Assembly: GCA_029068165.1 (NCBI GenBank) | Contig: JAIEDA010000018.1 | Coordinates: forward strand, 74,065 to 138,064 | Source of the DNA: Clostridia bacterium | GTDB lineage: Bacteria; Bacillota; Clostridia; Christensenellales; UBA3700 | Length of the DNA: 64,000 nt | Direction: 5' to 3' | Shown: piece by piece, positions 1 through 64,000 of the stretch | Layout of the letters: every line of letters begins with the position of its first letter | Numbering within the stretch: position 1 is the first letter of the stretch | Translations under genes and position numbers: made by a program | Notes under the pieces: model-generated | What the model saw: the letters and a program-made list of their open reading frames with translations, nothing else | Databases searched by the model: none | What the model was told of the DNA's origin: nothing

Positions 1-384
1 AATAGCCTCGTCGAAGTTTTTCATATTTGTTGGGGTGTGTCTTAGGCAAAGCTCGCGCAAGGCTGCAATTTTCTCGTTGTCGTCCGTCACGCGTACGGCT
101 TTGCCAAATACTATTGCCGATTCGTATTTTGTGCTGAATTCGTCCTCTAAACGGAGCGTATTTCCTACGCAGGAAACGCACACGTCGTCGCAACTATTCA
201 AACAGTCTATTTTTTGACCGTCTTTGGCGCAGTGGAAGTAGATGAATCCGCCGATACGCGCTATCGTCACGGGAACGCAGTAGGGAGTTTTGTCTGGCGT
301 AACCATAGCGATTGTTGCCCATTCGCATTTATCTACCACTTCCATAGCAAATTCGCTAGTCATTTCTCTATCTTTTCTTCTCAT
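1..384 (-). CDS. pyridoxamine 5'-phosphate oxidase-family FMN-binding protein (Nim-like), C-terminal end outside window
   Basis: Manual minus-strand translation from ATG at 384 (AGGAG about 9 nt upstream) gives MRRKDREMTSEFAMEVVDKCEWATIAMVTPDKTPYCVPVTIARIGGFIYFHCAKDGQKIDCL.... The frame stays open to the window edge, so it is absent from the ORF track. The MRRKDRE N-terminus and YFHCAKDG-K motif are typical of this family. Confidence 0.65.
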   Translation of the reverse strand, partial: MRRKDREMTSEFAMEVVDKCEWATIAMVTPDKTPYCVPVTIARIGGFIYFHCAKDGQKIDCLNSCDDVCVSCVGNTLRLEDEFSTKYESAIVFGKAVRVTDDNEKIAALRELCLRHTPTNMKNFDEAI

Positions 385-464
385 ACTATTATACTCCTGC
401 GTTTGTGTTTTTTATTATGATTATTTAAGCCGTCCGATTTCGCTGCCGCGTTTTAGATTGCTGA

Positions 465-1988
465 TTATAAATTTTTTTGAGCTGTCTTTACCCACCTTTT
501 TGAGAAGTAGAATATCACGATCACCGTCGCGCCTACGACCCAACCTATAGGCCAACTCCACCATATCGATTCATATCCGAGCTTCAAAGCCTTGACGAAT
601 AAATAGCTCAAGCCTACCCGCACGATTAAGTCGGTCATCGTGCTGGTCGTGAAGCCAGCCATATCGCCCGCGCCGCGTACGAAGCCGTCAAAGATGATTT
701 TGATACAGACGACTACGTAGAAAGGCGAGAGAATATAGAGGAACTTTGCGCCTATAGAGATGATTTCCTGATTGTTTCCGCTTATGAAAAGCGAAACGAG
801 CTGTTTTGCGAGAAGTAGGTACAGCGCGGTGCAAACCGCGGCGAGGACGAGCATAGAAACTACGCCGCCTTTTAGACCTTGTTTTGCTCTATCTAGCTTA
901 TGCGCGCCGATATTTTGCGAGGTAAACGTCGCCATTGCATTGGAAATCGTAAGGAATACGGAAATTATGATATAGTTTATCTTAAACGCCGAACCGTACG
1001 CGGCTACGAGGTTGGCGTTGCCGAATGAGTTGACCAAGCTTTGCACGAAGAGCTGTCCTATCGAAACTGTTGAGTTTTGAAGGATACTAGGAAGCGATAA
1101 TGCCATTATGCTGATCCAAGTAGGCAGCGAAAAACAAGCGTTGTCCAACGAACGCGGCAGCGGTTTTTTCGTGATTATAGGTTGCGGAATTGGATTTTCA
1201 GCCGGCGTATTTTCTTGCTCGTTATTTGTCGATTCCATTGACGTTTTTGCATATACTTTTTCGCTTTGGCTCATATCCGCGTACTCGGTAGATTCGTCGG
1301 TCTTAGGCAGTTTGTTGACGTTTGCTAAAAGTATTATCAGCGAGATTACGCTTGCTATACCTTGCGCCACGAACGTACCCCAAGCCAATCCCTTTACGCC
1401 GAGGTCAAAATATTTGACGAAAACTACGTCTATTACCACGTTGAACAGCGTGGAGAAGATTAGCAAAAAGAGCGGAGTTTTGGAATTGCCGAGCGCTTGG
1501 AATATCGCGCTTACAACGTTGTAGATAAACAAAAACGACAGTCCGTACACGTAAATATTCAAATAATCAACGCTTTGAGTAAAGACGTTTTCTCCCAAGT
1601 CCTGAGAGTTCATAAGAGTGAGAAGCGGCTTGTTGGTCAGCGCGCCGAGCAGCGTGAAAATTACTGAGAAAAAGGCGATATTTATAAGCGCGGTCCGTAC
1701 TGCGGTTTTTGCGCGAGGATAGTTTTTAGAGCCGAAAATCCTCGAGATGACCACGCCGCCGCCTACGCCGAAGCCATTGCCTATAGCGATAAATACCACT
1801 GTGACGGGATACGCTGCGTTGACCGCCGCCAAAGCTTCGCCTCCGTCGTTTATGAAATTGCCGGCGATAATGGAGTCGGCTATATTGTAAAACTGTTGAA
1901 AAAGCACGGAAATTATCATCGGTACGGCAAAAGCGTACAATACTTTCAGCGGTTTTCCCACCGACATATCTTTAGTAGCCATTTTCAT
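465..1988 (-). CDS. MATE-family multidrug/oligosaccharide efflux transporter with a roughly 70-aa hydrophilic central loop
   Basis: 507-aa ORF with two blocks of about 6 TM helices. The N-terminus (ATKDMSVGKPLKVLYAFAVPMIISVLFQQFYNIADSIIAG) is MATE-like. AGGAG RBS upstream. Confidence 0.8.
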   Translation of the reverse strand: MKMATKDMSVGKPLKVLYAFAVPMIISVLFQQFYNIADSIIAGNFINDGGEALAAVNAAYPVTVVFIAIGNGFGVGGGVVISRIFGSKNYPRAKTAVRTALINIAFFSVIFTLLGALTNKPLLTLMNSQDLGENVFTQSVDYLNIYVYGLSFLFIYNVVSAIFQALGNSKTPLFLLIFSTLFNVVIDVVFVKYFDLGVKGLAWGTFVAQGIASVISLIILLANVNKLPKTDESTEYADMSQSEKVYAKTSMESTNNEQENTPAENPIPQPIITKKPLPRSLDNACFSLPTWISIMALSLPSILQNSTVSIGQLFVQSLVNSFGNANLVAAYGSAFKINYIIISVFLTISNAMATFTSQNIGAHKLDRAKQGLKGGVVSMLVLAAVCTALYLLLAKQLVSLFISGNNQEIISIGAKFLYILSPFYVVVCIKIIFDGFVRGAGDMAGFTTSTMTDLIVRVGLSYLFVKALKLGYESIWWSWPIGWVVGATVIVIFYFSKRWVKTAQKNL

Positions 1989-2174
1989 TGCTCCTTTCTT
2001 TCGTTTCGCTCGACGACGGGCAGTAATTTTTTATCAATAATGTTTTACTACCGTATAAAAATATTTGCAAGCGTATGTATAAAAAAAGTTAAATTTTTAT
2101 TTAAATGTGTATTGTAAGTTATAAAATAATATGATATAATTTTGATAAGTATGAAATAAGGAGAGAATGAGTAA

Positions 2175-4259
2175 ATGGACAAGAAGATTCCAGTTTATTT
2201 ATTCCACGAGGGAACAAATTACGAGGCGTATAAATTTATGTCGCCGCAAGAATGCGTTAAGGACGGCAAAGCAGGATGGCTTTTTAGAGTATGGGCGCCC
2301 AACGCAAAGTCGGTCAGCATAGTCGGCGATTTCAACGATTGGGATAGAGATTGCCATAAAATGAACAAAATAAGCGACGGCATTTGGGAAGGGTTCGTCG
2401 AGGGGTTAAAGACCTACGATATTTACAAATTCAGCGTAGAAACTCCGCAGGGCAAGTTGAGGCTCAAAGCCGACCCGTACGCTAGACATAGCGAAACTTC
2501 GCCCGCCAACGCTTCAAAGTTATATAAATCGCAATTCAAATGGAGCGATAAGAGTTGGCTAAACGAGAGAGAAAAGTTTGACGCGTTCCATTCTCCTATG
2601 AATATATACGAGCTTCACTTAGGCAGTTGGAAGAGATACGCCGACGGCAATATTCTCAACTATAGAGATTTGGCGGACGAACTCGTCGCGTACGTAAAGC
2701 AAATGGGCTATACGCATATCGAGATACTTCCCATCAGCGAATATCCGTACGAAGGCAGTTGGGGATATCAGGTCAGCGGAATGTTTGCGCCTACGTCTAG
2801 GTACGGAACGCCCGACGATTTCAAGTATCTCGTCAACAAGTGTCACAGGAACAAGATAGGCGTAATACTCGACTGGGTATGCGCGCATTTCCCCAAAGAC
2901 GCGTTTGGACTCTACGAGTTTGACGGAGCGGCGTGTTACGAATATTCCGACCCGCTCAAGCAAGAGCACAAGGAATGGGGTACGAGAGTGTTCGACTACG
3001 GCAGGAACGAGGTCCAGTCTTTCCTTATCTCCTCGGCTGATTTTTGGGTAAGCGAATACCACGTCGACGGACTGCGAGTGGACGCGGTCGCTTCGATGCT
3101 GTATCTCGACTACAACCGCCGCGGCGGAGAATGGCGTCCCAACGTTTTTGGCGGCAACTACAATTTGGAAGCAATAGATTTCCTCAAAAAGCTCAACTCG
3201 CATATGCTTGGCAAGTATAAGGGCTTGCTTATGATTGCCGAAGAATCTACGGCTTTCCCCAACGTGACTAAACCCGCTTACGACAACGGTTTGGGTTTCA
3301 ATTTCAAATGGAATATGGGTTGGATGAACGATATGCTCAGCTACGTGTCGTTAGACCCGTTTTTTAGAAAGGACAACCATAACAAAATCACTTTTTCGAT
3401 AACTTACGCTTACAGCGAAAACTATATACTTCCGCTCTCGCACGACGAAGTAGTGCACGGCAAGCGTTCGCTTTTGGATAGAATGCCGGGGGCGTATTTG
3501 GATAAGTTCAACGCGCTGAAAGCTTTCTTCGGCTTCACTATGGCGCATCCTGGCAAGAAATTGCTGTTTATGGGAGGAGAGTTTGGACAGTTTATAGAGT
3601 GGGATTACAAAAAGCAGTTGGATTGGTTTTTGCTCGACTACGAAACTCACAACAGTTTGCATAAATTCGTAAAAGACCTCAACGCTTATTATCTCGCCAA
3701 CAAAGAGATGTACTATCTAGACACGACTTACGACGGCTTTAAATGGATATGCGTGGACGATAATACTCAAAATATCGTATCGTTTATGAGAAGCGACGGC
3801 GAGGGCAACTATACTATCGCAGTCGTAAACTTCTCGCCGGTAAAACGCGAGGGTTACTGTATGGGCGTGCCTGAAAAGAGGTCGTATAGAGTCGCGCTCA
3901 ATAGCGACGACAAAAAATACGGCGGAGAGAGCGGCAAGATGAGCTTTTCGGCGAAAAAAGGCGAAATGCACGGCTATCCCTACCATATCGAAATGGTCAT
4001 TCCGCCAAACAGCGTGATGTATATCGCTCCCGCTAGAAAAGTCAAGAAAGAAGCGACGGAAACGGCAAAGGAAAATGCAGATAAAGAAGTTAAGCTGCAA
4101 GACGCTTCAAAAAGCGTAAGCAAAGCTGAGAAGGGAAAGGCAAGGGCAAGTAAGTCGGATAAGACGGTTAAAGACGGCAAGCCGAGTAAGGAAAGCAAGG
4201 CAAGTAAGACCGAAAAGACTGCAAAGCCTAGCAAGAAGCCGGCAAGCGAGGGGAAATAG
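2175..4259 (+). CDS. glgB: 1,4-alpha-glucan branching enzyme with a Lys-rich C-terminal tail
   Basis: 694 aa. GH13 branching-enzyme blocks are present (GYTHIEILPISEYP, DWVCAHFPKD, GLRVDAVASMLY, IAEESTAFP, LPLSHDEVVHGK). RBS AAGGAGAG. Confidence 0.95.
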   Translation: MDKKIPVYLFHEGTNYEAYKFMSPQECVKDGKAGWLFRVWAPNAKSVSIVGDFNDWDRDCHKMNKISDGIWEGFVEGLKTYDIYKFSVETPQGKLRLKADPYARHSETSPANASKLYKSQFKWSDKSWLNEREKFDAFHSPMNIYELHLGSWKRYADGNILNYRDLADELVAYVKQMGYTHIEILPISEYPYEGSWGYQVSGMFAPTSRYGTPDDFKYLVNKCHRNKIGVILDWVCAHFPKDAFGLYEFDGAACYEYSDPLKQEHKEWGTRVFDYGRNEVQSFLISSADFWVSEYHVDGLRVDAVASMLYLDYNRRGGEWRPNVFGGNYNLEAIDFLKKLNSHMLGKYKGLLMIAEESTAFPNVTKPAYDNGLGFNFKWNMGWMNDMLSYVSLDPFFRKDNHNKITFSITYAYSENYILPLSHDEVVHGKRSLLDRMPGAYLDKFNALKAFFGFTMAHPGKKLLFMGGEFGQFIEWDYKKQLDWFLLDYETHNSLHKFVKDLNAYYLANKEMYYLDTTYDGFKWICVDDNTQNIVSFMRSDGEGNYTIAVVNFSPVKREGYCMGVPEKRSYRVALNSDDKKYGGESGKMSFSAKKGEMHGYPYHIEMVIPPNSVMYIAPARKVKKEATETAKENADKEVKLQDASKSVSKAEKGKARASKSDKTVKDGKPSKESKASKTEKTAKPSKKPASEGK

Positions 4260-4359
4260 CTCGTTCGACTACAAACATAAAAATGCAATAGATTTAATAT
4301 AAATATGATAAGAAAGACGATTTTATCCGAGAGATAAAAAGGAAGTTTTAGGAGGGAAA

Positions 4360-5553
4360 ATGTACACAAACAAAAAAGAATGCGTAGCAATGTTGCTCGC
4401 AGGCGGACAGGGAACGAGGCTGTATTCGCTGACGAGAGATTTGGCGAAGCCGGCGGTTTCGTTTGGCGGGAAATACAGGATTATAGACTTTCCGCTATCC
4501 AACTGTATCAATTCCAATATTGATACGATAGGCGTACTCACGCAGTATAAGCCTTTCGACCTCAACCAGTATATAGGAAACGGACAACCTTGGGATCTAG
4601 ATAGATTGAACGGCGGAGTATTCGTATTGCCGCCGTATATGAAAGGCGAAACGTCCGATTGGTACAAAGGCACCGCGAACGCTATCTATCAAAACATAGA
4701 ATTTGTGGACAAGTTTTCGCCTGAATACGTATTGGTGCTCTCGGGCGACCACATTTACAAGATGGACTATTCGCAAATGCTTGCTTACCACAAGGAAAAG
4801 AAAGCCGACTGCACTATAGCCGTCATAAACGTATCTATCGAAGAGGCGTCGAGGTTTGGAATTATGAACACGAACGACGACAACTCGGTTTACGAATTTG
4901 AAGAGAAGCCGAAGAAGCCTAAGAGTACCAACGCTTCGATGGGAATATACATATTCAACTGGTCGAAGCTGAGAAAGTATCTCATTGACGACGAGAACGA
5001 CAAAAATTCTTCCAACGATTTCGGAAAGAACATAATTCCCAATATGCTAAAGGACGGGCAAAAGCTCTTCGCGTACAATTTTTCAGGGTACTGGAAAGAC
5101 GTGGGCACGATTTCCTCGCTTTGGGAGGCTAATATGGACGTGCTCAGCGAGGACAGCGGCATCAACTTGGACGACAGCGCTTGGAAGATATACGCTAGAA
5201 ACACCGCCGAGCCGCCGCACTGCGCAGGCAAGGACGCGGTCATAAAAAATTCGCTTATTACCGAGGGCTGCGTAATCAAAGGAAAAGTCATCAACAGCGT
5301 GATTTCCACGGGCGTTGAGATTTGCGAAGGCGCGGTAGTCGAGGATTGCAATATTATGCCGGGCGCGAAGATATGCAAAGGCGCGTCGGTCAAGTACGCT
5401 ATAGTGGGCAACGAAGCCGTCGTCGGCGAGAACGCTAAAGTCGGCGATACGCAGGAAGGTATGGTCGACGGACAGTGGCAAATCACCGTCGTAGGTCCGC
5501 GCGCAAAAGTCGCGGCAGGCGCCGTAGTGCCGGTAAAGGCAATGGTAGATTAA
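4360..5553 (+). CDS. glgC: glucose-1-phosphate adenylyltransferase, catalytic subunit
   Basis: 397 aa. N-terminal [37 protein letters not shown] and a C-terminal left-handed beta-helix region. Confidence 0.95.
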
Positions 5554-5568
5554 GGAGGGGGAAGAGAA

Positions 5569-6681
5569 ATGAACAACGCTATGAGTATAATTTTCGCAAG
5601 CGACAACGAGTCCAAGCTCAACGAGCTTACTTTGCACCGTACCACGGCTTCGCTTCCGTTCGGCGGCAGGTATAGATGTATAGACTTTGCGCTCTCCAAC
5701 CTCGTCAATTCCTCCGTTACTACGATAGGCATAATCACGAGAAACAACTACTCTTCGCTTATGGACCATATCCGAATGGGTAGAGATTGGGACCTCAATA
5801 GAAAAAACAGCGGTATAGCCGTTTTCCCGCCTTACGCGTCGAATACGTCGACCAACGTATTTAAGGGTAAGATAGAGGCGCTCTACGGAATACTCGACTA
5901 TATCGAAAATTCCGACGACGAGTACGTAATAATCACCAACAGCAATATAATCGCAAGCATAGACTTTGACGACGTATACGAAGCTCACGTAGCAAGCGGC
6001 GCGGACGTTACGATGCTCACTTACACCGCTAAGCCGACTACAAGCAAAAGAGTGCTTGTCGAAAAGACCGCTTCGGGAAGAATAAACGGTATGAAGATCA
6101 CTCAAACCGCCGACGACAACGCCGTGGAGATAGGCTTGTTTTGTTATCTCTTCAAGAGGACGCAGCTCATCAAGCTCATATCCGATTCTTACGAGAGAGG
6201 CAAGATAGATTTGGAGAAAGATATACTTCAAGCCAATTTGGACAAACTCAAGATATACGCTTATAAGGTAAAGGGACACGCCGCGCTTGTCGACGATATC
6301 AAGTCGTACTATAGAGAGAGTATGGCGATACTCGATACGGACATTAGAAACAGCTTGTTCTACAGCGCGGGCAAAGTGTTCACCAAAGTAAAAGACAGCG
6401 TACCGACTAGGTACTGCGAGGGCGCGAGCGTAGTCAATTCTCTCATCGCCGACGGCTGTAAAATAAACGGCAAAGTCGAAAATTCCATACTTTTCCGTGG
6501 AGTAATAGTCGAAGAGGGAGCGGTCATTCGCAACAGTATCGTTATGGAAGGCGGAAGGATTATGCAAGGCTCCAAACTCAATTACGCGATTACCGACAAG
6601 GACGTCAGAGTAACTCAAGACAAGTCGTTGAGCGGCTCGGATAACTATCCCGTGGTCGTAGTAAAGAACAAAATCGTTTGA
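5569..6681 (+). CDS. glgD: glucose-1-phosphate adenylyltransferase, GlgD subunit (regulatory, Firmicutes type)
   Basis: 370 aa paralog of GlgC (LHRTTASLPFGGRYRCIDFALSNL) lacking the GGxGxRL motif. Positioned directly after glgC, as in Bacillus and Clostridium glg operons. Confidence 0.9.
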   Translation: MNNAMSIIFASDNESKLNELTLHRTTASLPFGGRYRCIDFALSNLVNSSVTTIGIITRNNYSSLMDHIRMGRDWDLNRKNSGIAVFPPYASNTSTNVFKGKIEALYGILDYIENSDDEYVIITNSNIIASIDFDDVYEAHVASGADVTMLTYTAKPTTSKRVLVEKTASGRINGMKITQTADDNAVEIGLFCYLFKRTQLIKLISDSYERGKIDLEKDILQANLDKLKIYAYKVKGHAALVDDIKSYYRESMAILDTDIRNSLFYSAGKVFTKVKDSVPTRYCEGASVVNSLIADGCKINGKVENSILFRGVIVEEGAVIRNSIVMEGGRIMQGSKLNYAITDKDVRVTQDKSLSGSDNYPVVVVKNKIV

Positions 6682-6873
6682 TAAGTAAAGTATATAGAAT
6701 CAAAAATATAAAGGTTAGGAACAAGAAGAAACAACCTAGACAACTAAAAGCAAGTCCGATTGTAGGCTTAAGCGTAAAAGCGGAGCGATAGATATCGGAC
6801 GGGAAATCAAATCAAGTCGCTTGCAGTATATATGACGACGAGCGAACGAGTAAAATTTAGGAGGTAGCGAACG

Positions 6874-8514
6874 ATGCCGACGCAAAACAAACCAAAGAAA
6901 ACCGCCGAAACTAATGAAAAGGCGGTAAATAAGCAGGAAAAACCTACCCAAGCAACTGAAGAGAAAAAGACCGCTAAGACTGCGGTCAAAGCTGCGGCAA
7001 AGCCTAAGACTGCAACCGTCAAAGCTGCAAAACCCGCGGCTAAGGCAAGCGGCGAGAATAAAAAGCAAAATCTCAAGGTAGACTTTGATAAAAAGATACT
7101 TTTCGTATCGTCGGAAGCGGTGCCTTTTATCAAGACGGGCGGACTTGCCGACGTAGCGGGCGCGCTGCCCAAAGCGTTGGTAGAACGCGGCGTAGATTGC
7201 AGGGTAATACTTCCGCTCTATATGGATATTAAACCCGAACTTCGCGAGAGTATGCAATACGTAGGCAACCTATACGTTCATCTTTCTTGGAGAAGCCAAT
7301 ATTGCGGACTTTTCAAGAGCGTATACGAGGGAGTGACGTATTACTTTATCGACAACGAGTACTACTTCAGGAGAAGCGGACTGTACGGATATTACGACGA
7401 CGGCGAGAGATTTGCGTTCTTCTCCAAAGCGGTATTAGAGTGTATCCGTCTTATGGACGGCTTCGTTCCCGATATAATCCAATCAAACGACTGGCAAAGC
7501 GCGTTGATACCGGTATTTTTGGACGTATTCTTCAGGGACGACGAATTGTATAAGAATATAAAGACGGTTTATACCATTCACAATATAGAGTTCCAAGGCA
7601 GGTACAGCGGCTTTATGTCGGGCGACGTACTGGGACTTCCCGATTGGGCGAGGGAAATCGTCGACTACTCGGGCGACGTCAACTATATGAAAGGCGGTAT
7701 TGAGAGGGCGAACAAGGTCACGACTGTTTCGCAAACCTACGCAAAGGAGATTCTCAACCCCTATTTCGGTTACGGAATGAACGATATTCTCGTCAATAGG
7801 CAATTTAAGCTGTCGGGCATTATCAATGGCATAGACGTAAAAGCCAACGACCCCAAGACTGATAAATACGCGTACGTCAACTACGACTTGTCGACTTTTT
7901 CCAATAAAGTTAAGAACAAACTCAAATTCCAAGAGGCTCTCGGCTTGCCCGAAGACCCCAATATACCTATGATAGGTATGGTCGGAAGACTTACTCATCA
8001 AAAAGGTCTTGACTTGATTGCGCCTATCATCACGAAGATTTTGGATATGGGCGTACAGCTCGTAATTTTGGGCACGGGCGATTATAAGTACGAGGAAATG
8101 CTCAGGAACGTTCAAAGCAGGTATCCCAACAACTTGCGTTCACTGATAACGTTCTCGTCGGAACTTGCGAGCAAAATTTACTGCGCGAGCGATTTGTTCT
8201 TAATGCCGTCCAAGTTTGAGCCGTGCGGTCTTAGCCAAATGATAGCTATGAGATACGGCAGCTTGCCTATCGTAAGAGAAACGGGCGGACTGAAAGATAC
8301 GGTTATACCTTACGACTATACGACCGGCGAGGGCACGGGCTTTACTTTCTATTCCTACAACGCTTACGATTTGCTCTACGCTATCGAGAGAGCGGTGGGA
8401 CTGTATCGCGACTTCAAGACCGACTTCGCTAAAGTCGTCAAAAACGCTATGACGCAAGACTTCAGTTGGGAAAATATATCTTTGAGATATATCGATTTGT
8501 ATAAAGAGTTGTAA
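6874..8514 (+). CDS. glgA: glycogen synthase (GT5) with a 72-aa Lys/Ala-rich N-terminal extension
   Basis: 546 aa. The canonical start motif KILFVSSEAVPFIKTGGLADV begins only at residue 73. Strong AGGAGG RBS in front of ATG 6874, and no alternative start codon lies near the conserved core. Confidence 0.93.
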   Translation: MPTQNKPKKTAETNEKAVNKQEKPTQATEEKKTAKTAVKAAAKPKTATVKAAKPAAKASGENKKQNLKVDFDKKILFVSSEAVPFIKTGGLADVAGALPKALVERGVDCRVILPLYMDIKPELRESMQYVGNLYVHLSWRSQYCGLFKSVYEGVTYYFIDNEYYFRRSGLYGYYDDGERFAFFSKAVLECIRLMDGFVPDIIQSNDWQSALIPVFLDVFFRDDELYKNIKTVYTIHNIEFQGRYSGFMSGDVLGLPDWAREIVDYSGDVNYMKGGIERANKVTTVSQTYAKEILNPYFGYGMNDILVNRQFKLSGIINGIDVKANDPKTDKYAYVNYDLSTFSNKVKNKLKFQEALGLPEDPNIPMIGMVGRLTHQKGLDLIAPIITKILDMGVQLVILGTGDYKYEEMLRNVQSRYPNNLRSLITFSSELASKIYCASDLFLMPSKFEPCGLSQMIAMRYGSLPIVRETGGLKDTVIPYDYTTGEGTGFTFYSYNAYDLLYAIERAVGLYRDFKTDFAKVVKNAMTQDFSWENISLRYIDLYKEL

Positions 8515-8632
8515 ATGTTATACAAAAAGGCTTGAAAATTTATAAAATATTACTTTATTATAAAAAAACGGCGATTAAGCGTGTAATTTGTAGCAAAAAA
8601 TAAATGTTTATGCTATAATTTCAATGTGAAGA

Positions 8633-8665
8633 TTTTCCCTTTCCGAGTATTTCGGAGAGGGAAAA
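8633..8665 (+). repeat. short hairpin related to the arms of the 33107-33269 palindromic element, in the glgA-glgP spacer
   Basis: TTTTCCCTTTCCGA, loop GTAT, TTCGGAGAGGGAAAA. The arm TTCGGAGAGGGAAA resembles TTCGGCGGAGAGGGAAA at 33109-33125. It lies about 15 nt downstream of a TGC-TATAAT extended -10 (8611-8619). Confidence 0.5.
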
Positions 8666-8719
8666 ATAGCGTAAGTTTATAAATAGGCATATTATTTTGG
8701 AGATTAATATAGATAAATT

Positions 8720-19100: not shown

Positions 19101-19979
19101 GGAGCATTCGATTGTTTCGGACATACGAGAGCCGCGCTTATGGCAAGCTACGAATCGCTGATACTGCTCAGTATGCACGATAAGAAGATGCAAGCCAACG
19201 GTCAAATAAGTCTATTCTCGCTCTTCGAGGACGATACTGCCGAAACGTCCGACGATATTCCGTATTTGAAAGAATATCCCGACAAACAGTTTTTGGCGCT
19301 GGAAAAAGACGCGCTCAACGTATACGTGACGGGGCATCCGCTCGACGAGTATAGAGAGGAGATAAACAAGTTCGACTTCAATATATCCAAAATATCCGAC
19401 CTATTGTCAAAGAACTTAGACGAGGACGAACTTGACGACAACGACAACCAACTTATCGCTACTTACGAAAACAAAGAAGTTATTTTCGGAGCAATGCTTT
19501 CCAAGATAGAGAAAAAGACTACGAAGAGCGGCGGAATGATGGCTTACGCTACGATTGAAGATTTGTACGGCGAAATGGAAGGCGTATTCTTCCCGAGGAC
19601 TTACGAACGCAATAGGAACTTGCTTATCAACGATAATATCGTTATGGTCAAGGGCACAATAAAGCGCAACAACGGCAAGCTTAGCCTTAACGTTTTGGAC
19701 TTGCAACCGTGGCATAAAAGTGAGAGCGCGGCAAGCGAGGATAAACCCGCCGAAGAGAGGAACGTAAACCGCAAAAAAGTCTTTATCAAAGTCGACGACA
19801 GGATCACATATAGACAGGTCTTGGAAGTAATCGAACTCTTTCCGGGTATGGACAGCGTTATATTCAAGATGTACGATTCTACTCAGCCTCAGCTTTATTG
19901 CAAAGGAGTGAATTGCAAAGAAAATTTCGTCAACCAAATCAAGGCTATAGTCGGCTCGTCGAGTATCGTCGTAAAATAA
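16149..19979 (+). CDS. dnaE: DNA polymerase III alpha subunit (DnaE type) with an 83-aa low-complexity N-terminal extension
   Basis: 1276 aa. The PHP start FVHLHVHSEYSLLDG is at residue 84. Polymerase core (PDFDIDF) and an OB-fold tail are present. GGAGGAGGAG RBS in front of ATG 16149, which overlaps the whiA stop. Confidence 0.93.
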   Translation: MEENKFENLQGGLLDGLDGLLESSKDERASKQESQAVEKENAQEKDPSQAASGKATQDKLDINSSEKEKDSPKGDAFKKYEKPFVHLHVHSEYSLLDGLARITKGKKSPLLDACVELGMPGCALTDHGNMFGAYTFYKAANARNLKPIIGCEFYTCEDMSKTDSAERNHLVLLAKNDVGYRNLVKLDSLAYIDGYYYKPRIDLKLLEQHSEGVICLSACLSGRVPRLLLSGDYEGAKAYALRLKNMFADGDFYIELQDHGLDEQKAIRADLVRLAKEIGVKMVATNDVHYVNREDYVAQDILVRINTGKTINDSTGMEMGNDQFYLKSYEEMMDIFSWCPEAVTNTVEVMEKCNIKIVKEDLYPPYTPEDGSKPEEFLRKLAYEGLEKRYPEITDEIRERAEYELSIIIRTGFAEYYLIVWDFINYARSQNIPVGPGRGSGVGSIIAYAVGITNLDPLKYKLFFERFLNPERVSAPDFDIDFCMDRRGEVIDYVIRKYGKEKVCQILALGTMKAKGAIKDVSRVYNVPLDIVNATTKLIPNAPKVTLDKVLGRDPSTKEDDLKLRNPEVIEIYETNPEMRKVIDMALKIEGLPRNCSKHAAGVVICKEVISDHVPLQRNGPDITTQFQKEEVEELGMLKMDFLGLTTLTDIDKALKYVKQNHGVDIDFDKLGYDDPQVYQLIGTGETEAVFQLESAGMKNFLKSFQPRNLEEVIAGISLYRPGPMSCIPNYLSARANPELIQYDAPQLESILDVTFGFFVYQEQVMQAVQACAGYTLGRADNLRRAMGKKKEDVMKAEKAVFIHGCPAKPEVKNKQGLVIKKAEVAVEGALKRGIPEDKAEKIFDIMADFAKYAFNKSHAAAYATLTYQTAFLKRYYMLELFAAVINNRITKSDEIAKYLAYVKNYDKKIYPPDINKSDVIFTVENDDGLRFGLGGIKNVGEAAMQALVEERRANGEYKSIGEMLRRLPAGTINKKILENLIKAGAFDCFGHTRAALMASYESLILLSMHDKKMQANGQISLFSLFEDDTAETSDDIPYLKEYPDKQFLALEKDALNVYVTGHPLDEYREEINKFDFNISKISDLLSKNLDEDELDDNDNQLIATYENKEVIFGAMLSKIEKKTTKSGGMMAYATIEDLYGEMEGVFFPRTYERNRNLLINDNIVMVKGTIKRNNGKLSLNVLDLQPWHKSESAASEDKPAEERNVNRKKVFIKVDDRITYRQVLEVIELFPGMDSVIFKMYDSTQPQLYCKGVNCKENFVNQIKAIVGSSSIVVK

Positions 19980-20081
19980 AAATTTTTGCGTTAAAATCGT
20001 AGCGTTACGGCTATTACTTTGATATAATCTTTACTGGAAGAAAAATTTTATGCGCCATTATATGGCGCGAGAGAGGAATAA

Positions 20082-21047
20082 ATGAAAAGAATAGGTGTAT
20101 TGACAAGCGGCGGCGACGCTCCGGGTATGAACGCCTGCGTAAGAGCGGTAGTACGATACGCGATTTACAACGGTCTAAACGTATACGGCATCGAAAGAGG
20201 CTACAGCGGTCTAATCAAAAACAACATTACGGAAATGAACAAACGCTCCGTTTCCGATATTATCCACAGGGGCGGTACTATTTTAAAGACCGCAAGATGT
20301 CCCGAATTTACCAAAGACGAAGTTATGCAAATTGCAGTCGACAATATGGAAGCTTACGGAATCGAAGGCTTGGTAGTCATAGGCGGCGACGGAAGTTTTA
20401 GGGGCGCGCTTGACCTTTATAAGAAGTTTGGCGTAAAAGCTATAGGTATCCCCGGTACTATTGACAACGATTTGGCTTATACCGACTATACGCTAGGGTT
20501 TGATACGAGCGTAAACACCGTGCTTTCGGCTATCAACAATCTTAGAGATACGATGACTTCGCACGAGCGAGTTTGCATAATTGAGGTTATGGGAAGAAAG
20601 TGCGGCGATATAGCGTTGTACGCGGGTATTTGCGGCGGCGCGGAAATCATTCTCGTACCCGAAGTGCCTTTTGAAATGAAAGACGTTGTAAAGAAGCTTA
20701 CGCTTAATCAAAGAGTTGGTAAAAATTCGGATATAATCGTACTTGCCGAGGGCGTATGCAAAGCCGAAGATCTCAAACAGCAGCTTAAAGACAACGGTAT
20801 AACCGCTTCTATCAAGACGACTACGCTCGGATATATCCAAAGAGGCGGCGCTCCGTCGATGTCCGATAGAGTGCTTGCGGCAAGATGCGCGGTCAAAGCG
20901 GTAGATTTGTTGATGGAGAACAAGGGCGGAAGAGTAGTCGGCGTTAAAAACAATAGAATAGTAGACGAGGACATCGAAAAAGCGTTGAGTTTGCCGAGAA
21001 CTTTCGACGACAAACTCTACAAAACCGCAATGATTCTCGGAACGTGA
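20082..21047 (+). CDS. pfkA: ATP-dependent 6-phosphofructokinase
   Basis: 321 aa. MKRIGVLTSGGDAPGMN, GGDGSFRGA and PGTIDNDL are the ATP-type signatures. Confidence 0.93.
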   Translation: MKRIGVLTSGGDAPGMNACVRAVVRYAIYNGLNVYGIERGYSGLIKNNITEMNKRSVSDIIHRGGTILKTARCPEFTKDEVMQIAVDNMEAYGIEGLVVIGGDGSFRGALDLYKKFGVKAIGIPGTIDNDLAYTDYTLGFDTSVNTVLSAINNLRDTMTSHERVCIIEVMGRKCGDIALYAGICGGAEIILVPEVPFEMKDVVKKLTLNQRVGKNSDIIVLAEGVCKAEDLKQQLKDNGITASIKTTTLGYIQRGGAPSMSDRVLAARCAVKAVDLLMENKGGRVVGVKNNRIVDEDIEKALSLPRTFDDKLYKTAMILGT

Positions 21048-21295
21048 TTTTACGTTCGGCGGAAAAGAAACTTGCGATATAAAAATGGGCTCTATCGTAC
21101 CTTTGGCGCGGGGAGCTTTTTTTATATCGCTTAGACAAAAGATTAGCTATTTTACTAAATGCAAATTACCATTTTAGACGAACAGGTTTGGGCGATTTTT
21201 ATTTTCTCTTCGCTCAAGACTATTGAATTACGCGGCAGGCTAATTCGTCGTAGTCGAAGGGGCTAATCATTATTTACGTATTGCGCTTTTATGCC

Positions 21296-22714
21296 TTACT
21301 GCGAAGCAATAAAACTCTTGACGATGGAGCTCGCGTTGGGAATACTTTCGTCGAGGCTGTTCCAAAGGTCGTCCTCGCTTGCGATGGCAAATCTATACTT
21401 TTTCGCATAAGCCGCCAAGGCTTTTACGAGGTTATCCCGTCCAAGCGCGTCTTGCGCGTACTTCCACGTAATCAGCGACTTGTTGTAAGTCAAATTCGTG
21501 TAGTAATAGTTGCTCGGAAAGTCGACGAGCCTACCGCCGAGCTTGCCTTTTGCGGGTTCTCCTACCGAGTTTTGAATATCGCAAAATCTTTGATATTGCG
21601 AATACGCGTCGGATAGCATAAGTTCGGCGTATTCTATATTGCAATGTTCTACAAAATAGAGATACGTCGAATAGTTGGTCAATCCTTCGTCTTGCCAAGC
21701 GCTGATAAGGTTGTTGCTGCCTACGGTAGAATACCACCATTGATGCGCGATTTCGTGCGCTACGACTTCTTCGTACTCAGTGTTTTTGATATCTTCGTTG
21801 ATTACGCAAAGGCTGCCGTATTCCATACCGCCCGCGACGAAAGGCATATCGGCGATCGACAGGCTGTCGTAAGCGTACTCGCCGAACATTGCGCAATAGG
21901 CGTCGAGAGCTTTTTTCGCGTACGTCAAAGTATATGGATTGGAGCCGAGATAGTTGAGCTCTACGCCTTTGTATTCTTCCGTCGTCTTTTGGAGTTCGGG
22001 CGAGATTACAAGAGCGTAATCGCGTATATTTTTCGCTTTGGCGGTTATCAGCGTTTCGCCGTCGCATTCGCTTGCCTTGCTCGTTCCTGAAGTCACGTAC
22101 TCGCAACCGTCGGGAAGATTGAACGTAACTTCGTAGTCGGCTACGTCGGAAAAGTACGGGTCGCCTATCGCCGAAAATTCGTCGTAGTACCAATCGCCGT
22201 CTACTATCGCGCACAGCTGCGGATAAAAGCCCGTCATCGTCAAGCCTCTTTCGTTGAAGCCGTAGCGCAGCGTAGTGTTGGGAAGCGTAAGCGAATAGAT
22301 AAATTCAAGAGTAAAGCTTTCTTTGGGCGTCAGAGGTTGCAAAAGATTTACCGTAATAAGATTGCTGTCGAAGTCGAAGCCGTAGCTATCAAAGTCGCCG
22401 TAAACGTCGCGAAGCTTAAATTCCCCAAAGCTTACGCCGTTGGGATACGCTTCGCTTTGCTCTTGCGACGTGCAAGGCAGCGGCTTTTTGGAGTCGAAAG
22501 CGTTGGCGTACACGTTGAGTTTTAGGTCTAGAAACTCGTATTCGGTGTTGTTTACGAAAGTAAGCTTTTGTACGCACTCAACGCCGTCGTCGGTAAAATC
22601 AAGCCAAAGCTCGTAGGTCGTGACGTCTTCGCGTTTGTCGCAAGATGCGCCCGCGAGCAAGATAGAAAGCAAAAGAGCGAGAATTAAGATAATAGTTGAA
22701 CACTTTTTTTTCAT
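21296..22714 (-). CDS. M1-family zinc metallopeptidase, probable lipoprotein
   Basis: 472 aa. HEIAHQWW...WQDEG is the gluzincin HEXXH-X18-E motif. The N-terminus MKKKCSTIILILALLLSILLAGASC looks like a signal peptide with a lipobox-like Cys. Confidence 0.8.
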   Translation of the reverse strand: MKKKCSTIILILALLLSILLAGASCDKREDVTTYELWLDFTDDGVECVQKLTFVNNTEYEFLDLKLNVYANAFDSKKPLPCTSQEQSEAYPNGVSFGEFKLRDVYGDFDSYGFDFDSNLITVNLLQPLTPKESFTLEFIYSLTLPNTTLRYGFNERGLTMTGFYPQLCAIVDGDWYYDEFSAIGDPYFSDVADYEVTFNLPDGCEYVTSGTSKASECDGETLITAKAKNIRDYALVISPELQKTTEEYKGVELNYLGSNPYTLTYAKKALDAYCAMFGEYAYDSLSIADMPFVAGGMEYGSLCVINEDIKNTEYEEVVAHEIAHQWWYSTVGSNNLISAWQDEGLTNYSTYLYFVEHCNIEYAELMLSDAYSQYQRFCDIQNSVGEPAKGKLGGRLVDFPSNYYYTNLTYNKSLITWKYAQDALGRDNLVKALAAYAKKYRFAIASEDDLWNSLDESIPNASSIVKSFIASQ

Positions 22715-22869
22715 ACGAAATAATATGCCGAGGCGAGGGGAATTATGAGCGGAGTATGCAGCGAAATTAAAAGGCTTTTTTTCTTTTGTGAAATATTTTG
22801 CTTAAATCGATAGCCAAACGATTAATATTATTATATAATTAAGCCATAATATAAACGGGAGGCAGGAAT

Positions 22870-23064
22870 ATGGCAATTACTAAGGATATGCTTATCGCCG
22901 ACGCTCTTCAACAGGAAAACGGCGAGGAAATCGCAAACGTGCTCTTAAGCATAGGAATGCATTGTTTCGGTTGCGCTATGGCGAGAGGCGAAACTATAGA
23001 AGAAGCGGCTATGGTTCACGGCGTAGACGTCGACGAATTGGTCAAAAAACTCAACGAAGTTTAA
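22870..23064 (+). CDS. DUF1858 / hybrid-cluster-protein-associated redox disulfide domain protein
   Basis: 64 aa. MAITKDMLIADAL...GMHCFGCAMARGETIEEAAMVHGVD matches the small CxxC family as I recall it. Good RBS (GGGAGG). Confidence 0.65.
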   Translation: MAITKDMLIADALQQENGEEIANVLLSIGMHCFGCAMARGETIEEAAMVHGVDVDELVKKLNEV

Positions 23065-23096
23065 TAACTTTTTTATTCGATTTAGAATATTCTAAA

Positions 23097-23123
23097 AGGA
23101 ACGCAAAACCGGCGTTCCTTTTA
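23097..23123 (+). terminator. intrinsic terminator after the DUF1858 gene
   Basis: AGGAACGC, 7-nt loop, GCGTTCCT, then TTTT. Confidence 0.75.
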
Positions 23124-23138
23124 TACTGTATAAAAAAA

Positions 23139-23167
23139 TTGACAAATATAAATTTTTAATGTACAAT
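23139..23167 (+). promoter_or_regulatory. sigma-A promoter for the paralogous membrane protein genes
   Basis: TTGACA (23139-44), 17 nt, TACAAT (23162-67). Confidence 0.55.
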
Positions 23168-23223
23168 AAATATTAGTCGCGCAGTTTTATAAAACCGTAC
23201 CGACAAAAGCTAGGGGATAAATA

Positions 23224-24027
23224 ATGGAATTTTGGTGGTTGGCTTTAATAGTGATGGCGGTAGCGATAGGCTTGGTAGTAGCGGCTTGGTCGCTGCGCAA
23301 CTATCGCAAACTGAGTATGCAAATACTCTTTAGTTTGTCGCTGTTTCTATTAGTTTTCAAGACCGTTGAATTTTCCTCGTACAGAGCGGCTGGAAAAGCG
23401 CTGTATCCCGTAGAATTTTCGCACATATCCTATTTCGTGCTGGGCGCGACTATGGTTTCGGGAGTTAAAAAATTCCGTCCGTTTGCAGGTTTGCTTTCTT
23501 TGGTGTCGGGCGCGGCTTACGTGATTGCGGCTATCGCTTCTCCCGATTCTATTCACAACGACGCGTATTCCGTATACTTTATGATCGTAAGCATTTCTCA
23601 GCACATGGTTTTGCTATTCGGCGGCGTGGTTCTTTTAAACTTGGATAAGTATCGCGTAAAAGACGTTTGGATACCTATATTGGGCGCGACGGTCATAGTT
23701 GTTTTCTCAATACTCGTTCATAATAGAATAATATACAAAGACTTTGCTAAGTGGGACGATATGATCATTATCGACATCGTTACGGGCAACATACTCAAAT
23801 ACATTATGCCTGTAGGCGATACCAAATTGGAATGGCTCAAAGGTCTTGCGATAGCAGTTATATTGATAATAGTAATAGGCGTATTCGTAGCTTATTATTT
23901 CATAAACAACAAGTTGTACGATAAGCGCGCTAAGAAAGGACTTTTGAAAGACGAAGACTACGAGCTCGGTTTGGTTGCCGTAGCAAAATATTTTGTCAAT
24001 AAGAAAAAAGCGGCGAAAATAGCTTGA
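23224..24027 (+). CDS. polytopic membrane protein, paralog A (family not identified)
   Basis: 267 aa with about 7 predicted TM segments. Colinear with the next gene, sharing the identical blocks LYPVEFSHISYFV and NRIIYKDF. Confidence 0.7.
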   Translation: MEFWWLALIVMAVAIGLVVAAWSLRNYRKLSMQILFSLSLFLLVFKTVEFSSYRAAGKALYPVEFSHISYFVLGATMVSGVKKFRPFAGLLSLVSGAAYVIAAIASPDSIHNDAYSVYFMIVSISQHMVLLFGGVVLLNLDKYRVKDVWIPILGATVIVVFSILVHNRIIYKDFAKWDDMIIIDIVTGNILKYIMPVGDTKLEWLKGLAIAVILIIVIGVFVAYYFINNKLYDKRAKKGLLKDEDYELGLVAVAKYFVNKKKAAKIA

Positions 24028-24167
24028 TTGGAATTTTTCGATATTGATGCCGTTTAGAGGTTTTAATTATCGAAGTTTTGTAAAAAGTTCTATAGGAGGC
24101 TACGTCGCGTTCGCCTTTTTCTAAAGATAAGTAAGAGATTGCTTGAATTGAGGAATAGAGGAAGAAT

Positions 24168-25016
24168 ATGAATTATTGGTGGATAGCTCTCATAGTTGCT
24201 GCAGTTGCCGCGATAGAAGCGGTAATAGCTTGGCTTATAAGAAACGATAGGAAAACGGTTATGCTAGTTATGATTACGCTAGCTTCCGTTCTACTTACCT
24301 ATAAAACGATTGAATTTGCTTACTATAGAATTGCTCGCAAAGGTTTATATCCCGTAGAGTTTTCTCATATTTCTTATTTTGTTTTTGCCGCAACTGCGTG
24401 TATGGGCGCAAAAAAGATGCGCGCTTTTGCGGGTATTTGCAGCGTGTTCGCAGGGTTCGGCTACTTGATAGGCGCGGTATTTTCTCCCAACTCAATCGTA
24501 ACCGAAGCGTCGGCAATCGTCAATATACCTATATCTATTCTTCAGCACGAAGTACTATGGTTCGTAGGCTTGCTACTGCTGTTCAACGTCGATAGATACT
24601 CCATTAAAGAAATTTGGGTATCCATTGTCGGCGTAGCGGTAATGGTAATCTTTTCGGTGCTCGTCTACAACCGAATAATTTACAAAGATTTCGTCAACAG
24701 GGATAAAATGATAATAATCAAAATCGTCACGGGAAAAATCGCCGAATATTTGACTGGCCCCGGCAACCTGTCTATGGTTTGGCAAGTGATAACGGCTGTT
24801 GCTATGGCGATTGCGTCGGCGGGACTTTTGGTATCGTTCTACTTTATCAACGAAGCGGCTTTCAAAAAGCGTGAAAAGAACGGACGCGTTATTAAACACG
24901 CCGATTACGAAGTAGGTATATTGCCGCTTATAAAATCTTTGATTGAAAAGCGTAAGAAAAAGGAGCTCGCAAGCGAAAGCGCTTCCGCCGAGCGAGAGGA
25001 AATTACCGGCGAATAG
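24168..25016 (+). CDS. polytopic membrane protein, paralog B
   Basis: 282 aa. Tandem paralog of 23224..24027, roughly 40-50 percent identical by eye, with an acidic/Lys-rich C-terminal tail. Confidence 0.7.
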   Translation: MNYWWIALIVAAVAAIEAVIAWLIRNDRKTVMLVMITLASVLLTYKTIEFAYYRIARKGLYPVEFSHISYFVFAATACMGAKKMRAFAGICSVFAGFGYLIGAVFSPNSIVTEASAIVNIPISILQHEVLWFVGLLLLFNVDRYSIKEIWVSIVGVAVMVIFSVLVYNRIIYKDFVNRDKMIIIKIVTGKIAEYLTGPGNLSMVWQVITAVAMAIASAGLLVSFYFINEAAFKKREKNGRVIKHADYEVGILPLIKSLIEKRKKKELASESASAEREEITGE

Positions 25017-25156
25017 AAAGTTGCCGTCGCATAATAGCGGCGGCTTTTTCATCGTCTTTTGCTCGGATAAAAACGAGGTCAAATCACTGTAAAATTTTTA
25101 TAAGGTTATGGACTTTGATTATGCGAGTATGTTATACTTTTCCCGTGAGGTAAGAG

Positions 25157-26377
25157 ATGAATTACAACGAATTTTCCAACGGCACTAAAATTATAGACGG
25201 CGATAATTCCATTGCCGAACTTTCCACGGTTTTGGTGGGGCTGAACGCTTCGAGAGTTTTGGTAGTCGTAGCCGAGCGACTCAGCGACGGCGGTTTCGTC
25301 GATACAATCAAAAATGCTATTGAAAAAAGCGGTCGACTAAGCGTCGGCGCGATTTATTTGGGAAACGAAGCGAGCGACGGGGAAGATATGCTCAAAGATC
25401 TTTACTTCGTCTATATGTCCAACAACTGCGACGCGATAGTTGTGTGCGGAGACGGAAAACTTATAGATTTTTCCAAGGCGCTTAAGCTTTTGGTCGCTAC
25501 TCAAATCAAGGACGTGAAAAAGTTCTATACCGTCGCCGATATTGCTAGAGAAGTGATTTATATACCTTTTATAGCGATACCGTTGGAGTTTGGTTCGGGC
25601 AGCGAAACCAATTCTACGGCGGTGGTTTTTGATAAAGAAAAAGGGGTTAGTCGCAACGTGACGAGAGGTTTGCTCTCGCCTGACTACTGTATCGTCGACG
25701 GGGAACTCATATCCGGTATGGATAAGGCAAAGACGGCTTACGGAGTTTTGGAAATCTTCGCAAGAGCGGTGGACGGATATACCGTGACCAGCGCTACGCC
25801 TATTTCGATAGAGTCGCTTGCAAAGGTTTACGACGATTATATCGAGTTGCAAACTTCGGCTATAAGCGACGGCTTTTGTCAGGTGGCTCTTACGGGTCTT
25901 AAGCCTTACGCTTTGGATTTGTTGGAAGCTCCTACGACCGCAAAATACGTAAAAATGGAAACGCGAAGCGCGTATCTCTCCAAGGGTACGGACAGTAGCG
26001 GACTGGGACTTATTCAGTGCGTGGCGCAAGCTATTGCCGACGTAAAGAAGATAGACTATTGCAAGGCGTTGCCTAAGGCAATAAAGACGGTGTTTTCCTA
26101 CAATCTCGACGCTTGCAAGGAAAGATACGCTCGCTGTTTGCTCTTTTTTGCGGGGTGGCAAATGTACTCCGATTGCCCGATTGAGAACAGGCACAACAAG
26201 TTTGTGGAAATTGCCGAAGAGTTTATCGACGCTTTGAGAGAGAAGTATATCGGCGGCGAGGAGATAGAACTGAACGACGAAGAAAAGCAAGCCGTTCTCA
26301 ACGCTATGGCGTACAACGCGAACGTACTCAACAATCCTAGAAAGTTCAACTCGATCGCTTTCAAGAGTTTGCTTTAA
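25157..26377 (+). CDS. iron-containing alcohol dehydrogenase-fold protein, divergent (motifs degenerate)
   Basis: 406 aa. The Fe-ADH layout is recognisable (GDGKLIDFSKA in place of GGGSxxDxAK, and IPLEFGSGSE in place of IPTTAGTGSE), but the D-x3-H region reads GVLEIFARAVDGY. Confidence 0.6.
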   Translation: MNYNEFSNGTKIIDGDNSIAELSTVLVGLNASRVLVVVAERLSDGGFVDTIKNAIEKSGRLSVGAIYLGNEASDGEDMLKDLYFVYMSNNCDAIVVCGDGKLIDFSKALKLLVATQIKDVKKFYTVADIAREVIYIPFIAIPLEFGSGSETNSTAVVFDKEKGVSRNVTRGLLSPDYCIVDGELISGMDKAKTAYGVLEIFARAVDGYTVTSATPISIESLAKVYDDYIELQTSAISDGFCQVALTGLKPYALDLLEAPTTAKYVKMETRSAYLSKGTDSSGLGLIQCVAQAIADVKKIDYCKALPKAIKTVFSYNLDACKERYARCLLFFAGWQMYSDCPIENRHNKFVEIAEEFIDALREKYIGGEEIELNDEEKQAVLNAMAYNANVLNNPRKFNSIAFKSLL

Positions 26378-26390
26378 GAGGTAGGTTTTT

Positions 26391-27635
26391 ATGGAATACA
26401 ATTTCGAACGCGATATAAAATTTATGGTCGGGGATAAGGCGCTTAGAAGATCCGTAAACGAAATAAACGGACTCGGTTGCAGGCGAATCCTCTTGATTTG
26501 CGACGAGATGAGCGACAGGGTAGGTCAGCTCAAGGATATGCTTAGACAATTCAACGGCGAAGTCAATATCGTGGAAAAGATAAAGCGTATCAAGGACGTG
26601 GCTACCGTCGAAGACTGCGAAAAGGCTTTGAGGGCGTTCAAAGCGAGCGAATGCGACTCCATTATCGCGCTTGGCAAAAAGAGCGCGGTCGCGGTGGCGA
26701 AAGCCGTCAAGATTATGCTTAAAGACGGCATTTCCATTATTTCCAACTACCGCAAGTTTACCGTCAACAACATCTCCGCGCTGCGTATTCCTCTTATCGT
26801 CGTGCCGACAAATCTCTCGTCGGGTGTGGAAGCGAGTAATTTCGTGCGTATTTACGACAAGGAAAACAATGATATTTTCGAGTTCAACACGTCTTTTGCG
26901 CAGACAAATTTGATTGCTGTCGATCCGATAATGACGGATACTATGCCGCCCAAGTCAATAGCTACGTCGGGATTGCACGCGCTTGCAATGGCGGTTATGA
27001 GCTTGACTTCCGACAAGGACGCCAGTCCGCTGTGCGAGGTGTATTCCGTGACGGCGATTAAATTCTTGACCGAAAACCTCAAGAAGTGCATTTTGCAAAA
27101 CAAAATTAAGACTTTTAGATTTAGAGTACTGCTCGCGTCCATCTTGGCGGGTTACGCGTATTGGCAGTCGCCTAAAGATATAGTTTCCGAACTTTCCGAT
27201 AGGATAAGCGATAGGTATCGCGCCAACTACGGCAATATCTTTTTGATACTGTTTTTAAACTATATCAAGATGCACAAATGGGACGGCGATTTCGACCCCG
27301 ATAAGCTGATAAATCTCTTGGGCGACAACGCTTATCTCATTATTCGCGACGGGGCAAACGCGCAAAGCGTCGTGGTCGACTCGGTAGACAATTACTACAG
27401 GAGATTAAAGACGTACGTCGATTACGTCGACAACTTAGAGGCGTTAGGCGCAAAGAAAGAGGATTTCGTAGATATTGCTTCTTCGGTCATAAGTATGCAC
27501 GCGGACGAAAACGAAGAATATACTTTCAGCTTTATAAGCGAGTTGCTAGAAAAGAGCTTTTCGTCGCAAACGCTTAAAAATACCGCCGCAGATAAGTCGA
27601 TTGACAAGAGCAAGGCTGTCGGAGCGAGCGAATAA
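26391..27635 (+). CDS. iron-containing alcohol dehydrogenase-fold protein, divergent paralog
   Basis: 414 aa. GKKSAVAVAKA replaces GGGSxxDxAK, VPTNLSSGVEASN replaces IPTTAGTGSE, and GLHALAMAVMSL replaces G-DAL-H-IE. Confidence 0.6.
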   Translation: MEYNFERDIKFMVGDKALRRSVNEINGLGCRRILLICDEMSDRVGQLKDMLRQFNGEVNIVEKIKRIKDVATVEDCEKALRAFKASECDSIIALGKKSAVAVAKAVKIMLKDGISIISNYRKFTVNNISALRIPLIVVPTNLSSGVEASNFVRIYDKENNDIFEFNTSFAQTNLIAVDPIMTDTMPPKSIATSGLHALAMAVMSLTSDKDASPLCEVYSVTAIKFLTENLKKCILQNKIKTFRFRVLLASILAGYAYWQSPKDIVSELSDRISDRYRANYGNIFLILFLNYIKMHKWDGDFDPDKLINLLGDNAYLIIRDGANAQSVVVDSVDNYYRRLKTYVDYVDNLEALGAKKEDFVDIASSVISMHADENEEYTFSFISELLEKSFSSQTLKNTAADKSIDKSKAVGASE

Positions 27636-27636
27636 A

Positions 27637-28254
27637 ATGTCGGCAAAACGCAACTATCAAAAGGAATTAGAAGGGATAATAGCTTCGCTTAACGGCGAGA
27701 AAAAGAGCTTGCTTATGCACGCTTGTTGCGCGCCGTGCAGCAGTTATTGCTTGGAGTATTTAAAAGATTATTTTAATATTACGCTGTTTTTTTACAATCC
27801 CAACATCACCGACGAGCAGGAATTTAATACTAGATTAGCCGAGCTTCAAAGGCTTGTCGACGAAATGAATTTGAATATAGACGTAGTTTGTCCGCCTTAT
27901 AATCCGCAAGAGTTTTTAGGAAAAACGCAAGGAATGGAGAATTGTGTTGAGGGCGGCGAGCGTTGCTCGGTGTGCTACGGCTTAAGACTTGCGAAGGCTT
28001 GCGAGTATGCGGAAAGTCGAGGCTTTGATTATTATTGTAGTACGCTTTCTATAAGTCCGTACAAAAACTGCGACAAACTCAATACGATAGGCGAAGCGCT
28101 TGCCAAAGACAAGAAGGTAAAACACCTGCCCAATGATTTCAAGAAAAGGGGAGGTTACGCTCGCTCCGTTGAGCTGTCAAAGGAGTATAAATTATATAGG
28201 CAAAGTTTTTGCGGATGTTTGTATAGTCAACGAACGGAGAATGAGCCGCTATAG
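27637..28254 (+). CDS. queH: epoxyqueuosine reductase QueH (DUF208)
   Basis: LLMHACCAPCSSY plus the later C..C and CGC cysteines are typical of QueH. I prefer ATG 27637 over the TTG at 27601 given in the ORF track, because it directly follows the upstream stop. Confidence 0.8.
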   Translation: MSAKRNYQKELEGIIASLNGEKKSLLMHACCAPCSSYCLEYLKDYFNITLFFYNPNITDEQEFNTRLAELQRLVDEMNLNIDVVCPPYNPQEFLGKTQGMENCVEGGERCSVCYGLRLAKACEYAESRGFDYYCSTLSISPYKNCDKLNTIGEALAKDKKVKHLPNDFKKRGGYARSVELSKEYKLYRQSFCGCLYSQRTENEPL

Positions 28255-28391
28255 CTATTATCGTTTTAAAGCTGATGAGATATTTCGAATTAGCTATGCT
28301 ACGCTCAATATGAAGATTTATTTTTTATCAAAACTATCCAATAGATATTTTGAGCGTAGGCTAGAAATTAAAGAATCTAATAGTTTAAGAA

Positions 28392-28634
28392 TTATTTAAT
28401 CTCTTGTTCCAATTCCTTAAATTCTTTAGTATTAAAAAAGTCGACTAGAGTTATTCCAAAGCCGTCGCAAAGCATTTTAATCGTAACGATTCCTGGATTT
28501 TTGCTCCTGCCGTACAGTATTCCTTTTAATGTTGACGGTGATATGCCTGATTCGATTGCCAATTTATGAACTGATATTCTTTTTTGATAGCACAAATCCA
28601 TTATTCTAGATTTTACGGCAGTATATGTGTCCAT
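28392..28634 (-). CDS. XRE-family helix-turn-helix transcriptional regulator
   Basis: 80 aa. RIMDLCYQKRISVHKLAIESGISPSTLKGILYG is a Cro/C1-type HTH. Lies 15 nt downstream of dnaI on the same strand. Confidence 0.8.
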   Translation of the reverse strand: MDTYTAVKSRIMDLCYQKRISVHKLAIESGISPSTLKGILYGRSKNPGIVTIKMLCDGFGITLVDFFNTKEFKELEQEIK

Positions 28635-28649
28635 AGATTTCCTTTGTTT

Positions 28650-29570
28650 TTATTTATCAGTAATATAGCCGACGCTAAGCGAATACTTTTTATCCGAAAA
28701 CTTTGATAAAAACGCCGCTCCGTACCTATTGATAATCGCTCCGCCGTCTAGCGCGGTGCAAATCATAGTTTTTTTGCCGGTTGCAATTCGCTTTTCTATA
28801 GTCGAGAAGAGATATTCCAACGTTACGTTTTTATATATCGGTTCGCCGCCGAAATTGTCAATTATCAGCATTTCGCATTCGAGGACGTAATCAAAAAGTT
28901 TGCTAAGCGCGGTTTGTTTACGCGTATGTTTGTCAAGAAAGATATTTATCAGTTCAAAAGAAGAAAGATACAATACGCTTACGTTTTTATCTAGCAAGTC
29001 GTTTGCAATCGCCAAAGCAAGGCAGGTTTTGCCTACGCCGCTAGCTCCCGCAAGCATAAAGTTTTTCCACTTGCAGTCGTAGAAGTTTTCGCAAACTTTC
29101 TTTTGCATAATGCCGTAGAGTTTGTTCATCCCCGCGGCATAGGGCGAATTTGAAGTTGCGAAAGTATTGTCGGCAAACGTAAATTTAGGCATAGGGGATA
29201 CGCTCTTATTTTGCTCTAAAAGCAAGCGATATTCTCTAAGCAAACATTCGCAAGGCTTTTTGTCGACGTAGCCGCCGTCTTTGCAAATTTTACAGGAATA
29301 CTTGGGAGAAAAGCTCAAAGAATTGGTTTTTACGTATTCTTTGATTTTATTGTCAAGCCCTATCAAAGCCTTTTCGTCTTCGCTTATATCCTGACCTTTT
29401 ACTTTTTTGCGGGCAAGTTCAAGCTCAAGACTTTTTTTATCCTTGAGCATTTGGGCGAGTTGCGGGTGACGGCTGAGCAGCTCTTTGTTGTTCCTATCGC
29501 TTTCTTCTTTGGCGAGCGCTCTCTTCGTGGAATAGATTAACTCGAGTTTTTGCGTAAAATATTTTATCAT
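28650..29570 (-). CDS. dnaI: primosomal helicase loader DnaI/DnaC-like AAA+ ATPase
   Basis: 306 aa. N-terminal Cys cluster CKICKDGGYVDKKPCEC, Walker A GASGVGKTCLA, Walker B LIIDNFG. Confidence 0.85.
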   Translation of the reverse strand: MIKYFTQKLELIYSTKRALAKEESDRNNKELLSRHPQLAQMLKDKKSLELELARKKVKGQDISEDEKALIGLDNKIKEYVKTNSLSFSPKYSCKICKDGGYVDKKPCECLLREYRLLLEQNKSVSPMPKFTFADNTFATSNSPYAAGMNKLYGIMQKKVCENFYDCKWKNFMLAGASGVGKTCLALAIANDLLDKNVSVLYLSSFELINIFLDKHTRKQTALSKLFDYVLECEMLIIDNFGGEPIYKNVTLEYLFSTIEKRIATGKKTMICTALDGGAIINRYGAAFLSKFSDKKYSLSVGYITDK

Positions 29571-29571
29571 A

Positions 29572-30993
29572 TCAGTCCTCTAAGCCGTCCAACTCTTCAA
29601 GAGAATAGAAGTATTCGGAAAGCTGCTCTTTGGAATAAGCAGCCGTAGGTTGTGGAGCGTTTGAAGAAGAAAAACCCGCCGCCTTTGCCTGTTCGAGAGT
29701 AAGTACGCCGCTCGACTTCCACTTGGCGAGCAGGTTGTTGAGAGCGGAGAGAGGCTTGCCTTGACAAAGGCTCGCGCCGTATTCGATTATCTCATAGTCG
29801 AAGTTCCACATCTCAGTCCATACTTTGAACATATCTCTATCGTTTGCGCTGACGTTTCTCGAATATCCTGTCAGCTCGATAATCTTCTTGATAGCCATAT
29901 CTCTTTGCATAAGCGTTGCAAGGTGTTCGTTGATTGCTTGCACGCTTACGCAGCCTTCGCTGTAGAATTTAGCGATTCTCTTATTCATTCCCTCCAGCGT
30001 GCGTATGGAGTTGGCAAGACAGTACTCGGCGACGAGAAGTATCGCGCTTTCGTCAAAACCTCTTCCAAGCCAGTTGTTGATATACTTTTCCACTATGTAC
30101 TCGACGTTTTCGTAGTACAGTCCCAAAGTCTTGTTGACGGAGTAGGCGAGTTTGTAAATAGCCTGCTTATTGTCAAGGTACTCTTGCATTTCCTTTACGC
30201 TCAAACTGTTGTTGCGGTAGAACTCGTCAAGTAAGTTGTCAAGTCTTGCGAAGCCGCCCTTGCTCTTGAGAGATTTAGCGGCGAATAGAATCGCGTCGAG
30301 ATTGAATCCCCAACTTCCCGTCCATTTAAGATACAAATCTTTTTCTTCAAGATCTACCTCGGATTTTTTGCCTAAAGCCTTGCTTATCATTCGCATCGCT
30401 TCGTTGGTGGTTTCCAGCTGCTTAATTTTTTCGTCCACGTCGGCGAGAGTGCGTACGCCCTCTTCTAGCCAGTTTTTCGCGACGGCGATAATGTAGTTGG
30501 CTTTTATCTTTTCGCCTTTGAGATTTACGCAGTAACGCGCGATTGTTATAAGCGTTTCGGGCGGAATTTTGCTTTCTTCGATAAAGTCGTAATATACCGT
30601 GTATTGATTTATATTCGTAAACGCTACGCTCGGGAAGAGCGCTTCAAGCTGAGTATTGAAGTCGGCGTACTTGTCTTTTTTGTAGTGTTTTGCATAACTT
30701 CCCTTAATACTCTTATAACTAACCGCGAAAGGGGAATAAGAAGTAATGTTTACAAGTCCCATATCCGCAAGAGCGCCGAAAGCTTTTTCGACGTCCTCGG
30801 ACGTCACCGACAGCGCGTCGCATATAAATTCAACGCTGTTCTCCGAAGAGTTTGGGTTGGAGCAAAAAGAAAGACCGAGCAAATAAACTTTTAGTTGAAG
30901 CTCGTCGCATTCGGGAAGATAGTTTATTAAAAAACTCTTTTCGAGCAAAATCGCGCTTTGTTCGTTGTCTTTAGAAAGCGTGCAAAAACCCAT
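29572..30993 (-). CDS. dnaB: replication initiation and membrane attachment protein (Firmicutes DnaB, DnaD-domain repeats; not the helicase)
   Basis: 473 aa, matching the approximately 472-aa length I recall for B. subtilis DnaB. Repeated DnaD-like modules (ANYIIAVAKNWLEEGVRT, VEKYINNWLGRGF, LNNLLAKWKSSGV). Its stop is adjacent to the dnaI start, as in the dnaB-dnaI operon. Confidence 0.75.
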   Translation of the reverse strand: MGFCTLSKDNEQSAILLEKSFLINYLPECDELQLKVYLLGLSFCSNPNSSENSVEFICDALSVTSEDVEKAFGALADMGLVNITSYSPFAVSYKSIKGSYAKHYKKDKYADFNTQLEALFPSVAFTNINQYTVYYDFIEESKIPPETLITIARYCVNLKGEKIKANYIIAVAKNWLEEGVRTLADVDEKIKQLETTNEAMRMISKALGKKSEVDLEEKDLYLKWTGSWGFNLDAILFAAKSLKSKGGFARLDNLLDEFYRNNSLSVKEMQEYLDNKQAIYKLAYSVNKTLGLYYENVEYIVEKYINNWLGRGFDESAILLVAEYCLANSIRTLEGMNKRIAKFYSEGCVSVQAINEHLATLMQRDMAIKKIIELTGYSRNVSANDRDMFKVWTEMWNFDYEIIEYGASLCQGKPLSALNNLLAKWKSSGVLTLEQAKAAGFSSSNAPQPTAAYSKEQLSEYFYSLEELDGLED

Positions 30994-31156
30994 AATAACT
31001 CCTTGAAAAATCTTTTTCGGTGTGCTAGAATAAAATTAAATCATAAACTAATATATCATACATTTTATAAAATAAAAAGACAATTTGACGGCAATTTTCA
31101 AAACCACAAAATATTGTGGCGTGAAAAATCGGTCGCACAAATCGTCAAGGAGTGTT

Positions 31157-32083
31157 ATGAAAATCTTAGAAATTAACAACGTATCAAAAACGTACGCGGC
31201 AAAAGGCAGGAACAAAGGACTGCCTGTCAAGGCGGTTTCAAATGTGACTTTAGACGTCGAAGAGGGCGAGATACTCGGACTTTTGGGCGCTAACGGCGCT
31301 GGCAAGACTACGCTTATCAAACTTATACTCGGCTTGGCTGTTATGGACGCGGGCAGTATAAAAATCGCGGGTTTCGACGCGATTAACAACCGTGAAAAGG
31401 CTTTGCAGGGCGTGGGTGCGCTCGTCGAAGCGCCTACGTTATTCGTTGAGATGAGCGGCTGGGAAAACCTCAAATATTACGCCAAACTTCAAGGCGGGAA
31501 TATCACTGACGAAAAGATAAAAGCTATTGTCGAACTCGTCGGTCTAACCGATAGGATAAACAGCAAGTTCAAGACCTATTCTTTGGGTATGAAACAGCGA
31601 CTTGGCATAGCGCAGGCTATAATGCATTCGCCGTCGCTTCTTTTGTTGGACGAGCCGACCAACGGACTCGACCCGTCGGGCATTGCGCAAATGCGCGAGC
31701 TTTTCGTAAGACTAAAGCAGGAGCTTGGAATTACGATAATCATTTCTTCGCATATACTCAGCGAAATGCAACAGGTGTGCGATAGAGTGGCGTTTATGGC
31801 GAAAGGCGAGATTAAAGCCGTTAAGACTATGGAAGAAGTAAATTTCGGCGTAGACAACTTGAGGAAATTCTCTATTGAGTGTTCCGACCCTGAAGCGGTG
31901 AAAGAGCTTATCTCGTCGCAAGGTTTCGAGTGCGAGATAAGCGGCAAAGCAATTATAGTAGTCGCCGACCAAGAAGCTGTCAGCGCAATAATAAGTACGC
32001 TCGTAAACAATTCTATCGACGTATATGCCGTCAACAAGATAAAGCGTACGCTTGAGGACCTTTATAAGGAGGTGTCAAAATGA
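31157..32083 (+). CDS. ABC transporter ATP-binding protein (ABC-2 exporter type)
   Basis: Walker A GANGAGKTT, signature YSLGMKQR, Walker B LLLLDEP. I chose ATG 31157 (RBS AAGGAG) rather than the upstream start in the ORF track. Confidence 0.9.
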   Translation: MKILEINNVSKTYAAKGRNKGLPVKAVSNVTLDVEEGEILGLLGANGAGKTTLIKLILGLAVMDAGSIKIAGFDAINNREKALQGVGALVEAPTLFVEMSGWENLKYYAKLQGGNITDEKIKAIVELVGLTDRINSKFKTYSLGMKQRLGIAQAIMHSPSLLLLDEPTNGLDPSGIAQMRELFVRLKQELGITIIISSHILSEMQQVCDRVAFMAKGEIKAVKTMEEVNFGVDNLRKFSIECSDPEAVKELISSQGFECEISGKAIIVVADQEAVSAIISTLVNNSIDVYAVNKIKRTLEDLYKEVSK

Positions 32084-33099
32084 TTTCGTTCAAAGATTTG
32101 TTAGGTTGCGAATTATACAAAGTCAACAGGAAAAATACGTTGCTCAAACTGGGAATTGCGATTGTGGTAATCGTAATTGCAATAACAGCGCTATGCGCGG
32201 TAATCAAAGGCGTTTTAGGAGAATTTGCGTATTCGGAATTTGGCTTTGCCGAAGAAAACGTCGAAGCGTTAAAACAGCAAATAGCCGCCGCCGAGGCGAG
32301 CCAAACTTGGCTTAACAAGCTTCTTCCCGATACTTCGATTTACGCATTGAAGTCGCAGCTTGCGGTATACGAATATATCGTAGAAAGCGGAGTAGCGGCA
32401 GGCAGCGTAACGGCTTTTTCAGCCGGCGGAAATATTCCTGCGTTCGACTATTACTCGTTTACCGAAACTTGTATGAGCGTAGTTATGGCTGTCGTTACGA
32501 TATTTGCCGTAGTAGCTTGCTGTCGCGCGACTACGGGCGAGTATTCAAGCGGCGCGCTGAAGATGCAGTTTATCCGTCCGATAAACAAGAGCAAATTCTT
32601 CACCGCCAAATGGTTGAGCGTATTTTTGATTTCGGAAGCCTATTTGATTATTTCGTTTATAGTATCGTTCGTATTGGGCGTAATAGTATTCGGTAGCGGC
32701 GCGCCCAACGTATTGATGGTTTTGCAGGCAAGCAAAGTGGTGTCAACTACGGCTTTCGGAGCGTTGGTTCTCGGGATGTTATTTGACACGGTTGCGCTAT
32801 TTATGTCAGTGCAGGTTACGATGTTCTTGTGTTCGCTGTGCAAAACCAACAGCAAAGCTCTCGTACTGTCGCTTTTGTTGGTAGTGTTCAGCATAGGAGA
32901 AATCATCGAAACCATACTTGCGCTAGGCTACGTAGGCTTCGTAGGTTTCTTCAGCAATCTAAATTGGTCAAGCGCGCTGACTATGGAAGGTCCCGCATTT
33001 AAGGGTATGTCGCTTTTCACTATGATTCCGATTACGCTTGTTTGGGGCGCGCTCTTTATGTATCTATCGTATAGACGCTTCAACAAACTGGAAGTGTAA
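32080..33099 (+). CDS. ABC-2 type transporter permease
   Basis: 339 aa. One N-terminal TM segment, a large loop, then 5 TM segments. Its start overlaps the ATPase stop. Confidence 0.75.
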   Translation: MISFKDLLGCELYKVNRKNTLLKLGIAIVVIVIAITALCAVIKGVLGEFAYSEFGFAEENVEALKQQIAAAEASQTWLNKLLPDTSIYALKSQLAVYEYIVESGVAAGSVTAFSAGGNIPAFDYYSFTETCMSVVMAVVTIFAVVACCRATTGEYSSGALKMQFIRPINKSKFFTAKWLSVFLISEAYLIISFIVSFVLGVIVFGSGAPNVLMVLQASKVVSTTAFGALVLGMLFDTVALFMSVQVTMFLCSLCKTNSKALVLSLLLVVFSIGEIIETILALGYVGFVGFFSNLNWSSALTMEGPAFKGMSLFTMIPITLVWGALFMYLSYRRFNKLEV

Positions 33100-33106
33100 G
33101 TTTTTT

Positions 33107-33269
33107 TGTTCGGCGGAGAGGGAAATTTGCAAAATTAAAATGCGCCTTTTCCGCCGAATAAACATTTTGCTCACGCTCATCGTACGGCAAGTACGACTTG
33201 GCTCTCAAAATGCAATCCAACGAAAAATTCGCTATTTTACTTCTTGTAAATCTCCCTCTCCACCGAACA
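33107..33269. repeat. 163-nt imperfect palindromic element (26-nt terminal inverted repeats, 23/26 complementary)
   Basis: Left arm TGTTCGGCGGAGAGGGAAATTTGCAA (33107-33132) against the reverse complement of the right arm TTGTAAATCTCCCTCTCCACCGAACA (33244-33269). Inner complementary blocks CATTTTG/CAAAATG and TCGTAC/GTACGA also pair. Confidence 0.7.
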
Positions 33270-33368
33270 GGGTTATACGCATTTAAATTATTTTTATAGC
33301 GTAACGTATGTCGCAAAGCTTAATGTTGTAGGAAATGTTCGTCTTTTATATTAAAGATAGAGGTCAAT

Positions 33369-34247
33369 ATGAAAAATAAGATAAAGATAGTCAATTTGAT
33401 ATGCTTGGCGATTTCTTGCATAACGCTACTTTTGGAAGCTATGCCGAAAAGCGTAGATATTGCGGTATATGTACAAGAGGTCGGTCAGACTTCCGTAGTA
33501 CATACATATACGTCCTATTTTATCGGTTCTATCGATTGGAGTTCTATCTATGCGCGGTCGGCATATTCGGCGTTGTTGGTCGCAAGTTTTACGATTTTGA
33601 ACGTGATTTTGAACGTTATAAGTCTATTTAAAGTTAGCAAAGCGGTTAGTATTGCGACTATTTCGGCAACGGTGTTAGCGTTTATATGCGGAATGCCGCT
33701 GATGATATTTACTACAGCGTTCAACGCGACGATAACGGTCTTGCTCATATTGCAATTAGTTTTGCAAGGAGTTATGATGAGTAAATTCAAGTTCGCGGAA
33801 CGGGAAGTTGTTGCGGTGCTTATATGTTTTGCGCTGTCTAGTATAGCGCTACTTTTGGAAGCTATGCCGAAAAGCGTAAAAAACGGTTCTATGATTAGTC
33901 CCGACGAAGTCGCATACTACTATCATTCGTATTTTATTGACCCGTTTGATTTCATACGGTTTTTTGCGAGCGCGACAGCTTGCTTTACAGTAATAGTCAT
34001 AATGCTGAATATAGTCGGTTTGTTTAAAAACGGGATAGCGATAAATATCGTATCCGTCGTTGCGACGGCTCTAGCGGTTACTTGCAGTATAGTCTTAGTA
34101 AGGTTTTCTACTACCGCGTATAGCGTCATAGTAGCAGTCTTGTTTTTGGCGCAATTTGCTTTGCAAACATATAGGTTGGTTAGATTAAAGCTGATTGGAG
34201 CAAGGTCGTTAAAGCGGGAAATAAAAGAAGAGTTGGCAATAGAGTAG
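33369..34247 (+). CDS. polytopic membrane protein with internal duplication
   Basis: 292 aa. Both halves start with the same block (ITLLLEAMPKSV / IALLLEAMPKSV), each followed by about 4 TM helices. Confidence 0.65.
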   Translation: MKNKIKIVNLICLAISCITLLLEAMPKSVDIAVYVQEVGQTSVVHTYTSYFIGSIDWSSIYARSAYSALLVASFTILNVILNVISLFKVSKAVSIATISATVLAFICGMPLMIFTTAFNATITVLLILQLVLQGVMMSKFKFAEREVVAVLICFALSSIALLLEAMPKSVKNGSMISPDEVAYYYHSYFIDPFDFIRFFASATACFTVIVIMLNIVGLFKNGIAINIVSVVATALAVTCSIVLVRFSTTAYSVIVAVLFLAQFALQTYRLVRLKLIGARSLKREIKEELAIE

Positions 34248-34249
34248 TC

Positions 34250-34281
34250 AAAAAAACGGGACTTGAGAAAGTCCCGTTTTG
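34250..34281. terminator. bidirectional intrinsic terminator
   Basis: ACGGGAC (34256-62), 8-nt loop, GTCCCGT (34271-77), flanked by an A-run and a T-run. Sits between convergent genes. Confidence 0.7.
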
Positions 34282-34539
34282 CTATTCTTTGCAATCCTCT
34301 ATAATAAGCATATCGTAATCAAGGCTTTCAATAAAGTCGTCGTCTTTAAATCGAGTGTTGTGGAAATTGACGAAGTTTTTGTAGTGCTGATTTAAAAGCA
34401 CGGGGTTAGGCACGTCAAGCTGATGGCAAATATCCCTCAGCCAAAGTTCGTAGTTGCTCGCGCTCGTCTTTAAGCTGGAAGAGTAAATCATATCCTTAGC
34501 TATTTTATCGTCTTTAATAAGTCTTGCCCAAATTTTCAT
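34282..34539 (-). CDS. hypothetical 85-aa protein (no family recognised)
   Basis: ORF ends at the terminator. It has no TM segment and no motif I can name. Coding status rests only on ORF length and the terminator. Confidence 0.4.
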   Translation of the reverse strand: MKIWARLIKDDKIAKDMIYSSSLKTSASNYELWLRDICHQLDVPNPVLLNQHYKNFVNFHNTRFKDDDFIESLDYDMLIIEDCKE

Positions 34540-34761
34540 ATTTCAAGGATATATCAAATCGCTATGTTATGTCAACCCCTTCGCTTGCAATACGTTTGAA
34601 ATTTAAACGGACTTTTCTCAATTCCGTCACCCCAAGCGTAGACGTAAGAGCCGAAGCGACGGCATAGCGAAATAGCGGTAACAGATTGAGCGAGCGTCAG
34701 GGGCTAAACAATATAAATTTTAATTTGATATAATAAGTTAAATTTAAGTATAGAGGGTTTT

Positions 34762-35030
34762 TGCTAATAAGTGGGTTTGCCCAATAAGCGCACATATTTT
34801 TTGGCGTAACGTATCTAAAATACAACAGCAAGAGGCTCCAAAAATATGTAGGTTATTTTAGCAAATCCCACTTATAAGCCTGCACCGACTAGGGAATAAC
34901 TCTAGATAGTTTTTTAAACAGTATAGACCTTGACGTACGCTTAAGAAGCTACAGCTAACTCGATATGTCATCGCTTCGCTACTTGCGTATTTGCTTAAGG
35001 TGACATACTTCTAACGGACTATTCTATCGT
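34762..35030 (+). repeat. intergenic structured repeat, copy A (long hairpin module plus downstream modules)
   Basis: About 85-90 percent identical over roughly 118 nt to 61979-62096 and weaker over the next 60-70 nt. Outer stem GCTAATAAGTGGGTTTGC / GCAAATCCCACTTATAAGC, inner stem CACATATTTTTTGG / CCAAAAATATGT. Confidence 0.75.
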
Positions 35031-35226
35031 TACCCTGAGCACAGTCAAAGCGGTTAACTTTTTATACTACCTAGAGATAATCCTTACTCGGCTTGGGCGG
35101 TTAAGTGTGTTTTACGATTATTACGCTCTTGGCGGTATCAATAGTAAAATTGTCCAGCTTAGTTGAGCGGGTGAGATACTTTTTAGACTTGACTAGTCTA
35201 CCTTTTCGCCTAACGAAAAAATACAC

Positions 35227-35255
35227 TTGACAAAACGATTGTTATTTATTAAAAT
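35227..35255 (+). promoter_or_regulatory. sigma-A type promoter for rex
   Basis: TTGACA (35227-32), 17-nt spacer, TAAAAT (35250-55), about 30 nt upstream of the rex ATG. Confidence 0.55.
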
Positions 35256-35285
35256 GTTAAATACAAAAGTGAAGGGGGAAGCAAA

Positions 35286-35900
35286 ATGATTTCCGAGGCA
35301 GTAATCAAGAGATTGCCGCGCTACTACAGGCTTATCAAACAGCTTGCCGACGGCGGTGTGGATCGCGTTTCCTCCACAAAAATCGCCGACGTGCTTAGTA
35401 TTACCGCTTCGCAAGTCAGGCAGGACTTGTGCAACTTTGGCGGTTTCGGTCAGCAAGGATACGGTTACGACGTGCAAAAGCTTAAGAACGAACTCGCCGC
35501 TATTTTAGGACTTGACAAGCAATATGATTTGATAATCGTAGGAGCGGGTAACATAGGCAGGGCGCTTGCGGGGTATAAAGGCTTTAAGGACGACGGCTTT
35601 TACGTAAAGGCGCTTTTTGATATAGAGCCGAGGTGTTCGAGCATCAACGGTATTAAAGTGTACGATATGAAAGAACTTGCCGAGTATCTAGAACGTCACG
35701 TAGTCGACATAGCCGTCATAGCTACGCAAAAGGATTCGGCGAAGAGCGTTGCGGACGCGTTGATAGCGGGCGGAGTAAAAAGTATTTGGAATTTCGCTCC
35801 CGTAGAACTCGAAGTGCCTGAGGGCATCACCGTAGAGAGCATATCGATGAGCGAAAGTCTTTATCTTTTAAGCTATCGCAATAAAAACAATAATAATTGA
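35286..35900 (+). CDS. rex: redox-sensing transcriptional repressor Rex
   Basis: 204 aa. RLPRYYRLIKQL, SSTKIADVLSITASQVRQDL (winged helix) and a Rossmann motif IIVGAGNIGRALAGY. Confidence 0.93.
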   Translation: MISEAVIKRLPRYYRLIKQLADGGVDRVSSTKIADVLSITASQVRQDLCNFGGFGQQGYGYDVQKLKNELAAILGLDKQYDLIIVGAGNIGRALAGYKGFKDDGFYVKALFDIEPRCSSINGIKVYDMKELAEYLERHVVDIAVIATQKDSAKSVADALIAGGVKSIWNFAPVELEVPEGITVESISMSESLYLLSYRNKNNNN

Positions 35901-35934
35901 CAATAAAACACCGATTATAGGTTTAGGAGGATAT

Positions 35935-36414
35935 ATGGCAAAATCTAAAGAATACGTTTTGACGAAAGAAGGCTACGATAATCTAGTAAAAAAGCTTGAC
36001 CACCTTATCAACGTCGAGAGGAAAGAAGCCAGCGAAAAGATCAAGCAGGCGAGAGAATTCGGCGACTTGTCCGAAAATGCCGAGTACGATGCAGCTAAGG
36101 ACTATCAAGCTCACGTAGAGTCCGAAATCATTACCATTCAAGCTCAGTTGGACAATGCGGTTATTATCGAAGAGAAAGACGGAGAAGCTCCGGCTACCGT
36201 AGTTGCGGGCTGCAAAGTAAGGTTCCGCGATTTTTCCGACGGAGAATACTACGAGTATACGATAGTAGGTACTACCGAAGCGAATATTCTCGAAAATAAG
36301 ATCAGCAACGAATCGCCTTTGGCGCAAGCGCTTTTGGGACAAAAGAAAGGCGCCGACGTTATGGTGGATATGGACGGCGAAAAGTTTAGGATAAAGATAC
36401 TCAACATAAGCTGA
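35935..36414 (+). CDS. greA: transcription elongation factor GreA
   Basis: 159 aa. REFGDLSENAEYDAAKD is the GreA signature, in a coiled-coil plus FKBP-like layout. Confidence 0.93.
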   Translation: MAKSKEYVLTKEGYDNLVKKLDHLINVERKEASEKIKQAREFGDLSENAEYDAAKDYQAHVESEIITIQAQLDNAVIIEEKDGEAPATVVAGCKVRFRDFSDGEYYEYTIVGTTEANILENKISNESPLAQALLGQKKGADVMVDMDGEKFRIKILNIS

Positions 36415-36432
36415 GAAATGTGAATTTAAAGA

Positions 36433-36459
36433 GGGCGACCTTAAAGGGTCGCCTTTTTA
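36433..36459 (+). terminator. intrinsic terminator after greA
   Basis: GGCGACC (36434-40), loop TTAAAG, GGTCGCC (36447-53), then TTTTT. Confidence 0.75.
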
Positions 36460-36468
36460 TAGGATGCT

Positions 36469-37749
36469 ATGGAGAAAAACTTATACGATAAAATTTGCGA
36501 GATAAACGGTAAAGTCAAGGCTAGATTTTGTATGCCGTCGCATAGCGGCGTAGGAACGGGCGATAAACTTTACGCTTCCGCTTCTTTCGATTGGACGGAA
36601 GTAGAAGGATTGGACAATCTCCTTTGCTGCGACGACGCGATACTCAAAACGCAGCAAAGAATTGCTAAGAGCCTTGGATATAAGTACGCTTTGGCGCTCA
36701 CGCAGGGTTCGACTTGCGGTATGCATATCGCCGTAAACGTTGTTAAGGAAAGGTCTAGAGTTGTCGTCGCAATAGGAGATATGCATAAGTCTTTTTACGC
36801 GGCTTGCAGGCTTTACGGCGCGCAAGTGATTAATATCGAGAAGTTGGAAAGCTACGATTTTAAGGACGAGAAAATCGGCGGGATATTCGTCGCTTCGCCC
36901 GACTATTTCGGCAACTGCAAGGACTTGTCGCAGCTTAGAAAAATCGCCGACAAATTGCGCGCTTATCTCGTAGTAGACGAGGCGCACGGAGCGCATTTTG
37001 CGTACGCTTCTACGCTGCCCGACAACGCTAACAAGTACGCGGATATAGCGATTACGAGTATGCACAAGACTTTGCCAGTCTATGGCGGCGGAGCGCTCGT
37101 GTGCGTCAATACGTTAGAACTTAAACTTAAGTGCGAGGGCTATAGGGCTTTGATACATTCCACCTCGCCCAACTATTTGACTATGGCGAGTATGGACTAC
37201 GCCGATTTATATATGCGCGAAAACGGCGAAAAAGAGTACGCGAAAGTCAAAACGAAGATTGAAGAGTTTGCAAAAAAACTTACCGTCGGAAAAGTTGTGA
37301 AAAACGACGACTTTACCCGCCTTATCGTCAAAATCGAGGGCAAAAACGCATATAAAGCAAATCTTGATTTGATAGAGCGGGGAATTTACGCGGAAATGGC
37401 AAAGGACGATTTATTAGTGTTTATCGTTACTCCGTTCAACTGCGACAAACTAGACTTGCTCGCCCGCGAGCTTGGCGAGCTTTCTTTTGAGGACGGAGAA
37501 AGTATTGACGGCAGTTTTTGCGGCGAAGCGAGAAAGACTATACCCGCCGATTTGCAAGGCGAAATCGATTACGTGAATATAGACGAAGCTCTCGGCAGGG
37601 TTTGCGCCGAAGACGTAGGGGTTTATCCGCCCGGAGTGCCGTTTATTATGCGAGGGGAAGTAATAGACGAAAATCGTTTGCAGATGATAAAAAAATACCG
37701 CAATCAACTCTTTGGACTTGCTAGCGGACTTATAGCTGTGATAAAATAG
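36469..37749 (+). CDS. Orn/Lys/Arg decarboxylase-family PLP enzyme (YaaO-like)
   Basis: 426 aa. ITSMHKTLPV holds the PLP lysine. Position upstream of tmk-holB-ricT matches the Bacillus yaaO context. Confidence 0.75.
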   Translation: MEKNLYDKICEINGKVKARFCMPSHSGVGTGDKLYASASFDWTEVEGLDNLLCCDDAILKTQQRIAKSLGYKYALALTQGSTCGMHIAVNVVKERSRVVVAIGDMHKSFYAACRLYGAQVINIEKLESYDFKDEKIGGIFVASPDYFGNCKDLSQLRKIADKLRAYLVVDEAHGAHFAYASTLPDNANKYADIAITSMHKTLPVYGGGALVCVNTLELKLKCEGYRALIHSTSPNYLTMASMDYADLYMRENGEKEYAKVKTKIEEFAKKLTVGKVVKNDDFTRLIVKIEGKNAYKANLDLIERGIYAEMAKDDLLVFIVTPFNCDKLDLLARELGELSFEDGESIDGSFCGEARKTIPADLQGEIDYVNIDEALGRVCAEDVGVYPPGVPFIMRGEVIDENRLQMIKKYRNQLFGLASGLIAVIK

Positions 37750-37768
37750 ATATCGAGTAGGAGAAGTT

Positions 37769-38398
37769 ATGAAGGGCAAGTTTATCACTTTTGAAGGCGG
37801 CGAGGGAGTAGGCAAGACTACTCAGCTGAAATTGATACGCGAATATCTTAGCAAAAATGGCGTTGACGCGGTTTTTTTAAGAGAACCCGGCGGCAACGCT
37901 ATTTCCGAAAAGATACGCGCGATAATTCTCGACAGGGCAAACGAAGGTATGTGCGGGATTTGCGAAGCTATGTTGTACAGCGCGGCAAGAGCTCAACTGT
38001 GCGAAGAGGTTATTAGACCCGCTCTAGAGAGCGGAAAGCTCGTCGTTTGCGATAGATTTATCGACTCTACTTTCGCCTATCAAGGCGTTGCGAGAGGGCT
38101 GGGCGCGGAGAAGATAGACGTACTCAACTCGTTGGCTTGCGGAGATATAACGCCCGACCTTACGATATTTCTCGACTTACCGCCAAGATTGGCTTTTGAG
38201 AGAAAGGGCGGCGCGGACGTCAACGACAGGCTCGAGCAAGAGGGAATGAATTTCCATATCAAAGTTTACGAGGGATACAAACTCGCAGCAGCGCGCAACG
38301 CCGATAGAATAGTAGAAATTGACTGCTCTAGCGAAGCGGCGGCTACTCACGAAAGGATAGTGGACGTTCTTATCGAAAGAGGAATTTTAGAGAGATGA
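37769..38398 (+). CDS. tmk: dTMP (thymidylate) kinase
   Basis: 209 aa. FITFEGGEGVGKTTQ P-loop, and DRFIDSTFAYQG. Confidence 0.93.
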   Translation: MKGKFITFEGGEGVGKTTQLKLIREYLSKNGVDAVFLREPGGNAISEKIRAIILDRANEGMCGICEAMLYSAARAQLCEEVIRPALESGKLVVCDRFIDSTFAYQGVARGLGAEKIDVLNSLACGDITPDLTIFLDLPPRLAFERKGGADVNDRLEQEGMNFHIKVYEGYKLAAARNADRIVEIDCSSEAAATHERIVDVLIERGILER

Positions 38399-39348
38399 TA
38401 AAGTATCGAGAGCTACTTGAGAATACCAAAGCGTATAAGGTTTTGGACGGGGATATAAGAGAGGGCAGGCTCAATCATTGCTATATGATCACAAGCGAGG
38501 ACGAACTGGCTCTCGACGGAATATGTACGCTGTTCGCCCAAAGAATACTTTGCAAAGACGGCGGTTGCGGCAAGTGCGTGTCCTGTATGAAAGTCGAGGA
38601 CAACAATCACGAGGGCGTATACGAACCCAAGAACCTCAAAGCCGACGGCATAAGAGAATTTATTGAAAAAGTCTATATCACCGGCGATAACGACGTAAAG
38701 GTTATGATTATCCGAAGATTGGACCAAGTCGACGTAAAGGTGCAAAACTTTTTGCTTAAGAGCTTGGAAGAGCCTGTCGACGGCGTGGTGTTTGCGCTTG
38801 GAGTACAAAGACAGACCGCGGTGCTGGATACGATAAAATCGCGCAGCAAAAAACTTTCTCTTGCGCCTTTTTCCAAAGAAAGCTTAAAAGATTACTTTTC
38901 CAAGGAATTTCGAGGTTATTCCAAAGCCGTGACGACAGAAGCGGTGGACTGTTCGCTCGGCAGCTTGACTAGGTGCGACGAACTTCTCAACGACGAAGAT
39001 TTTGCGGGCGATATGACCGACGTTATTTTTATGCTCAAAGGTCTTACGTCAAGTAAGGTCAATCTCAAAATGCAAAGGCGATTGGATATAAAAGGCGGAA
39101 AACTCGTCAAGTATCTTGATATAATGCAGCTTATTTGCGGAGTTTTGCTTAAGAAAAAGACGGGAGTTGCAGTTGACGGCTTTGAAAAGGTCAACGCTCT
39201 TATGGATACGTTCAACGTTCCTACGCTGGTCAATTTCAACGAGCTTATCGTAAACGCTAAGCAAAAGGTCGAGAGCTACTGCAAGGAAGAAAATATTCTC
39301 GACAATCTATTTATTAAACTTTTGGAGGTAAAATACCTATGCCGATGA
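38395..39348 (+). CDS. holB: DNA polymerase III delta-prime subunit (P-loop degenerate)
   Basis: 317 aa. Zn module CGKCVSC, and LLKSLEEP. ATGA overlap with tmk. Confidence 0.8.
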   Translation: MIKYRELLENTKAYKVLDGDIREGRLNHCYMITSEDELALDGICTLFAQRILCKDGGCGKCVSCMKVEDNNHEGVYEPKNLKADGIREFIEKVYITGDNDVKVMIIRRLDQVDVKVQNFLLKSLEEPVDGVVFALGVQRQTAVLDTIKSRSKKLSLAPFSKESLKDYFSKEFRGYSKAVTTEAVDCSLGSLTRCDELLNDEDFAGDMTDVIFMLKGLTSSKVNLKMQRRLDIKGGKLVKYLDIMQLICGVLLKKKTGVAVDGFEKVNALMDTFNVPTLVNFNELIVNAKQKVESYCKEENILDNLFIKLLEVKYLCR

Positions 39349-40229
39349 TAGTAGGCGTTAAGTTTGGGCAAAAGAGTTGCGGAAAGCAGTACTTTTTCGA
39401 CCCGTTGGATATAACTTTTGAAGAAGGAGAGGGAGCTATCGTCGAAACCGCTCGCGGTTTGGAACTCGTTCGTATTACTCAAGCCAACACTTTCGTAAGC
39501 GACGAAGACATAAAGACGCCTCTAAAGCCTGTGGTCAGGAAAGCTACTGCCGACGACGAGCAAAGAGTTAAAGAAAATCTAGAAAAACGCGAGGGAGCTT
39601 TGAAACTATGCCAAAAGTGCATAGATAAACGCGGACTTAAGATGAAACTCGTCGACGCCGAGTATTCTTTCGACCGCTCAAAGATTACGTTCAGCTTTAC
39701 CGCCGACGGAAGAGTCGACTTTAGAGAGCTAGTCAAGGATATGGCAAGCAAAATGCGTATGAGGATAGAGCTTCGCCAAATTTACGAACGCGACGATATA
39801 AGAATCAAAGGCGCAATGGGCGCGTGCGGCAGGGAATGTTGCTGTATATCTCACCTTTGCGATTATGAAAAAGCTACCGTAAAAATGGCTAAGAATCAAA
39901 ATCTATCCCTCAATCCCACCAAGGTCAGCGGTATGTGCGGAAAACTTATGTGCTGTCTTAAGTACGAAAACGACTTTTACGTCGAGGCGAATAAAAAGCT
40001 GCCGAAAGTCGGCGCCCTCGTCAAAGTAAACGAAGGTCAGGGGCGGGTAGAAGAAACTGACTTGCTCAAAGAGAGAATTAAGGTATCTATAGAAAGAAAC
40101 GACGGAGTAGAGCAAAACTATTATCAAGTCGGCGAGTTTGAAGTATTGTCTTGTCCAAAGGGCTGCGGCAAAAAAGAGAGCGTAAGCGACGAGGCGGACG
40201 AAAGCGAACTTGCAAAACTCGAAGATTGA
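39339..40229 (+). CDS. ricT: PSP1-domain regulatory iron-sulfur protein RicT/YaaT
   Basis: 296 aa. PSP1 core with the CGRECCCISHL and CGKLMCCLKYE cysteine clusters. Conserved position after holB. Confidence 0.85.
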   Translation: MPMIVGVKFGQKSCGKQYFFDPLDITFEEGEGAIVETARGLELVRITQANTFVSDEDIKTPLKPVVRKATADDEQRVKENLEKREGALKLCQKCIDKRGLKMKLVDAEYSFDRSKITFSFTADGRVDFRELVKDMASKMRMRIELRQIYERDDIRIKGAMGACGRECCCISHLCDYEKATVKMAKNQNLSLNPTKVSGMCGKLMCCLKYENDFYVEANKKLPKVGALVKVNEGQGRVEETDLLKERIKVSIERNDGVEQNYYQVGEFEVLSCPKGCGKKESVSDEADESELAKLED

Positions 40230-40260
40230 GATTTTTTCTCAAATTATCCTTCGATAAGTC

Positions 40261-40289
40261 TTTACAAATTTTTCGCTTTGTGCTAGAAT
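40261..40289 (+). promoter_or_regulatory. sigma-A type promoter (extended -10) for the ferredoxin gene
   Basis: TTTACA (40261-66), 17 nt, TGC-TAGAAT (-10 at 40284-89). Confidence 0.5.
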
Positions 40290-40322
40290 AAACGTAATCT
40301 ACAAAAGGAGAATTATTGTACT

Positions 40323-40493
40323 ATGGCATACGTTATCGGTGAAGATTGCATCAAATGCGGCGCTTGCGCGGAGGGATGTCCGGTTAGCGCGATTTCCGAA
40401 GGCGACGATAGATACGTTATAGACGCGGACGTTTGCATCAGCTGCGGTTCTTGCGCGGCAGGTTGTCCCGTATCTACCATCTCGGAAGATTAA
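40323..40493 (+). CDS. 2x[4Fe-4S] ferredoxin (56 aa; below the ORF-track cutoff)
   Basis: Manual translation gives MAYVIGEDCIKCGACAEGCPVSAISEGDDRYVIDADVCISCGSCAAGCPVSTISED, with two CxxCxxCxxxCP motifs. RBS AAGGAG. Confidence 0.9.
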   Translation: MAYVIGEDCIKCGACAEGCPVSAISEGDDRYVIDADVCISCGSCAAGCPVSTISED

Positions 40494-40731
40494 TCAAATA
40501 GCAATCATTGACATAGGTATTCGCCAAAGTTCGTCGCTTAAAGCGGTCCAAGGTCGAATCCCTATATCAATTACACAAAATGTTAGCGTAAGCGAACTTT
40601 TCCGCCCGAGTAATCGAGCGGTTTTTTATATTGTCAAGTTTTTTCACTATTTTTCAAAAAAGTGGTACCTTGTTCTTTTATTTTATAATATTTTATGTTA
40701 GAATATAAGAGTATAAGCAATCGGAGGGCAA

Positions 40732-41640
40732 ATGAAGAGAGATTTTTTGGCGATGGCGGACGTTGACGGGTCGCAACTCGAGCAGCTGCTTATTCGCTCC
40801 GACTTTATGAAAAAGAAAATCGTCGACGGCGATAAGGATATGGATTTGCTCAAAGGCAAAAACGTCATTACGCTGTTTTATGAAAATTCCACGCGTACGA
40901 GATGTTCGTTCGAGTCGGCGGCAAAATATCTCGGAGCTTACGCAGTGGGCATTACCACTAGCGGCTCGAGCGTAAAGAAGGGCGAGAGTTTGATAGACAC
41001 AGCCGTTACGCTGGATAAGATGATGGCGGACGTGATTATCATAAGACATTCGGTCGCGGGCGCGCCTAGGATTATCGCAGCTCACACTAAGGCTAGCGTT
41101 ATCAATGCGGGCGACGGTATGCACGCTCATCCCACGCAGGCGCTTTTGGATATGTATACTATGCGCGAAAAGTTCGGTTCGCTCAAAGGCTTGGAAGTGG
41201 CGATTATCGGCGACGTAAAACATTCTAGAGTTGCGCAAAGCAATATCGTCGGACTTAGCAAGATGGGAGCGAAAGTCAAAGTATTCGCGCCGAATACGCT
41301 GATGCCAAAGGGTATAGAAAACCAGCCTTGCAAGGTGTGCAAGAACGTCGACGAGGCTTTTAAGGGCAGCGACGTAATAATGGGTCTTAGAATACAGTTG
41401 GAAAGACAGCAAAAAGGACTTTTCCCAAGTATAGAGGAATACAGCAGGTTCTACGGCGTGACCGCCGAGAGAATGAAGCTTTGCAACGCGGGCGCGATAG
41501 TTATGCACCCAGGACCGGCAAATAGAGGAATAGAGATAGACTGCGACGTGCTGGATTCGCAGGTTTGTTATAAGGACGAACAAGTTACCAACGGCGTAGC
41601 CACGAGAATGGCGCTATTGGAGTGGGTAAGTTCGGTTTAG
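40732..41640 (+). CDS. pyrB: aspartate carbamoyltransferase catalytic subunit
   Basis: 302 aa. ENSTRTR, HPTQ and HPGP motifs. Confidence 0.93.
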   Translation: MKRDFLAMADVDGSQLEQLLIRSDFMKKKIVDGDKDMDLLKGKNVITLFYENSTRTRCSFESAAKYLGAYAVGITTSGSSVKKGESLIDTAVTLDKMMADVIIIRHSVAGAPRIIAAHTKASVINAGDGMHAHPTQALLDMYTMREKFGSLKGLEVAIIGDVKHSRVAQSNIVGLSKMGAKVKVFAPNTLMPKGIENQPCKVCKNVDEAFKGSDVIMGLRIQLERQQKGLFPSIEEYSRFYGVTAERMKLCNAGAIVMHPGPANRGIEIDCDVLDSQVCYKDEQVTNGVATRMALLEWVSSV

Positions 41641-41734
41641 AAATCTAAAATACGAGTGAGCTGCGAATTGCCCGAAAACCCTTTGGAGCGGTCAGGTTCG
41701 CTTTGGACGACAATACGAAATTAAGGAGAAAAAT

Positions 41735-42991
41735 ATGGCTATACTTATCAAAAACGCTTTAGTCGACGGCAAAAAAACGGACATTGCAATTCAAGGCAAT
41801 AGAATAAGCGGTATAGGCAAGAATTTGAAAGGAACTTTCGACGAGGTGATTGAAGCGGACGGCTTGACGGCTCTTCCCGCTTTCATAGATATGCACACGC
41901 ATTTGAGAGAACCGGGCTTCGAGTACAAAGAGGATATCGCCAGCGGCAGCGCGGCGGCGGTTGCGGGAGGATTTTCCACCGTTTGCTGTATGCCCAACAC
42001 AAAGCCCGTCACGGACAACAAGTATATCGTAAGTTATATCGTCAACAAAGCAAAGCAAGTCGATCTTGCAAAGGTTTATCCGATAGGAGCGATTACGGTC
42101 GGACTTAAAGGCGAAGCTATGGCTGAGATGGGCAGTATGAAAGAGGCGGGAGCGATTGCGATGAGCGACGACGGACAACCCGTCACTACCGCGCAAATGA
42201 TGAGACTTGCGCTTGAGTACGCAAAAGATTACGACTTGCTCTTGTGCAGTCATTGCGAAGAAAAATCGTTGATAAACGAAGGCGTGGTCAACGAGGGCGA
42301 GAACGCTACGCGCGCAGGCTTGAAAGGTATTCCTTCCTGCGCCGAGGATATAATGATAGCGAGAGAGATTATCCTTGCTGAAATGCTTGACACGAAAGTT
42401 CATATTTGCCACGTATCCACGGCTAGCGGCGTTCAGTTGATAAGAGAAGCGAAAGCTAGGGGAGTAAAAGTATCGTGCGAAACCTGTCCGCACTATATCG
42501 CGGGTACCGACGAGCTTATTTTGGACTACAATACCGCAAGCAAGGTCAATCCGCCGCTTAGAACGGAGAAGGATAGGCAGGCCATACTCAAGGGTATTGC
42601 CGACGGAACGATAGACGTAATCGCTACCGACCACGCTCCTCATCACTCCGAGGACAAGCTGGTAGATTTTTCGCTCGCCGCCAACGGTATAAGCGGACTT
42701 GAAACGGCTTTCGCGCTCAGCTATACCTATCTCGTAGACAGCGGAGTAATTACTTTGGGTAAATTGTCCGAACTTATGAGCCGACGTCCCGCCAAGCTTT
42801 TGGGATTGGAAAGCGGAAAGCTGGAAAAGGACGGACTTGCCGATATTACGCTAGTAGACTTGAATAAAGAGTACGCGATAGACGCTAAGACTTTCAAATC
42901 AAAGGGCAAGAACACGCCTTTCGACGGTTGGAAAGTCAAGGGCAAAGTAGTAAAAACCATAGTAGAAGGAAAAATTAAATACTCGCTTTGA
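41735..42991 (+). CDS. pyrC: dihydroorotase
   Basis: 418 aa. DMHTHLREPG, and ATDHAPH. Confidence 0.93.
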   Translation: MAILIKNALVDGKKTDIAIQGNRISGIGKNLKGTFDEVIEADGLTALPAFIDMHTHLREPGFEYKEDIASGSAAAVAGGFSTVCCMPNTKPVTDNKYIVSYIVNKAKQVDLAKVYPIGAITVGLKGEAMAEMGSMKEAGAIAMSDDGQPVTTAQMMRLALEYAKDYDLLLCSHCEEKSLINEGVVNEGENATRAGLKGIPSCAEDIMIAREIILAEMLDTKVHICHVSTASGVQLIREAKARGVKVSCETCPHYIAGTDELILDYNTASKVNPPLRTEKDRQAILKGIADGTIDVIATDHAPHHSEDKLVDFSLAANGISGLETAFALSYTYLVDSGVITLGKLSELMSRRPAKLLGLESGKLEKDGLADITLVDLNKEYAIDAKTFKSKGKNTPFDGWKVKGKVVKTIVEGKIKYSL

Positions 42992-43004
42992 TTAGGAGAA
43001 AAAT

Positions 43005-43910
43005 ATGATAATCGACAAACTTATAGACAGGATAAAAGAAACGGACAATCCGTCGGTGATAGGACTTGACACTTGCATAGACTATTTGCCCGACGAAATG
43101 CGCTCGAAATGCGTCACGCTCAAAGAAGCGGCGAGCCAAATAGCCGAGTTTAACTTTGACTTGATTGACGCGCTCAAGGATGTGATACCTGCCGTCAAGG
43201 TTCAAATTGCGTACTACGAAATGTACGGAGTGGACGGATTTTTGGCGTTTAGAGATACCGTCAAATACGCAAGGGAAAGCGGACTGCTCGTCATCTCCGA
43301 TATAAAGCGTAACGACATAGGTTCTACGGCAAGCGCGTACAGCAAGGCGCATATAGGTAAGACGGTTTTGGCTGACGGCAGCGAGGTCACTCCTTTCGAA
43401 ACGGACTTTATCACCGTCAACGGCTATCTCGGCAGCGACGGAATACTACCGTTCGTAGCCGACTGTAAGAAGTACGACAAGGGCGCGTTCGCTCTAGTCA
43501 AGACTTCAAATCCCACCAGCGGAGAACTGCAAGATAGGACTATGGACGACGGCAGGACGCTCTACGATAATATGGCTTCGCTAGTCGATACTTGGGGCAA
43601 GGAGCTTATCGGCAAGTACGGTTATAGCTCGATAGGCGCGGTTGTCGGCGCAACTCACGCCGAACAAGCTAAGCTGATACGCAAGGCGCACCCGAATACG
43701 TTCTTCCTTATCCCCGGCTACGGAGCGCAGGGCGGCAAGGCTGAAGATTTGGCGGTATGCTTTGAAAACGGTATCGGAGGCATAGTCAATTCTTCGCGCG
43801 GCATACTTTGCGCTTACAGGAAAGACGCGTATAGAGGACTCGACTATAGAGAAGCGGCGCTTAAGGCGTGCTTGGACATGAAGGAAGATATCAATAAATA
43901 CATAAAATAA
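43005..43910 (+). CDS. pyrF: orotidine 5'-phosphate decarboxylase (long, type 2)
   Basis: 301 aa. VKVQIAYYE, ISDIKRNDIGST and PGYGAQGG motifs. Confidence 0.9.
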   Translation: MIIDKLIDRIKETDNPSVIGLDTCIDYLPDEMRSKCVTLKEAASQIAEFNFDLIDALKDVIPAVKVQIAYYEMYGVDGFLAFRDTVKYARESGLLVISDIKRNDIGSTASAYSKAHIGKTVLADGSEVTPFETDFITVNGYLGSDGILPFVADCKKYDKGAFALVKTSNPTSGELQDRTMDDGRTLYDNMASLVDTWGKELIGKYGYSSIGAVVGATHAEQAKLIRKAHPNTFFLIPGYGAQGGKAEDLAVCFENGIGGIVNSSRGILCAYRKDAYRGLDYREAALKACLDMKEDINKYIK

Positions 43911-43962
43911 CCCGTACGTAAAAACGTATAAGGTCGTATCAAATAATTCTAGGTAGGTTTTA

Positions 43963-44745
43963 ATGAGCGGAATGAAAGACAGGACGGGCGAAATCCTCGT
44001 CAATGAGAAAATCGCGAAAGACGTATATAAAATGGTCGTAGTATTCGACGATTTGCCCGAGGATATTAAGGGAGCGCAGTTTGCGCACGTAAAACTCAAC
44101 GACGCAAGCCACTTGCTTCGCAGACCTTTTTGTGTTTGCGACTTCGACAAGCAGGATAGGACGATTACGATGTGCTACGCGGTTGTCGGAAAGGGAACGG
44201 AGCTTTTGTCGCATTATAAAAAGGGCGATAAAATCAACGTTTTGTTGCCGCTTGGCAACGGTTTTACTCCCGACAAGTCTTACAAGAAGATAGTACTTCT
44301 CGGCGGCGGTATGGGAAGCGCCGTTTTGCCCGCTATCGCTACCGCCGATCCCCAGCTTGAATATTATACGTATTTAGGTTTTGCAAACGCCGACAAGGTA
44401 GTGCTCGAGGAAGAACTGAAAAAAGTATCTAAGCAAATTACCGTCGCAACCGACGACGGCAGTTACGGCAAGAAAGGCTTCGTTACGGATATACTCGCTA
44501 AAGATATGGACGCGATAAAGCCCGACGCGGTTTTTTGCTGCGGACCTGAAGTAATGTACAAAGCTTTGCGAAGAGCGTTGGAGGGATTCAACGTACCTAT
44601 CATAGTTTCGCTTGAGGCGAGAATGGGCTGCGGTATCGGCGCGTGTTTGGTGTGCAACTGCAAGGTCAAACGCAACGGGAAAGAAGAATACGCGAGAGTG
44701 TGTATAGAAGGACCGGTATTCAAACTCGACGAGGTGGTACTATGA
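43963..44745 (+). CDS. pyrK: dihydroorotate dehydrogenase electron-transfer subunit
   Basis: 260 aa. FAD/NAD-binding fold (RRPFCV) and a C-terminal 2Fe-2S cluster motif CGIGACLVCNC. Confidence 0.9.
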   Translation: MSGMKDRTGEILVNEKIAKDVYKMVVVFDDLPEDIKGAQFAHVKLNDASHLLRRPFCVCDFDKQDRTITMCYAVVGKGTELLSHYKKGDKINVLLPLGNGFTPDKSYKKIVLLGGGMGSAVLPAIATADPQLEYYTYLGFANADKVVLEEELKKVSKQITVATDDGSYGKKGFVTDILAKDMDAIKPDAVFCCGPEVMYKALRRALEGFNVPIIVSLEARMGCGIGACLVCNCKVKRNGKEEYARVCIEGPVFKLDEVVL

Positions 44746-45656
44746 GTAATTTGAAAGTAAACGTAGCAGGGGTGGAGTTCAAAAACCCGATAATCACCGC
44801 GAGCGGTACTTTCGGCTTCGGTAGAGAATACGACAGGTTTTATAATATAGACGTACTAGGCGGATTGTGCACGAAAGGTCTTACGCTCAAGCCTAGACAA
44901 GGCAATCCCTATCCTAGAATAGCCGAGAGTCCTAGCGGAATGTTGAACAGCGTAGGCTTGCAAAATCCGGGCGTGGACCACTATCTTGCAACCGACGATA
45001 TACTCTTATCCAAGCGCGACGTAATCGTAATCGCGAACGTTGCTGGCAGTTGCATAGAGGACTATATAGCCATTGCCGAGAAGATGAACGACAGTAAAGC
45101 CGATATGATAGAGCTAAACATATCCTGTCCCAACGTCAAAGAGGGCGGTATGGCTTTCGGCGTGCTTCCTAAGAACGTGGAAGCCGTTACGGCGGCGGTC
45201 AAAAAGGCTTGCAAGAACAAACCCGTAATAACAAAGCTGTCGCCCAACGTTTCCTGCATTGCCGACAATGCGCGCGCGGCGGAGCAAGGAGGAGCGGACG
45301 GAATTTCGCTCATCAATACGCTTGCGGGTATGGCGGTCAACTATAAGACGAAAAAGCCTATTCTTTTCAACAACACGGGCGGAGTCAGCGGAGCGTGCGT
45401 AAAGCCCATTGCGTTGAAAATGGTTTGGGACTGCTTCAACGCGGTAAAGATACCTATTATAGGACTTGGCGGAATAACGAGCTATACCGACGTACTCGAA
45501 TTTATGATATGCGGAGCGAGAGCCGTTGAGATAGGAACGCACAACTTTACTCAGCCGCTCGGAGCTAAAGATATAGTCGAAGATCTTACTAAGTACGTGG
45601 AAGAAAACGATATCGACGTAAACGACCTGGTAGGTTCGCTTATACTCAACGCGTAG
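44742..45656 (+). CDS. pyrD: dihydroorotate dehydrogenase 1B catalytic subunit
   Basis: Start taken at the ATGA overlap with pyrK (MSNLKVNVAGVEFKNPIITASGTFG). ELNISCPN and the GG.SG motif are present. The ORF-track start at 44643 lies inside pyrK. Confidence 0.92.
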   Translation: MSNLKVNVAGVEFKNPIITASGTFGFGREYDRFYNIDVLGGLCTKGLTLKPRQGNPYPRIAESPSGMLNSVGLQNPGVDHYLATDDILLSKRDVIVIANVAGSCIEDYIAIAEKMNDSKADMIELNISCPNVKEGGMAFGVLPKNVEAVTAAVKKACKNKPVITKLSPNVSCIADNARAAEQGGADGISLINTLAGMAVNYKTKKPILFNNTGGVSGACVKPIALKMVWDCFNAVKIPIIGLGGITSYTDVLEFMICGARAVEIGTHNFTQPLGAKDIVEDLTKYVEENDIDVNDLVGSLILNA

Positions 45657-45811
45657 GGGAAAGTAATTAAGGTAATTTATTATCTTCTTTTCCAACAAAC
45701 GGGAGTGGACGATTTTAGCGTAACCGCAAAACACTACGCTAAGTCAGCCGTAACAAAAGAAACGCAAAACAAAACGATAAAATTTACAGGATAAATCGGA
45801 GGTAAACGAAT

Positions 45812-46399
45812 ATGTTGACACAGGAACAAGCTTTGGATTGCTATAAAAAGACGGGAGCAGTTTTGAAAGGGCATTTCAAACTCACTTCGGGAAGACACAG
45901 CGATACTTATATGCAAAGCGCTAAATTGTTCATTGACACCAAGCAAAGCGAGAGAGTTTGCAAAGCTTTGGCTGAAAAACTCGAGGGCGAAAAGATAGAC
46001 TTGGTCGTATCGCCGGCGATAGGCGGAATACTTATGGGATACGAGGTTGCCCGTCAGCTTGGCGTACCCAACATCTTTGCCGAGAGAGAAAACGGCGAAA
46101 TGACGTTGCGTAGAGGTTTTTCTATTGAGCAGGGCGCTAAAGTCGTAGTAGTCGAGGACGTTGTTACAACGGGCGGTTCGGTCAAGGAAGTAGTCAAGCT
46201 CGTGCAAAGCCTTGGCGCGGAAGTCGTAGCGGTCGCTTCGCTCGTAGATAGAAGCAACGGCGCGGTAGATTTCGGAGTAAAGTACGTCAACCTTATCAGT
46301 ATGGAAGTAGTGTCGTACGAGCCCGAGGAGTGTCCGATTTGCAAAGAGGGCAAGTTGGAGCTTGTTAAGCCGGGTTCAAGACTGGTATTTAAAAAATAA
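45812..46399 (+). CDS. pyrE: orotate phosphoribosyltransferase
   Basis: 195 aa. PRPP motif VVVVEDVVTTGGS. Confidence 0.92.
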   Translation: MLTQEQALDCYKKTGAVLKGHFKLTSGRHSDTYMQSAKLFIDTKQSERVCKALAEKLEGEKIDLVVSPAIGGILMGYEVARQLGVPNIFAERENGEMTLRRGFSIEQGAKVVVVEDVVTTGGSVKEVVKLVQSLGAEVVAVASLVDRSNGAVDFGVKYVNLISMEVVSYEPEECPICKEGKLELVKPGSRLVFKK

Positions 46400-47226
46400 T
46401 GACTGATTATATCCAAAGACTGGAGCGCGCCTATAAATCGCTTAGAGAAAAGACCGACTTTTCACCCGATTTGCTGTTGATACTAGGCAGCGGACTGGGT
46501 AGCCTTGCCGACGAAATGCAAGTCGTGACGAAGATAGACTACGGCGAAATCGACGGAATGCCGACCAGCACCGTCGTCGGACACGCGGGAAGATTTTTAT
46601 TCGGATATATCAACGGAGTAAAGGTTGCGGTTATGCAGGGCAGGTTGCACTATTACGAGGGATATACTCCTCAAGAGTGCGTTATGCCGATAAGACTTAT
46701 CGCGCTTGCAGGCGCAAAGGCTATGCTGCTTACAAACGCTTCAGGCGGAATAACCTTTCCCGAGATAGGCACGCTTATGAGAATAACCGACCATATATCT
46801 TTAGTTCCTTCGCCGCTTAGAGGAGAAAACTGGGATAGGCTGGGCAAACGCTTTCCCGATATGACCAAACCTTACGACGAGAAGATTGGCAAAGCTATCG
46901 ACGGTATAGCCGACGAATTGGGAATAGTACTCGAAAAGGGCGTGTATATACAGTTTCAAGGTCCAAATTTCGAAACGGCAAGCGAGATCAAAATGGCAAA
47001 ACTTCTAGGCGCTGACGCGGTGGGTATGTCTTCGGCGATAGAAGTGATTGCCGCAAGGCACGCGGGATTGAGAGTGGCGGCGATTGCGTGCATAGTCAAT
47101 CCTGCTTGCGGAATAACCAAAGCTACGTTGGACGATATAGACGAGAGCGTAGCGGTTGAAAAGTCGGGCGACAAACTCAAGTCGCTGATTTTCAATAGTA
47201 TAGCAAAAATTAAGGAAATGCTTTAG
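46399..47226 (+). CDS. purine (or methylthioinosine) nucleoside phosphorylase, trimeric PNP family
   Basis: 275 aa. ILGSGLG, GHAGRF..G, NASGG and GMS motifs of PunA/MTAP-type phosphorylases. Confidence 0.85.
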   Translation: MTDYIQRLERAYKSLREKTDFSPDLLLILGSGLGSLADEMQVVTKIDYGEIDGMPTSTVVGHAGRFLFGYINGVKVAVMQGRLHYYEGYTPQECVMPIRLIALAGAKAMLLTNASGGITFPEIGTLMRITDHISLVPSPLRGENWDRLGKRFPDMTKPYDEKIGKAIDGIADELGIVLEKGVYIQFQGPNFETASEIKMAKLLGADAVGMSSAIEVIAARHAGLRVAAIACIVNPACGITKATLDDIDESVAVEKSGDKLKSLIFNSIAKIKEML

Positions 47227-47229
47227 CGT

Positions 47230-48507
47230 ATGATGATAAGGATTTACAACGCGAGAATACTCACGCCGAGCGGTCTTTTGGACGGCGGCGAGATGTGGAT
47301 AGAGGACGGAAAGATTAAATTCGTTAGTCAGGTTTCGCCGCTCATTCTATTGCCGTGGGATAGAGAGATAGACGCAAAAGGCAATCTTTTGATACCGTCT
47401 TTCAAAAACGCTCACGCTCATTCTCCTATGGTATTCTTGAGGTCGTACGCCGACGATATGGCGCTCGGCGATTGGCTTTTCAAACAGGTGTTCCCGAGAG
47501 AGGCGAAACTCACCGAGGACGATTGCTATTGGCTGACTAAACTTGCGATATTGGAATATTTATCTTCGGGTATTTCCGTGGCGAGCGATATGTATTTTCA
47601 TCTAGAAAGCATTGCCGAAGCGTGCGTAGAGAGCGGCTTCCGCAACGTTATATTAGAGGGAATAACCGACTCCAACAAGAACGGACTTTACGAGAAGTTG
47701 CAACGCGGTATGGATAAGCTTGACGGCAAGGGCGGACTTATCGAGTATAGACTGGGACTTCACGCCGAGTATACGAATAGCGAAGAGTGCATAAAAATGC
47801 TTGCGGGTTTTGCAAAAGAAAATAAAATGCCCGTATATACGCACTTGGACGAAACCAAAGGCGAAGTCGACGGCTGCGTTGAACGTCACGGAAAGACTCC
47901 AGGCGAATATCTTGCCGACTTGGGACTTTTCGATTACGGCGGCATAGCGTACCATTTCGTACATCCGTCCGAAAACGATATTCGCGCGCTCAAAGAAAGG
48001 GGCGTAAGTATCGTGACTTGTCCTGCGAGCAATCTCAAACTCGCAAGCGGCGTAGCTCCGCTTAAGAAATTGGCGGACTTAGGCTTTAATATAGCGTTGG
48101 GTACGGACGGACCTGCAAGCAACAACGCTTTGGATATGTTTAGAGAAATGTATTTGGCGACGGGACTGCAAAAGGGAACTCTTTACGACCCGACGGTGAT
48201 TTCTGGCGAGAGCGTGTTTAATATGGCTACGGCAAACGGGGCTAAGGCTATGGGACTTGACGGACTTGACGGCTTGGAAGTTGGCAAAGACGCGGATATA
48301 GTAATGATAGATTTGCATCAGCCTAATATGCAGCCGCTCAACGATATCGTCAAAAACGTAGTCTATTCGGGCAGTAAAGCCAACGTACTTATGACCATAG
48401 TCGCGGGCAAAATACTGTATGAAAAGGGAGAATATTTTATAGGCGAGGACGCGGACAAGATTTACTCGAAGTGTCAACAAATCGCCGACAGGATACTGGA
48501 AAGATGA
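47230..48507 (+). CDS. mtaD: amidohydrolase-family nucleoside deaminase (MTA/SAH deaminase MtaD-like)
   Basis: 425 aa. NAHAHSPM metal motif, HLDET, and LGTDGPASNN. Confidence 0.75.
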   Translation: MMIRIYNARILTPSGLLDGGEMWIEDGKIKFVSQVSPLILLPWDREIDAKGNLLIPSFKNAHAHSPMVFLRSYADDMALGDWLFKQVFPREAKLTEDDCYWLTKLAILEYLSSGISVASDMYFHLESIAEACVESGFRNVILEGITDSNKNGLYEKLQRGMDKLDGKGGLIEYRLGLHAEYTNSEECIKMLAGFAKENKMPVYTHLDETKGEVDGCVERHGKTPGEYLADLGLFDYGGIAYHFVHPSENDIRALKERGVSIVTCPASNLKLASGVAPLKKLADLGFNIALGTDGPASNNALDMFREMYLATGLQKGTLYDPTVISGESVFNMATANGAKAMGLDGLDGLEVGKDADIVMIDLHQPNMQPLNDIVKNVVYSGSKANVLMTIVAGKILYEKGEYFIGEDADKIYSKCQQIADRILER

Positions 48508-49016
48508 AATTGACTTTTAAGGCAAAACGCAATATAGGACTCGTTGTCATGACGATAGCGTTGATCGTCGCTATTATTCTTATCGTGTATTTCGTACAAA
48601 AGAACGATATTGACAGCAGGCTCAAGAACGGCTCGATTGGTCAAACGGTGTCCACTTCGCAAGCCGAGGTTTGCGTAAATGATAGGAAGATTTCCAAAGA
48701 CTTCAGCGTTGTGACGGCAAACGGCGACAAAGTCTTTTTGCTTGTAAAAGTTGAGATCACGGCGAATAAGAAGCTGACTCTATCTAGCAAAGATTTTGAG
48801 GTCAAAGACGGATTGAACGTGACCAACGCCTACTCTAGCGACAACGGTCATAGCTTTGCGGCTGAAGAGTCGGAAGTCGTACTCAAAAAGGGCGAGAGCG
48901 CGACGTACGATCTCGTGTTTGAAGTCGACGGCAATAGAGTTGAAAGTTATTTTCTTTACGCGCTCGGCGCGAGAATCGACTTGGGCGGAACCGTAGTCGG
49001 CGGATTGGGATATTGA
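48504..49016 (+). CDS. membrane-anchored DUF4352-like beta-sandwich protein
   Basis: Start chosen at the ATGA overlap (MKLTFKAKRNIGLVVMTIALIVAIILIVYF is an N-terminal TM anchor). The ectodomain has the pattern KVFLLVKVEITAN...FEV. Confidence 0.55.
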   Translation: MKLTFKAKRNIGLVVMTIALIVAIILIVYFVQKNDIDSRLKNGSIGQTVSTSQAEVCVNDRKISKDFSVVTANGDKVFLLVKVEITANKKLTLSSKDFEVKDGLNVTNAYSSDNGHSFAAEESEVVLKKGESATYDLVFEVDGNRVESYFLYALGARIDLGGTVVGGLGY

Positions 49017-49109
49017 AATTAAAAGAACGGTAAACAAATATAAAATTCGCGGAAAATAATTTGAAAAGATAAAAATTTAATGGAATATATTATATAAGTA
49101 GAGGTAGAA

Positions 49110-50687
49110 ATGTTACAAGTAAACGACGTGTTTTTGCAATTTGGCGGTAGGAAACTCTTTGAGGACGTAAATCTCAAGTTCACCGACAACAACTGTTACG
49201 GCATTATCGGCGCGAACGGCGCGGGAAAGTCGACTTTCCTCAAGATTTTATCGGGAGAACTAGAGCCTACGAGAGGCACGGTCAGCATTGGCAAAAATCA
49301 AAGAATAAGCGTACTTAATCAAAATCAAAACGACTTCGACGACTGCACCGTTATGCGTACGGTGCTTATGGGGCATAAGCGTTTAGTTAAAATAATGGAC
49401 GAGAAAGACGAGCTTTACGCAAAGCCCGATTTCAGCGAAGAGGACGGAAACCGCGCCGCGGAGCTAGAAACGGAGTTTGCCGAGCTGGGCGGTTGGGAAG
49501 CCGAGAGCGAAGCGGCTTCGCTGCTCAACGAGTTGAAGTTCGGCGAGGAATACCACGATATGCTGATGGGCGAGCTTGACGGTAAGCAAAAGGTTAAGAT
49601 ACTTCTTGCTCAAGCGCTGTTCGGCAATCCCGATATACTCATACTTGACGAGCCGACCAACAACTTGGACGCTAAATCGATTATGTGGCTTGAAAACTTC
49701 TTGCTCGACTTTAAAAACACTATAATAATCGTGTCGCACAACAGGCACTTCCTCAACAAGGTGTGCACGCATATTTGCGACGTAGACTACGGTCATATCA
49801 ATATGTACGTTGGCAACTACGATTTTTGGTACGAAACAAATCAGCTTCTTGCCAAGCAAGCTAGAGAGGCCAACAAAAAAGCCGAAGCGAGAGCCAAGGA
49901 ACTTCAAGAGTTTATCGCAAGGTTCTCGGCAAACGCAAGCAAGTCCCGCCAAGCTACTTCGAGAAAGAAAGAGCTTGAAAAACTCACTCTTGAGGATATA
50001 AAACCTTCTATGCGTAAGTATCCGTATATCAACTTTGAGTTTGAGCAGGAACTGGGCAAGGATATTCTCACCGTTGAGGGTTTGACAAAAAAAGGTTTCT
50101 TTGAGGACGTGACGTTCACGATACAAAAGGGCGAAAAAGTAGCGTTCCTATCCGACAAGTCCATCAATATATCGATGCTTTTCGATATACTTATGGGTAT
50201 TGAGCAAGCGGACGGAGGAACTTTTAAGTGGGGCAAGACGGTCAAGACGAGTTACGTGCCGCAAAACTTTGACAGCTTCTTTGACGGCGTTCAGCTCTCG
50301 CTTGTCGAGTGGATAAACCAATTTGCCGTCAAGGACCATACCGAAAGCTACTTAAGAGGTTGGCTGGGAAGAATGTTGTTCTCGGGCGAGGAAGCCAAGA
50401 AAAAAGCCTGCGTACTGAGCGGAGGCGAGAAAGTAAGGTGTATGATGGCCAGAGCTATGCTTCAAGGCGGCAACTTCGTCATTTTGGACGAACCTACCAA
50501 CCACCTCGATTTGGAAGCGATAACCGCGCTGAACAAGGGAATGATAAACTTTAAGGGCGGACTTTTCTTTGCTTCGCACGACCAAGAGCTTATGCAAACC
50601 GTTGCCGATAGAATTATTGAAATCAACGGTACTAAGACTTTTGACAAACTTACTACATACGAAGAATATTTACAAATGACGGAGTAA
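49110..50687 (+). CDS. ABC-F family ATPase (translation factor / ribosome-associated type)
   Basis: 525 aa. Two NBDs (GANGAGKST, LILDEPTN, LSGGEKVR, ILDEPTNHLD) joined by a charged linker, with no TM domain. Confidence 0.88.
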   Translation: MLQVNDVFLQFGGRKLFEDVNLKFTDNNCYGIIGANGAGKSTFLKILSGELEPTRGTVSIGKNQRISVLNQNQNDFDDCTVMRTVLMGHKRLVKIMDEKDELYAKPDFSEEDGNRAAELETEFAELGGWEAESEAASLLNELKFGEEYHDMLMGELDGKQKVKILLAQALFGNPDILILDEPTNNLDAKSIMWLENFLLDFKNTIIIVSHNRHFLNKVCTHICDVDYGHINMYVGNYDFWYETNQLLAKQAREANKKAEARAKELQEFIARFSANASKSRQATSRKKELEKLTLEDIKPSMRKYPYINFEFEQELGKDILTVEGLTKKGFFEDVTFTIQKGEKVAFLSDKSINISMLFDILMGIEQADGGTFKWGKTVKTSYVPQNFDSFFDGVQLSLVEWINQFAVKDHTESYLRGWLGRMLFSGEEAKKKACVLSGGEKVRCMMARAMLQGGNFVILDEPTNHLDLEAITALNKGMINFKGGLFFASHDQELMQTVADRIIEINGTKTFDKLTTYEEYLQMTE

Positions 50688-50693
50688 AATATT

Positions 50694-51185
50694 ATGGATA
50701 AATTCGACGAAAAGATTTTGCAGGTATTGAAAGACGACAGCAGGTTCACCTCGGCGCAAATCGCTCAAATCGTAAGACTTGACGAAAAAGAGGTTAAGAG
50801 CCGCATTAAGGCTATGGAAGGCAGCGGGGTCATCGCGAAGTACACGGTACTTTGCAATCCCGACAAGCTCGACGAGGACGTGGTTACCGCGCTTATCGAA
50901 GTAAAGGTTACGCCGCAAATGAGCAGCGGTTTCGACGCGATAGCAAAGACTATCTATCAGTTTGAAGAGGTAAAAGACGTTTATCTTATGAGCGGCGCGT
51001 ACGATCTTTGCATTACGGTTGAGGGCAAGAACTTGAGAGAGGTTTCAAGATTCGTCTCCGAAAAACTCTCGACTATGCGCGATATCGTTTCGACCGCTAC
51101 TCATTTCATACTCAAAAAGTATAAGACCGAAGGCGTGCTTCTAGACGACGTCGACGGCGACGAAAAACGGCAAGTGATACTATGA
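50694..51185 (+). CDS. Lrp/AsnC-family transcriptional regulator
   Basis: 163 aa. N-terminal HTH (ILQVLKDDSRFTSAQIAQIV) and a RAM domain. Overlaps the aminotransferase start, resembling the B. subtilis alaR-alaT arrangement. Confidence 0.85.
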   Translation: MDKFDEKILQVLKDDSRFTSAQIAQIVRLDEKEVKSRIKAMEGSGVIAKYTVLCNPDKLDEDVVTALIEVKVTPQMSSGFDAIAKTIYQFEEVKDVYLMSGAYDLCITVEGKNLREVSRFVSEKLSTMRDIVSTATHFILKKYKTEGVLLDDVDGDEKRQVIL

Positions 51186-52366
51186 ATTACGAAAAATATT
51201 TATCCAAAACGGTGACGGCTATTCCGCCGTCGGGAATAAGGAAATTCTTTGACTTGGCTGACAAGTACAAAGACATAATCTCGCTCGGCGTGGGCGAGCC
51301 TGACTTTGATACGCCTTGGTGCGCAAGCGAAGCGGCTATCAAGAGTATCCAAAAGGGTATGACGCACTACACGAGCAACAGCGGACTTCCTGCATTGAGA
51401 GAGCAAATCGCCAAGTATCTCAACTATAAATTCGGCGTGGACTATGATCCCGTGACCGAGATATTTATTACCGTCGGAGCAAGCGAAGCGATTTATCTTG
51501 CGCTTAGAGCTATTATCAACGACGGCGACGAAGTCGTAGTTCCTGAACCCAGTTACGTATCGTATCAGCCGAGTATAGCTATTTGCGGCGGAAAGGCTGT
51601 TCCGGCAAAGTGCTTCGTAGAGGACGAGTTTAGACTGACGGCGAAGAACTTGGAAAAGGTGATTACTCCCAAGACCAAGGCGCTGATTTTGCCTTATCCC
51701 AACAACCCAACCGGCGCGGTTATGCCGCGGGAAAGTCTTGAGCAAATAGCCAAGGTAGTCAAAAAACACGACTTGCTCGTGATAAGCGACGAGATATATT
51801 GCGAAATGACCTACGGCGAGCAAAGACATACTTGTTTTGCCGAAATCGACGGTATGAAAGAGCGTTGCGTGCTTATCAACGGTTTTAGCAAATCGTTTGC
51901 AATGACGGGCTGGAGAGTGGGATACGCTTGCGCTCCCAACGAGATTTTCAAGCAAATGCTAAAGATACATCAGTACATAATAATGTGCGCGTCGACCAAT
52001 TCTCAATATGCGGCGTTTGCGGCGCTAAAAGGCGGCTTTGAAAACGACTTTGCCGAAATGCGTAAAATGATTGAAGAGTACGATATGCGTAGAAGATTTC
52101 TCGTGGCAAGGCTCAACGATATGGGGTTGACGTGTTTTGAGCCGAAAGGCGCGTTTTACGTTTTTCCGTGCGTAAAGAGTACGGGAATGGACGGGGAAGA
52201 GTTTGCGAGCAAACTCTTGGAAGAGAGCAGAGTAGCCGTCGTTCCGGGCGAAGCGTTTGGAGAGAGCGGCAAGGACTTTATTAGAATATCCTACGCCTAT
52301 TCGCTAAGCAAGCTGCAAAAAGCGATAGAAAGAATTGAAGAATTTACAAAAAAATATAAGAAGTAG
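51182..52366 (+). CDS. class I PLP-dependent aminotransferase (AlaT/AspB-like)
   Basis: 394 aa. NPTG, and the SKSFAMTGWRVGY PLP-lysine block. Confidence 0.88.
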   Translation: MNYEKYLSKTVTAIPPSGIRKFFDLADKYKDIISLGVGEPDFDTPWCASEAAIKSIQKGMTHYTSNSGLPALREQIAKYLNYKFGVDYDPVTEIFITVGASEAIYLALRAIINDGDEVVVPEPSYVSYQPSIAICGGKAVPAKCFVEDEFRLTAKNLEKVITPKTKALILPYPNNPTGAVMPRESLEQIAKVVKKHDLLVISDEIYCEMTYGEQRHTCFAEIDGMKERCVLINGFSKSFAMTGWRVGYACAPNEIFKQMLKIHQYIIMCASTNSQYAAFAALKGGFENDFAEMRKMIEEYDMRRRFLVARLNDMGLTCFEPKGAFYVFPCVKSTGMDGEEFASKLLEESRVAVVPGEAFGESGKDFIRISYAYSLSKLQKAIERIEEFTKKYKK

Positions 52367-52374
52367 ACTAGAAA

Positions 52375-52407
52375 AAACCGACGGGATATTTCCCGTCGGC
52401 TTTTTTT
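52375..52407. terminator. intrinsic terminator (bidirectional) after the aminotransferase
   Basis: CCGACGGGA, loop TATT, TCCCGTCGG, with an A-run before and TTTTTTT after. Confidence 0.8.
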
Positions 52408-52482
52408 AAGGAGAAATATGATTACTTAGAACAATAATGATACTTCTCCTGATTTTGCGTAGGTCACGCGAAGCGGTGGTAA

Positions 52483-52608
52483 TTAGTCTTTACTACCGCA
52501 ACCGCAACAACTTCCGCAACCTTTAGTTTGAGACTTTGAAGCGCCGGAAGTCTTGCTTCTTGAAGCCGACTTATTTTGGCTGCTTTGTGACTTAGTATTT
52601 CTTGTCAT
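52483..52608 (-). CDS. 41-aa Ser/Lys/Gln-rich protein with a C-terminal Cys cluster (possible minor spore protein)
   Basis: Manual minus-strand translation gives MTRNTKSQSSQNKSASRSKTSGASKSQTKGCGSCCGCGSKD. AAGGAGGAG RBS lies 5 nt before the ATG. Too short for the ORF track. Confidence 0.55.
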   Translation of the reverse strand: MTRNTKSQSSQNKSASRSKTSGASKSQTKGCGSCCGCGSKD

Positions 52609-52646
52609 AATCTCCTCCTTTTTTCGTAGCTTTCTTGCTACAGTCT

Positions 52647-52675
52647 TATTATGTTACGGCAAAAACAAATTATTC
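52647..52675 (-). promoter_or_regulatory. sigma-G-like forespore promoter candidate for the 41-aa gene
   Basis: On the minus strand, GAATA (52675-71), 17 nt, CATAATA (52653-47), compared with the B. subtilis consensus as I remember it (GHATR-N17/18-CATxxTA). Lies about 40 nt upstream of the ATG. Confidence 0.35.
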
Positions 52676-52900
52676 GCTTAAAATCAAAAAAATAAAAGTT
52701 TTGCGCTCAAATATTCGCGGTGAAAACTATTGGACAACAAAATATGTCCGCTTATTATAAGTTTTAAGCATTTTTTAATACGTTTTTATCAAAAAATCGT
52801 GATATATTATAAATATTGTTCGTTTTAGTGTAAGATTTTTTAATCAAATCTTAACTTATTAAAGTTTAAAAAAATTTTTCAAAAAAATATGAAAAAATCG

Positions 52901-52929
52901 TTGACAAAGATTTTAGCAAGTGCTATATT
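52901..52929 (+). promoter_or_regulatory. strong sigma-A promoter (extended -10) with upstream A-tracts
   Basis: TTGACA (52901-06), 17 nt, TGC-TATATT (-10 at 52924-29). Preceded by AAAAAAATTTTTCAAAAAAATATGAAAAAA, which is UP-element-like. Confidence 0.6.
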
Positions 52930-52935
52930 ATGACT

Positions 52936-53050
52936 GTAAATAAGATTTATGTATAAAAGTAAATAAGTTTACACACTAAATCAGCTCATAATTTTCCCCC
53001 TTATCATATATAGAAGGTCGGTGTTCTTAGAATACCGACCTTCTATTATT
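52936..53050 (+). ncRNA. candidate ~115-nt small RNA (promoter-to-terminator unit, C-rich loop motif)
   Basis: Begins about 7 nt after the -10 above. Ends at a perfect 12-bp hairpin TAGAAGGTCGGT/ACCGACCTTCTA (53011-53045) followed by TTATT. Contains UUUUCCCCCUU (52992-53002). No RBS-led ORF is present. pfp has its own promoter further downstream. Confidence 0.35.
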
Positions 53051-53089
53051 AAAGAGCGCTATTATACAAGGTCGATATATCAAAAATGC

Positions 53090-53118
53090 TTGCTTAAATA
53101 AATCTTTTTTGCTAAAAT
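53090..53118 (+). promoter_or_regulatory. sigma-A promoter (extended -10) proximal to pfp
   Basis: TTGCTT (53090-95), 17 nt, TGC-TAAAAT (-10 at 53113-18), about 75 nt upstream of the pfp ATG. Confidence 0.5.
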
Positions 53119-53193
53119 AGTAGTGATTTCGGTACGCTCGCAGGTCGGGGGAGCCGTTTATACAATACGAAAATAAAAGTTTGGAGGCTTTTT

Positions 53194-54447
53194 ATGGAAA
53201 AATTAGTAGGAGCTTGTATGTTCGGACAGTCAGGCGGTCCGTCATCAGTTATCAATTCAAGCGCGGCAGGCGTATTTACCGAGGCTTTGAAGCAAGATTG
53301 TATCACTGCCGTTTACGGCGCCGCTCACGGTATCAAGGGCGTACTCAACGAAGAGTTTTACGATATCAGCAAGGAAGATTTGAAAGAGCTTATGCTTCTT
53401 AAGAATACTCCGTCTTCGGCTCTCGGCAGCGTTAGATATAAGCTTAAGGCGGAAAAAGTAGACGATACCGATTACAAAAGACTTTTGGAAGTTTTCAAGA
53501 AATACAATATCCGTTACTTCTTCTACAACGGCGGCAACGATTCTATGGACACCTGCAACAAGGTCAGCAAATATATGAAGAAGTCAGGTTGGGAGTGCCG
53601 CGTTATGGGCGTTCCTAAGACGATCGACAACGATTTGTTCGGCACCGACCACTGCCCGGGTTACGGCTCGGCGGCTAAGTACGTTGCTACCACGACGATG
53701 GAATTGAAGTTGGACGCAACCGTATACGACACGCCGATGATCACCGTAGTAGAGGCTATGGGTCGTCACGCAGGTTGGTTGACCGCGGCTTCGGCTCTCG
53801 CTTGCCACAAGGGTTTGGGACCCGACCTTATCTATTTGCCCGAAGTTCCTTTCTCCACGGAGAAGTTCCTTGCGGACGTTGATAAGAAAATGAAAGAAAA
53901 CGACGGAAAGTGTATGGTCGTTATCTCCGAGGGTATTGCCGACGAGAACGGTACGCTTATCGCTGAAAAGATAAATGAAAACGTAGCAAAAGATTCGTTC
54001 GGTCACGCTCAGCTCGGCGGCGTTGGTACGGCTCTTGCAAATCTTTGCAAAGAGAAGTTTGGCTGCAAGACTAGAGCTATTGAGTTCTCGCTGATGCAAA
54101 GATGTGGCGCTCACCTTGCTTCCAAGACCGACGTTGAAGAGGCTTTCAAGGCAGGCGCGGCTGCAGTTAAGTATGCAGTAAGCGGAAAGACCGACAAAAT
54201 GGTTATTCTCAAAAGAGATATGACGAGCGGCAAATATAAGTGCAAAATCGGCGTAACGGGCGTTGCTAACGCTGCAAATACCGAAAAGAAAGTTCCGCTC
54301 GAGTGGATAATCAACGACGGAACGATGCTTTCTCAAGACTTTATCGATTACGCATTGCCGCTCATTCAAGGCGACAGCAAAGCTCCGCTTGAGGACGGTC
54401 TTCCTAGATTTGCAAAACTCAAGAAAGTTTTCGTTGAGAAGAAGTAA
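53194..54447 (+). CDS. pfp: pyrophosphate-dependent-type 6-phosphofructokinase
   Basis: 417 aa. GGNDS (Asp where ATP-PFKs have Gly) and PKTIDNDL (Lys where ATP-PFKs have Gly). Confidence 0.85.
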   Translation: MEKLVGACMFGQSGGPSSVINSSAAGVFTEALKQDCITAVYGAAHGIKGVLNEEFYDISKEDLKELMLLKNTPSSALGSVRYKLKAEKVDDTDYKRLLEVFKKYNIRYFFYNGGNDSMDTCNKVSKYMKKSGWECRVMGVPKTIDNDLFGTDHCPGYGSAAKYVATTTMELKLDATVYDTPMITVVEAMGRHAGWLTAASALACHKGLGPDLIYLPEVPFSTEKFLADVDKKMKENDGKCMVVISEGIADENGTLIAEKINENVAKDSFGHAQLGGVGTALANLCKEKFGCKTRAIEFSLMQRCGAHLASKTDVEEAFKAGAAAVKYAVSGKTDKMVILKRDMTSGKYKCKIGVTGVANAANTEKKVPLEWIINDGTMLSQDFIDYALPLIQGDSKAPLEDGLPRFAKLKKVFVEKK

Positions 54448-54582
54448 TCTAATAGCTGGCGAAAAAGGCCGTATCTAGATAGCCTATATATTATATCGAG
54501 TATACTGTTTAGTTGATAGATATAAGATAGTAAATAGTAGTAATATAGTATATATAATATATAAAATAATAATCAATATATA

Positions 54583-54608
54583 AAGGTCGGGTTGCCCCGA
54601 CCTTTTTT
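54583..54608. terminator. bidirectional intrinsic terminator between pfp and gpr
   Basis: AAGGTCGGG, loop TTGC, CCCGACCTT, then TTTTTT. Confidence 0.8.
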
Positions 54609-54739
54609 GGCTTTTGATTGAAGGATAAATTATGGCTTTTTACTTTTGTACTTTTTTATCTTTTGTATTACACTACATTGTATGCGTTAAGTCGAGGGTT
54701 TGTAACCGCGTAAAATAATTATTTTTGAAAATTTTTGTA

Positions 54740-55495
54740 CTAGAGAGCCACGTCGTTCAAAGCTTTGGAGATTACCTCCGCGCTGTTGCGAACCAACGAA
54801 TCTACGTCGCGCGGGGTGAGCATATATCTTGCGTTTTGGGAGCTAGAATCGTTCAAAATACTTCCCAGCGATATTATCAGCGGAACGCCTATCGCGACAA
54901 CGGGTACGGAAAGCGTACTTTTGTTTAGGCACGTTTGCGGATTGTCCACGCCGCCGCCGGGGCATATACCCGCATTTGTCAGCTGATAACAGTTGCCGAG
55001 GCGGTGAAGATAACCCGTCGCGAGCGTGTCTATCGCTATTACCAAAGAGGGCTTAACGTGGTCGACTATAGCTTTTACTATATCAAAAGACTTAATACCC
55101 GTTATGTCCGCGACTTTTGGCGCGATAGCGCTCAGCGTAAAAGTTTTTCCGCCTGCGCGGACGCGTTTTATTACTTCGTTGCCTAGCGCGTCGACGATTA
55201 CGTTCTCATTGCCAAGTCCGACGACGAGTATTTTTCCGTCGGCGACACCGCATTCCCTCAAAAGCTTTTTGAAAGAATTTATCAGCACTTCCGAAAGCGT
55301 AGTCGGAGTTGTGTGGGCGTTGGGAGTTATCGTCAAGTAAAGTCCCTCTTTTTTGCCGGTCTTGTGGGAGAGGACTTTATCCACCTTGGTTTCCCGTACG
55401 TCCGCGCCCTTTTGTCTATATGAGTGAGAGGGAAGAGAAAGCTCTTCTCCTGCCTCTATAAGCAAATCGCTTAAATTGTTGAAGTTATTTTCCAT
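54740..55495 (-). CDS. gpr: GPR-family spore endopeptidase (peptidase A25), short form
   Basis: Colinear with germination protease blocks (VVGLGNENVIVDALG, AIAPKV..ITG, VIAIDTLA, AGICPGGGV, VVAIGVPL, LTPRDVD). I prefer ATG 55495; the ORF track extends to a TTG at 55513. No clear RBS for either start. Confidence 0.75.
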   Translation of the reverse strand: MENNFNNLSDLLIEAGEELSLPSHSYRQKGADVRETKVDKVLSHKTGKKEGLYLTITPNAHTTPTTLSEVLINSFKKLLRECGVADGKILVVGLGNENVIVDALGNEVIKRVRAGGKTFTLSAIAPKVADITGIKSFDIVKAIVDHVKPSLVIAIDTLATGYLHRLGNCYQLTNAGICPGGGVDNPQTCLNKSTLSVPVVAIGVPLIISLGSILNDSSSQNARYMLTPRDVDSLVRNSAEVISKALNDVAL

Positions 55496-55570
55496 ACGAC
55501 TATTATTGACCAAAAGTTTATTTTATAGAATGAATTATTTGCAAAAGCAAAAAATATGTGTTAAAATTTG

Positions 55571-55599
55571 TTGCGTTAATAAAATTGATATGCTAAAAT
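55571..55599 (+). promoter_or_regulatory. sigma-A promoter (extended -10) for rpsT
   Basis: TTGCGT (55571-76), 17 nt, TGC-TAAAAT (-10 at 55594-99). Confidence 0.55.
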
Positions 55600-55631
55600 A
55601 ATTTAGTAAAAATACAAAACGGAGAGAGAAT

Positions 55632-55907
55632 ATGCCTAATATTAAGTCCCAAAAGAAAAGAGTTATAACCGCTCAAAAGGAGAACGTTATCAATACGTCC
55701 AAGCGTAGTAGAGTTCGTAACGCTATCAAGAAGTACGAAACCGCTATTGCCAACAAGGATATTGCAACGGCTGAGAAACTTTTGCCGGAAACCATTTCTT
55801 TAATAGATAGAGCTAAGAGCGACGGTATTTACCACGCAAACACTGCAAGCAGGAAGATCGGTAGACTTTCCAAGCAGTTGAGCGCGCTCAAGAGCGAAGC
55901 AAAGTAA
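55632..55907 (+). CDS. rpsT: 30S ribosomal protein S20
   Basis: 91 aa. MPNIKSQKKRVITAQKEN... is the typical S20 N-terminus. Confidence 0.95.
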   Translation: MPNIKSQKKRVITAQKENVINTSKRSRVRNAIKKYETAIANKDIATAEKLLPETISLIDRAKSDGIYHANTASRKIGRLSKQLSALKSEAK

Positions 55908-56078
55908 GAAAAGATAGAAGCATAATTACGCTTAGCGCGATAATTTTTCTTAACGTCAAATCTTTGTTGATGATATAGAAAAAGGAGTGGCGTAATCGTA
56001 AGTGGCGTAGGATGGCAAAGCGAACTCGTAGCGCAGCCTATTGCATAAGCGTCAAAACATTATTGTAGTATAAGCTTG

Positions 56079-56106
56079 AAAGGAACGCATCAGCGTTCCT
56101 TTTGTC
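56079..56106 (+). terminator. intrinsic terminator downstream of rpsT
   Basis: AGGAACGC, loop ATCA, GCGTTCCT, then TTTTG. The same 8-bp stem sequence occurs in the terminator at 23097-23123. Confidence 0.75.
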
Positions 56107-56260
56107 ATTTCAATTCAAAATCGTCATCCTGAGCGTAGTCAAAGAAACCAATAATCGTATCAACGCGTTCGCTCTTTTTCATATCCATTGATTATAAAAA
56201 TTAAAAGTTTGTAAAATTCTAGGTAAAAAAATCGACAAATAGCAAAAAATTCCAAAAAAA

Positions 56261-56382
56261 GTGTACTTTTCCTGACTGAGAATTTATGTCAAAAATATGC
56301 ATATTTTTAACAAATTTCTACACGTATATTATACAAAATCCCCCTTGTCGAATACAAGAATATTTGGTCAGGAAAAGTACAC
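56261..56382. promoter_or_regulatory. perfect 16-bp inverted repeat pair (90-nt spacer) plus a direct repeat of the TTTCCTGACYGAG half-site, upstream of the giant gene
   Basis: GTGTACTTTTCCTGAC (56261-76) is the exact reverse complement of GTCAGGAAAAGTACAC (56367-82). TTTCCTGACTGAG (56268-80) recurs as TTTCCTGACCGAG (56385-97). Confidence 0.6.
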
Positions 56383-56458
56383 ATTTCCTGACCGAGCCAA
56401 AAATAGACTAAATTCTATACTTATTAAAAAGAAAAGAAAAGGAATAAGGGAAAAAGTT

Positions 56459-59400
56459 ATGCATAGAACTTTTTTGAGAGCTAAAATTATATGTATTTTT
56501 ATTGGGATTGCGCTCATCTTGAGCATTTTTTTATCAGCTGCGATTTTTGCGCAAAGTAATCATTCGGCGATTGCAGGTAAATCTTATCCAACTGATAACA
56601 GCGGAGTAATCTCTATTAGCGAGTTGCTTTCTACAAGTAGGGCCGATACTGCCACGAAAGTGGGAGATAGAAGTATCTTTGACTGCGCGTCTATGGTTAA
56701 ACTTTATGCTGCGTTGACAGGAAAGACCAACGCAACGTTGGACGACGTAATTGCGGAGATGGATAAGGCTGCTTACAATGCCGGCAAGACAGGTGATAAT
56801 TCTTATATTCCTAACACTTCGACCAATGGCTATTCCAATGCGTTCGTAGGGTCAATTCACTACGGTATGAACGCTCAAGATATCCGCACAGTTACGGGCG
56901 GAAGTAATATCGAGGTCACTCTAGGCGGACTTGTTTGGAACGTCGTGACTTTGACGACGACAGGACAGGCTTATGATGCAAGTACAGACACCGCCGCTGA
57001 CGTATCGGCAGGCGACGTTGTGCTTACGCTTATGCTCAAAGATCCTATTCAAAATTACAAGACATATTGGAATGGTTTTCAGTCGGTTGACGGTGGTAAT
57101 TTCGGTGAAAAGTATTCGTCTTCATATTATAGCGCTTCATTGATTAGAGCTGCGCTGCTTAACGGTTTAGACAGTTCCGGCGCAGCAATAAAATACGCTA
57201 CTGACGCGAACGCGTTGACGTCTTTTACAATAGCTACCGGCAACAGCGCTGCCATTCCGAATTACGCTAGCACGCTGGGTATATTCACCAACATAGCTGC
57301 GGCGAAGAACGTCACGAATTTTATCGTGCAACCTAGGGACGTTCTTTATCAACAGGATGAGAATATTTTCGACATACGTGTCGTAACAGGCTCTACTTAT
57401 AATTGGGGTAGTGGACAAAACGAAGCTTCTCTTAACAAGTTGCCATCATCAATTGGTACGCCGTCGACTTCTAATATAACTTACACTAGCGTGGATAGGT
57501 GGCGCAGTGGTTGCAACGTGCATTTTCAGCAAGAAAAGTCAGTCTATGGTACAGCGTCCGGTAGCGGCGTAACTTATACGGCAGGAGACCAACTATACTT
57601 TGACTGGGGATATGACTATCTATGGTTGCCAAGTTGGGCGGAAGTAGGAGAAAATGGCACCTGCTCACCAACTGCTGATGTTAATTCTTCGATCGCAGGA
57701 CTATGGGCGCTTAACGATGCGCAGCGAAAGTACACGAATACATCATCTTCGACTGCTGCTTGGCTACGGTCCGGTGGACACAGTACTTCGTCTAATGCTT
57801 ATATGCTTAATTCATTAGGAGTAAGAACTACCTCGGATATTAAAGCTGACCAATATGCCGTCCGTCCTTGCTTGAACTTAAATCTCACGGCAGCAAACAA
57901 AAGTATGCCTATTAGAGTTACTCCTGAAGATGTGGAAGTCGAGTGGGCGAACGATACTCTAAACTTAGCCAAAGCTGCAGATTTAGGCGCAGCAAATTGG
58001 TGGGATGATGATTATCTTAAAGGCGTTAGCGTGGAATATTGGAATGGTTCGGTCAAGGAGCTGCCCAAAGAGCCGGGCACATACAATGTCAAACTTAGTC
58101 TTACCGATACTGTAAACTATAGGTGGGCTGACGGTTCAACCGGCGCAAAGGAGATAGATTTTACTATAATTCCTCGGTATATTCCGTATCCCAAATGGAA
58201 TAGTGACGGCGGCACGTTAGAGTTCAACGGGCAACAAGGGCGGACGTTCGGACTGGAATATGACCAAGATTTTTGGGATAAATTCAAGGAGATAATCGGC
58301 ATAGATTACACTGAGTTATTTACCAAGATTGTAAACGTAAGCTATTCGTCAGACATTACGACGGCAAGCGCAAGTTGGAAATATAAGGCGGTCAAGGCAG
58401 GCACGTACGATTTGGCTTTTGCGATAAAAAACGATGTGAGCAAGTACTATCAGTGGAAGGACGAGCCTTCGTCAAAGAAACTTTCGTTTACGGTATCAAA
58501 GAAGAATATTAGCATAGACCTGACGACTGCAGGCACGGGGACATCTGCCGTGTTCATCGGCAAGGAAGGAGGCGCGATTCAAGCGGTTCTTAATGTTGCG
58601 CCAAATCAAATATTTGTCGATTATCCAGTGAAGTTCGTCATTAATGCTGCGAAGACGGGAAACGTACCCGACCCACTGACTGACACCATTACGCTGACAA
58701 ACGGTAGCGGATTGGTCAATATTCAGCTAGATTTGTCAGAAGTGACGGCAAGCGCGTCGTCGTATAGCTTGAGCGCTGTAAGTTCGTCGCCGGAGTACAA
58801 CGTAGTATTCACCAACTCGCCCACGCTTAGAGTTGAGGCAGACAATCCCAACGTTATCAGGTGGCAGTTGTATATCGGCGGCGTTGCGCAAATGGGTTAT
58901 TATATCGATAGCGATATCAACGACCCGAGAAATTCTAATAACCAAATAGAAATCGACTTCGACGACAGCGATTTGACGATATTCTATACTGGCAAATATA
59001 CCGAGTTCAAAGCGTCGGCATATCCGCAGGGATATGCGCTTGAGACGGGCAGCTACAACGGCGGATACGAGGTCGTCAAAGGTACTTCGACGAATAACAA
59101 CGTCGGCGTAAATGCGGATACCTACACGACAAAGGTCGACGTATACAAGCTTGACGACCTCAGTATTTTGGTCACCTTTATAATCAAGTGGAAGATAGCT
59201 CCCGCATTGTTTGACATGTCTGACGTCAAGTGGCTAAACGACGGTGACTTGCCGTACAACGGCGGACAGGCTGTATACGCTACGCTTGACCCAACGACGT
59301 TGCCTAAAGGTTTGCTAGTTCCGACGAACGGCTATTCTACCAACGTTGGTTCAGTAGTAGGCAACAGCGGAACAGCATCGGTTGAGTTTGAATTAGCTCC

Positions 59401-61960
59401 CGAATACGAGGGTAACTATATATTGCCTGTAGAGGGAGATAAGTCGACCTATACAGGATTTGGCGAAAACGAAGACTTTGAATGGGAAAAGACTTGGCAG
59501 GTAGTGCCGCATAAGATATCCACTTCAAGTTGGAGCACCGTCGCTCACCCCGACAGCAACAAGACTTTCAATATCTTGCAGCTCAAAGACCCGAGCGCGG
59601 ATACTGTAGTATCTTATTTGTATTACGAAACCGATTCCAACGGACAAATACCTGCGGGAGCAACAGGCTTGACTGTAGACGAATTGGAAATGCCAAGCGA
59701 GGGAGCAAAGTGGTACGTAGCAAAGCCTGTGCTTCAAGACACGACCAACTACGTGCTCGAGAATCCCAACGCTCAATCAAGACCGTTTATGGTAGGAGCA
59801 ATCAACGCTTCGCTAATAAAGATAACGGTAGAACCTGCAAAGACGGAGTTTAGCTACAACACTCAACCAAGACAAGTGACTGTCAAGACGAGCGGAGCTA
59901 ACTTAAACAACGGCTACTTTGACCTGACGTACTTCAAAGAGGACGGCTACACAATGCTTAGCGGAGCGCCTGTAGAGAGCGGGACGTACTGGGTGGAAAT
60001 AACGCTCAAGTCAACGTATGCGGACAAGTACTATATAGAGGGAACGACGAGTTATCAATTCACTATTGTACCCGCTGAGATAACGCCTGAGTGGATAAAC
60101 ACTGCAAGACCGCCGGTGCTCAAACTTGAGTATGGACAAATATACGCGCTTGAGTACACTATCATTGACGAGAACGGCAATGAAGTAACAAACGTAAACA
60201 ATATCCAAGCGGACAAAGTATATCAAATAAAAGCGACTATAAAAGATGCGTATAGGAACAATATACAATTCTCAATAGCGGACGGATACGGCTCGATATA
60301 CGATACGGATTACTATACGTTTAGTCTATCGGCTGAGGACATAGCGGGAGGACTGTACGATCCCAACGATCCTACGAACCCTAACTATCCGCAAGTAGAC
60401 CCCGACGCGCCGAATACCACGCCCAACAATCCTGACGACCCGACCGGCGGCAACGGCGACGACAAAGACGGAAACAAAACTTTAGAGAAGATAAAAGAGT
60501 TTTTGCAAAAGTATTGGCAAGTAATCGTTAGCGGAGTATCAATAGTATTGATAGTAGCGTTTACGGCGAAAGGATTGTCGTACGCGAGCAAGCGTAGGAA
60601 AGCAAAGAAAGAAGCTAAGAAGTATACTACGCCGGCTTACGCGATTGCATTGTTCACGGCAGGAGAGAAGCTGTGGAATATCGATTACAAGATATGGACA
60701 ATCTTAGCGTTTACGCTGTTGGGCGTAGCGGTACTAGCGTTTGTCTTTATGATGCTAGAGAAGCGCGGATTTAAGAAAGCGCAAGAAGAGTTGGAAAGCG
60801 CAAAGCTAGAGTACGCGAGAAATCCAATGGCGTACGCTACTGCAGGGGCAAATACGGCAAACGCGCAACCGCAAAATCAAGAGCCAAGCGCTGAAGAGGG
60901 AAAGAGCAATAAGAAGAAAGACCGCGAGATAGAACGGCTTGAAGAAGAATTGCGTAAACGCGACGAAGAGTATAGAAGCTTCCAAGAAGAGAGCCGTCGC
61001 CGCGATGAGGAAAATAGACGTCGTGACGAAGAAATGAAGATGATGTTTATGACTATGATGGGCGGCGCAAACGGCAACGCTAATCCGCAGTACGACGCAA
61101 ACGGCAATCCGCAGTTTGCCACGATGGGCGGCGGAACGAATATAATAATAGATGCCGAGCATATAAAGACAATGATAACGGAAACAGTGGCGGCGTTGCT
61201 ACCTAGCGTGCAAGCGTTGCTTCCGCAACAGGCTAGTACCAACGACGAGGTGGTGCAAAAGCTGCTTGAGAAATCTCAACATAACGACGATGCGTTGAAA
61301 CAAATGATGCGCAATCAAGAAAAGCTGATCGAAAAACTTCTCGAACGCGACGAGCAAAGGGGAGCTGCTTCCGACAAGGTAGTAGAAAAAGTCGTAGAAA
61401 AACCCGTCGAAAAGATAGTGGAAGTACCCGTAGAGAAGATTGTCGAAGTGCCGGTTGAGAAAATAGTGGAAAAGGTAGTTGAGAAGAAAGTCAAAGTACC
61501 GGTAGAGAAGATAGTTGAGAAAATCGTCAAAGTACCTGCCGAGAAGAAAGCGCCCGCAGTGGAAAGAGCGCCAAGGCTCAACATCGACGAAGCTTACGCT
61601 AGGTTGAGCAAAGAGCAAAAGAAATTCTTTGATAAGCTCCGCGAGTACGCTCTTTCAAAAGATAAGTGCAAAGAGAAGAAGTTGACCTACAATATTTTGC
61701 TTGGTCAATCGTCTATCAATCCGCTTGTCAAGCTGACGATAAAGAAAGACACGACGGTAGCTTTGTTCAAGATGGAAGACGAGTATTTCAAGGATATACG
61801 CCGCAACGCGGAAGGGTCTAAGATAAAAGTCAAGGAAAGCGAGCTTGTCGTCGCCGACGCGGAATCGTTTGAAACGGCAAAGCAAATGATAGACCTTCGC
61901 GAAGATCAAATCGAGCGATATGCCGAGTTCTTGAAAGAACAAAAAGCATACAAGAAATAA
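56459..61960 (+). CDS. 1833-aa membrane-anchored surface protein: signal peptide, adhesin-like ectodomain, TM helices, long charged repeat-containing tail
   Basis: Start placed at ATG 56459 (RBS AAGGGAAAAAG; MHRTFLRAKIICIFIGIALILSIFLSAAIFA is a signal peptide). The region from the ORF-track start at 56297 has no signal-peptide logic and overlaps the inverted repeat. A WLRSGG...VRPCLNLNL motif is followed by at least 6 Ig-like modules (GTY.V.L ... F.I.P pattern), a Pro/Asn/Asp linker, TM helices at about 60511-60575 and 60692-60756, a coiled coil, xVEK repeats and a C-terminal domain. Confidence 0.85.
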   Translation: MHRTFLRAKIICIFIGIALILSIFLSAAIFAQSNHSAIAGKSYPTDNSGVISISELLSTSRADTATKVGDRSIFDCASMVKLYAALTGKTNATLDDVIAEMDKAAYNAGKTGDNSYIPNTSTNGYSNAFVGSIHYGMNAQDIRTVTGGSNIEVTLGGLVWNVVTLTTTGQAYDASTDTAADVSAGDVVLTLMLKDPIQNYKTYWNGFQSVDGGNFGEKYSSSYYSASLIRAALLNGLDSSGAAIKYATDANALTSFTIATGNSAAIPNYASTLGIFTNIAAAKNVTNFIVQPRDVLYQQDENIFDIRVVTGSTYNWGSGQNEASLNKLPSSIGTPSTSNITYTSVDRWRSGCNVHFQQEKSVYGTASGSGVTYTAGDQLYFDWGYDYLWLPSWAEVGENGTCSPTADVNSSIAGLWALNDAQRKYTNTSSSTAAWLRSGGHSTSSNAYMLNSLGVRTTSDIKADQYAVRPCLNLNLTAANKSMPIRVTPEDVEVEWANDTLNLAKAADLGAANWWDDDYLKGVSVEYWNGSVKELPKEPGTYNVKLSLTDTVNYRWADGSTGAKEIDFTIIPRYIPYPKWNSDGGTLEFNGQQGRTFGLEYDQDFWDKFKEIIGIDYTELFTKIVNVSYSSDITTASASWKYKAVKAGTYDLAFAIKNDVSKYYQWKDEPSSKKLSFTVSKKNISIDLTTAGTGTSAVFIGKEGGAIQAVLNVAPNQIFVDYPVKFVINAAKTGNVPDPLTDTITLTNGSGLVNIQLDLSEVTASASSYSLSAVSSSPEYNVVFTNSPTLRVEADNPNVIRWQLYIGGVAQMGYYIDSDINDPRNSNNQIEIDFDDSDLTIFYTGKYTEFKASAYPQGYALETGSYNGGYEVVKGTSTNNNVGVNADTYTTKVDVYKLDDLSILVTFIIKWKIAPALFDMSDVKWLNDGDLPYNGGQAVYATLDPTTLPKGLLVPTNGYSTNVGSVVGNSGTASVEFELAPEYEGNYILPVEGDKSTYTGFGENEDFEWEKTWQVVPHKISTSSWSTVAHPDSNKTFNILQLKDPSADTVVSYLYYETDSNGQIPAGATGLTVDELEMPSEGAKWYVAKPVLQDTTNYVLENPNAQSRPFMVGAINASLIKITVEPAKTEFSYNTQPRQVTVKTSGANLNNGYFDLTYFKEDGYTMLSGAPVESGTYWVEITLKSTYADKYYIEGTTSYQFTIVPAEITPEWINTARPPVLKLEYGQIYALEYTIIDENGNEVTNVNNIQADKVYQIKATIKDAYRNNIQFSIADGYGSIYDTDYYTFSLSAEDIAGGLYDPNDPTNPNYPQVDPDAPNTTPNNPDDPTGGNGDDKDGNKTLEKIKEFLQKYWQVIVSGVSIVLIVAFTAKGLSYASKRRKAKKEAKKYTTPAYAIALFTAGEKLWNIDYKIWTILAFTLLGVAVLAFVFMMLEKRGFKKAQEELESAKLEYARNPMAYATAGANTANAQPQNQEPSAEEGKSNKKKDREIERLEEELRKRDEEYRSFQEESRRRDEENRRRDEEMKMMFMTMMGGANGNANPQYDANGNPQFATMGGGTNIIIDAEHIKTMITETVAALLPSVQALLPQQASTNDEVVQKLLEKSQHNDDALKQMMRNQEKLIEKLLERDEQRGAASDKVVEKVVEKPVEKIVEVPVEKIVEVPVEKIVEKVVEKKVKVPVEKIVEKIVKVPAEKKAPAVERAPRLNIDEAYARLSKEQKKFFDKLREYALSKDKCKEKKLTYNILLGQSSINPLVKLTIKKDTTVALFKMEDEYFKDIRRNAEGSKIKVKESELVVADAESFETAKQMIDLREDQIERYAEFLKEQKAYKK
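61379..61546 (+). repeat. in-frame tandem repeat: 14 tetrapeptide units (xVEK/xVEV), 12-nt period
   Basis: Reads VVEK VVEK PVEK IVEV PVEK IVEV PVEK IVEK VVEK KVKV PVEK IVEK IVKV PAEK. Units use different synonymous codons (gaa aag ata gtg gaa gta ccc versus gag aag att gtc gaa gtg ccg). Confidence 0.9.
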
Positions 61961-61978
61961 CGTTTAGCATGAGAATTT

Positions 61979-62188
61979 AGCTAATAAGTGAGATTTGCCC
62001 AATAATCGCGCATATTTTTTGGCGTAACGCATCTTAAATACGAAAGAAAGAGGCTTCAAAAATATGTAGGTTATTTAAGCAAATCCCACTTAACCGCTCA
62101 GGCTGACTAAGGAATATCTCTAGTTAGTTTTAAATGGTTTAGATCCTTCGTCTATGCTCAAGGCGCTGATAGAATAGTCCGTTAGAAA
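61979..62188 (+). repeat. intergenic structured repeat, copy B
   Basis: Homologous to 34762-34950. Its last 20 nt, GATAGAATAGTCCGTTAGAA (62169-62188), are the reverse complement of TTCTAACGGACTATTCTATC at 35009-35028. Confidence 0.75.
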
Positions 62189-62328
62189 AAATCGGCAGTC
62201 CAAGCGAAACTCTTTTGCGCTCTTCTCTTATATAGACAAATATTTTCTAAAAACGCGTTTTAGACTTGATTTTTGAAGATTTTACAAAGATTTTACATTT
62301 AAAATTTGCATTAAGTAGTTTAGAATAG

Positions 62329-62357
62329 TTGCCATATCTTTTTTTATATAGTAAAAT
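62329..62357 (+). promoter_or_regulatory. sigma-A promoter for the S10 operon
   Basis: TTGCCA (62329-34), 17 nt, TAAAAT (62352-57). Confidence 0.5.
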
Positions 62358-62362
62358 CATTT

Positions 62363-62543
62363 TGCTTATGCCGCAAGGGATGAAGCGGGAGGTTACTGCC
62401 TTTTGGGAGAGAACTTTCGCGGACAAGAGTCCGACAATCGGGCGACTAACGGATTTGGGCTGACTGCGAGCCCATTTTTAAGGGCATAGGCGGAACGCAC
62501 GGGAGTGCATATAAATAAAGTTAGGTAAAAAGGAGAAAGAAAA
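62363..62543 (+). promoter_or_regulatory. structured 5' leader of rpsJ with a terminator-like hairpin (possible r-protein autoregulatory leader)
   Basis: A 10-bp closing helix TGCTTATGCC (62363-72) / GGCATAGGCG (62483-92) has two G-U pairs. It encloses the hairpin TGGGCT-7 nt-AGCCCA followed by TTTTT (62456-79). Confidence 0.35.
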
Positions 62544-62852
62544 ATGGCAGGACAAACAATCAGAATCAGACTAAGAGCTTACGATCACAATCTTATCGAC
62601 GTTGCAGCCGATAAAATCGTTGACACGGCTAAAAGAAGCGGCGTACAGGTTTCGGGACCTATCCCTCTTCCTACGGAAAAGGAAATCGTTACGATTATCA
62701 GGGCCGTTCACAAGTATAAGGACAGTAGAGAGCAGTTTGAACTTCGCACTCACAAGAGATTGATTGATATTATGAACCCCACGAGCAAAGCGGTCGACGC
62801 TCTTATGAAGCTCGATTTGCCCGCAGGCGTTGATATTCAAATCAAACTGTAA
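62544..62852 (+). CDS. rpsJ: 30S ribosomal protein S10
   Basis: 102 aa. [10 protein letters not shown]...GPIPLPT. Confidence 0.97.
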
Positions 62853-62933
62853 TTATATTTATAAATATTATAAGTCAATTAAAAACTGCTACGGCGGTTT
62901 TGCAAAATAAAATTAGGAGGATGAACTTTATCT

Positions 62934-63554
62934 ATGAATAAAGCAATCATTGGAAAAAAGTTAGCAATGAGTCAAATCTTTGCGCCGGACGGTACAGTAA
63001 TACCCGTGACTATAGTCCAAGCGGGTCCCTGTCCTATCGTGCAAAAGAAAACCCTTGATAACGACGGCTACGAGGCTTTGCAAATAGCCTTCGGCGACGT
63101 AAAAGAAAAGAACGTCACCAAGCCTGTAAAGGGTCATTACAAGAAAGCAGGCGTTACGCCGAGAAGAGTTTTGAGAGAAATCAGAACGGAAGTAGCTTCT
63201 TACGAGGTCGGTCAGGAATTGACTTGCGCGCAGTTCGCCGAGGGTTCTCTCGTTGACGTCAGCGGTACCTCTAAGGGTCACGGTTTCACAGGCGCGGTCA
63301 AGAGATGGAATCACCACTGCGGTCCTATGGCGCACGGTTCGGGTTACCACAGGGGCGTAGGTTCTATGGGCGCTTGTTCGACTCCTTCGAGAGTTTTCAA
63401 GAACAAGAAGATGTCAGGACATTGGGGTAACGAAAAAGTTACCGTCAAAAATCTCACGGTGGCAAGAGTCGATGCCGAGCGTAATCTTCTTTTCATCAAG
63501 GGCGCTATCCCCGGAGCTAAGGGTAACGTCGTCGTTGTAAAGCAAAACGGTTAA
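62934..63554 (+). CDS. rplC: 50S ribosomal protein L3
   Basis: 206 aa. IIGKKLAMSQIF... and GTSKGHGFTG. Confidence 0.97.
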   Translation: MNKAIIGKKLAMSQIFAPDGTVIPVTIVQAGPCPIVQKKTLDNDGYEALQIAFGDVKEKNVTKPVKGHYKKAGVTPRRVLREIRTEVASYEVGQELTCAQFAEGSLVDVSGTSKGHGFTGAVKRWNHHCGPMAHGSGYHRGVGSMGACSTPSRVFKNKKMSGHWGNEKVTVKNLTVARVDAERNLLFIKGAIPGAKGNVVVVKQNG

Positions 63555-63568
63555 AGGAGTGAGCAAAA

Positions 63569-64000
63569 ATGAAGGTTAATGTTTTAGATATTAAAGCCAA
63601 GAAAGTCGGCGAGCTTGAGCTAAACGAAGCGGTGTTCGGCGTTGAATACAACGAACCTCTTATTCATCAAGTAGCCGTTGCTCAGTTGGCAAATAAAAGA
63701 CAGGGAACAAAATCGACTTTGACCCGTACGGAAGTTAGAGGCGGAGGCAAAAAGCCGTGGCGTCAAAAGGGCACGGGTAGAGCTAGACAGGGAAGTATCA
63801 GGAGTCCGCAATGGACTGGCGGCGGCGTAGTTTTCGCTCCGAAGCCTAGAGATTTCTCGCAAAAGATAAACAAGAAGATGAAGGTTCAAGCTACTCTTTC
63901 GGCTTTGAGCGCAAAGGTAAGCGACAACGATTTTATCGTGTTGGACAAACTTCAACTTCAAGAGGCAAAGACCAAGTATATCGCTCAAATGCTTAAGGCG
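63569..64000 (+). CDS. rplD: 50S ribosomal protein L4 (3' end outside window)
   Basis: Manual translation gives [82 protein letters not shown].... RBS AAAGGAG. The frame is open to the window end. Confidence 0.95.

Follow-up and report, generated by a model that had tools for sequence, protein, structure and literature searches.

Three enzymes of a bacterial glycogen operon, the synthase GlgA, the branching enzyme GlgB and the phosphorylase GlgP, each carry a lysine-rich terminal tail. The presence and composition of these tails are conserved among relatives, whereas duplications and indels rapidly change their sequence and length. We propose that the three tails are selectively maintained, disordered polycations at the free termini of enzymes acting on the glycogen particle. 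By analogy with PhaM, PhaF, AlgP and Ppk1, they may tether the enzymes electrostatically to one of the cell's polyanions, of which the nucleoid is the likeliest; we put this role forward tentatively, as possible but short of probable.

The glycogen operon and its tails

The window, by which we mean the whole stretch of 64,000 nucleotides that was analysed, comes from the small genome (96% complete) of a gut bacterium in the Clostridia, order Christensenellales. It contains a glg operon of six genes, all on the + strand: glgB, glgC, glgD, glgA, glgP and a gene for a GH13 enzyme. The features are as follows (positions in the window):

2175 to 4259, + strand: glgB, 1,4-alpha-glucan branching enzyme, 694 aa, with CBM48, GH13 catalytic and C-terminal beta domains
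4035 to 4259, + strand: C-terminal tail of GlgB, residues 621 to 694 (74 aa), 30% Lys, net charge +12
4123 to 4235, + strand: tandem duplication of 54 nt (18 aa) within the GlgB tail (Tandem Repeats Finder: 2.1 copies, 76% matches, score 126)
4360 to 5553, + strand: glgC, ADP-glucose pyrophosphorylase (NCBIfam NF003670, 606 bits), a tail-less internal control
5569 to 6681, + strand: glgD, regulatory subunit of ADP-glucose pyrophosphorylase (NCBIfam TIGR02092, 355.7 bits), a tail-less internal control
6859 to 6864, + strand: AGGAGG ribosome-binding site of glgA, 9 nt upstream of ATG 6874
6874 to 8514, + strand: glgA, glycogen synthase (GT5, ADP-glucose type), 546 aa, GT5 core from residue 74
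6874 to 7089, + strand: N-terminal extension of GlgA, residues 1 to 72 (72 aa), 26% Lys, 19% Ala, net charge +11
8720 to 11302, + strand: glgP, alpha-glucan phosphorylase (GT35), 860 aa
11120 to 11302, + strand: C-terminal tail of GlgP, residues 801 to 860 (about 60 aa), 28% Ala, 25% Lys, net charge +10
11399 to 13219, + strand: GH13 alpha-amylase-family enzyme, 606 aa (Pfam Alpha-amylase), tail-less

GlgB scores 880.7 bits against NCBIfam NF003811 (cut-off 741, residues 7 to 617), which identifies it as a branching enzyme, and its Pfam matches are CBM_48, Alpha-amylase and Alpha-amylase_C, the last ending at residue 619. GlgA is identified as a glycogen synthase by NF001898 (649.8 bits, cut-off 603, residues 74 to 546). 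It also matches Pfam Glyco_transf_5 (residues 74 to 306, E = 4e-81), and AlphaFold2 models its core with pLDDT >85. GlgP falls in the phosphorylase family by TIGR02093 (1106 bits, cut-off 553, residues 6 to 796) and by Pfam Phosphorylase (residues 94 to 797, 1054.7 bits); against the equivalog models NF011562 (glycogen) and NF011561 (maltodextrin) it scores 859 bits each, below the respective cut-offs of 1546 and 1273. Every NCBIfam match of the GH13 enzyme is below cut-off, the nearest models being GlgX-like and cyclomaltodextrinase.

The domain models (Pfam, NCBIfam) stop at residues 617 to 623 in GlgB, with about 74 residues beyond, and at residues 796 to 801 in GlgP, with about 60 residues beyond. 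All three tails thus sit outside every catalytic-domain model, and each consists of 25 to 30% Lys and 14 to 28% Ala, plus Thr, Ser, Glu and Pro, with a net charge of +10 to +12. This confirms the preliminary description of Lys/Ala/Thr/Pro-rich tails on the three enzymes, including the match of their coordinates to the open reading frames. Disorder prediction, a check proposed in the same description, agrees for the two tails covered: AlphaFold2 gives residues 1 to 65 of GlgA a pLDDT of 29 to 35 and residues 804 to 860 of GlgP a pLDDT of 27 to 32, in both cases without secondary structure. The GlgA and GlgP tails are therefore predicted to be disordered, beside well-folded cores.

The possibility that the GlgA extension is an artefact of start-codon choice can be rejected, as had been argued before. 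ATG 6874 is the sole in-frame ATG, GTG or TTG ahead of the core, and the 18 nt upstream of it, TTTAGGAGGTAGCGAACG, contain the AGGAGG site. In addition, the N-terminus MPTxSKTKK is kept within the genus.

The tails are alike in composition, but none is a DNA copy of another, as originally stated: they have in common only low-complexity matches of 7 to 16 nt. Searched in isolation against Pfam at E <= 10, they return noise only and no known domain. Since the 54-nt tandem duplication lies inside it, the GlgB tail evidently grew by duplication. In the glgA extension Tandem Repeats Finder reports a weak 11-nt repeat, and it finds no regular KPAA, AAKP or PAKKA arrays, the repeats of histone-H1-like tails, in any of the three.

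Conservation of the tails in relatives

All 20 genus loci (24-90 aa) and all 15 family loci (28-168 aa) have the GlgA extension. It is also present in several further families of the order, where the cultured Pumilibacter muris CLA-AA-M08 has a GlgA extension of 84 aa and a GlgB tail of 41 aa. When the 120 best database homologues of GlgA are considered, an extension of at least 15 aa is present in 111 of 115, and it is net positive in 110 of those 111. The GlgP tail is more restricted. It occurs in all 20 genus loci (20-45 aa), in 5 of the 15 family loci and in none of 34 loci outside the family. A wide distribution of GlgP tails was considered and rejected, there being no K/A/T-rich tail among the best 150 representatives at 50% identity.

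Such tails can be missed in automatic annotation: in one NCBI record the annotated GlgA begins at the core and so lacks a K-rich extension of 145 aa that its open frame encodes.

The long, 74-aa tail of GlgB is specific to this species, and the 19 congeners carry a basic stub of 8-16 aa (RKxKKQ...). Long GlgB tails reappear in other genera of the family (17-78 aa). They are also found in Oscillospirales such as Ruminococcus (28-133 aa), and in that order GlgB tails stand alone. Basic tails of GlgB have several separate origins among other Clostridia, the tree showing 15 changes or more. The comparison with orthologues suggested earlier thus comes out differently for the three enzymes: the tails of GlgA and GlgP are genus-wide, but the long tail of GlgB is not. 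In contrast, the earlier observation that GlgC, GlgD and the GH13 enzyme are tail-less holds both here and in 35 genus and family loci, where none of them has a real extension (for GlgC, 20 genus and 14 family loci were checked).

Composition is constrained throughout. The orthologous tails contain 26 to 37% Lys, compared with 8% in the proteome, and only 2 to 9% of the residues LIFMYWC, compared with 30%. Their net charge is never negative and is positive in all GlgA and GlgP tails, with medians of +5 to +10.5. The sequences themselves are barely alignable even inside the genus, and their lengths differ 3- to 9-fold. The dN/dS ratio is 0.32-0.33 for the GlgA and GlgP tails, 0.17 for the GlgB stub and 0.04-0.06 for the cores, the tail values being 6 to 8 times those of the cores at a synonymous divergence of 0.7-0.9, which is near-saturated. 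By these ratios, selection on the tails is apparently relaxed yet not neutral, since a dN/dS of about 0.3 lies below 1 yet above the cores.

These data bear on a simpler explanation, namely that A-rich, slippage-prone DNA at free termini grows in a near-neutral manner, that selection does nothing but purge hydrophobic or aggregation-prone variants, and that the tails have no specific function. Poor alignability, 3- to 9-fold length differences, the raised dN/dS, the duplication in the GlgB tail and the restriction of that long tail to one species are all consistent with such tolerated growth. On the other hand, the tails of GlgA and GlgP sit at the same terminus throughout the genus, and that of GlgA throughout the family loci as well, despite near-saturated synonymous divergence. 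Their charge is always positive, their dN/dS stays below 1, the other three enzymes of the operon and nearly all other soluble enzymes are tail-less, and GlgB tails recur in unrelated Clostridia. The presence of the GlgA and GlgP tails throughout the genus and in much of the family, with a constrained composition, argues against pure strain-specific drift. We therefore regard tolerated growth without function as rather unlikely.

Across 117 loci, the three tails are not visibly gained or lost together, as judged from independent pairs on the GlgA-core tree, which offer few contrasts. This would fit tolerated growth as well. It also bears on the idea, raised in the preliminary description, of one shared signal for co-assembly. 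According to this idea the tails would recognise one another, or would gather on a polyphosphate scaffold, to form one glycogen-metabolising body. The similar composition of the tails on three enzymes of one operon is in its favour, and AlgP and Ppk1 (see below) are precedents for basic tails at polyphosphate granules. However, like charges repel, the tails have no conserved recognition motif, and a single co-assembly signal is unsupported because gain and loss are not visibly coupled and GlgB tails stand alone in Oscillospirales. As for polyphosphate, which had been named among the candidate partners, neither PPK1 (PF02503) nor PPK2 (PF03976) has a match in the source genome, for all its 96% completeness, whereas 7 and 8 of 14 control genomes, respectively, were matched. 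By this search the organism does not appear to make polyphosphate, which is therefore an unlikely partner of the tails. Mutual recognition of the tails and a polyphosphate scaffold are, taken together, highly improbable.

Basic tails across the proteome

The proteome of the source genome, and of this genome only, was scanned for basic, hydrophobe-poor terminal segments of at least 20 aa with our own simple ORF caller (1337 genes, 88% coding), so that base rates are approximate. Such tails are present on 19 of about 1337 proteins, most of them membrane or ribosomal proteins. Within the operon the tails are restricted to the three enzymes. Three of the 19 tailed proteins are encoded in one six-gene operon (hypergeometric P = 4.7e-5, a post hoc value on an approximate gene set). 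The Glg enzymes also make up three of the five soluble proteins with a basic tail of at least 40 aa, the other two being ribosomal protein L24 and a YgiQ-like radical SAM protein.

The preliminary description had cautioned that the lineage may be prone to low-complexity extensions, and in this it was partly right. K/A/T-rich low-complexity segments occur elsewhere in the genome in 10 membrane proteins, L24 and IspH-S1, and 14 proteins have acidic tails. The 19 basic and 14 acidic tails of the lineage favour tolerated growth. So do the tails of L24 and of an antiporter, which are longer in the source genome than in most congeners (that of the antiporter is longest here), and the length of the GlgA extension, which tracks that of the L24 tail (rho 0.89). 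A GtrA-like membrane protein, by contrast, has no lengthened tail in the source genome. Tail length is thus partly a species-level trait. The notion that the expansion is specific to the Glg enzymes is weakened by the L24 and antiporter tails.

In 10 of the 12 other proteins with K-rich segments, the segment adjoins a transmembrane helix, and therefore this idiom is found here mostly at the inner membrane surface. This raises the possibility that the polybasic Glg tails bind anionic phospholipids and keep glycogen metabolism close to the membrane on its cytoplasmic side. Purely electrostatic binding of polybasic segments to membranes is usually weak without an amphipathic or hydrophobic anchor. 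The Glg tails have neither an amphipathic helix nor a hydrophobic anchor (LIFMYWC at 2 to 9%, and no helix in the AlphaFold2 models of GlgA and GlgP). A membrane tether seems distinctly improbable.

Known tethers and candidate roles

Several known systems resemble the arrangement described here. PhaM of Cupriavidus necator and PhaF of Pseudomonas putida tie PHB/PHA granules to the nucleoid, and distribute them across it, with histone-H1-like C-terminal tails that bind DNA non-specifically (PMC13052382). As in the Glg enzymes, a basic, disordered, Lys/Ala/Pro-rich tail is joined to a module on a carbon-storage particle. In PhaM and PhaF, however, the tail is part of a dedicated phasin or activator rather than of the polymerising and degrading enzymes, the polymer is a polyester rather than glycogen, and PhaF has regular AAKP-type repeats that are absent from the Glg tails. 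Of the features of histone-H1-like tethers, the Glg tails share the basic Lys/Ala/Pro composition and, in the AlphaFold2 models of GlgA and GlgP, the disorder.

AlgP of Pseudomonas aeruginosa, also histone-H1-like, spaces polyphosphate granules, and loss of its tail leads to fewer, larger granules (PMC13052382). Its tail has a similar K/P/A-rich composition, but it contains long regular KPAA arrays and its granule is itself polyanionic, whereas the present genome has no PPK1 or PPK2. In Caulobacter crescentus, the 22-residue positive C-terminal tail of Ppk1 is needed for localisation and for normal granule production (PMC3806658). Here the basic tail is likewise built into the enzyme that synthesises the storage polymer. 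The differences are that only one enzyme is concerned, that its tail is much shorter, and that the polyphosphate product can bind it, while glycogen is uncharged.

If the Glg tails act in a comparable way, they would make all three enzymes adhere non-specifically to a polyanion that is plentiful in the cell. Nucleoid DNA would be the likeliest partner, with RNA or ribosomes and the anionic membrane surface as alternatives. Glycogen particles with their bound enzymes might then be held and dispersed on a polyanion scaffold, which would replace the coalescence and unequal inheritance of the particles. Untethered glycogen in Escherichia coli undergoes phase separation and accumulates at the old pole, which leads to asymmetric division (PMC11042326). 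The binding of a polyanion, its identity and the localisation of the enzymes and of glycogen are what we infer from these parallels.

Favouring a tether, basic disordered tails are found on GlgA, GlgB and GlgP but never on GlgC, GlgD or the GH13 enzyme, and their presence, charge and composition are kept in orthologues. Other observations speak against it. First, the same kind of segment is found in this genome mostly on membrane proteins and not on known DNA-binding proteins. Second, many congener tails have a net charge of only +4 to +6, perhaps not enough for them to bind DNA stably. Third, lengths vary widely and partly follow species-wide trends, as in the correlation with L24, the long GlgB tail is unique to the species, and coupling of gain and loss is not detectable. 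Finally, the tails have no KPAA/AAKP arrays and belong to no Pfam family.

A further explanation is that the tails are functional but do not target the enzymes anywhere. They could modulate them as entropic bristles that promote solubility, as spacers against crowding or entrapment, or as regulatory regions acting, for example, through lysine acetylation or autoinhibition. Tails that are hydrophilic, predicted to be disordered and located at free termini, with composition kept and sequence not, would suit such roles. Long N-terminal extensions are also found on the plant starch synthases SS3 and SS4. In the plant plastidial phosphorylase Pho1, a member of GT35 like GlgP, the disordered L80 region, about 80 aa long and containing lysine-rich repeats, is a negative regulator (bioRxiv 10.64898/2026.09.19.751552). 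Nevertheless, L80 is an internal insertion in a eukaryotic enzyme and includes phosphorylation sites as well as an acidic, PEST-like part, whereas the tail of GlgP is C-terminal. In the AlphaFold2 models of GlgA and GlgP, no tail docks confidently on its own core, and a role in solubility alone leaves unexplained both the always positive charge and the limitation to three enzymes. We consider these non-targeting roles improbable.

Bacterial glycogen enzymes have been studied very thoroughly. To our knowledge, glycogen is the one major bacterial storage inclusion without a known positioning system. The literature searched yielded nothing relevant on lysine-rich or disordered tails of bacterial GlgA, GlgB or GlgP, in line with the earlier impression that they are undescribed. 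The accessible part of a comprehensive 2024 review on the alpha-glucan enzymes of prokaryotes mentions no disordered or lysine-rich extensions, and glycogen is absent from a 2025 review of bacterial organelle positioning (PMC13052382).

If the tails do localise glycogen metabolism, they would represent the first positioning device for glycogen, and the tether would be part of the enzymes themselves rather than a separate adaptor. By analogy with the systems above, it may even be, doubtful as we still hold this wider claim, that within this Christensenellales family, and by convergence in further gut anaerobes, the tails of the synthase, the brancher and the phosphorylase position glycogen as built-in polycationic tethers. 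The nucleoid, or some other polyanionic scaffold, would then be the site where each particle is built and mobilised, and dividing cells would share out the particles evenly.

Tails of the operon enzymes

The window's glg genes form a + strand operon in the order glgB-glgC-glgD-glgA-glgP, with a GH13 gene downstream on the same strand; three of the encoded enzymes extend well beyond their conserved domains:

GlgB (+ strand), 694 aa, NF003811 880.7 bits (cut-off 741): domain models end at aa 617-623, leaving 74 residues, net charge +12
GlgA (+ strand), NF001898 649.8 bits (cut-off 603): domain models begin at aa 74, with 72 residues ahead of the core, net charge +11
GlgP (+ strand), alpha-glucan phosphorylase, 860 aa, TIGR02093 1106 bits: domain models end at aa 796-801, leaving 60 residues, net charge +10
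GlgC and GlgD (+ strand): both assigned by curated models
GH13 enzyme (+ strand): no curated model match above cut-off
4123-4235, inside the GlgB tail: 54-nt tandem duplication, 2.1 copies, 76% matches

These limits match exactly the tails drawn in the preliminary description, and two of its further statements held as well. The GlgA extension is not a start-codon artefact: ATG 6874, preceded by TTTAGGAGGTAGCGAACG, is the sole in-frame ATG, GTG or TTG 5' of the core. Nor are the tails DNA copies of one another, since their coding DNA has in common just matches of 7-16 nt, of low complexity. All three tails contain 25-30% Lys, together with Ala, Thr, Ser, Glu and Pro. The suspected disorder is also predicted by AlphaFold2, run with family alignments on GlgA and GlgP: GlgA aa 1-65 and GlgP aa 804-860 have pLDDT of 27-35 and no secondary structure, while both cores fold confidently. 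The 54-nt duplication reveals the way in which the species-specific long GlgB tail grew.

Distribution and constraint among relatives

The comparison took in the operon from 19 congeneric species and 15 loci of other genera of the family, besides 7 more families of the order and 75 additional Clostridia; extension lengths were measured against the enzyme cores. Conservation in related Clostridia, raised in the preliminary description, is seen for GlgA and GlgP. All 20 genus loci (24-90 aa) and all 15 family loci (28-168 aa) have the GlgA N-extension. It also turns up in a number of other lineages, among them the cultured Pumilibacter muris (84 aa); CAG-917-like Christensenellales, Ruminococcus and other Oscillospirales are without it. 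Within the set of 120 best database homologues, a GlgA extension of at least 15 aa (median 97 aa) occurs in 111 of 115 and is net positive in 110 of these 111. A GlgP C-tail of at least 20 aa occurs in all 20 genus loci (20-45 aa; 60 aa in the source genome), in 5 of the 15 family loci and in none of 34 loci outside the family, and no K/A/T-rich GlgP tail turned up among the 150 best representatives drawn from 1.84 billion proteins. The 74-aa GlgB tail, however, belongs to the source species only, its congeners having a basic stub of 8-16 aa (RKxKKQ...). Long GlgB tails recur in other genera of the family (17-78 aa). Ruminococcus and other Oscillospirales have them too (28-133 aa, often beginning PVKKRTPK), and their presence there does not depend on a tailed GlgA or GlgP. 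GlgC, GlgD and the GH13 enzyme, described as tail-less, are so both here and in the collected relatives, where they served as controls; their apparent extensions were upstream-start artefacts of random composition.

Several of the collected loci have features of their own. Basic GlgB tails are found in Ruminococcus (L079, L087-L091, L095, L096, L099, L101, L102, L106) and other Oscillospirales (L061, L071, L094), where a conserved PVKKR(T/E)PK patch often opens the tail and GlgA lacks an extension. In two other families of the order, giant open frames precede the GlgA core: 456 aa, acidic and Asn/Glu/Asp-rich, in L142 (genome G047), and 286 aa, Asn/Gly/Ala-rich, in L143 (G057). The protein P0019 has a net acidic GlgA extension of 254 aa resembling repeated helical units. 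At the glgA locus L132 (G023; protein P0093), the NCBI call (472 aa) begins at the core and so leaves out 145 aa of K-rich extension that the open frame encodes upstream; tails of this kind can be hidden by automatic annotation.

The tails are hardly alignable even inside the genus, yet they keep a constant composition. In orthologous tails Lys makes up 26-37% (8% in the proteome) and LIFMYWC 2-9% (30% in the proteome); no tail is net negative, and those of GlgA and GlgP are positive without exception. In ten within-genus pairs, the GlgA extension and the GlgP tail had dN/dS of 0.33 and 0.32 and the GlgB stub 0.17, versus 0.04-0.06 for the cores, at dS of 0.7-0.9, which is near saturation, and from aligned columns only. 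These values point to purifying selection, relaxed but real, on composition and charge rather than sequence. As a rival to the tether proposed below, the tails may be low-complexity expansions that are nearly neutral and tolerated, which we consider somewhat unlikely.

Lysine-rich segments across the source genome

The source genome (1.67 Mb, 32 contigs) was scanned using an approximate gene set from a simple codon-usage ORF caller (1337 genes, 88% coding). K-rich low-complexity segments (at least 20% Lys, at least 35 aa) occur in 15 proteins, basic, hydrophobe-poor terminal segments (at least 20 aa) in 19 and acidic terminal segments in 14. Three of the six operon genes are among the 19 (hypergeometric P = 4.7e-5, post hoc and on this approximate gene set). 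The K-rich set also has 12 non-Glg members: ten membrane proteins, with the segment adjoining a transmembrane helix, ribosomal protein L24 (C-terminal extension) and an IspH-S1 fusion. Soluble proteins with a basic tail of at least 40 aa are only GlgB, GlgA, GlgP, L24 and a YgiQ-like radical SAM protein. The earlier caveat that the lineage is prone to low-complexity extensions is therefore half right: a K/A/T "idiom" does exist there for disordered segments, yet hardly any soluble metabolic enzyme outside the glg operon shows it. Proteins with such segments or tails elsewhere in this genome, outside the window (contig:coordinates), include:

C10:142144-142632, L24: K/A/T-rich C-terminal extension of ~59 aa, also in 22/22 congeners (loci L148-L170; open frames 142-196 aa)
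C5:153666-158051, C32:18754-22293, C3:215586-218792, C6:27262-28632, C24:132270-133940, C25:3493-4767: membrane-protein K/A/T segments
C32:52730-54727, YgiQ-like radical SAM protein: K/R/G-rich C-terminal tail, 61 aa
C27:67969-69036, ECF-transporter ATPase: basic C-terminal tail, 36 aa

The segments of the ten membrane proteins reach 243 aa, and some are near-perfect peptide repeats (KTTAA/KKPAA arrays, KSTATxASKTAPT units). They have the look of a cationic 'brush' at the cytoplasmic face of membrane proteins throughout the lineage.

The preliminary description had proposed a shared signal on synthase, brancher and phosphorylase. All three are indeed tailed in one operon, but independent-pair tests on the GlgA-core tree (too few contrasts for certainty; minimum changes GlgA 12, GlgB 15, GlgP 3) revealed no coupled gain or loss, and the three lengths are not mutually correlated within the genus. 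GlgA extension length follows that of the L24 tail (rho 0.89), a correlation that stems from about two independent lineages. Within the genus, the source genome has the longest GlgP, GlgB and antiporter tails, the third-longest GlgA extension and the fourth-longest L24 frame; its GtrA-like tail does not rank first. Because the L24 and antiporter tails are also long here, part of the tail length reflects a trend in this species as a whole towards longer K-rich segments. The lack of visible coupling and the species-wide expansion weaken the dedicated-signal reading.

Putative role of the tails

Direct glycogen binding is unlikely, since glycogen is uncharged and the tails are nearly devoid of aromatic residues. 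Polyphosphate, an earlier candidate, is disfavoured by the 96%-complete source genome, where neither PPK1 (PF02503) nor PPK2 (PF03976) has a match, and tail-to-tail binding is argued against by like charge; polyphosphate binding or self-assembly is accordingly very improbable. This leaves abundant polyanions: nucleoid DNA, RNA/ribosomes or an anionic membrane face. By binding one of these, the tails would tether the glycogen particle via the enzymes that sit on it. Such an electrostatic tether is possible, and we propose it tentatively by analogy. The closest precedents are PhaM, PhaF and AlgP, whose histone-like tails show non-specific DNA binding and spread out PHB or polyphosphate granules (PMC13052382); Caulobacter Ppk1 is likewise localised by its own 22-residue positively charged tail (PMC3806658). 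A tether specifically to the membrane seems quite unlikely. A non-targeting, physicochemical or regulatory role, for which the Lys-rich L80 region of plant Pho1 is comparable (bioRxiv 10.64898/2026.09.19.751552), is unlikely.

As the preliminary description had supposed, no account of lysine-rich or disordered tails on bacterial GlgA, GlgB or GlgP was found in the literature searched (8.4 million papers and preprints), and they are unmentioned in the text examined of a 2024 Chem Rev review of prokaryotic alpha-glucan enzymes. New here are a tail on the degradative GlgP, kept across the whole genus, and the tailing of all three polymer-active enzymes in one operon whose nucleotide-sugar enzymes have none. 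The tails are real and conserved in kind; they are probably functional, by a mechanism that is putative. Unrestrained glycogen in E. coli forms a condensate at the old cell pole, and division becomes asymmetric as a result (PMC11042326); this is a plausible selective reason why the particle might be tethered via its enzymes.

What the first reader, a model, noticed from the sequence alone, without database searches (positions are those of the whole stretch)
56459..61960. 1833-aa protein linking an adhesin-like ectodomain through the membrane to a roughly 400-aa (about 400-480 aa) charged tail, inserted between rpsT and the S10 operon
The architecture, read from the sequence:
- a signal peptide (MHRTFLRAKIICIFIGIALILSIFLSAAIFAQS)
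- an N-terminal region of about 450 aa ending in WLRSGGHS…YAVRPCLNLNL, a motif pair I associate with a domain recurrent in Firmicute surface proteins (possibly DUF6273)
- at least 6 beta-rich Ig-like modules with the recurring GTY-V-L…(Y/F)-F-I-P pattern
- a Pro/Asn/Asp linker (60355-60478)
- a TM helix followed by KRRKAKKEAKK, a short hydrophobic segment, and a second strong TM helix (60692-60756)
- roughly 400 aa after the last TM helix (about 480 aa counted from the first TM helix) comprising a highly charged predicted coiled coil (REIERLEEELRKRDEEYRSFQEESRRRDEENRRRDEEMK), a Met/Gly/Asn-rich stretch, more helices, the xVEK repeat block and a C-terminal domain of about 110 aa

There is no LPXTG, SLH or choline-binding anchor. 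If the tail is cytoplasmic, which requires 3 membrane passes, the protein physically couples an extracellular binding module to an intracellular filament-like or scaffolding module. That is unusual for Gram-positive adhesins. With 2 passes, the tail would be extracellular.

The gene's position splits rpsT from the S10 operon and is bounded by repeat elements.
Basis: partly seen in the sequence, partly recalled or inferred. Interest (0 to 1): 0.7.

Follow-up and report, generated by a model that had tools for sequence, protein, structure and literature searches.

The report
Phase-variable giant surface protein, cytoplasmic tail
This gene is one copy of a large family of giant surface proteins in uncultured mouse-gut Clostridia, with a variable outside part, a conserved membrane anchor and a strongly conserved, undescribed tail that most likely sits inside the cell, and it appears to be switched on and off by a flippable promoter.

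Summary
The 1833-aa ORF (56459-61960) is real and has the described architecture. It is not an assembly fusion. Full-length relatives exist in many independent assemblies, and related MAGs carry at least 12-17 paralogs each.

Across paralogs the ectodomain is variable (23-31% identity). The anchor and tail are constant; the last 129 aa (C-dom) are 76% identical, with pN/pS 0.08-0.17.

C-dom matches no Pfam, NCBIfam or PHROG family and no solved fold. Wherever its topology is unambiguous it is cytoplasmic:
- 21 type-I giants
- 27 proteins with an N-terminal transmembrane (TM) helix
- soluble coiled-coil proteins encoded next to surface-protein genes

So the tail is most likely cytoplasmic (about 0.8). 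The second hydrophobic block would then act as a hairpin.

New finding: the "repeat" upstream is a conserved inverted-repeat element (56261-56382) enclosing a promoter. It precedes nearly all family genes and occurs in both orientations, so it is a probable invertible promoter. Here it faces away from the gene.

The rpsT/S10 position is not conserved. What the tail does is inferred only.

The parts
56261..56382 (.). Probable invertible promoter (inverton). Arms are GTGTACTTTTCCTGAC (56261-56276) and its reverse complement (56367-56382), enclosing a 90-nt segment.
   Evidence: Three matches to the arm pattern in the window against 0.02 expected. Related loci and the window together hold 26 such elements; 16 of 19 family genes with enough upstream DNA have one. 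The arms co-vary and the spacing is 68-90 nt. Homologous spacers occur in both orientations.
56328..56357 (-). Sigma-70-like promoter inside the invertible segment: TTGTAT (56357-56352), 18-nt spacer, TATAAT (56333-56328). It points away from the gene, the presumed OFF state.
   Evidence: Read from the sequence. Every one of the 26 elements has one such promoter at the same position, scoring 9-11 of 12.
56366..56393 (+). Hairpin formed by the right arm and a third partial copy of the arm (GGTCAGGAAA...TTTCCTGACC). It lies in the presumed 5' untranslated region.
   Evidence: The third motif copy recurs in relatives. The region folds with z = -5.9.
56459..61960 (+). Coding sequence of the 1833-aa protein, stop codon included.
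   Evidence: The same start is used in L092.
56459..56557 (+). Signal peptide or N-terminal signal anchor (aa 1-33).
   Evidence: KD 2.86 with a positive n-region.
56558..57898 (+). Variable N-terminal head (aa 34-480). It ends in the DUF6273-like stretch (aa 386-475, nt 57614-57883) with the WLRSG...AVRPCLNLNL motif pair.
   Evidence: The loop between the motifs is hypervariable in relatives.
57899..60346 (+). Beta-rich stalk of diverged MBG/Ig-like modules (aa 481-1296).
   Evidence: Motif recurrence only. Relatives hit MBG_3, Flg_new, Ig_2 and Big_3.
60347..60478 (+). Pro/Asn/Asp-rich linker (aa 1297-1340).
60512..60577 (+). TM1 (aa 1352-1373), the stop-transfer helix.
   Evidence: KD 2.18. 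Pairwise identity in the family is 55%.
60578..60625 (+). Cytoplasmic K/R loop (SYASKRRKAKKEAKK).
   Evidence: Family median is 8 K/R in the charged segment between the TM1 and TM2 hydrophobic blocks (for the query that segment also spans the middle segment).
60626..60757 (+). Second hydrophobic block: the middle segment (aa 1390-1410) plus TM2 (aa 1411-1433). Proposed helical or re-entrant hairpin with both ends in the cytoplasm.
   Evidence: Uncharged stretch of 34-50 aa in 33 of 42 members, with K/R on both sides. The giant in L085 has three separate hydrophobic peaks. Against: the middle segment has KD of only 0.71.
60758..61570 (+). Tail, part 1 (aa 1434-1704): charged helix (1487-1525), Met/Gly/Asn-rich stretch (1526-1565), conserved ISETV...LPQQAS motif (1566-1600), helices, and the xVEK repeat block (1639-1704, nt 61373-61570) with two exact EKIVEVP heptads.
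   Evidence: Pairwise identity is 63% for the motif and 65% for xVEK.
61571..61957 (+). C-dom (aa 1705-1833), an undescribed alpha/beta domain that is the most conserved part of the protein.
   Evidence: 76% pairwise identity. pN/pS is 0.08-0.17. 286 representatives in the profile search. AlphaFold2 pLDDT 81. No Pfam, NCBIfam, PHROG or PDB match.
61980..62170 (.). Dispersed intergenic repeat, a second copy of window 34760-34950. It is not part of the gene's machinery as far as can be told.
   Evidence: It is structured, z = -4.05, and absent from related loci.

Best explanation
The gene encodes one member of a large multigene family of giant, membrane-anchored surface proteins. The family is probably phase-variable and is found in uncultured mouse-gut Clostridia labelled Christensenella or Christensenellaceae in record titles.

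The protein is exported by an N-terminal signal. It displays a variable ectodomain: a DUF6273-type head on a stalk of MBG/Ig-like modules. A constant cassette holds it in the membrane. The cassette is TM1, a K/R loop, and a ~37-aa uncharged hairpin. This topology leaves a constant ~400-aa tail in the cytoplasm.

The tail contains a charged helix, a conserved ISETV...LPQQAS motif, an alveolin-like xVEK repeat and a novel 129-aa terminal domain (C-dom). It is the part under the strongest purifying selection. I infer that it docks the surface protein to a shared cytoplasmic partner or to other C-dom proteins, for clustering, positioning or submembrane scaffolding.

Expression is probably controlled by a 122-bp invertible promoter element 76 nt upstream of the start codon. 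In this assembly it faces away from the gene.

Shown: the architecture, the family, the conservation gradient, the contexts of C-dom, and the element in both orientations among homologous loci.

Inferred: the hairpin topology in this protein, active reversible switching, and what the tail binds.
For: Family and fusion.
- There are 10 or more full-length relatives at 48-53% identity on long contigs.
- 39 representatives have the same SP+TM1+TM2 layout.
- 355 C-dom-encoding stretches were found in the genome collection. The best 80 fall in about 11 MAGs, with 12, 16 and 17 copies in the three richest, often at contig ends.

Conservation.
- Ectodomain 23-31%, TM1 55%, TM2 53%, ISETV motif 63%, xVEK 65%, C-dom 76%.
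- For C-dom, pS is 0.47 and pN 0.038 within genomes; pS 0.79 and pN 0.137 between genomes.

Tail inside the cell.
- C-dom lies behind a single TM helix followed by K/R in 21 signal-peptide-bearing giants.
- It lies behind an N-terminal helix with 0-1 K/R before and 2-6 after in 27 small proteins.
- It occurs in complete proteins with no hydrophobic segment.
- In L087 and L088, a surface-protein gene (a giant of at least 3637 aa in L087; only its last 57 residues lie on the short L088 contig) ends in a TM helix plus a K/R tail. A small gene for a TM helix plus C-dom follows immediately or overlaps it.
- In L085 and L091, a surface protein with a long cytoplasmic coiled coil is followed by a 74-83-aa protein and then by a soluble coiled-coil protein carrying C-dom.
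- The second hydrophobic block is uncharged for 34-50 aa in 33 of 42 members. K/R flanks both ends, and Gly/Asn/Thr/Trp sit at its centre.
- The L085 giant shows three hydrophobic peaks.
- One paralog, P0015, ends its tail in a uL15-like domain, 29.7 bits against a gathering score of 21.5.

Invertible promoter.
- 26 elements have co-varying 16-nt arms and one promoter at a fixed position.
- The promoter faces the gene in L033 and L076 and faces away in about 20 others.
- L027 and L030, from the same MAG, carry near-identical spacers in opposite orientations, and L027 ends at the element.
- Such invertible promoters (invertons) near surface genes are known in gut bacteria (PMC11892184, PMC11602134).
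Against: - Only two segments are strongly hydrophobic. The middle segment has a median KD of 0.92 in its best 15-aa window, and 0.71 in this protein, where it is also interrupted by E, K, D and K.
- AlphaFold2 models the middle segment as two short, low-confidence helices (pTM 0.34).
- A standard predictor would probably call signal peptide plus 2 TM helices and place the tail outside.
- No topology predictor or experiment was available.
- For this locus only one orientation of the promoter element was seen, in two assemblies.
- No recombinase was found among 20 window ORFs.
- Orientation differences could reflect rare evolutionary inversions rather than a working switch.
- Nothing identifies a partner of C-dom. 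Fold searches gave only insignificant matches: CapZ with E about 0.05, YjbR with TM-score 0.53, and a DUF5655 phage protein with TM-score 0.53.
Confidence: 0.65

Rival explanations
1. Two-pass topology. TM1 and TM2 are the only membrane helices, so the 400-aa tail is extracellular. The xVEK block would be a wall-spanning spacer and C-dom a wall- or surface-binding module.
For: Only two strong hydropathy peaks. The middle segment is weakly hydrophobic and not modelled as a membrane helix. From general knowledge, charged repeat spacers are common in the wall-spanning parts of Gram-positive surface proteins.
Against: C-dom is cytoplasmic in every relative with unambiguous topology: 21 type-I giants, 27 N-out/C-in proteins and the soluble forms. 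Two to four K/R directly follow TM2, and the uncharged block is twice the length of TM1. No wall-binding family is hit.
Confidence: 0.17
2. The tail is a nucleic-acid- or ribosome-binding module rather than a scaffold. It would tether the surface protein's anchor to RNA or DNA in the cytoplasm.
For: Paralog P0015 ends in a uL15-like domain above Pfam's threshold. C-dom in distant relatives ends in a very basic helix. The best, though insignificant, fold resemblances include YjbR, annotated in databases as a DNA-binding family according to my own knowledge.
Against: The fold matches are not significant. Profile comparison (hhalign) finds no relation between C-dom and the non-uL15 part of the P0015 tail (the 157 aa submitted), probability 0.4%. 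The query's own C-terminal helix is only mildly basic.
Confidence: 0.1
3. The upstream inverted repeat is not a switch. It would be a conserved 5'-leader RNA structure or an operator, or a miniature mobile element carrying a promoter.
For: The arms co-vary like an RNA stem. The region folds far better than shuffles, z = -5.9. This locus was seen in one orientation only.
Against: An RNA stem or an operator does not explain homologous spacers lying in both orientations relative to homologous genes. The fixed distance to the start codon in nearly all paralogs argues against independent insertions. The promoter lies inside the repeat-flanked segment.
Confidence: 0.2
4. The N-terminal and C-terminal halves are separate genes joined here by an assembly or gene-calling error.
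For: Distant relatives do encode a surface giant and a TM-plus-C-dom protein as adjacent genes.
Against: The fused reading frame is continuous in this window and in dozens of independent assemblies. In the split relatives the giant keeps its own TM helix, so the fused form looks like a genuine evolutionary fusion.
Confidence: 0.01

Closest known systems
Invertible promoters (invertons) controlling surface structures in gut bacteria (PMC11892184, PMC11602134)
   Same: Inverted repeats flank a short segment that carries a promoter, directly upstream of surface-protein genes. Many copies occur per genome, both orientations are seen, and most copies face away from the gene.
   Different: The repeat sequence GTGTACTTTTCCTGAC and this gene family have not been described, to my knowledge. 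No recombinase was identified and no read-level evidence of switching was obtained.
Giant membrane-anchored Gram-positive surface proteins without sortase anchoring, such as Staphylococcus aureus Ebh (from my own knowledge)
   Same: N-terminal signal, a very long repetitive ectodomain, a C-terminal membrane helix followed by a positively charged cytoplasmic segment, and no LPXTG.
   Different: Here the anchor has an extra hydrophobic hairpin. It is followed by a 400-aa conserved tail with its own globular domain. The gene belongs to a family of at least 12-17 copies per genome.
DUF6273 (PF19789) proteins, described as receptor-binding domains and targets of diversity-generating retroelements in phages and gut Firmicutes (PMC10743442, PMC11792537)
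   Same: The WLRS...VRP motif pair, and a hypervariable loop between the two motifs.
   Different: The domain is near the N-terminus of a cellular membrane protein, not at the C-terminus of a phage protein. No template repeat or reverse transcriptase is present in the window.
Alveolins and epiplastins, the membrane-skeleton proteins of protists (PMC6212826, PMC12465100)
   Same: A V/E/K/P/I-rich repeat with the exact alveolin core heptad EKIVEVP, present twice. If the tail is cytoplasmic, the repeat lies next to the membrane.
   Different: The block is only 66 aa. The Pfam IMCp model scores below threshold (12.7 bits against 21.1). The resemblance is in composition and motif only, and homology is not shown.
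Mycoplasma cytadhesins linked to an internal cytoskeleton (from my own knowledge)
   Same: Transmembrane adhesins whose cytoplasmic parts are thought to connect to coiled-coil cytoplasmic proteins. Here, soluble coiled-coil proteins with C-dom are encoded next to surface-protein genes.
   Different: There is no sequence relation, and no internal structure is known in these bacteria. This is an analogy of mechanism only.

Membership tests
DUF6273 (PF19789) | HMM score at or above the gathering score (23.5 bits) | tested here: inconclusive
   The query scores 19.9 bits, E=7e-4, at aa 386-475. Of 25 family members, 11 hit at E<=0.01, best 1.2e-8.
Sortase-anchored (LPXTG) surface proteins | LPXTG-type motif followed by a hydrophobic segment and a short positive tail at the extreme C-terminus | tested here: not met
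   No LPXTG-like motif and no Gram_pos_anchor hit. The membrane helices lie 400 aa from the C-terminus.
SLH, choline-binding or other wall-binding repeat proteins | A match to the corresponding repeat families | tested here: not met
   No such hit in Pfam or NCBIfam at E<=1.
Type-I single-pass membrane protein | Signal peptide plus exactly one further membrane helix | tested here: not met
   There are two strong helices plus a middle segment. 21 distant C-dom giants do meet this criterion.
Invertible promoter (inverton) | Inverted repeats flanking a segment that contains a promoter | tested here: met
   Arms at 56261-56276 and 56367-56382, with TTGTAT-18-TATAAT inside. All 26 elements are built the same way.
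Invertible promoter (inverton) | Both orientations of the segment occur | tested here: inconclusive
   Met among homologous loci: L033 and L076 against about 20 others, and L027 against L030 in one MAG. For this locus only one orientation was seen, and the metagenome scans were empty for both orientations.
Invertible promoter (inverton) | A site-specific recombinase that acts on the repeats | tested here: not met
   None among 20 window ORFs scanned. It could be encoded elsewhere in the genome.
Alveolin / IMCp (PF12314) | HMM score at or above the gathering score (21.1 bits) | tested here: not met
   12.7 bits, E=0.17. Three of 25 relatives reach E of about 0.0015. The exact EKIVEVP heptad occurs twice.
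Target of a diversity-generating retroelement | A variable repeat paired with a template repeat differing at adenines, plus a reverse transcriptase | tested here: not met
   No second copy of the region in the window. No reverse-transcriptase motif. Differences between two paralogs fall equally on all three codon positions.

The most novel reading that the evidence does not exclude
The conserved tails, together with the separately encoded soluble and membrane-anchored C-dom proteins, assemble a submembrane lattice. The alveolin-like xVEK repeats and C-dom-to-C-dom contacts would hold it together, and it would be mechanically coupled to whichever variable adhesin is switched on. That would be a bacterial adhesin-to-membrane-skeleton linkage outside the Mollicutes, built from a domain not described so far.
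Probability: 0.15. Interest if true: 0.85.

Novelty: new variant of a known kind. Interest (0 to 1): 0.7.

Why it matters
Gram-positive adhesins are usually thought of as wall-attached passengers with nothing on the inside. Here a whole family of giant surface proteins keeps its outside free to vary. Its transmembrane cassette and a 400-aa cytoplasmic tail are held under strong purifying selection. The same terminal domain also occurs as separate cytoplasmic or membrane-anchored proteins encoded next to surface-protein genes.

This points to an unrecognised inside-outside coupling in abundant but uncultured gut Clostridia. It also defines a new domain family with a clear, testable localisation.

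The promoter-bearing inverted repeat adds a probable phase-variation system with a new repeat sequence, apparently acting on a dozen or more loci per genome. This is relevant to how these bacteria present changing surfaces to host, phage and immune system. It also explains why their assemblies break at these genes.

Tried and rejected
- Assembly fusion: rejected, because there are many independent fused copies.
- Conserved position between rpsT and S10: rejected.
  - P0002 and P0015 lie elsewhere.
  - L014 and L029 have family gene, pfk, gpr, rpsT, then other genes.
  - In L063 the family gene is 7.6 kb from rpsJ.
  - A distant DUF6273 protein does sit directly upstream of rpsJ in another genome. 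With a dozen or more copies per genome this may be chance.
- Diversity-generating retroelement acting on the DUF6273 loop: no template repeat or reverse transcriptase in the window. The nucleotide pattern between two paralogs is not adenine-specific.
- AlphaFold2 model of the membrane block: not decisive.
- Fold searches of C-dom against PDB and viral models: no match at E<=0.001.
- Sequence searches against PDB, Pfam, NCBIfam and PHROGs: nothing for the tail.
- Relation of C-dom to the tail domain of paralog P0015: none by hhalign.
- Exact-match scans of metagenome contigs for the ON and OFF junctions of this locus: both empty, so uninformative.
- Recombinase in the window: none among 20 ORFs.
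- Downstream repeat as part of the family unit: rejected, because it is absent from related loci.
- Rfam at gathering threshold: nothing in the window.
- A last profile search for named relatives of C-dom returned only 'hypothetical protein'.
Full report
**What is there**

The window holds an uninterrupted ORF at 56297..61960. An independent MAG (GCA_029057435.1, locus L092) has the same gpr-rpsT-gene arrangement. Its DNA is 100% identical over the 321 nt compared upstream of and across the start codon, and its gene call uses the same start.

Hydropathy gives three strong peaks:
- aa 10-29 (KD 2.86), the signal peptide or signal anchor with a positive n-region
- aa 1352-1373 (TM1, KD 2.18)
- aa 1412-1433 (TM2, KD 2.77)

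KRRKAKKEAKK and a weakly hydrophobic middle segment lie between TM1 and TM2.

Other checks on the description:
- The 400 residues after TM2 carry 77 K/R and 77 D/E.
- Pfam gives only a sub-threshold DUF6273 hit at aa 386-475. NCBIfam and the PDB sequence search give nothing.
- There is no LPXTG motif.
- The 'Ig-like modules' cannot be shown by self-comparison. They appear only as a recurring G-x-Y...F-x-I-x-P/K motif. Relatives hit MBG_3, Flg_new, Ig_2 and Big_3.

The description is therefore essentially correct.

**It is a member of a large family, not an oddity or a fusion artefact**

- The full protein finds relatives of 1780-1870 aa at 48-53% identity and 99-100% coverage on contigs up to 286 kb. 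More distant full-length relatives are at 31-42%.
- A profile of the last 129 aa (C-dom; alignment A1) was run against 1.84 billion cluster representatives. It finds 286 proteins at E<=0.001.
- A scan of one genome per species finds 355 encoding stretches. The best 80 lie in about 11 mouse-gut MAGs titled uncultured Christensenella, Christensenellaceae or Clostridia. The three richest MAGs have 12, 16 and 17 copies, very often at contig ends.
- This window's rpsJ product is 97% identical to that of one of these MAGs.

**The outside varies and the inside is constant**

Mean pairwise identity in an alignment of 33 full-length members:

| Region | Pairwise identity |
|---|---|
| Ectodomain | 23-31% |
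| TM1 | 55% |
| TM2 | 53% |
| ISETV...LPQQAS motif | 63% |
| xVEK block | 65% |
| C-dom | 76% |

Codon analysis of 82 C-dom copies gives pS 0.47 and pN 0.038 within genomes, and pS 0.79 and pN 0.137 between genomes. The conservation is therefore purifying selection on the protein, not only gene conversion.

**Where the tail is**

C-dom has no family in Pfam, NCBIfam or PHROGs. AlphaFold2 gives a confident alpha/beta model (pLDDT 81) with no significant structural neighbour.

Its contexts are informative. Among the representatives:
- 21 giants have a signal peptide and exactly one further helix. That helix is followed by 2-6 K/R and then by a 170-450-aa tail ending in C-dom.
- 27 small proteins have one N-terminal helix with 0-1 K/R before it and 2-6 after it, then C-dom.
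- Several complete proteins have no hydrophobic segment at all: a coiled coil, a low-complexity linker, then C-dom.

Gene neighbourhoods tie these to surface proteins.
- In L087 and L088, a surface-protein gene (a giant of at least 3637 aa in L087; only its last 57 residues lie on the short L088 contig) ends in a TM helix and KKKRK. A small gene for TM plus K/R plus C-dom follows with a 1-nt gap or an overlap.
- In L085, L086 and L091, a surface protein with a long cytoplasmic coiled coil is followed by a 74-83-aa helical protein. A soluble coiled-coil protein with C-dom comes next.

So C-dom is cytoplasmic wherever the topology is unambiguous. The architecture in this window looks like the fusion of the two-gene arrangement.

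Such a fusion needs one extra membrane crossing, and the sequence provides a candidate.
- In 33 of 42 members the second hydrophobic block is an uncharged stretch of 34-50 aa (median 37.5). That is twice the length of TM1.
- Its centre is rich in Gly, Asn, Thr and Trp.
- K/R sit on both sides: a median of 8 in the loop and 4 in the first 15 residues after it.
- The L085 giant shows three separate hydrophobic peaks.

This fits a helical or re-entrant hairpin with both ends in the cytoplasm.

Against it:
- The middle segment is only moderately hydrophobic (median KD 0.92; 0.71 in this protein, where it also contains E, K, D and K).
- AlphaFold2 modelled it as two short, low-confidence helices.

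I put the cytoplasmic tail at about 0.8.

**The upstream 'repeat' is a promoter-bearing inverted-repeat element shared by the family**

The arms GTGTACTTTTCCTGAC (56261-56276) and its complement (56367-56382) enclose 90 nt. The same arrangement precedes 16 of 19 family genes with enough upstream DNA. In all, 26 elements were found.

The arms differ between copies, even within one genome, and the two arms of a copy change together (GTGTAC.../...GTACAC, GTATAC.../...GTATAC, GTATGC.../...GCATAC).

Every element contains one sigma-70-like promoter (TTGxxx, 17-18 nt, TATAAT; 9-11 of 12) at the same position just inside one arm.
- The promoter faces away from the family gene in about 20 elements, including this window (-35 at 56357-56352, -10 at 56333-56328 on the minus strand).
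- It faces the gene in L033 and L076.
- L027 and L030, from the same MAG, carry nearly identical spacers in opposite orientations, and L027's contig ends at the element.
- One further copy faces a two-component-system operon.

An RNA leader or an operator would not explain inverted spacers. Independent insertions of a mobile element would not explain the fixed distance to the start codon in nearly all paralogs.

The best reading is an invertible promoter, a known kind of switch near surface genes in gut bacteria (PMC11892184, PMC11602134).

Not shown:
- switching at this very locus (one orientation in two assemblies; metagenome scans empty for both junctions)
- the recombinase (none among 20 window ORFs)

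**Position and the other repeat**

Family genes sit in different places in relatives. Comparison of gene order between L001 and the window suggests that rearrangement breakpoints coincide with family genes.

The S10 operon appears to have its own regulatory signals:
- a promoter-like site at 62329-62357
- a sub-threshold S10-Clostridia leader match at 62372-62448 (22.5 bits against 35.1)
- a terminator-like hairpin at 62456-62474

So the big gene is a separate unit.

The downstream repeat (61980-62170) is a second copy of window 34760-34950. It is structured (z = -4.05) and absent from related loci. It is unrelated to the upstream element.

**What the tail does**

This part is inference. The following facts point to a docking or assembly function beneath the membrane:
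- the tail is the constant, selected part
- C-dom also exists as separate cytoplasmic proteins genetically coupled to surface proteins
- the tail combines coiled coil with a V/E/K/P repeat containing the exact alveolin heptad EKIVEVP twice (PMC6212826, PMC12465100)

A nucleic-acid- or ribosome-binding role is a weaker alternative. It rests on the uL15-like domain in paralog P0015 and on the basic terminal helix in distant C-doms.

**Verdict**

The positional argument is dropped.

Two things are added: the multigene family with a constant cytoplasmic cassette containing a new domain, and the probable invertible promoter.

Noticed in passing
window 61980-62170 and 34760-34950: A ~190-nt intergenic stretch occurs twice in the window at 85-90% identity. 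The copy after the big gene folds much better than shuffles (z = -4.05). It is not found in any related locus fetched and matches no Rfam family.
   Followed up: partly
window 62329-62474: Upstream of rpsJ lie a promoter-like site (TTGCCA-17-TAAAAT), a sub-threshold match to the S10-Clostridia ribosomal leader (22.5 bits against 35.1) and a terminator-like hairpin followed by a T run. This looks like an attenuator-type leader for the S10 operon.
   Followed up: partly
P0017-P0024 (relatives); window 57761-57886: The loop between WLRSG and AVRP in the DUF6273 domain is hypervariable among otherwise ~90% identical proteins. Its residues are almost all of the kind encoded by NNC codons, which resembles a retroelement-diversified region. 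No template repeat or reverse transcriptase was found, and two paralogs differ at all codon positions.
   Followed up: partly
L084 (GCA_949840785.1), 10001-14807: A distant DUF6273 surface protein with a single TM helix (P0025, 1361 aa) also sits directly upstream of rpsJ, between rpoC and the S10 operon, in another genome. This may be coincidence or a preferred site.
   Followed up: no
L002, P0015 residues 1823-1890: One paralog replaces the xVEK block and C-dom with a different tail that ends in a domain matching ribosomal protein uL15 (PF00828, 29.7 bits, above threshold). Its gene lies next to an M60-like peptidase gene.
   Followed up: partly
L041 12301-12422: A copy of the family's promoter-bearing inverted-repeat element faces a response regulator, histidine kinase and lipoprotein operon instead of a family gene. 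The same switch may therefore control other genes.
   Followed up: no
window 28650-36414 and 46399-52366 compared with L001: Gene blocks that flank a family gene in L001 (aminotransferase on one side; IstB-like, DnaB_2, ABC transporter, Rex and GreA on the other) lie about 15 kb apart in this window with no family gene between them. This suggests genome rearrangements with breakpoints at family genes.
   Followed up: no
L085 5701-5952 and 7123-7320; L091 3679-3903: Small conserved companions sit in the three-gene cassettes: a 74-83-aa helical protein (weak DUF5660 hit) between the surface protein and the soluble C-dom protein, and in L085 a 65-aa zinc-ribbon-like protein after it.
   Followed up: no
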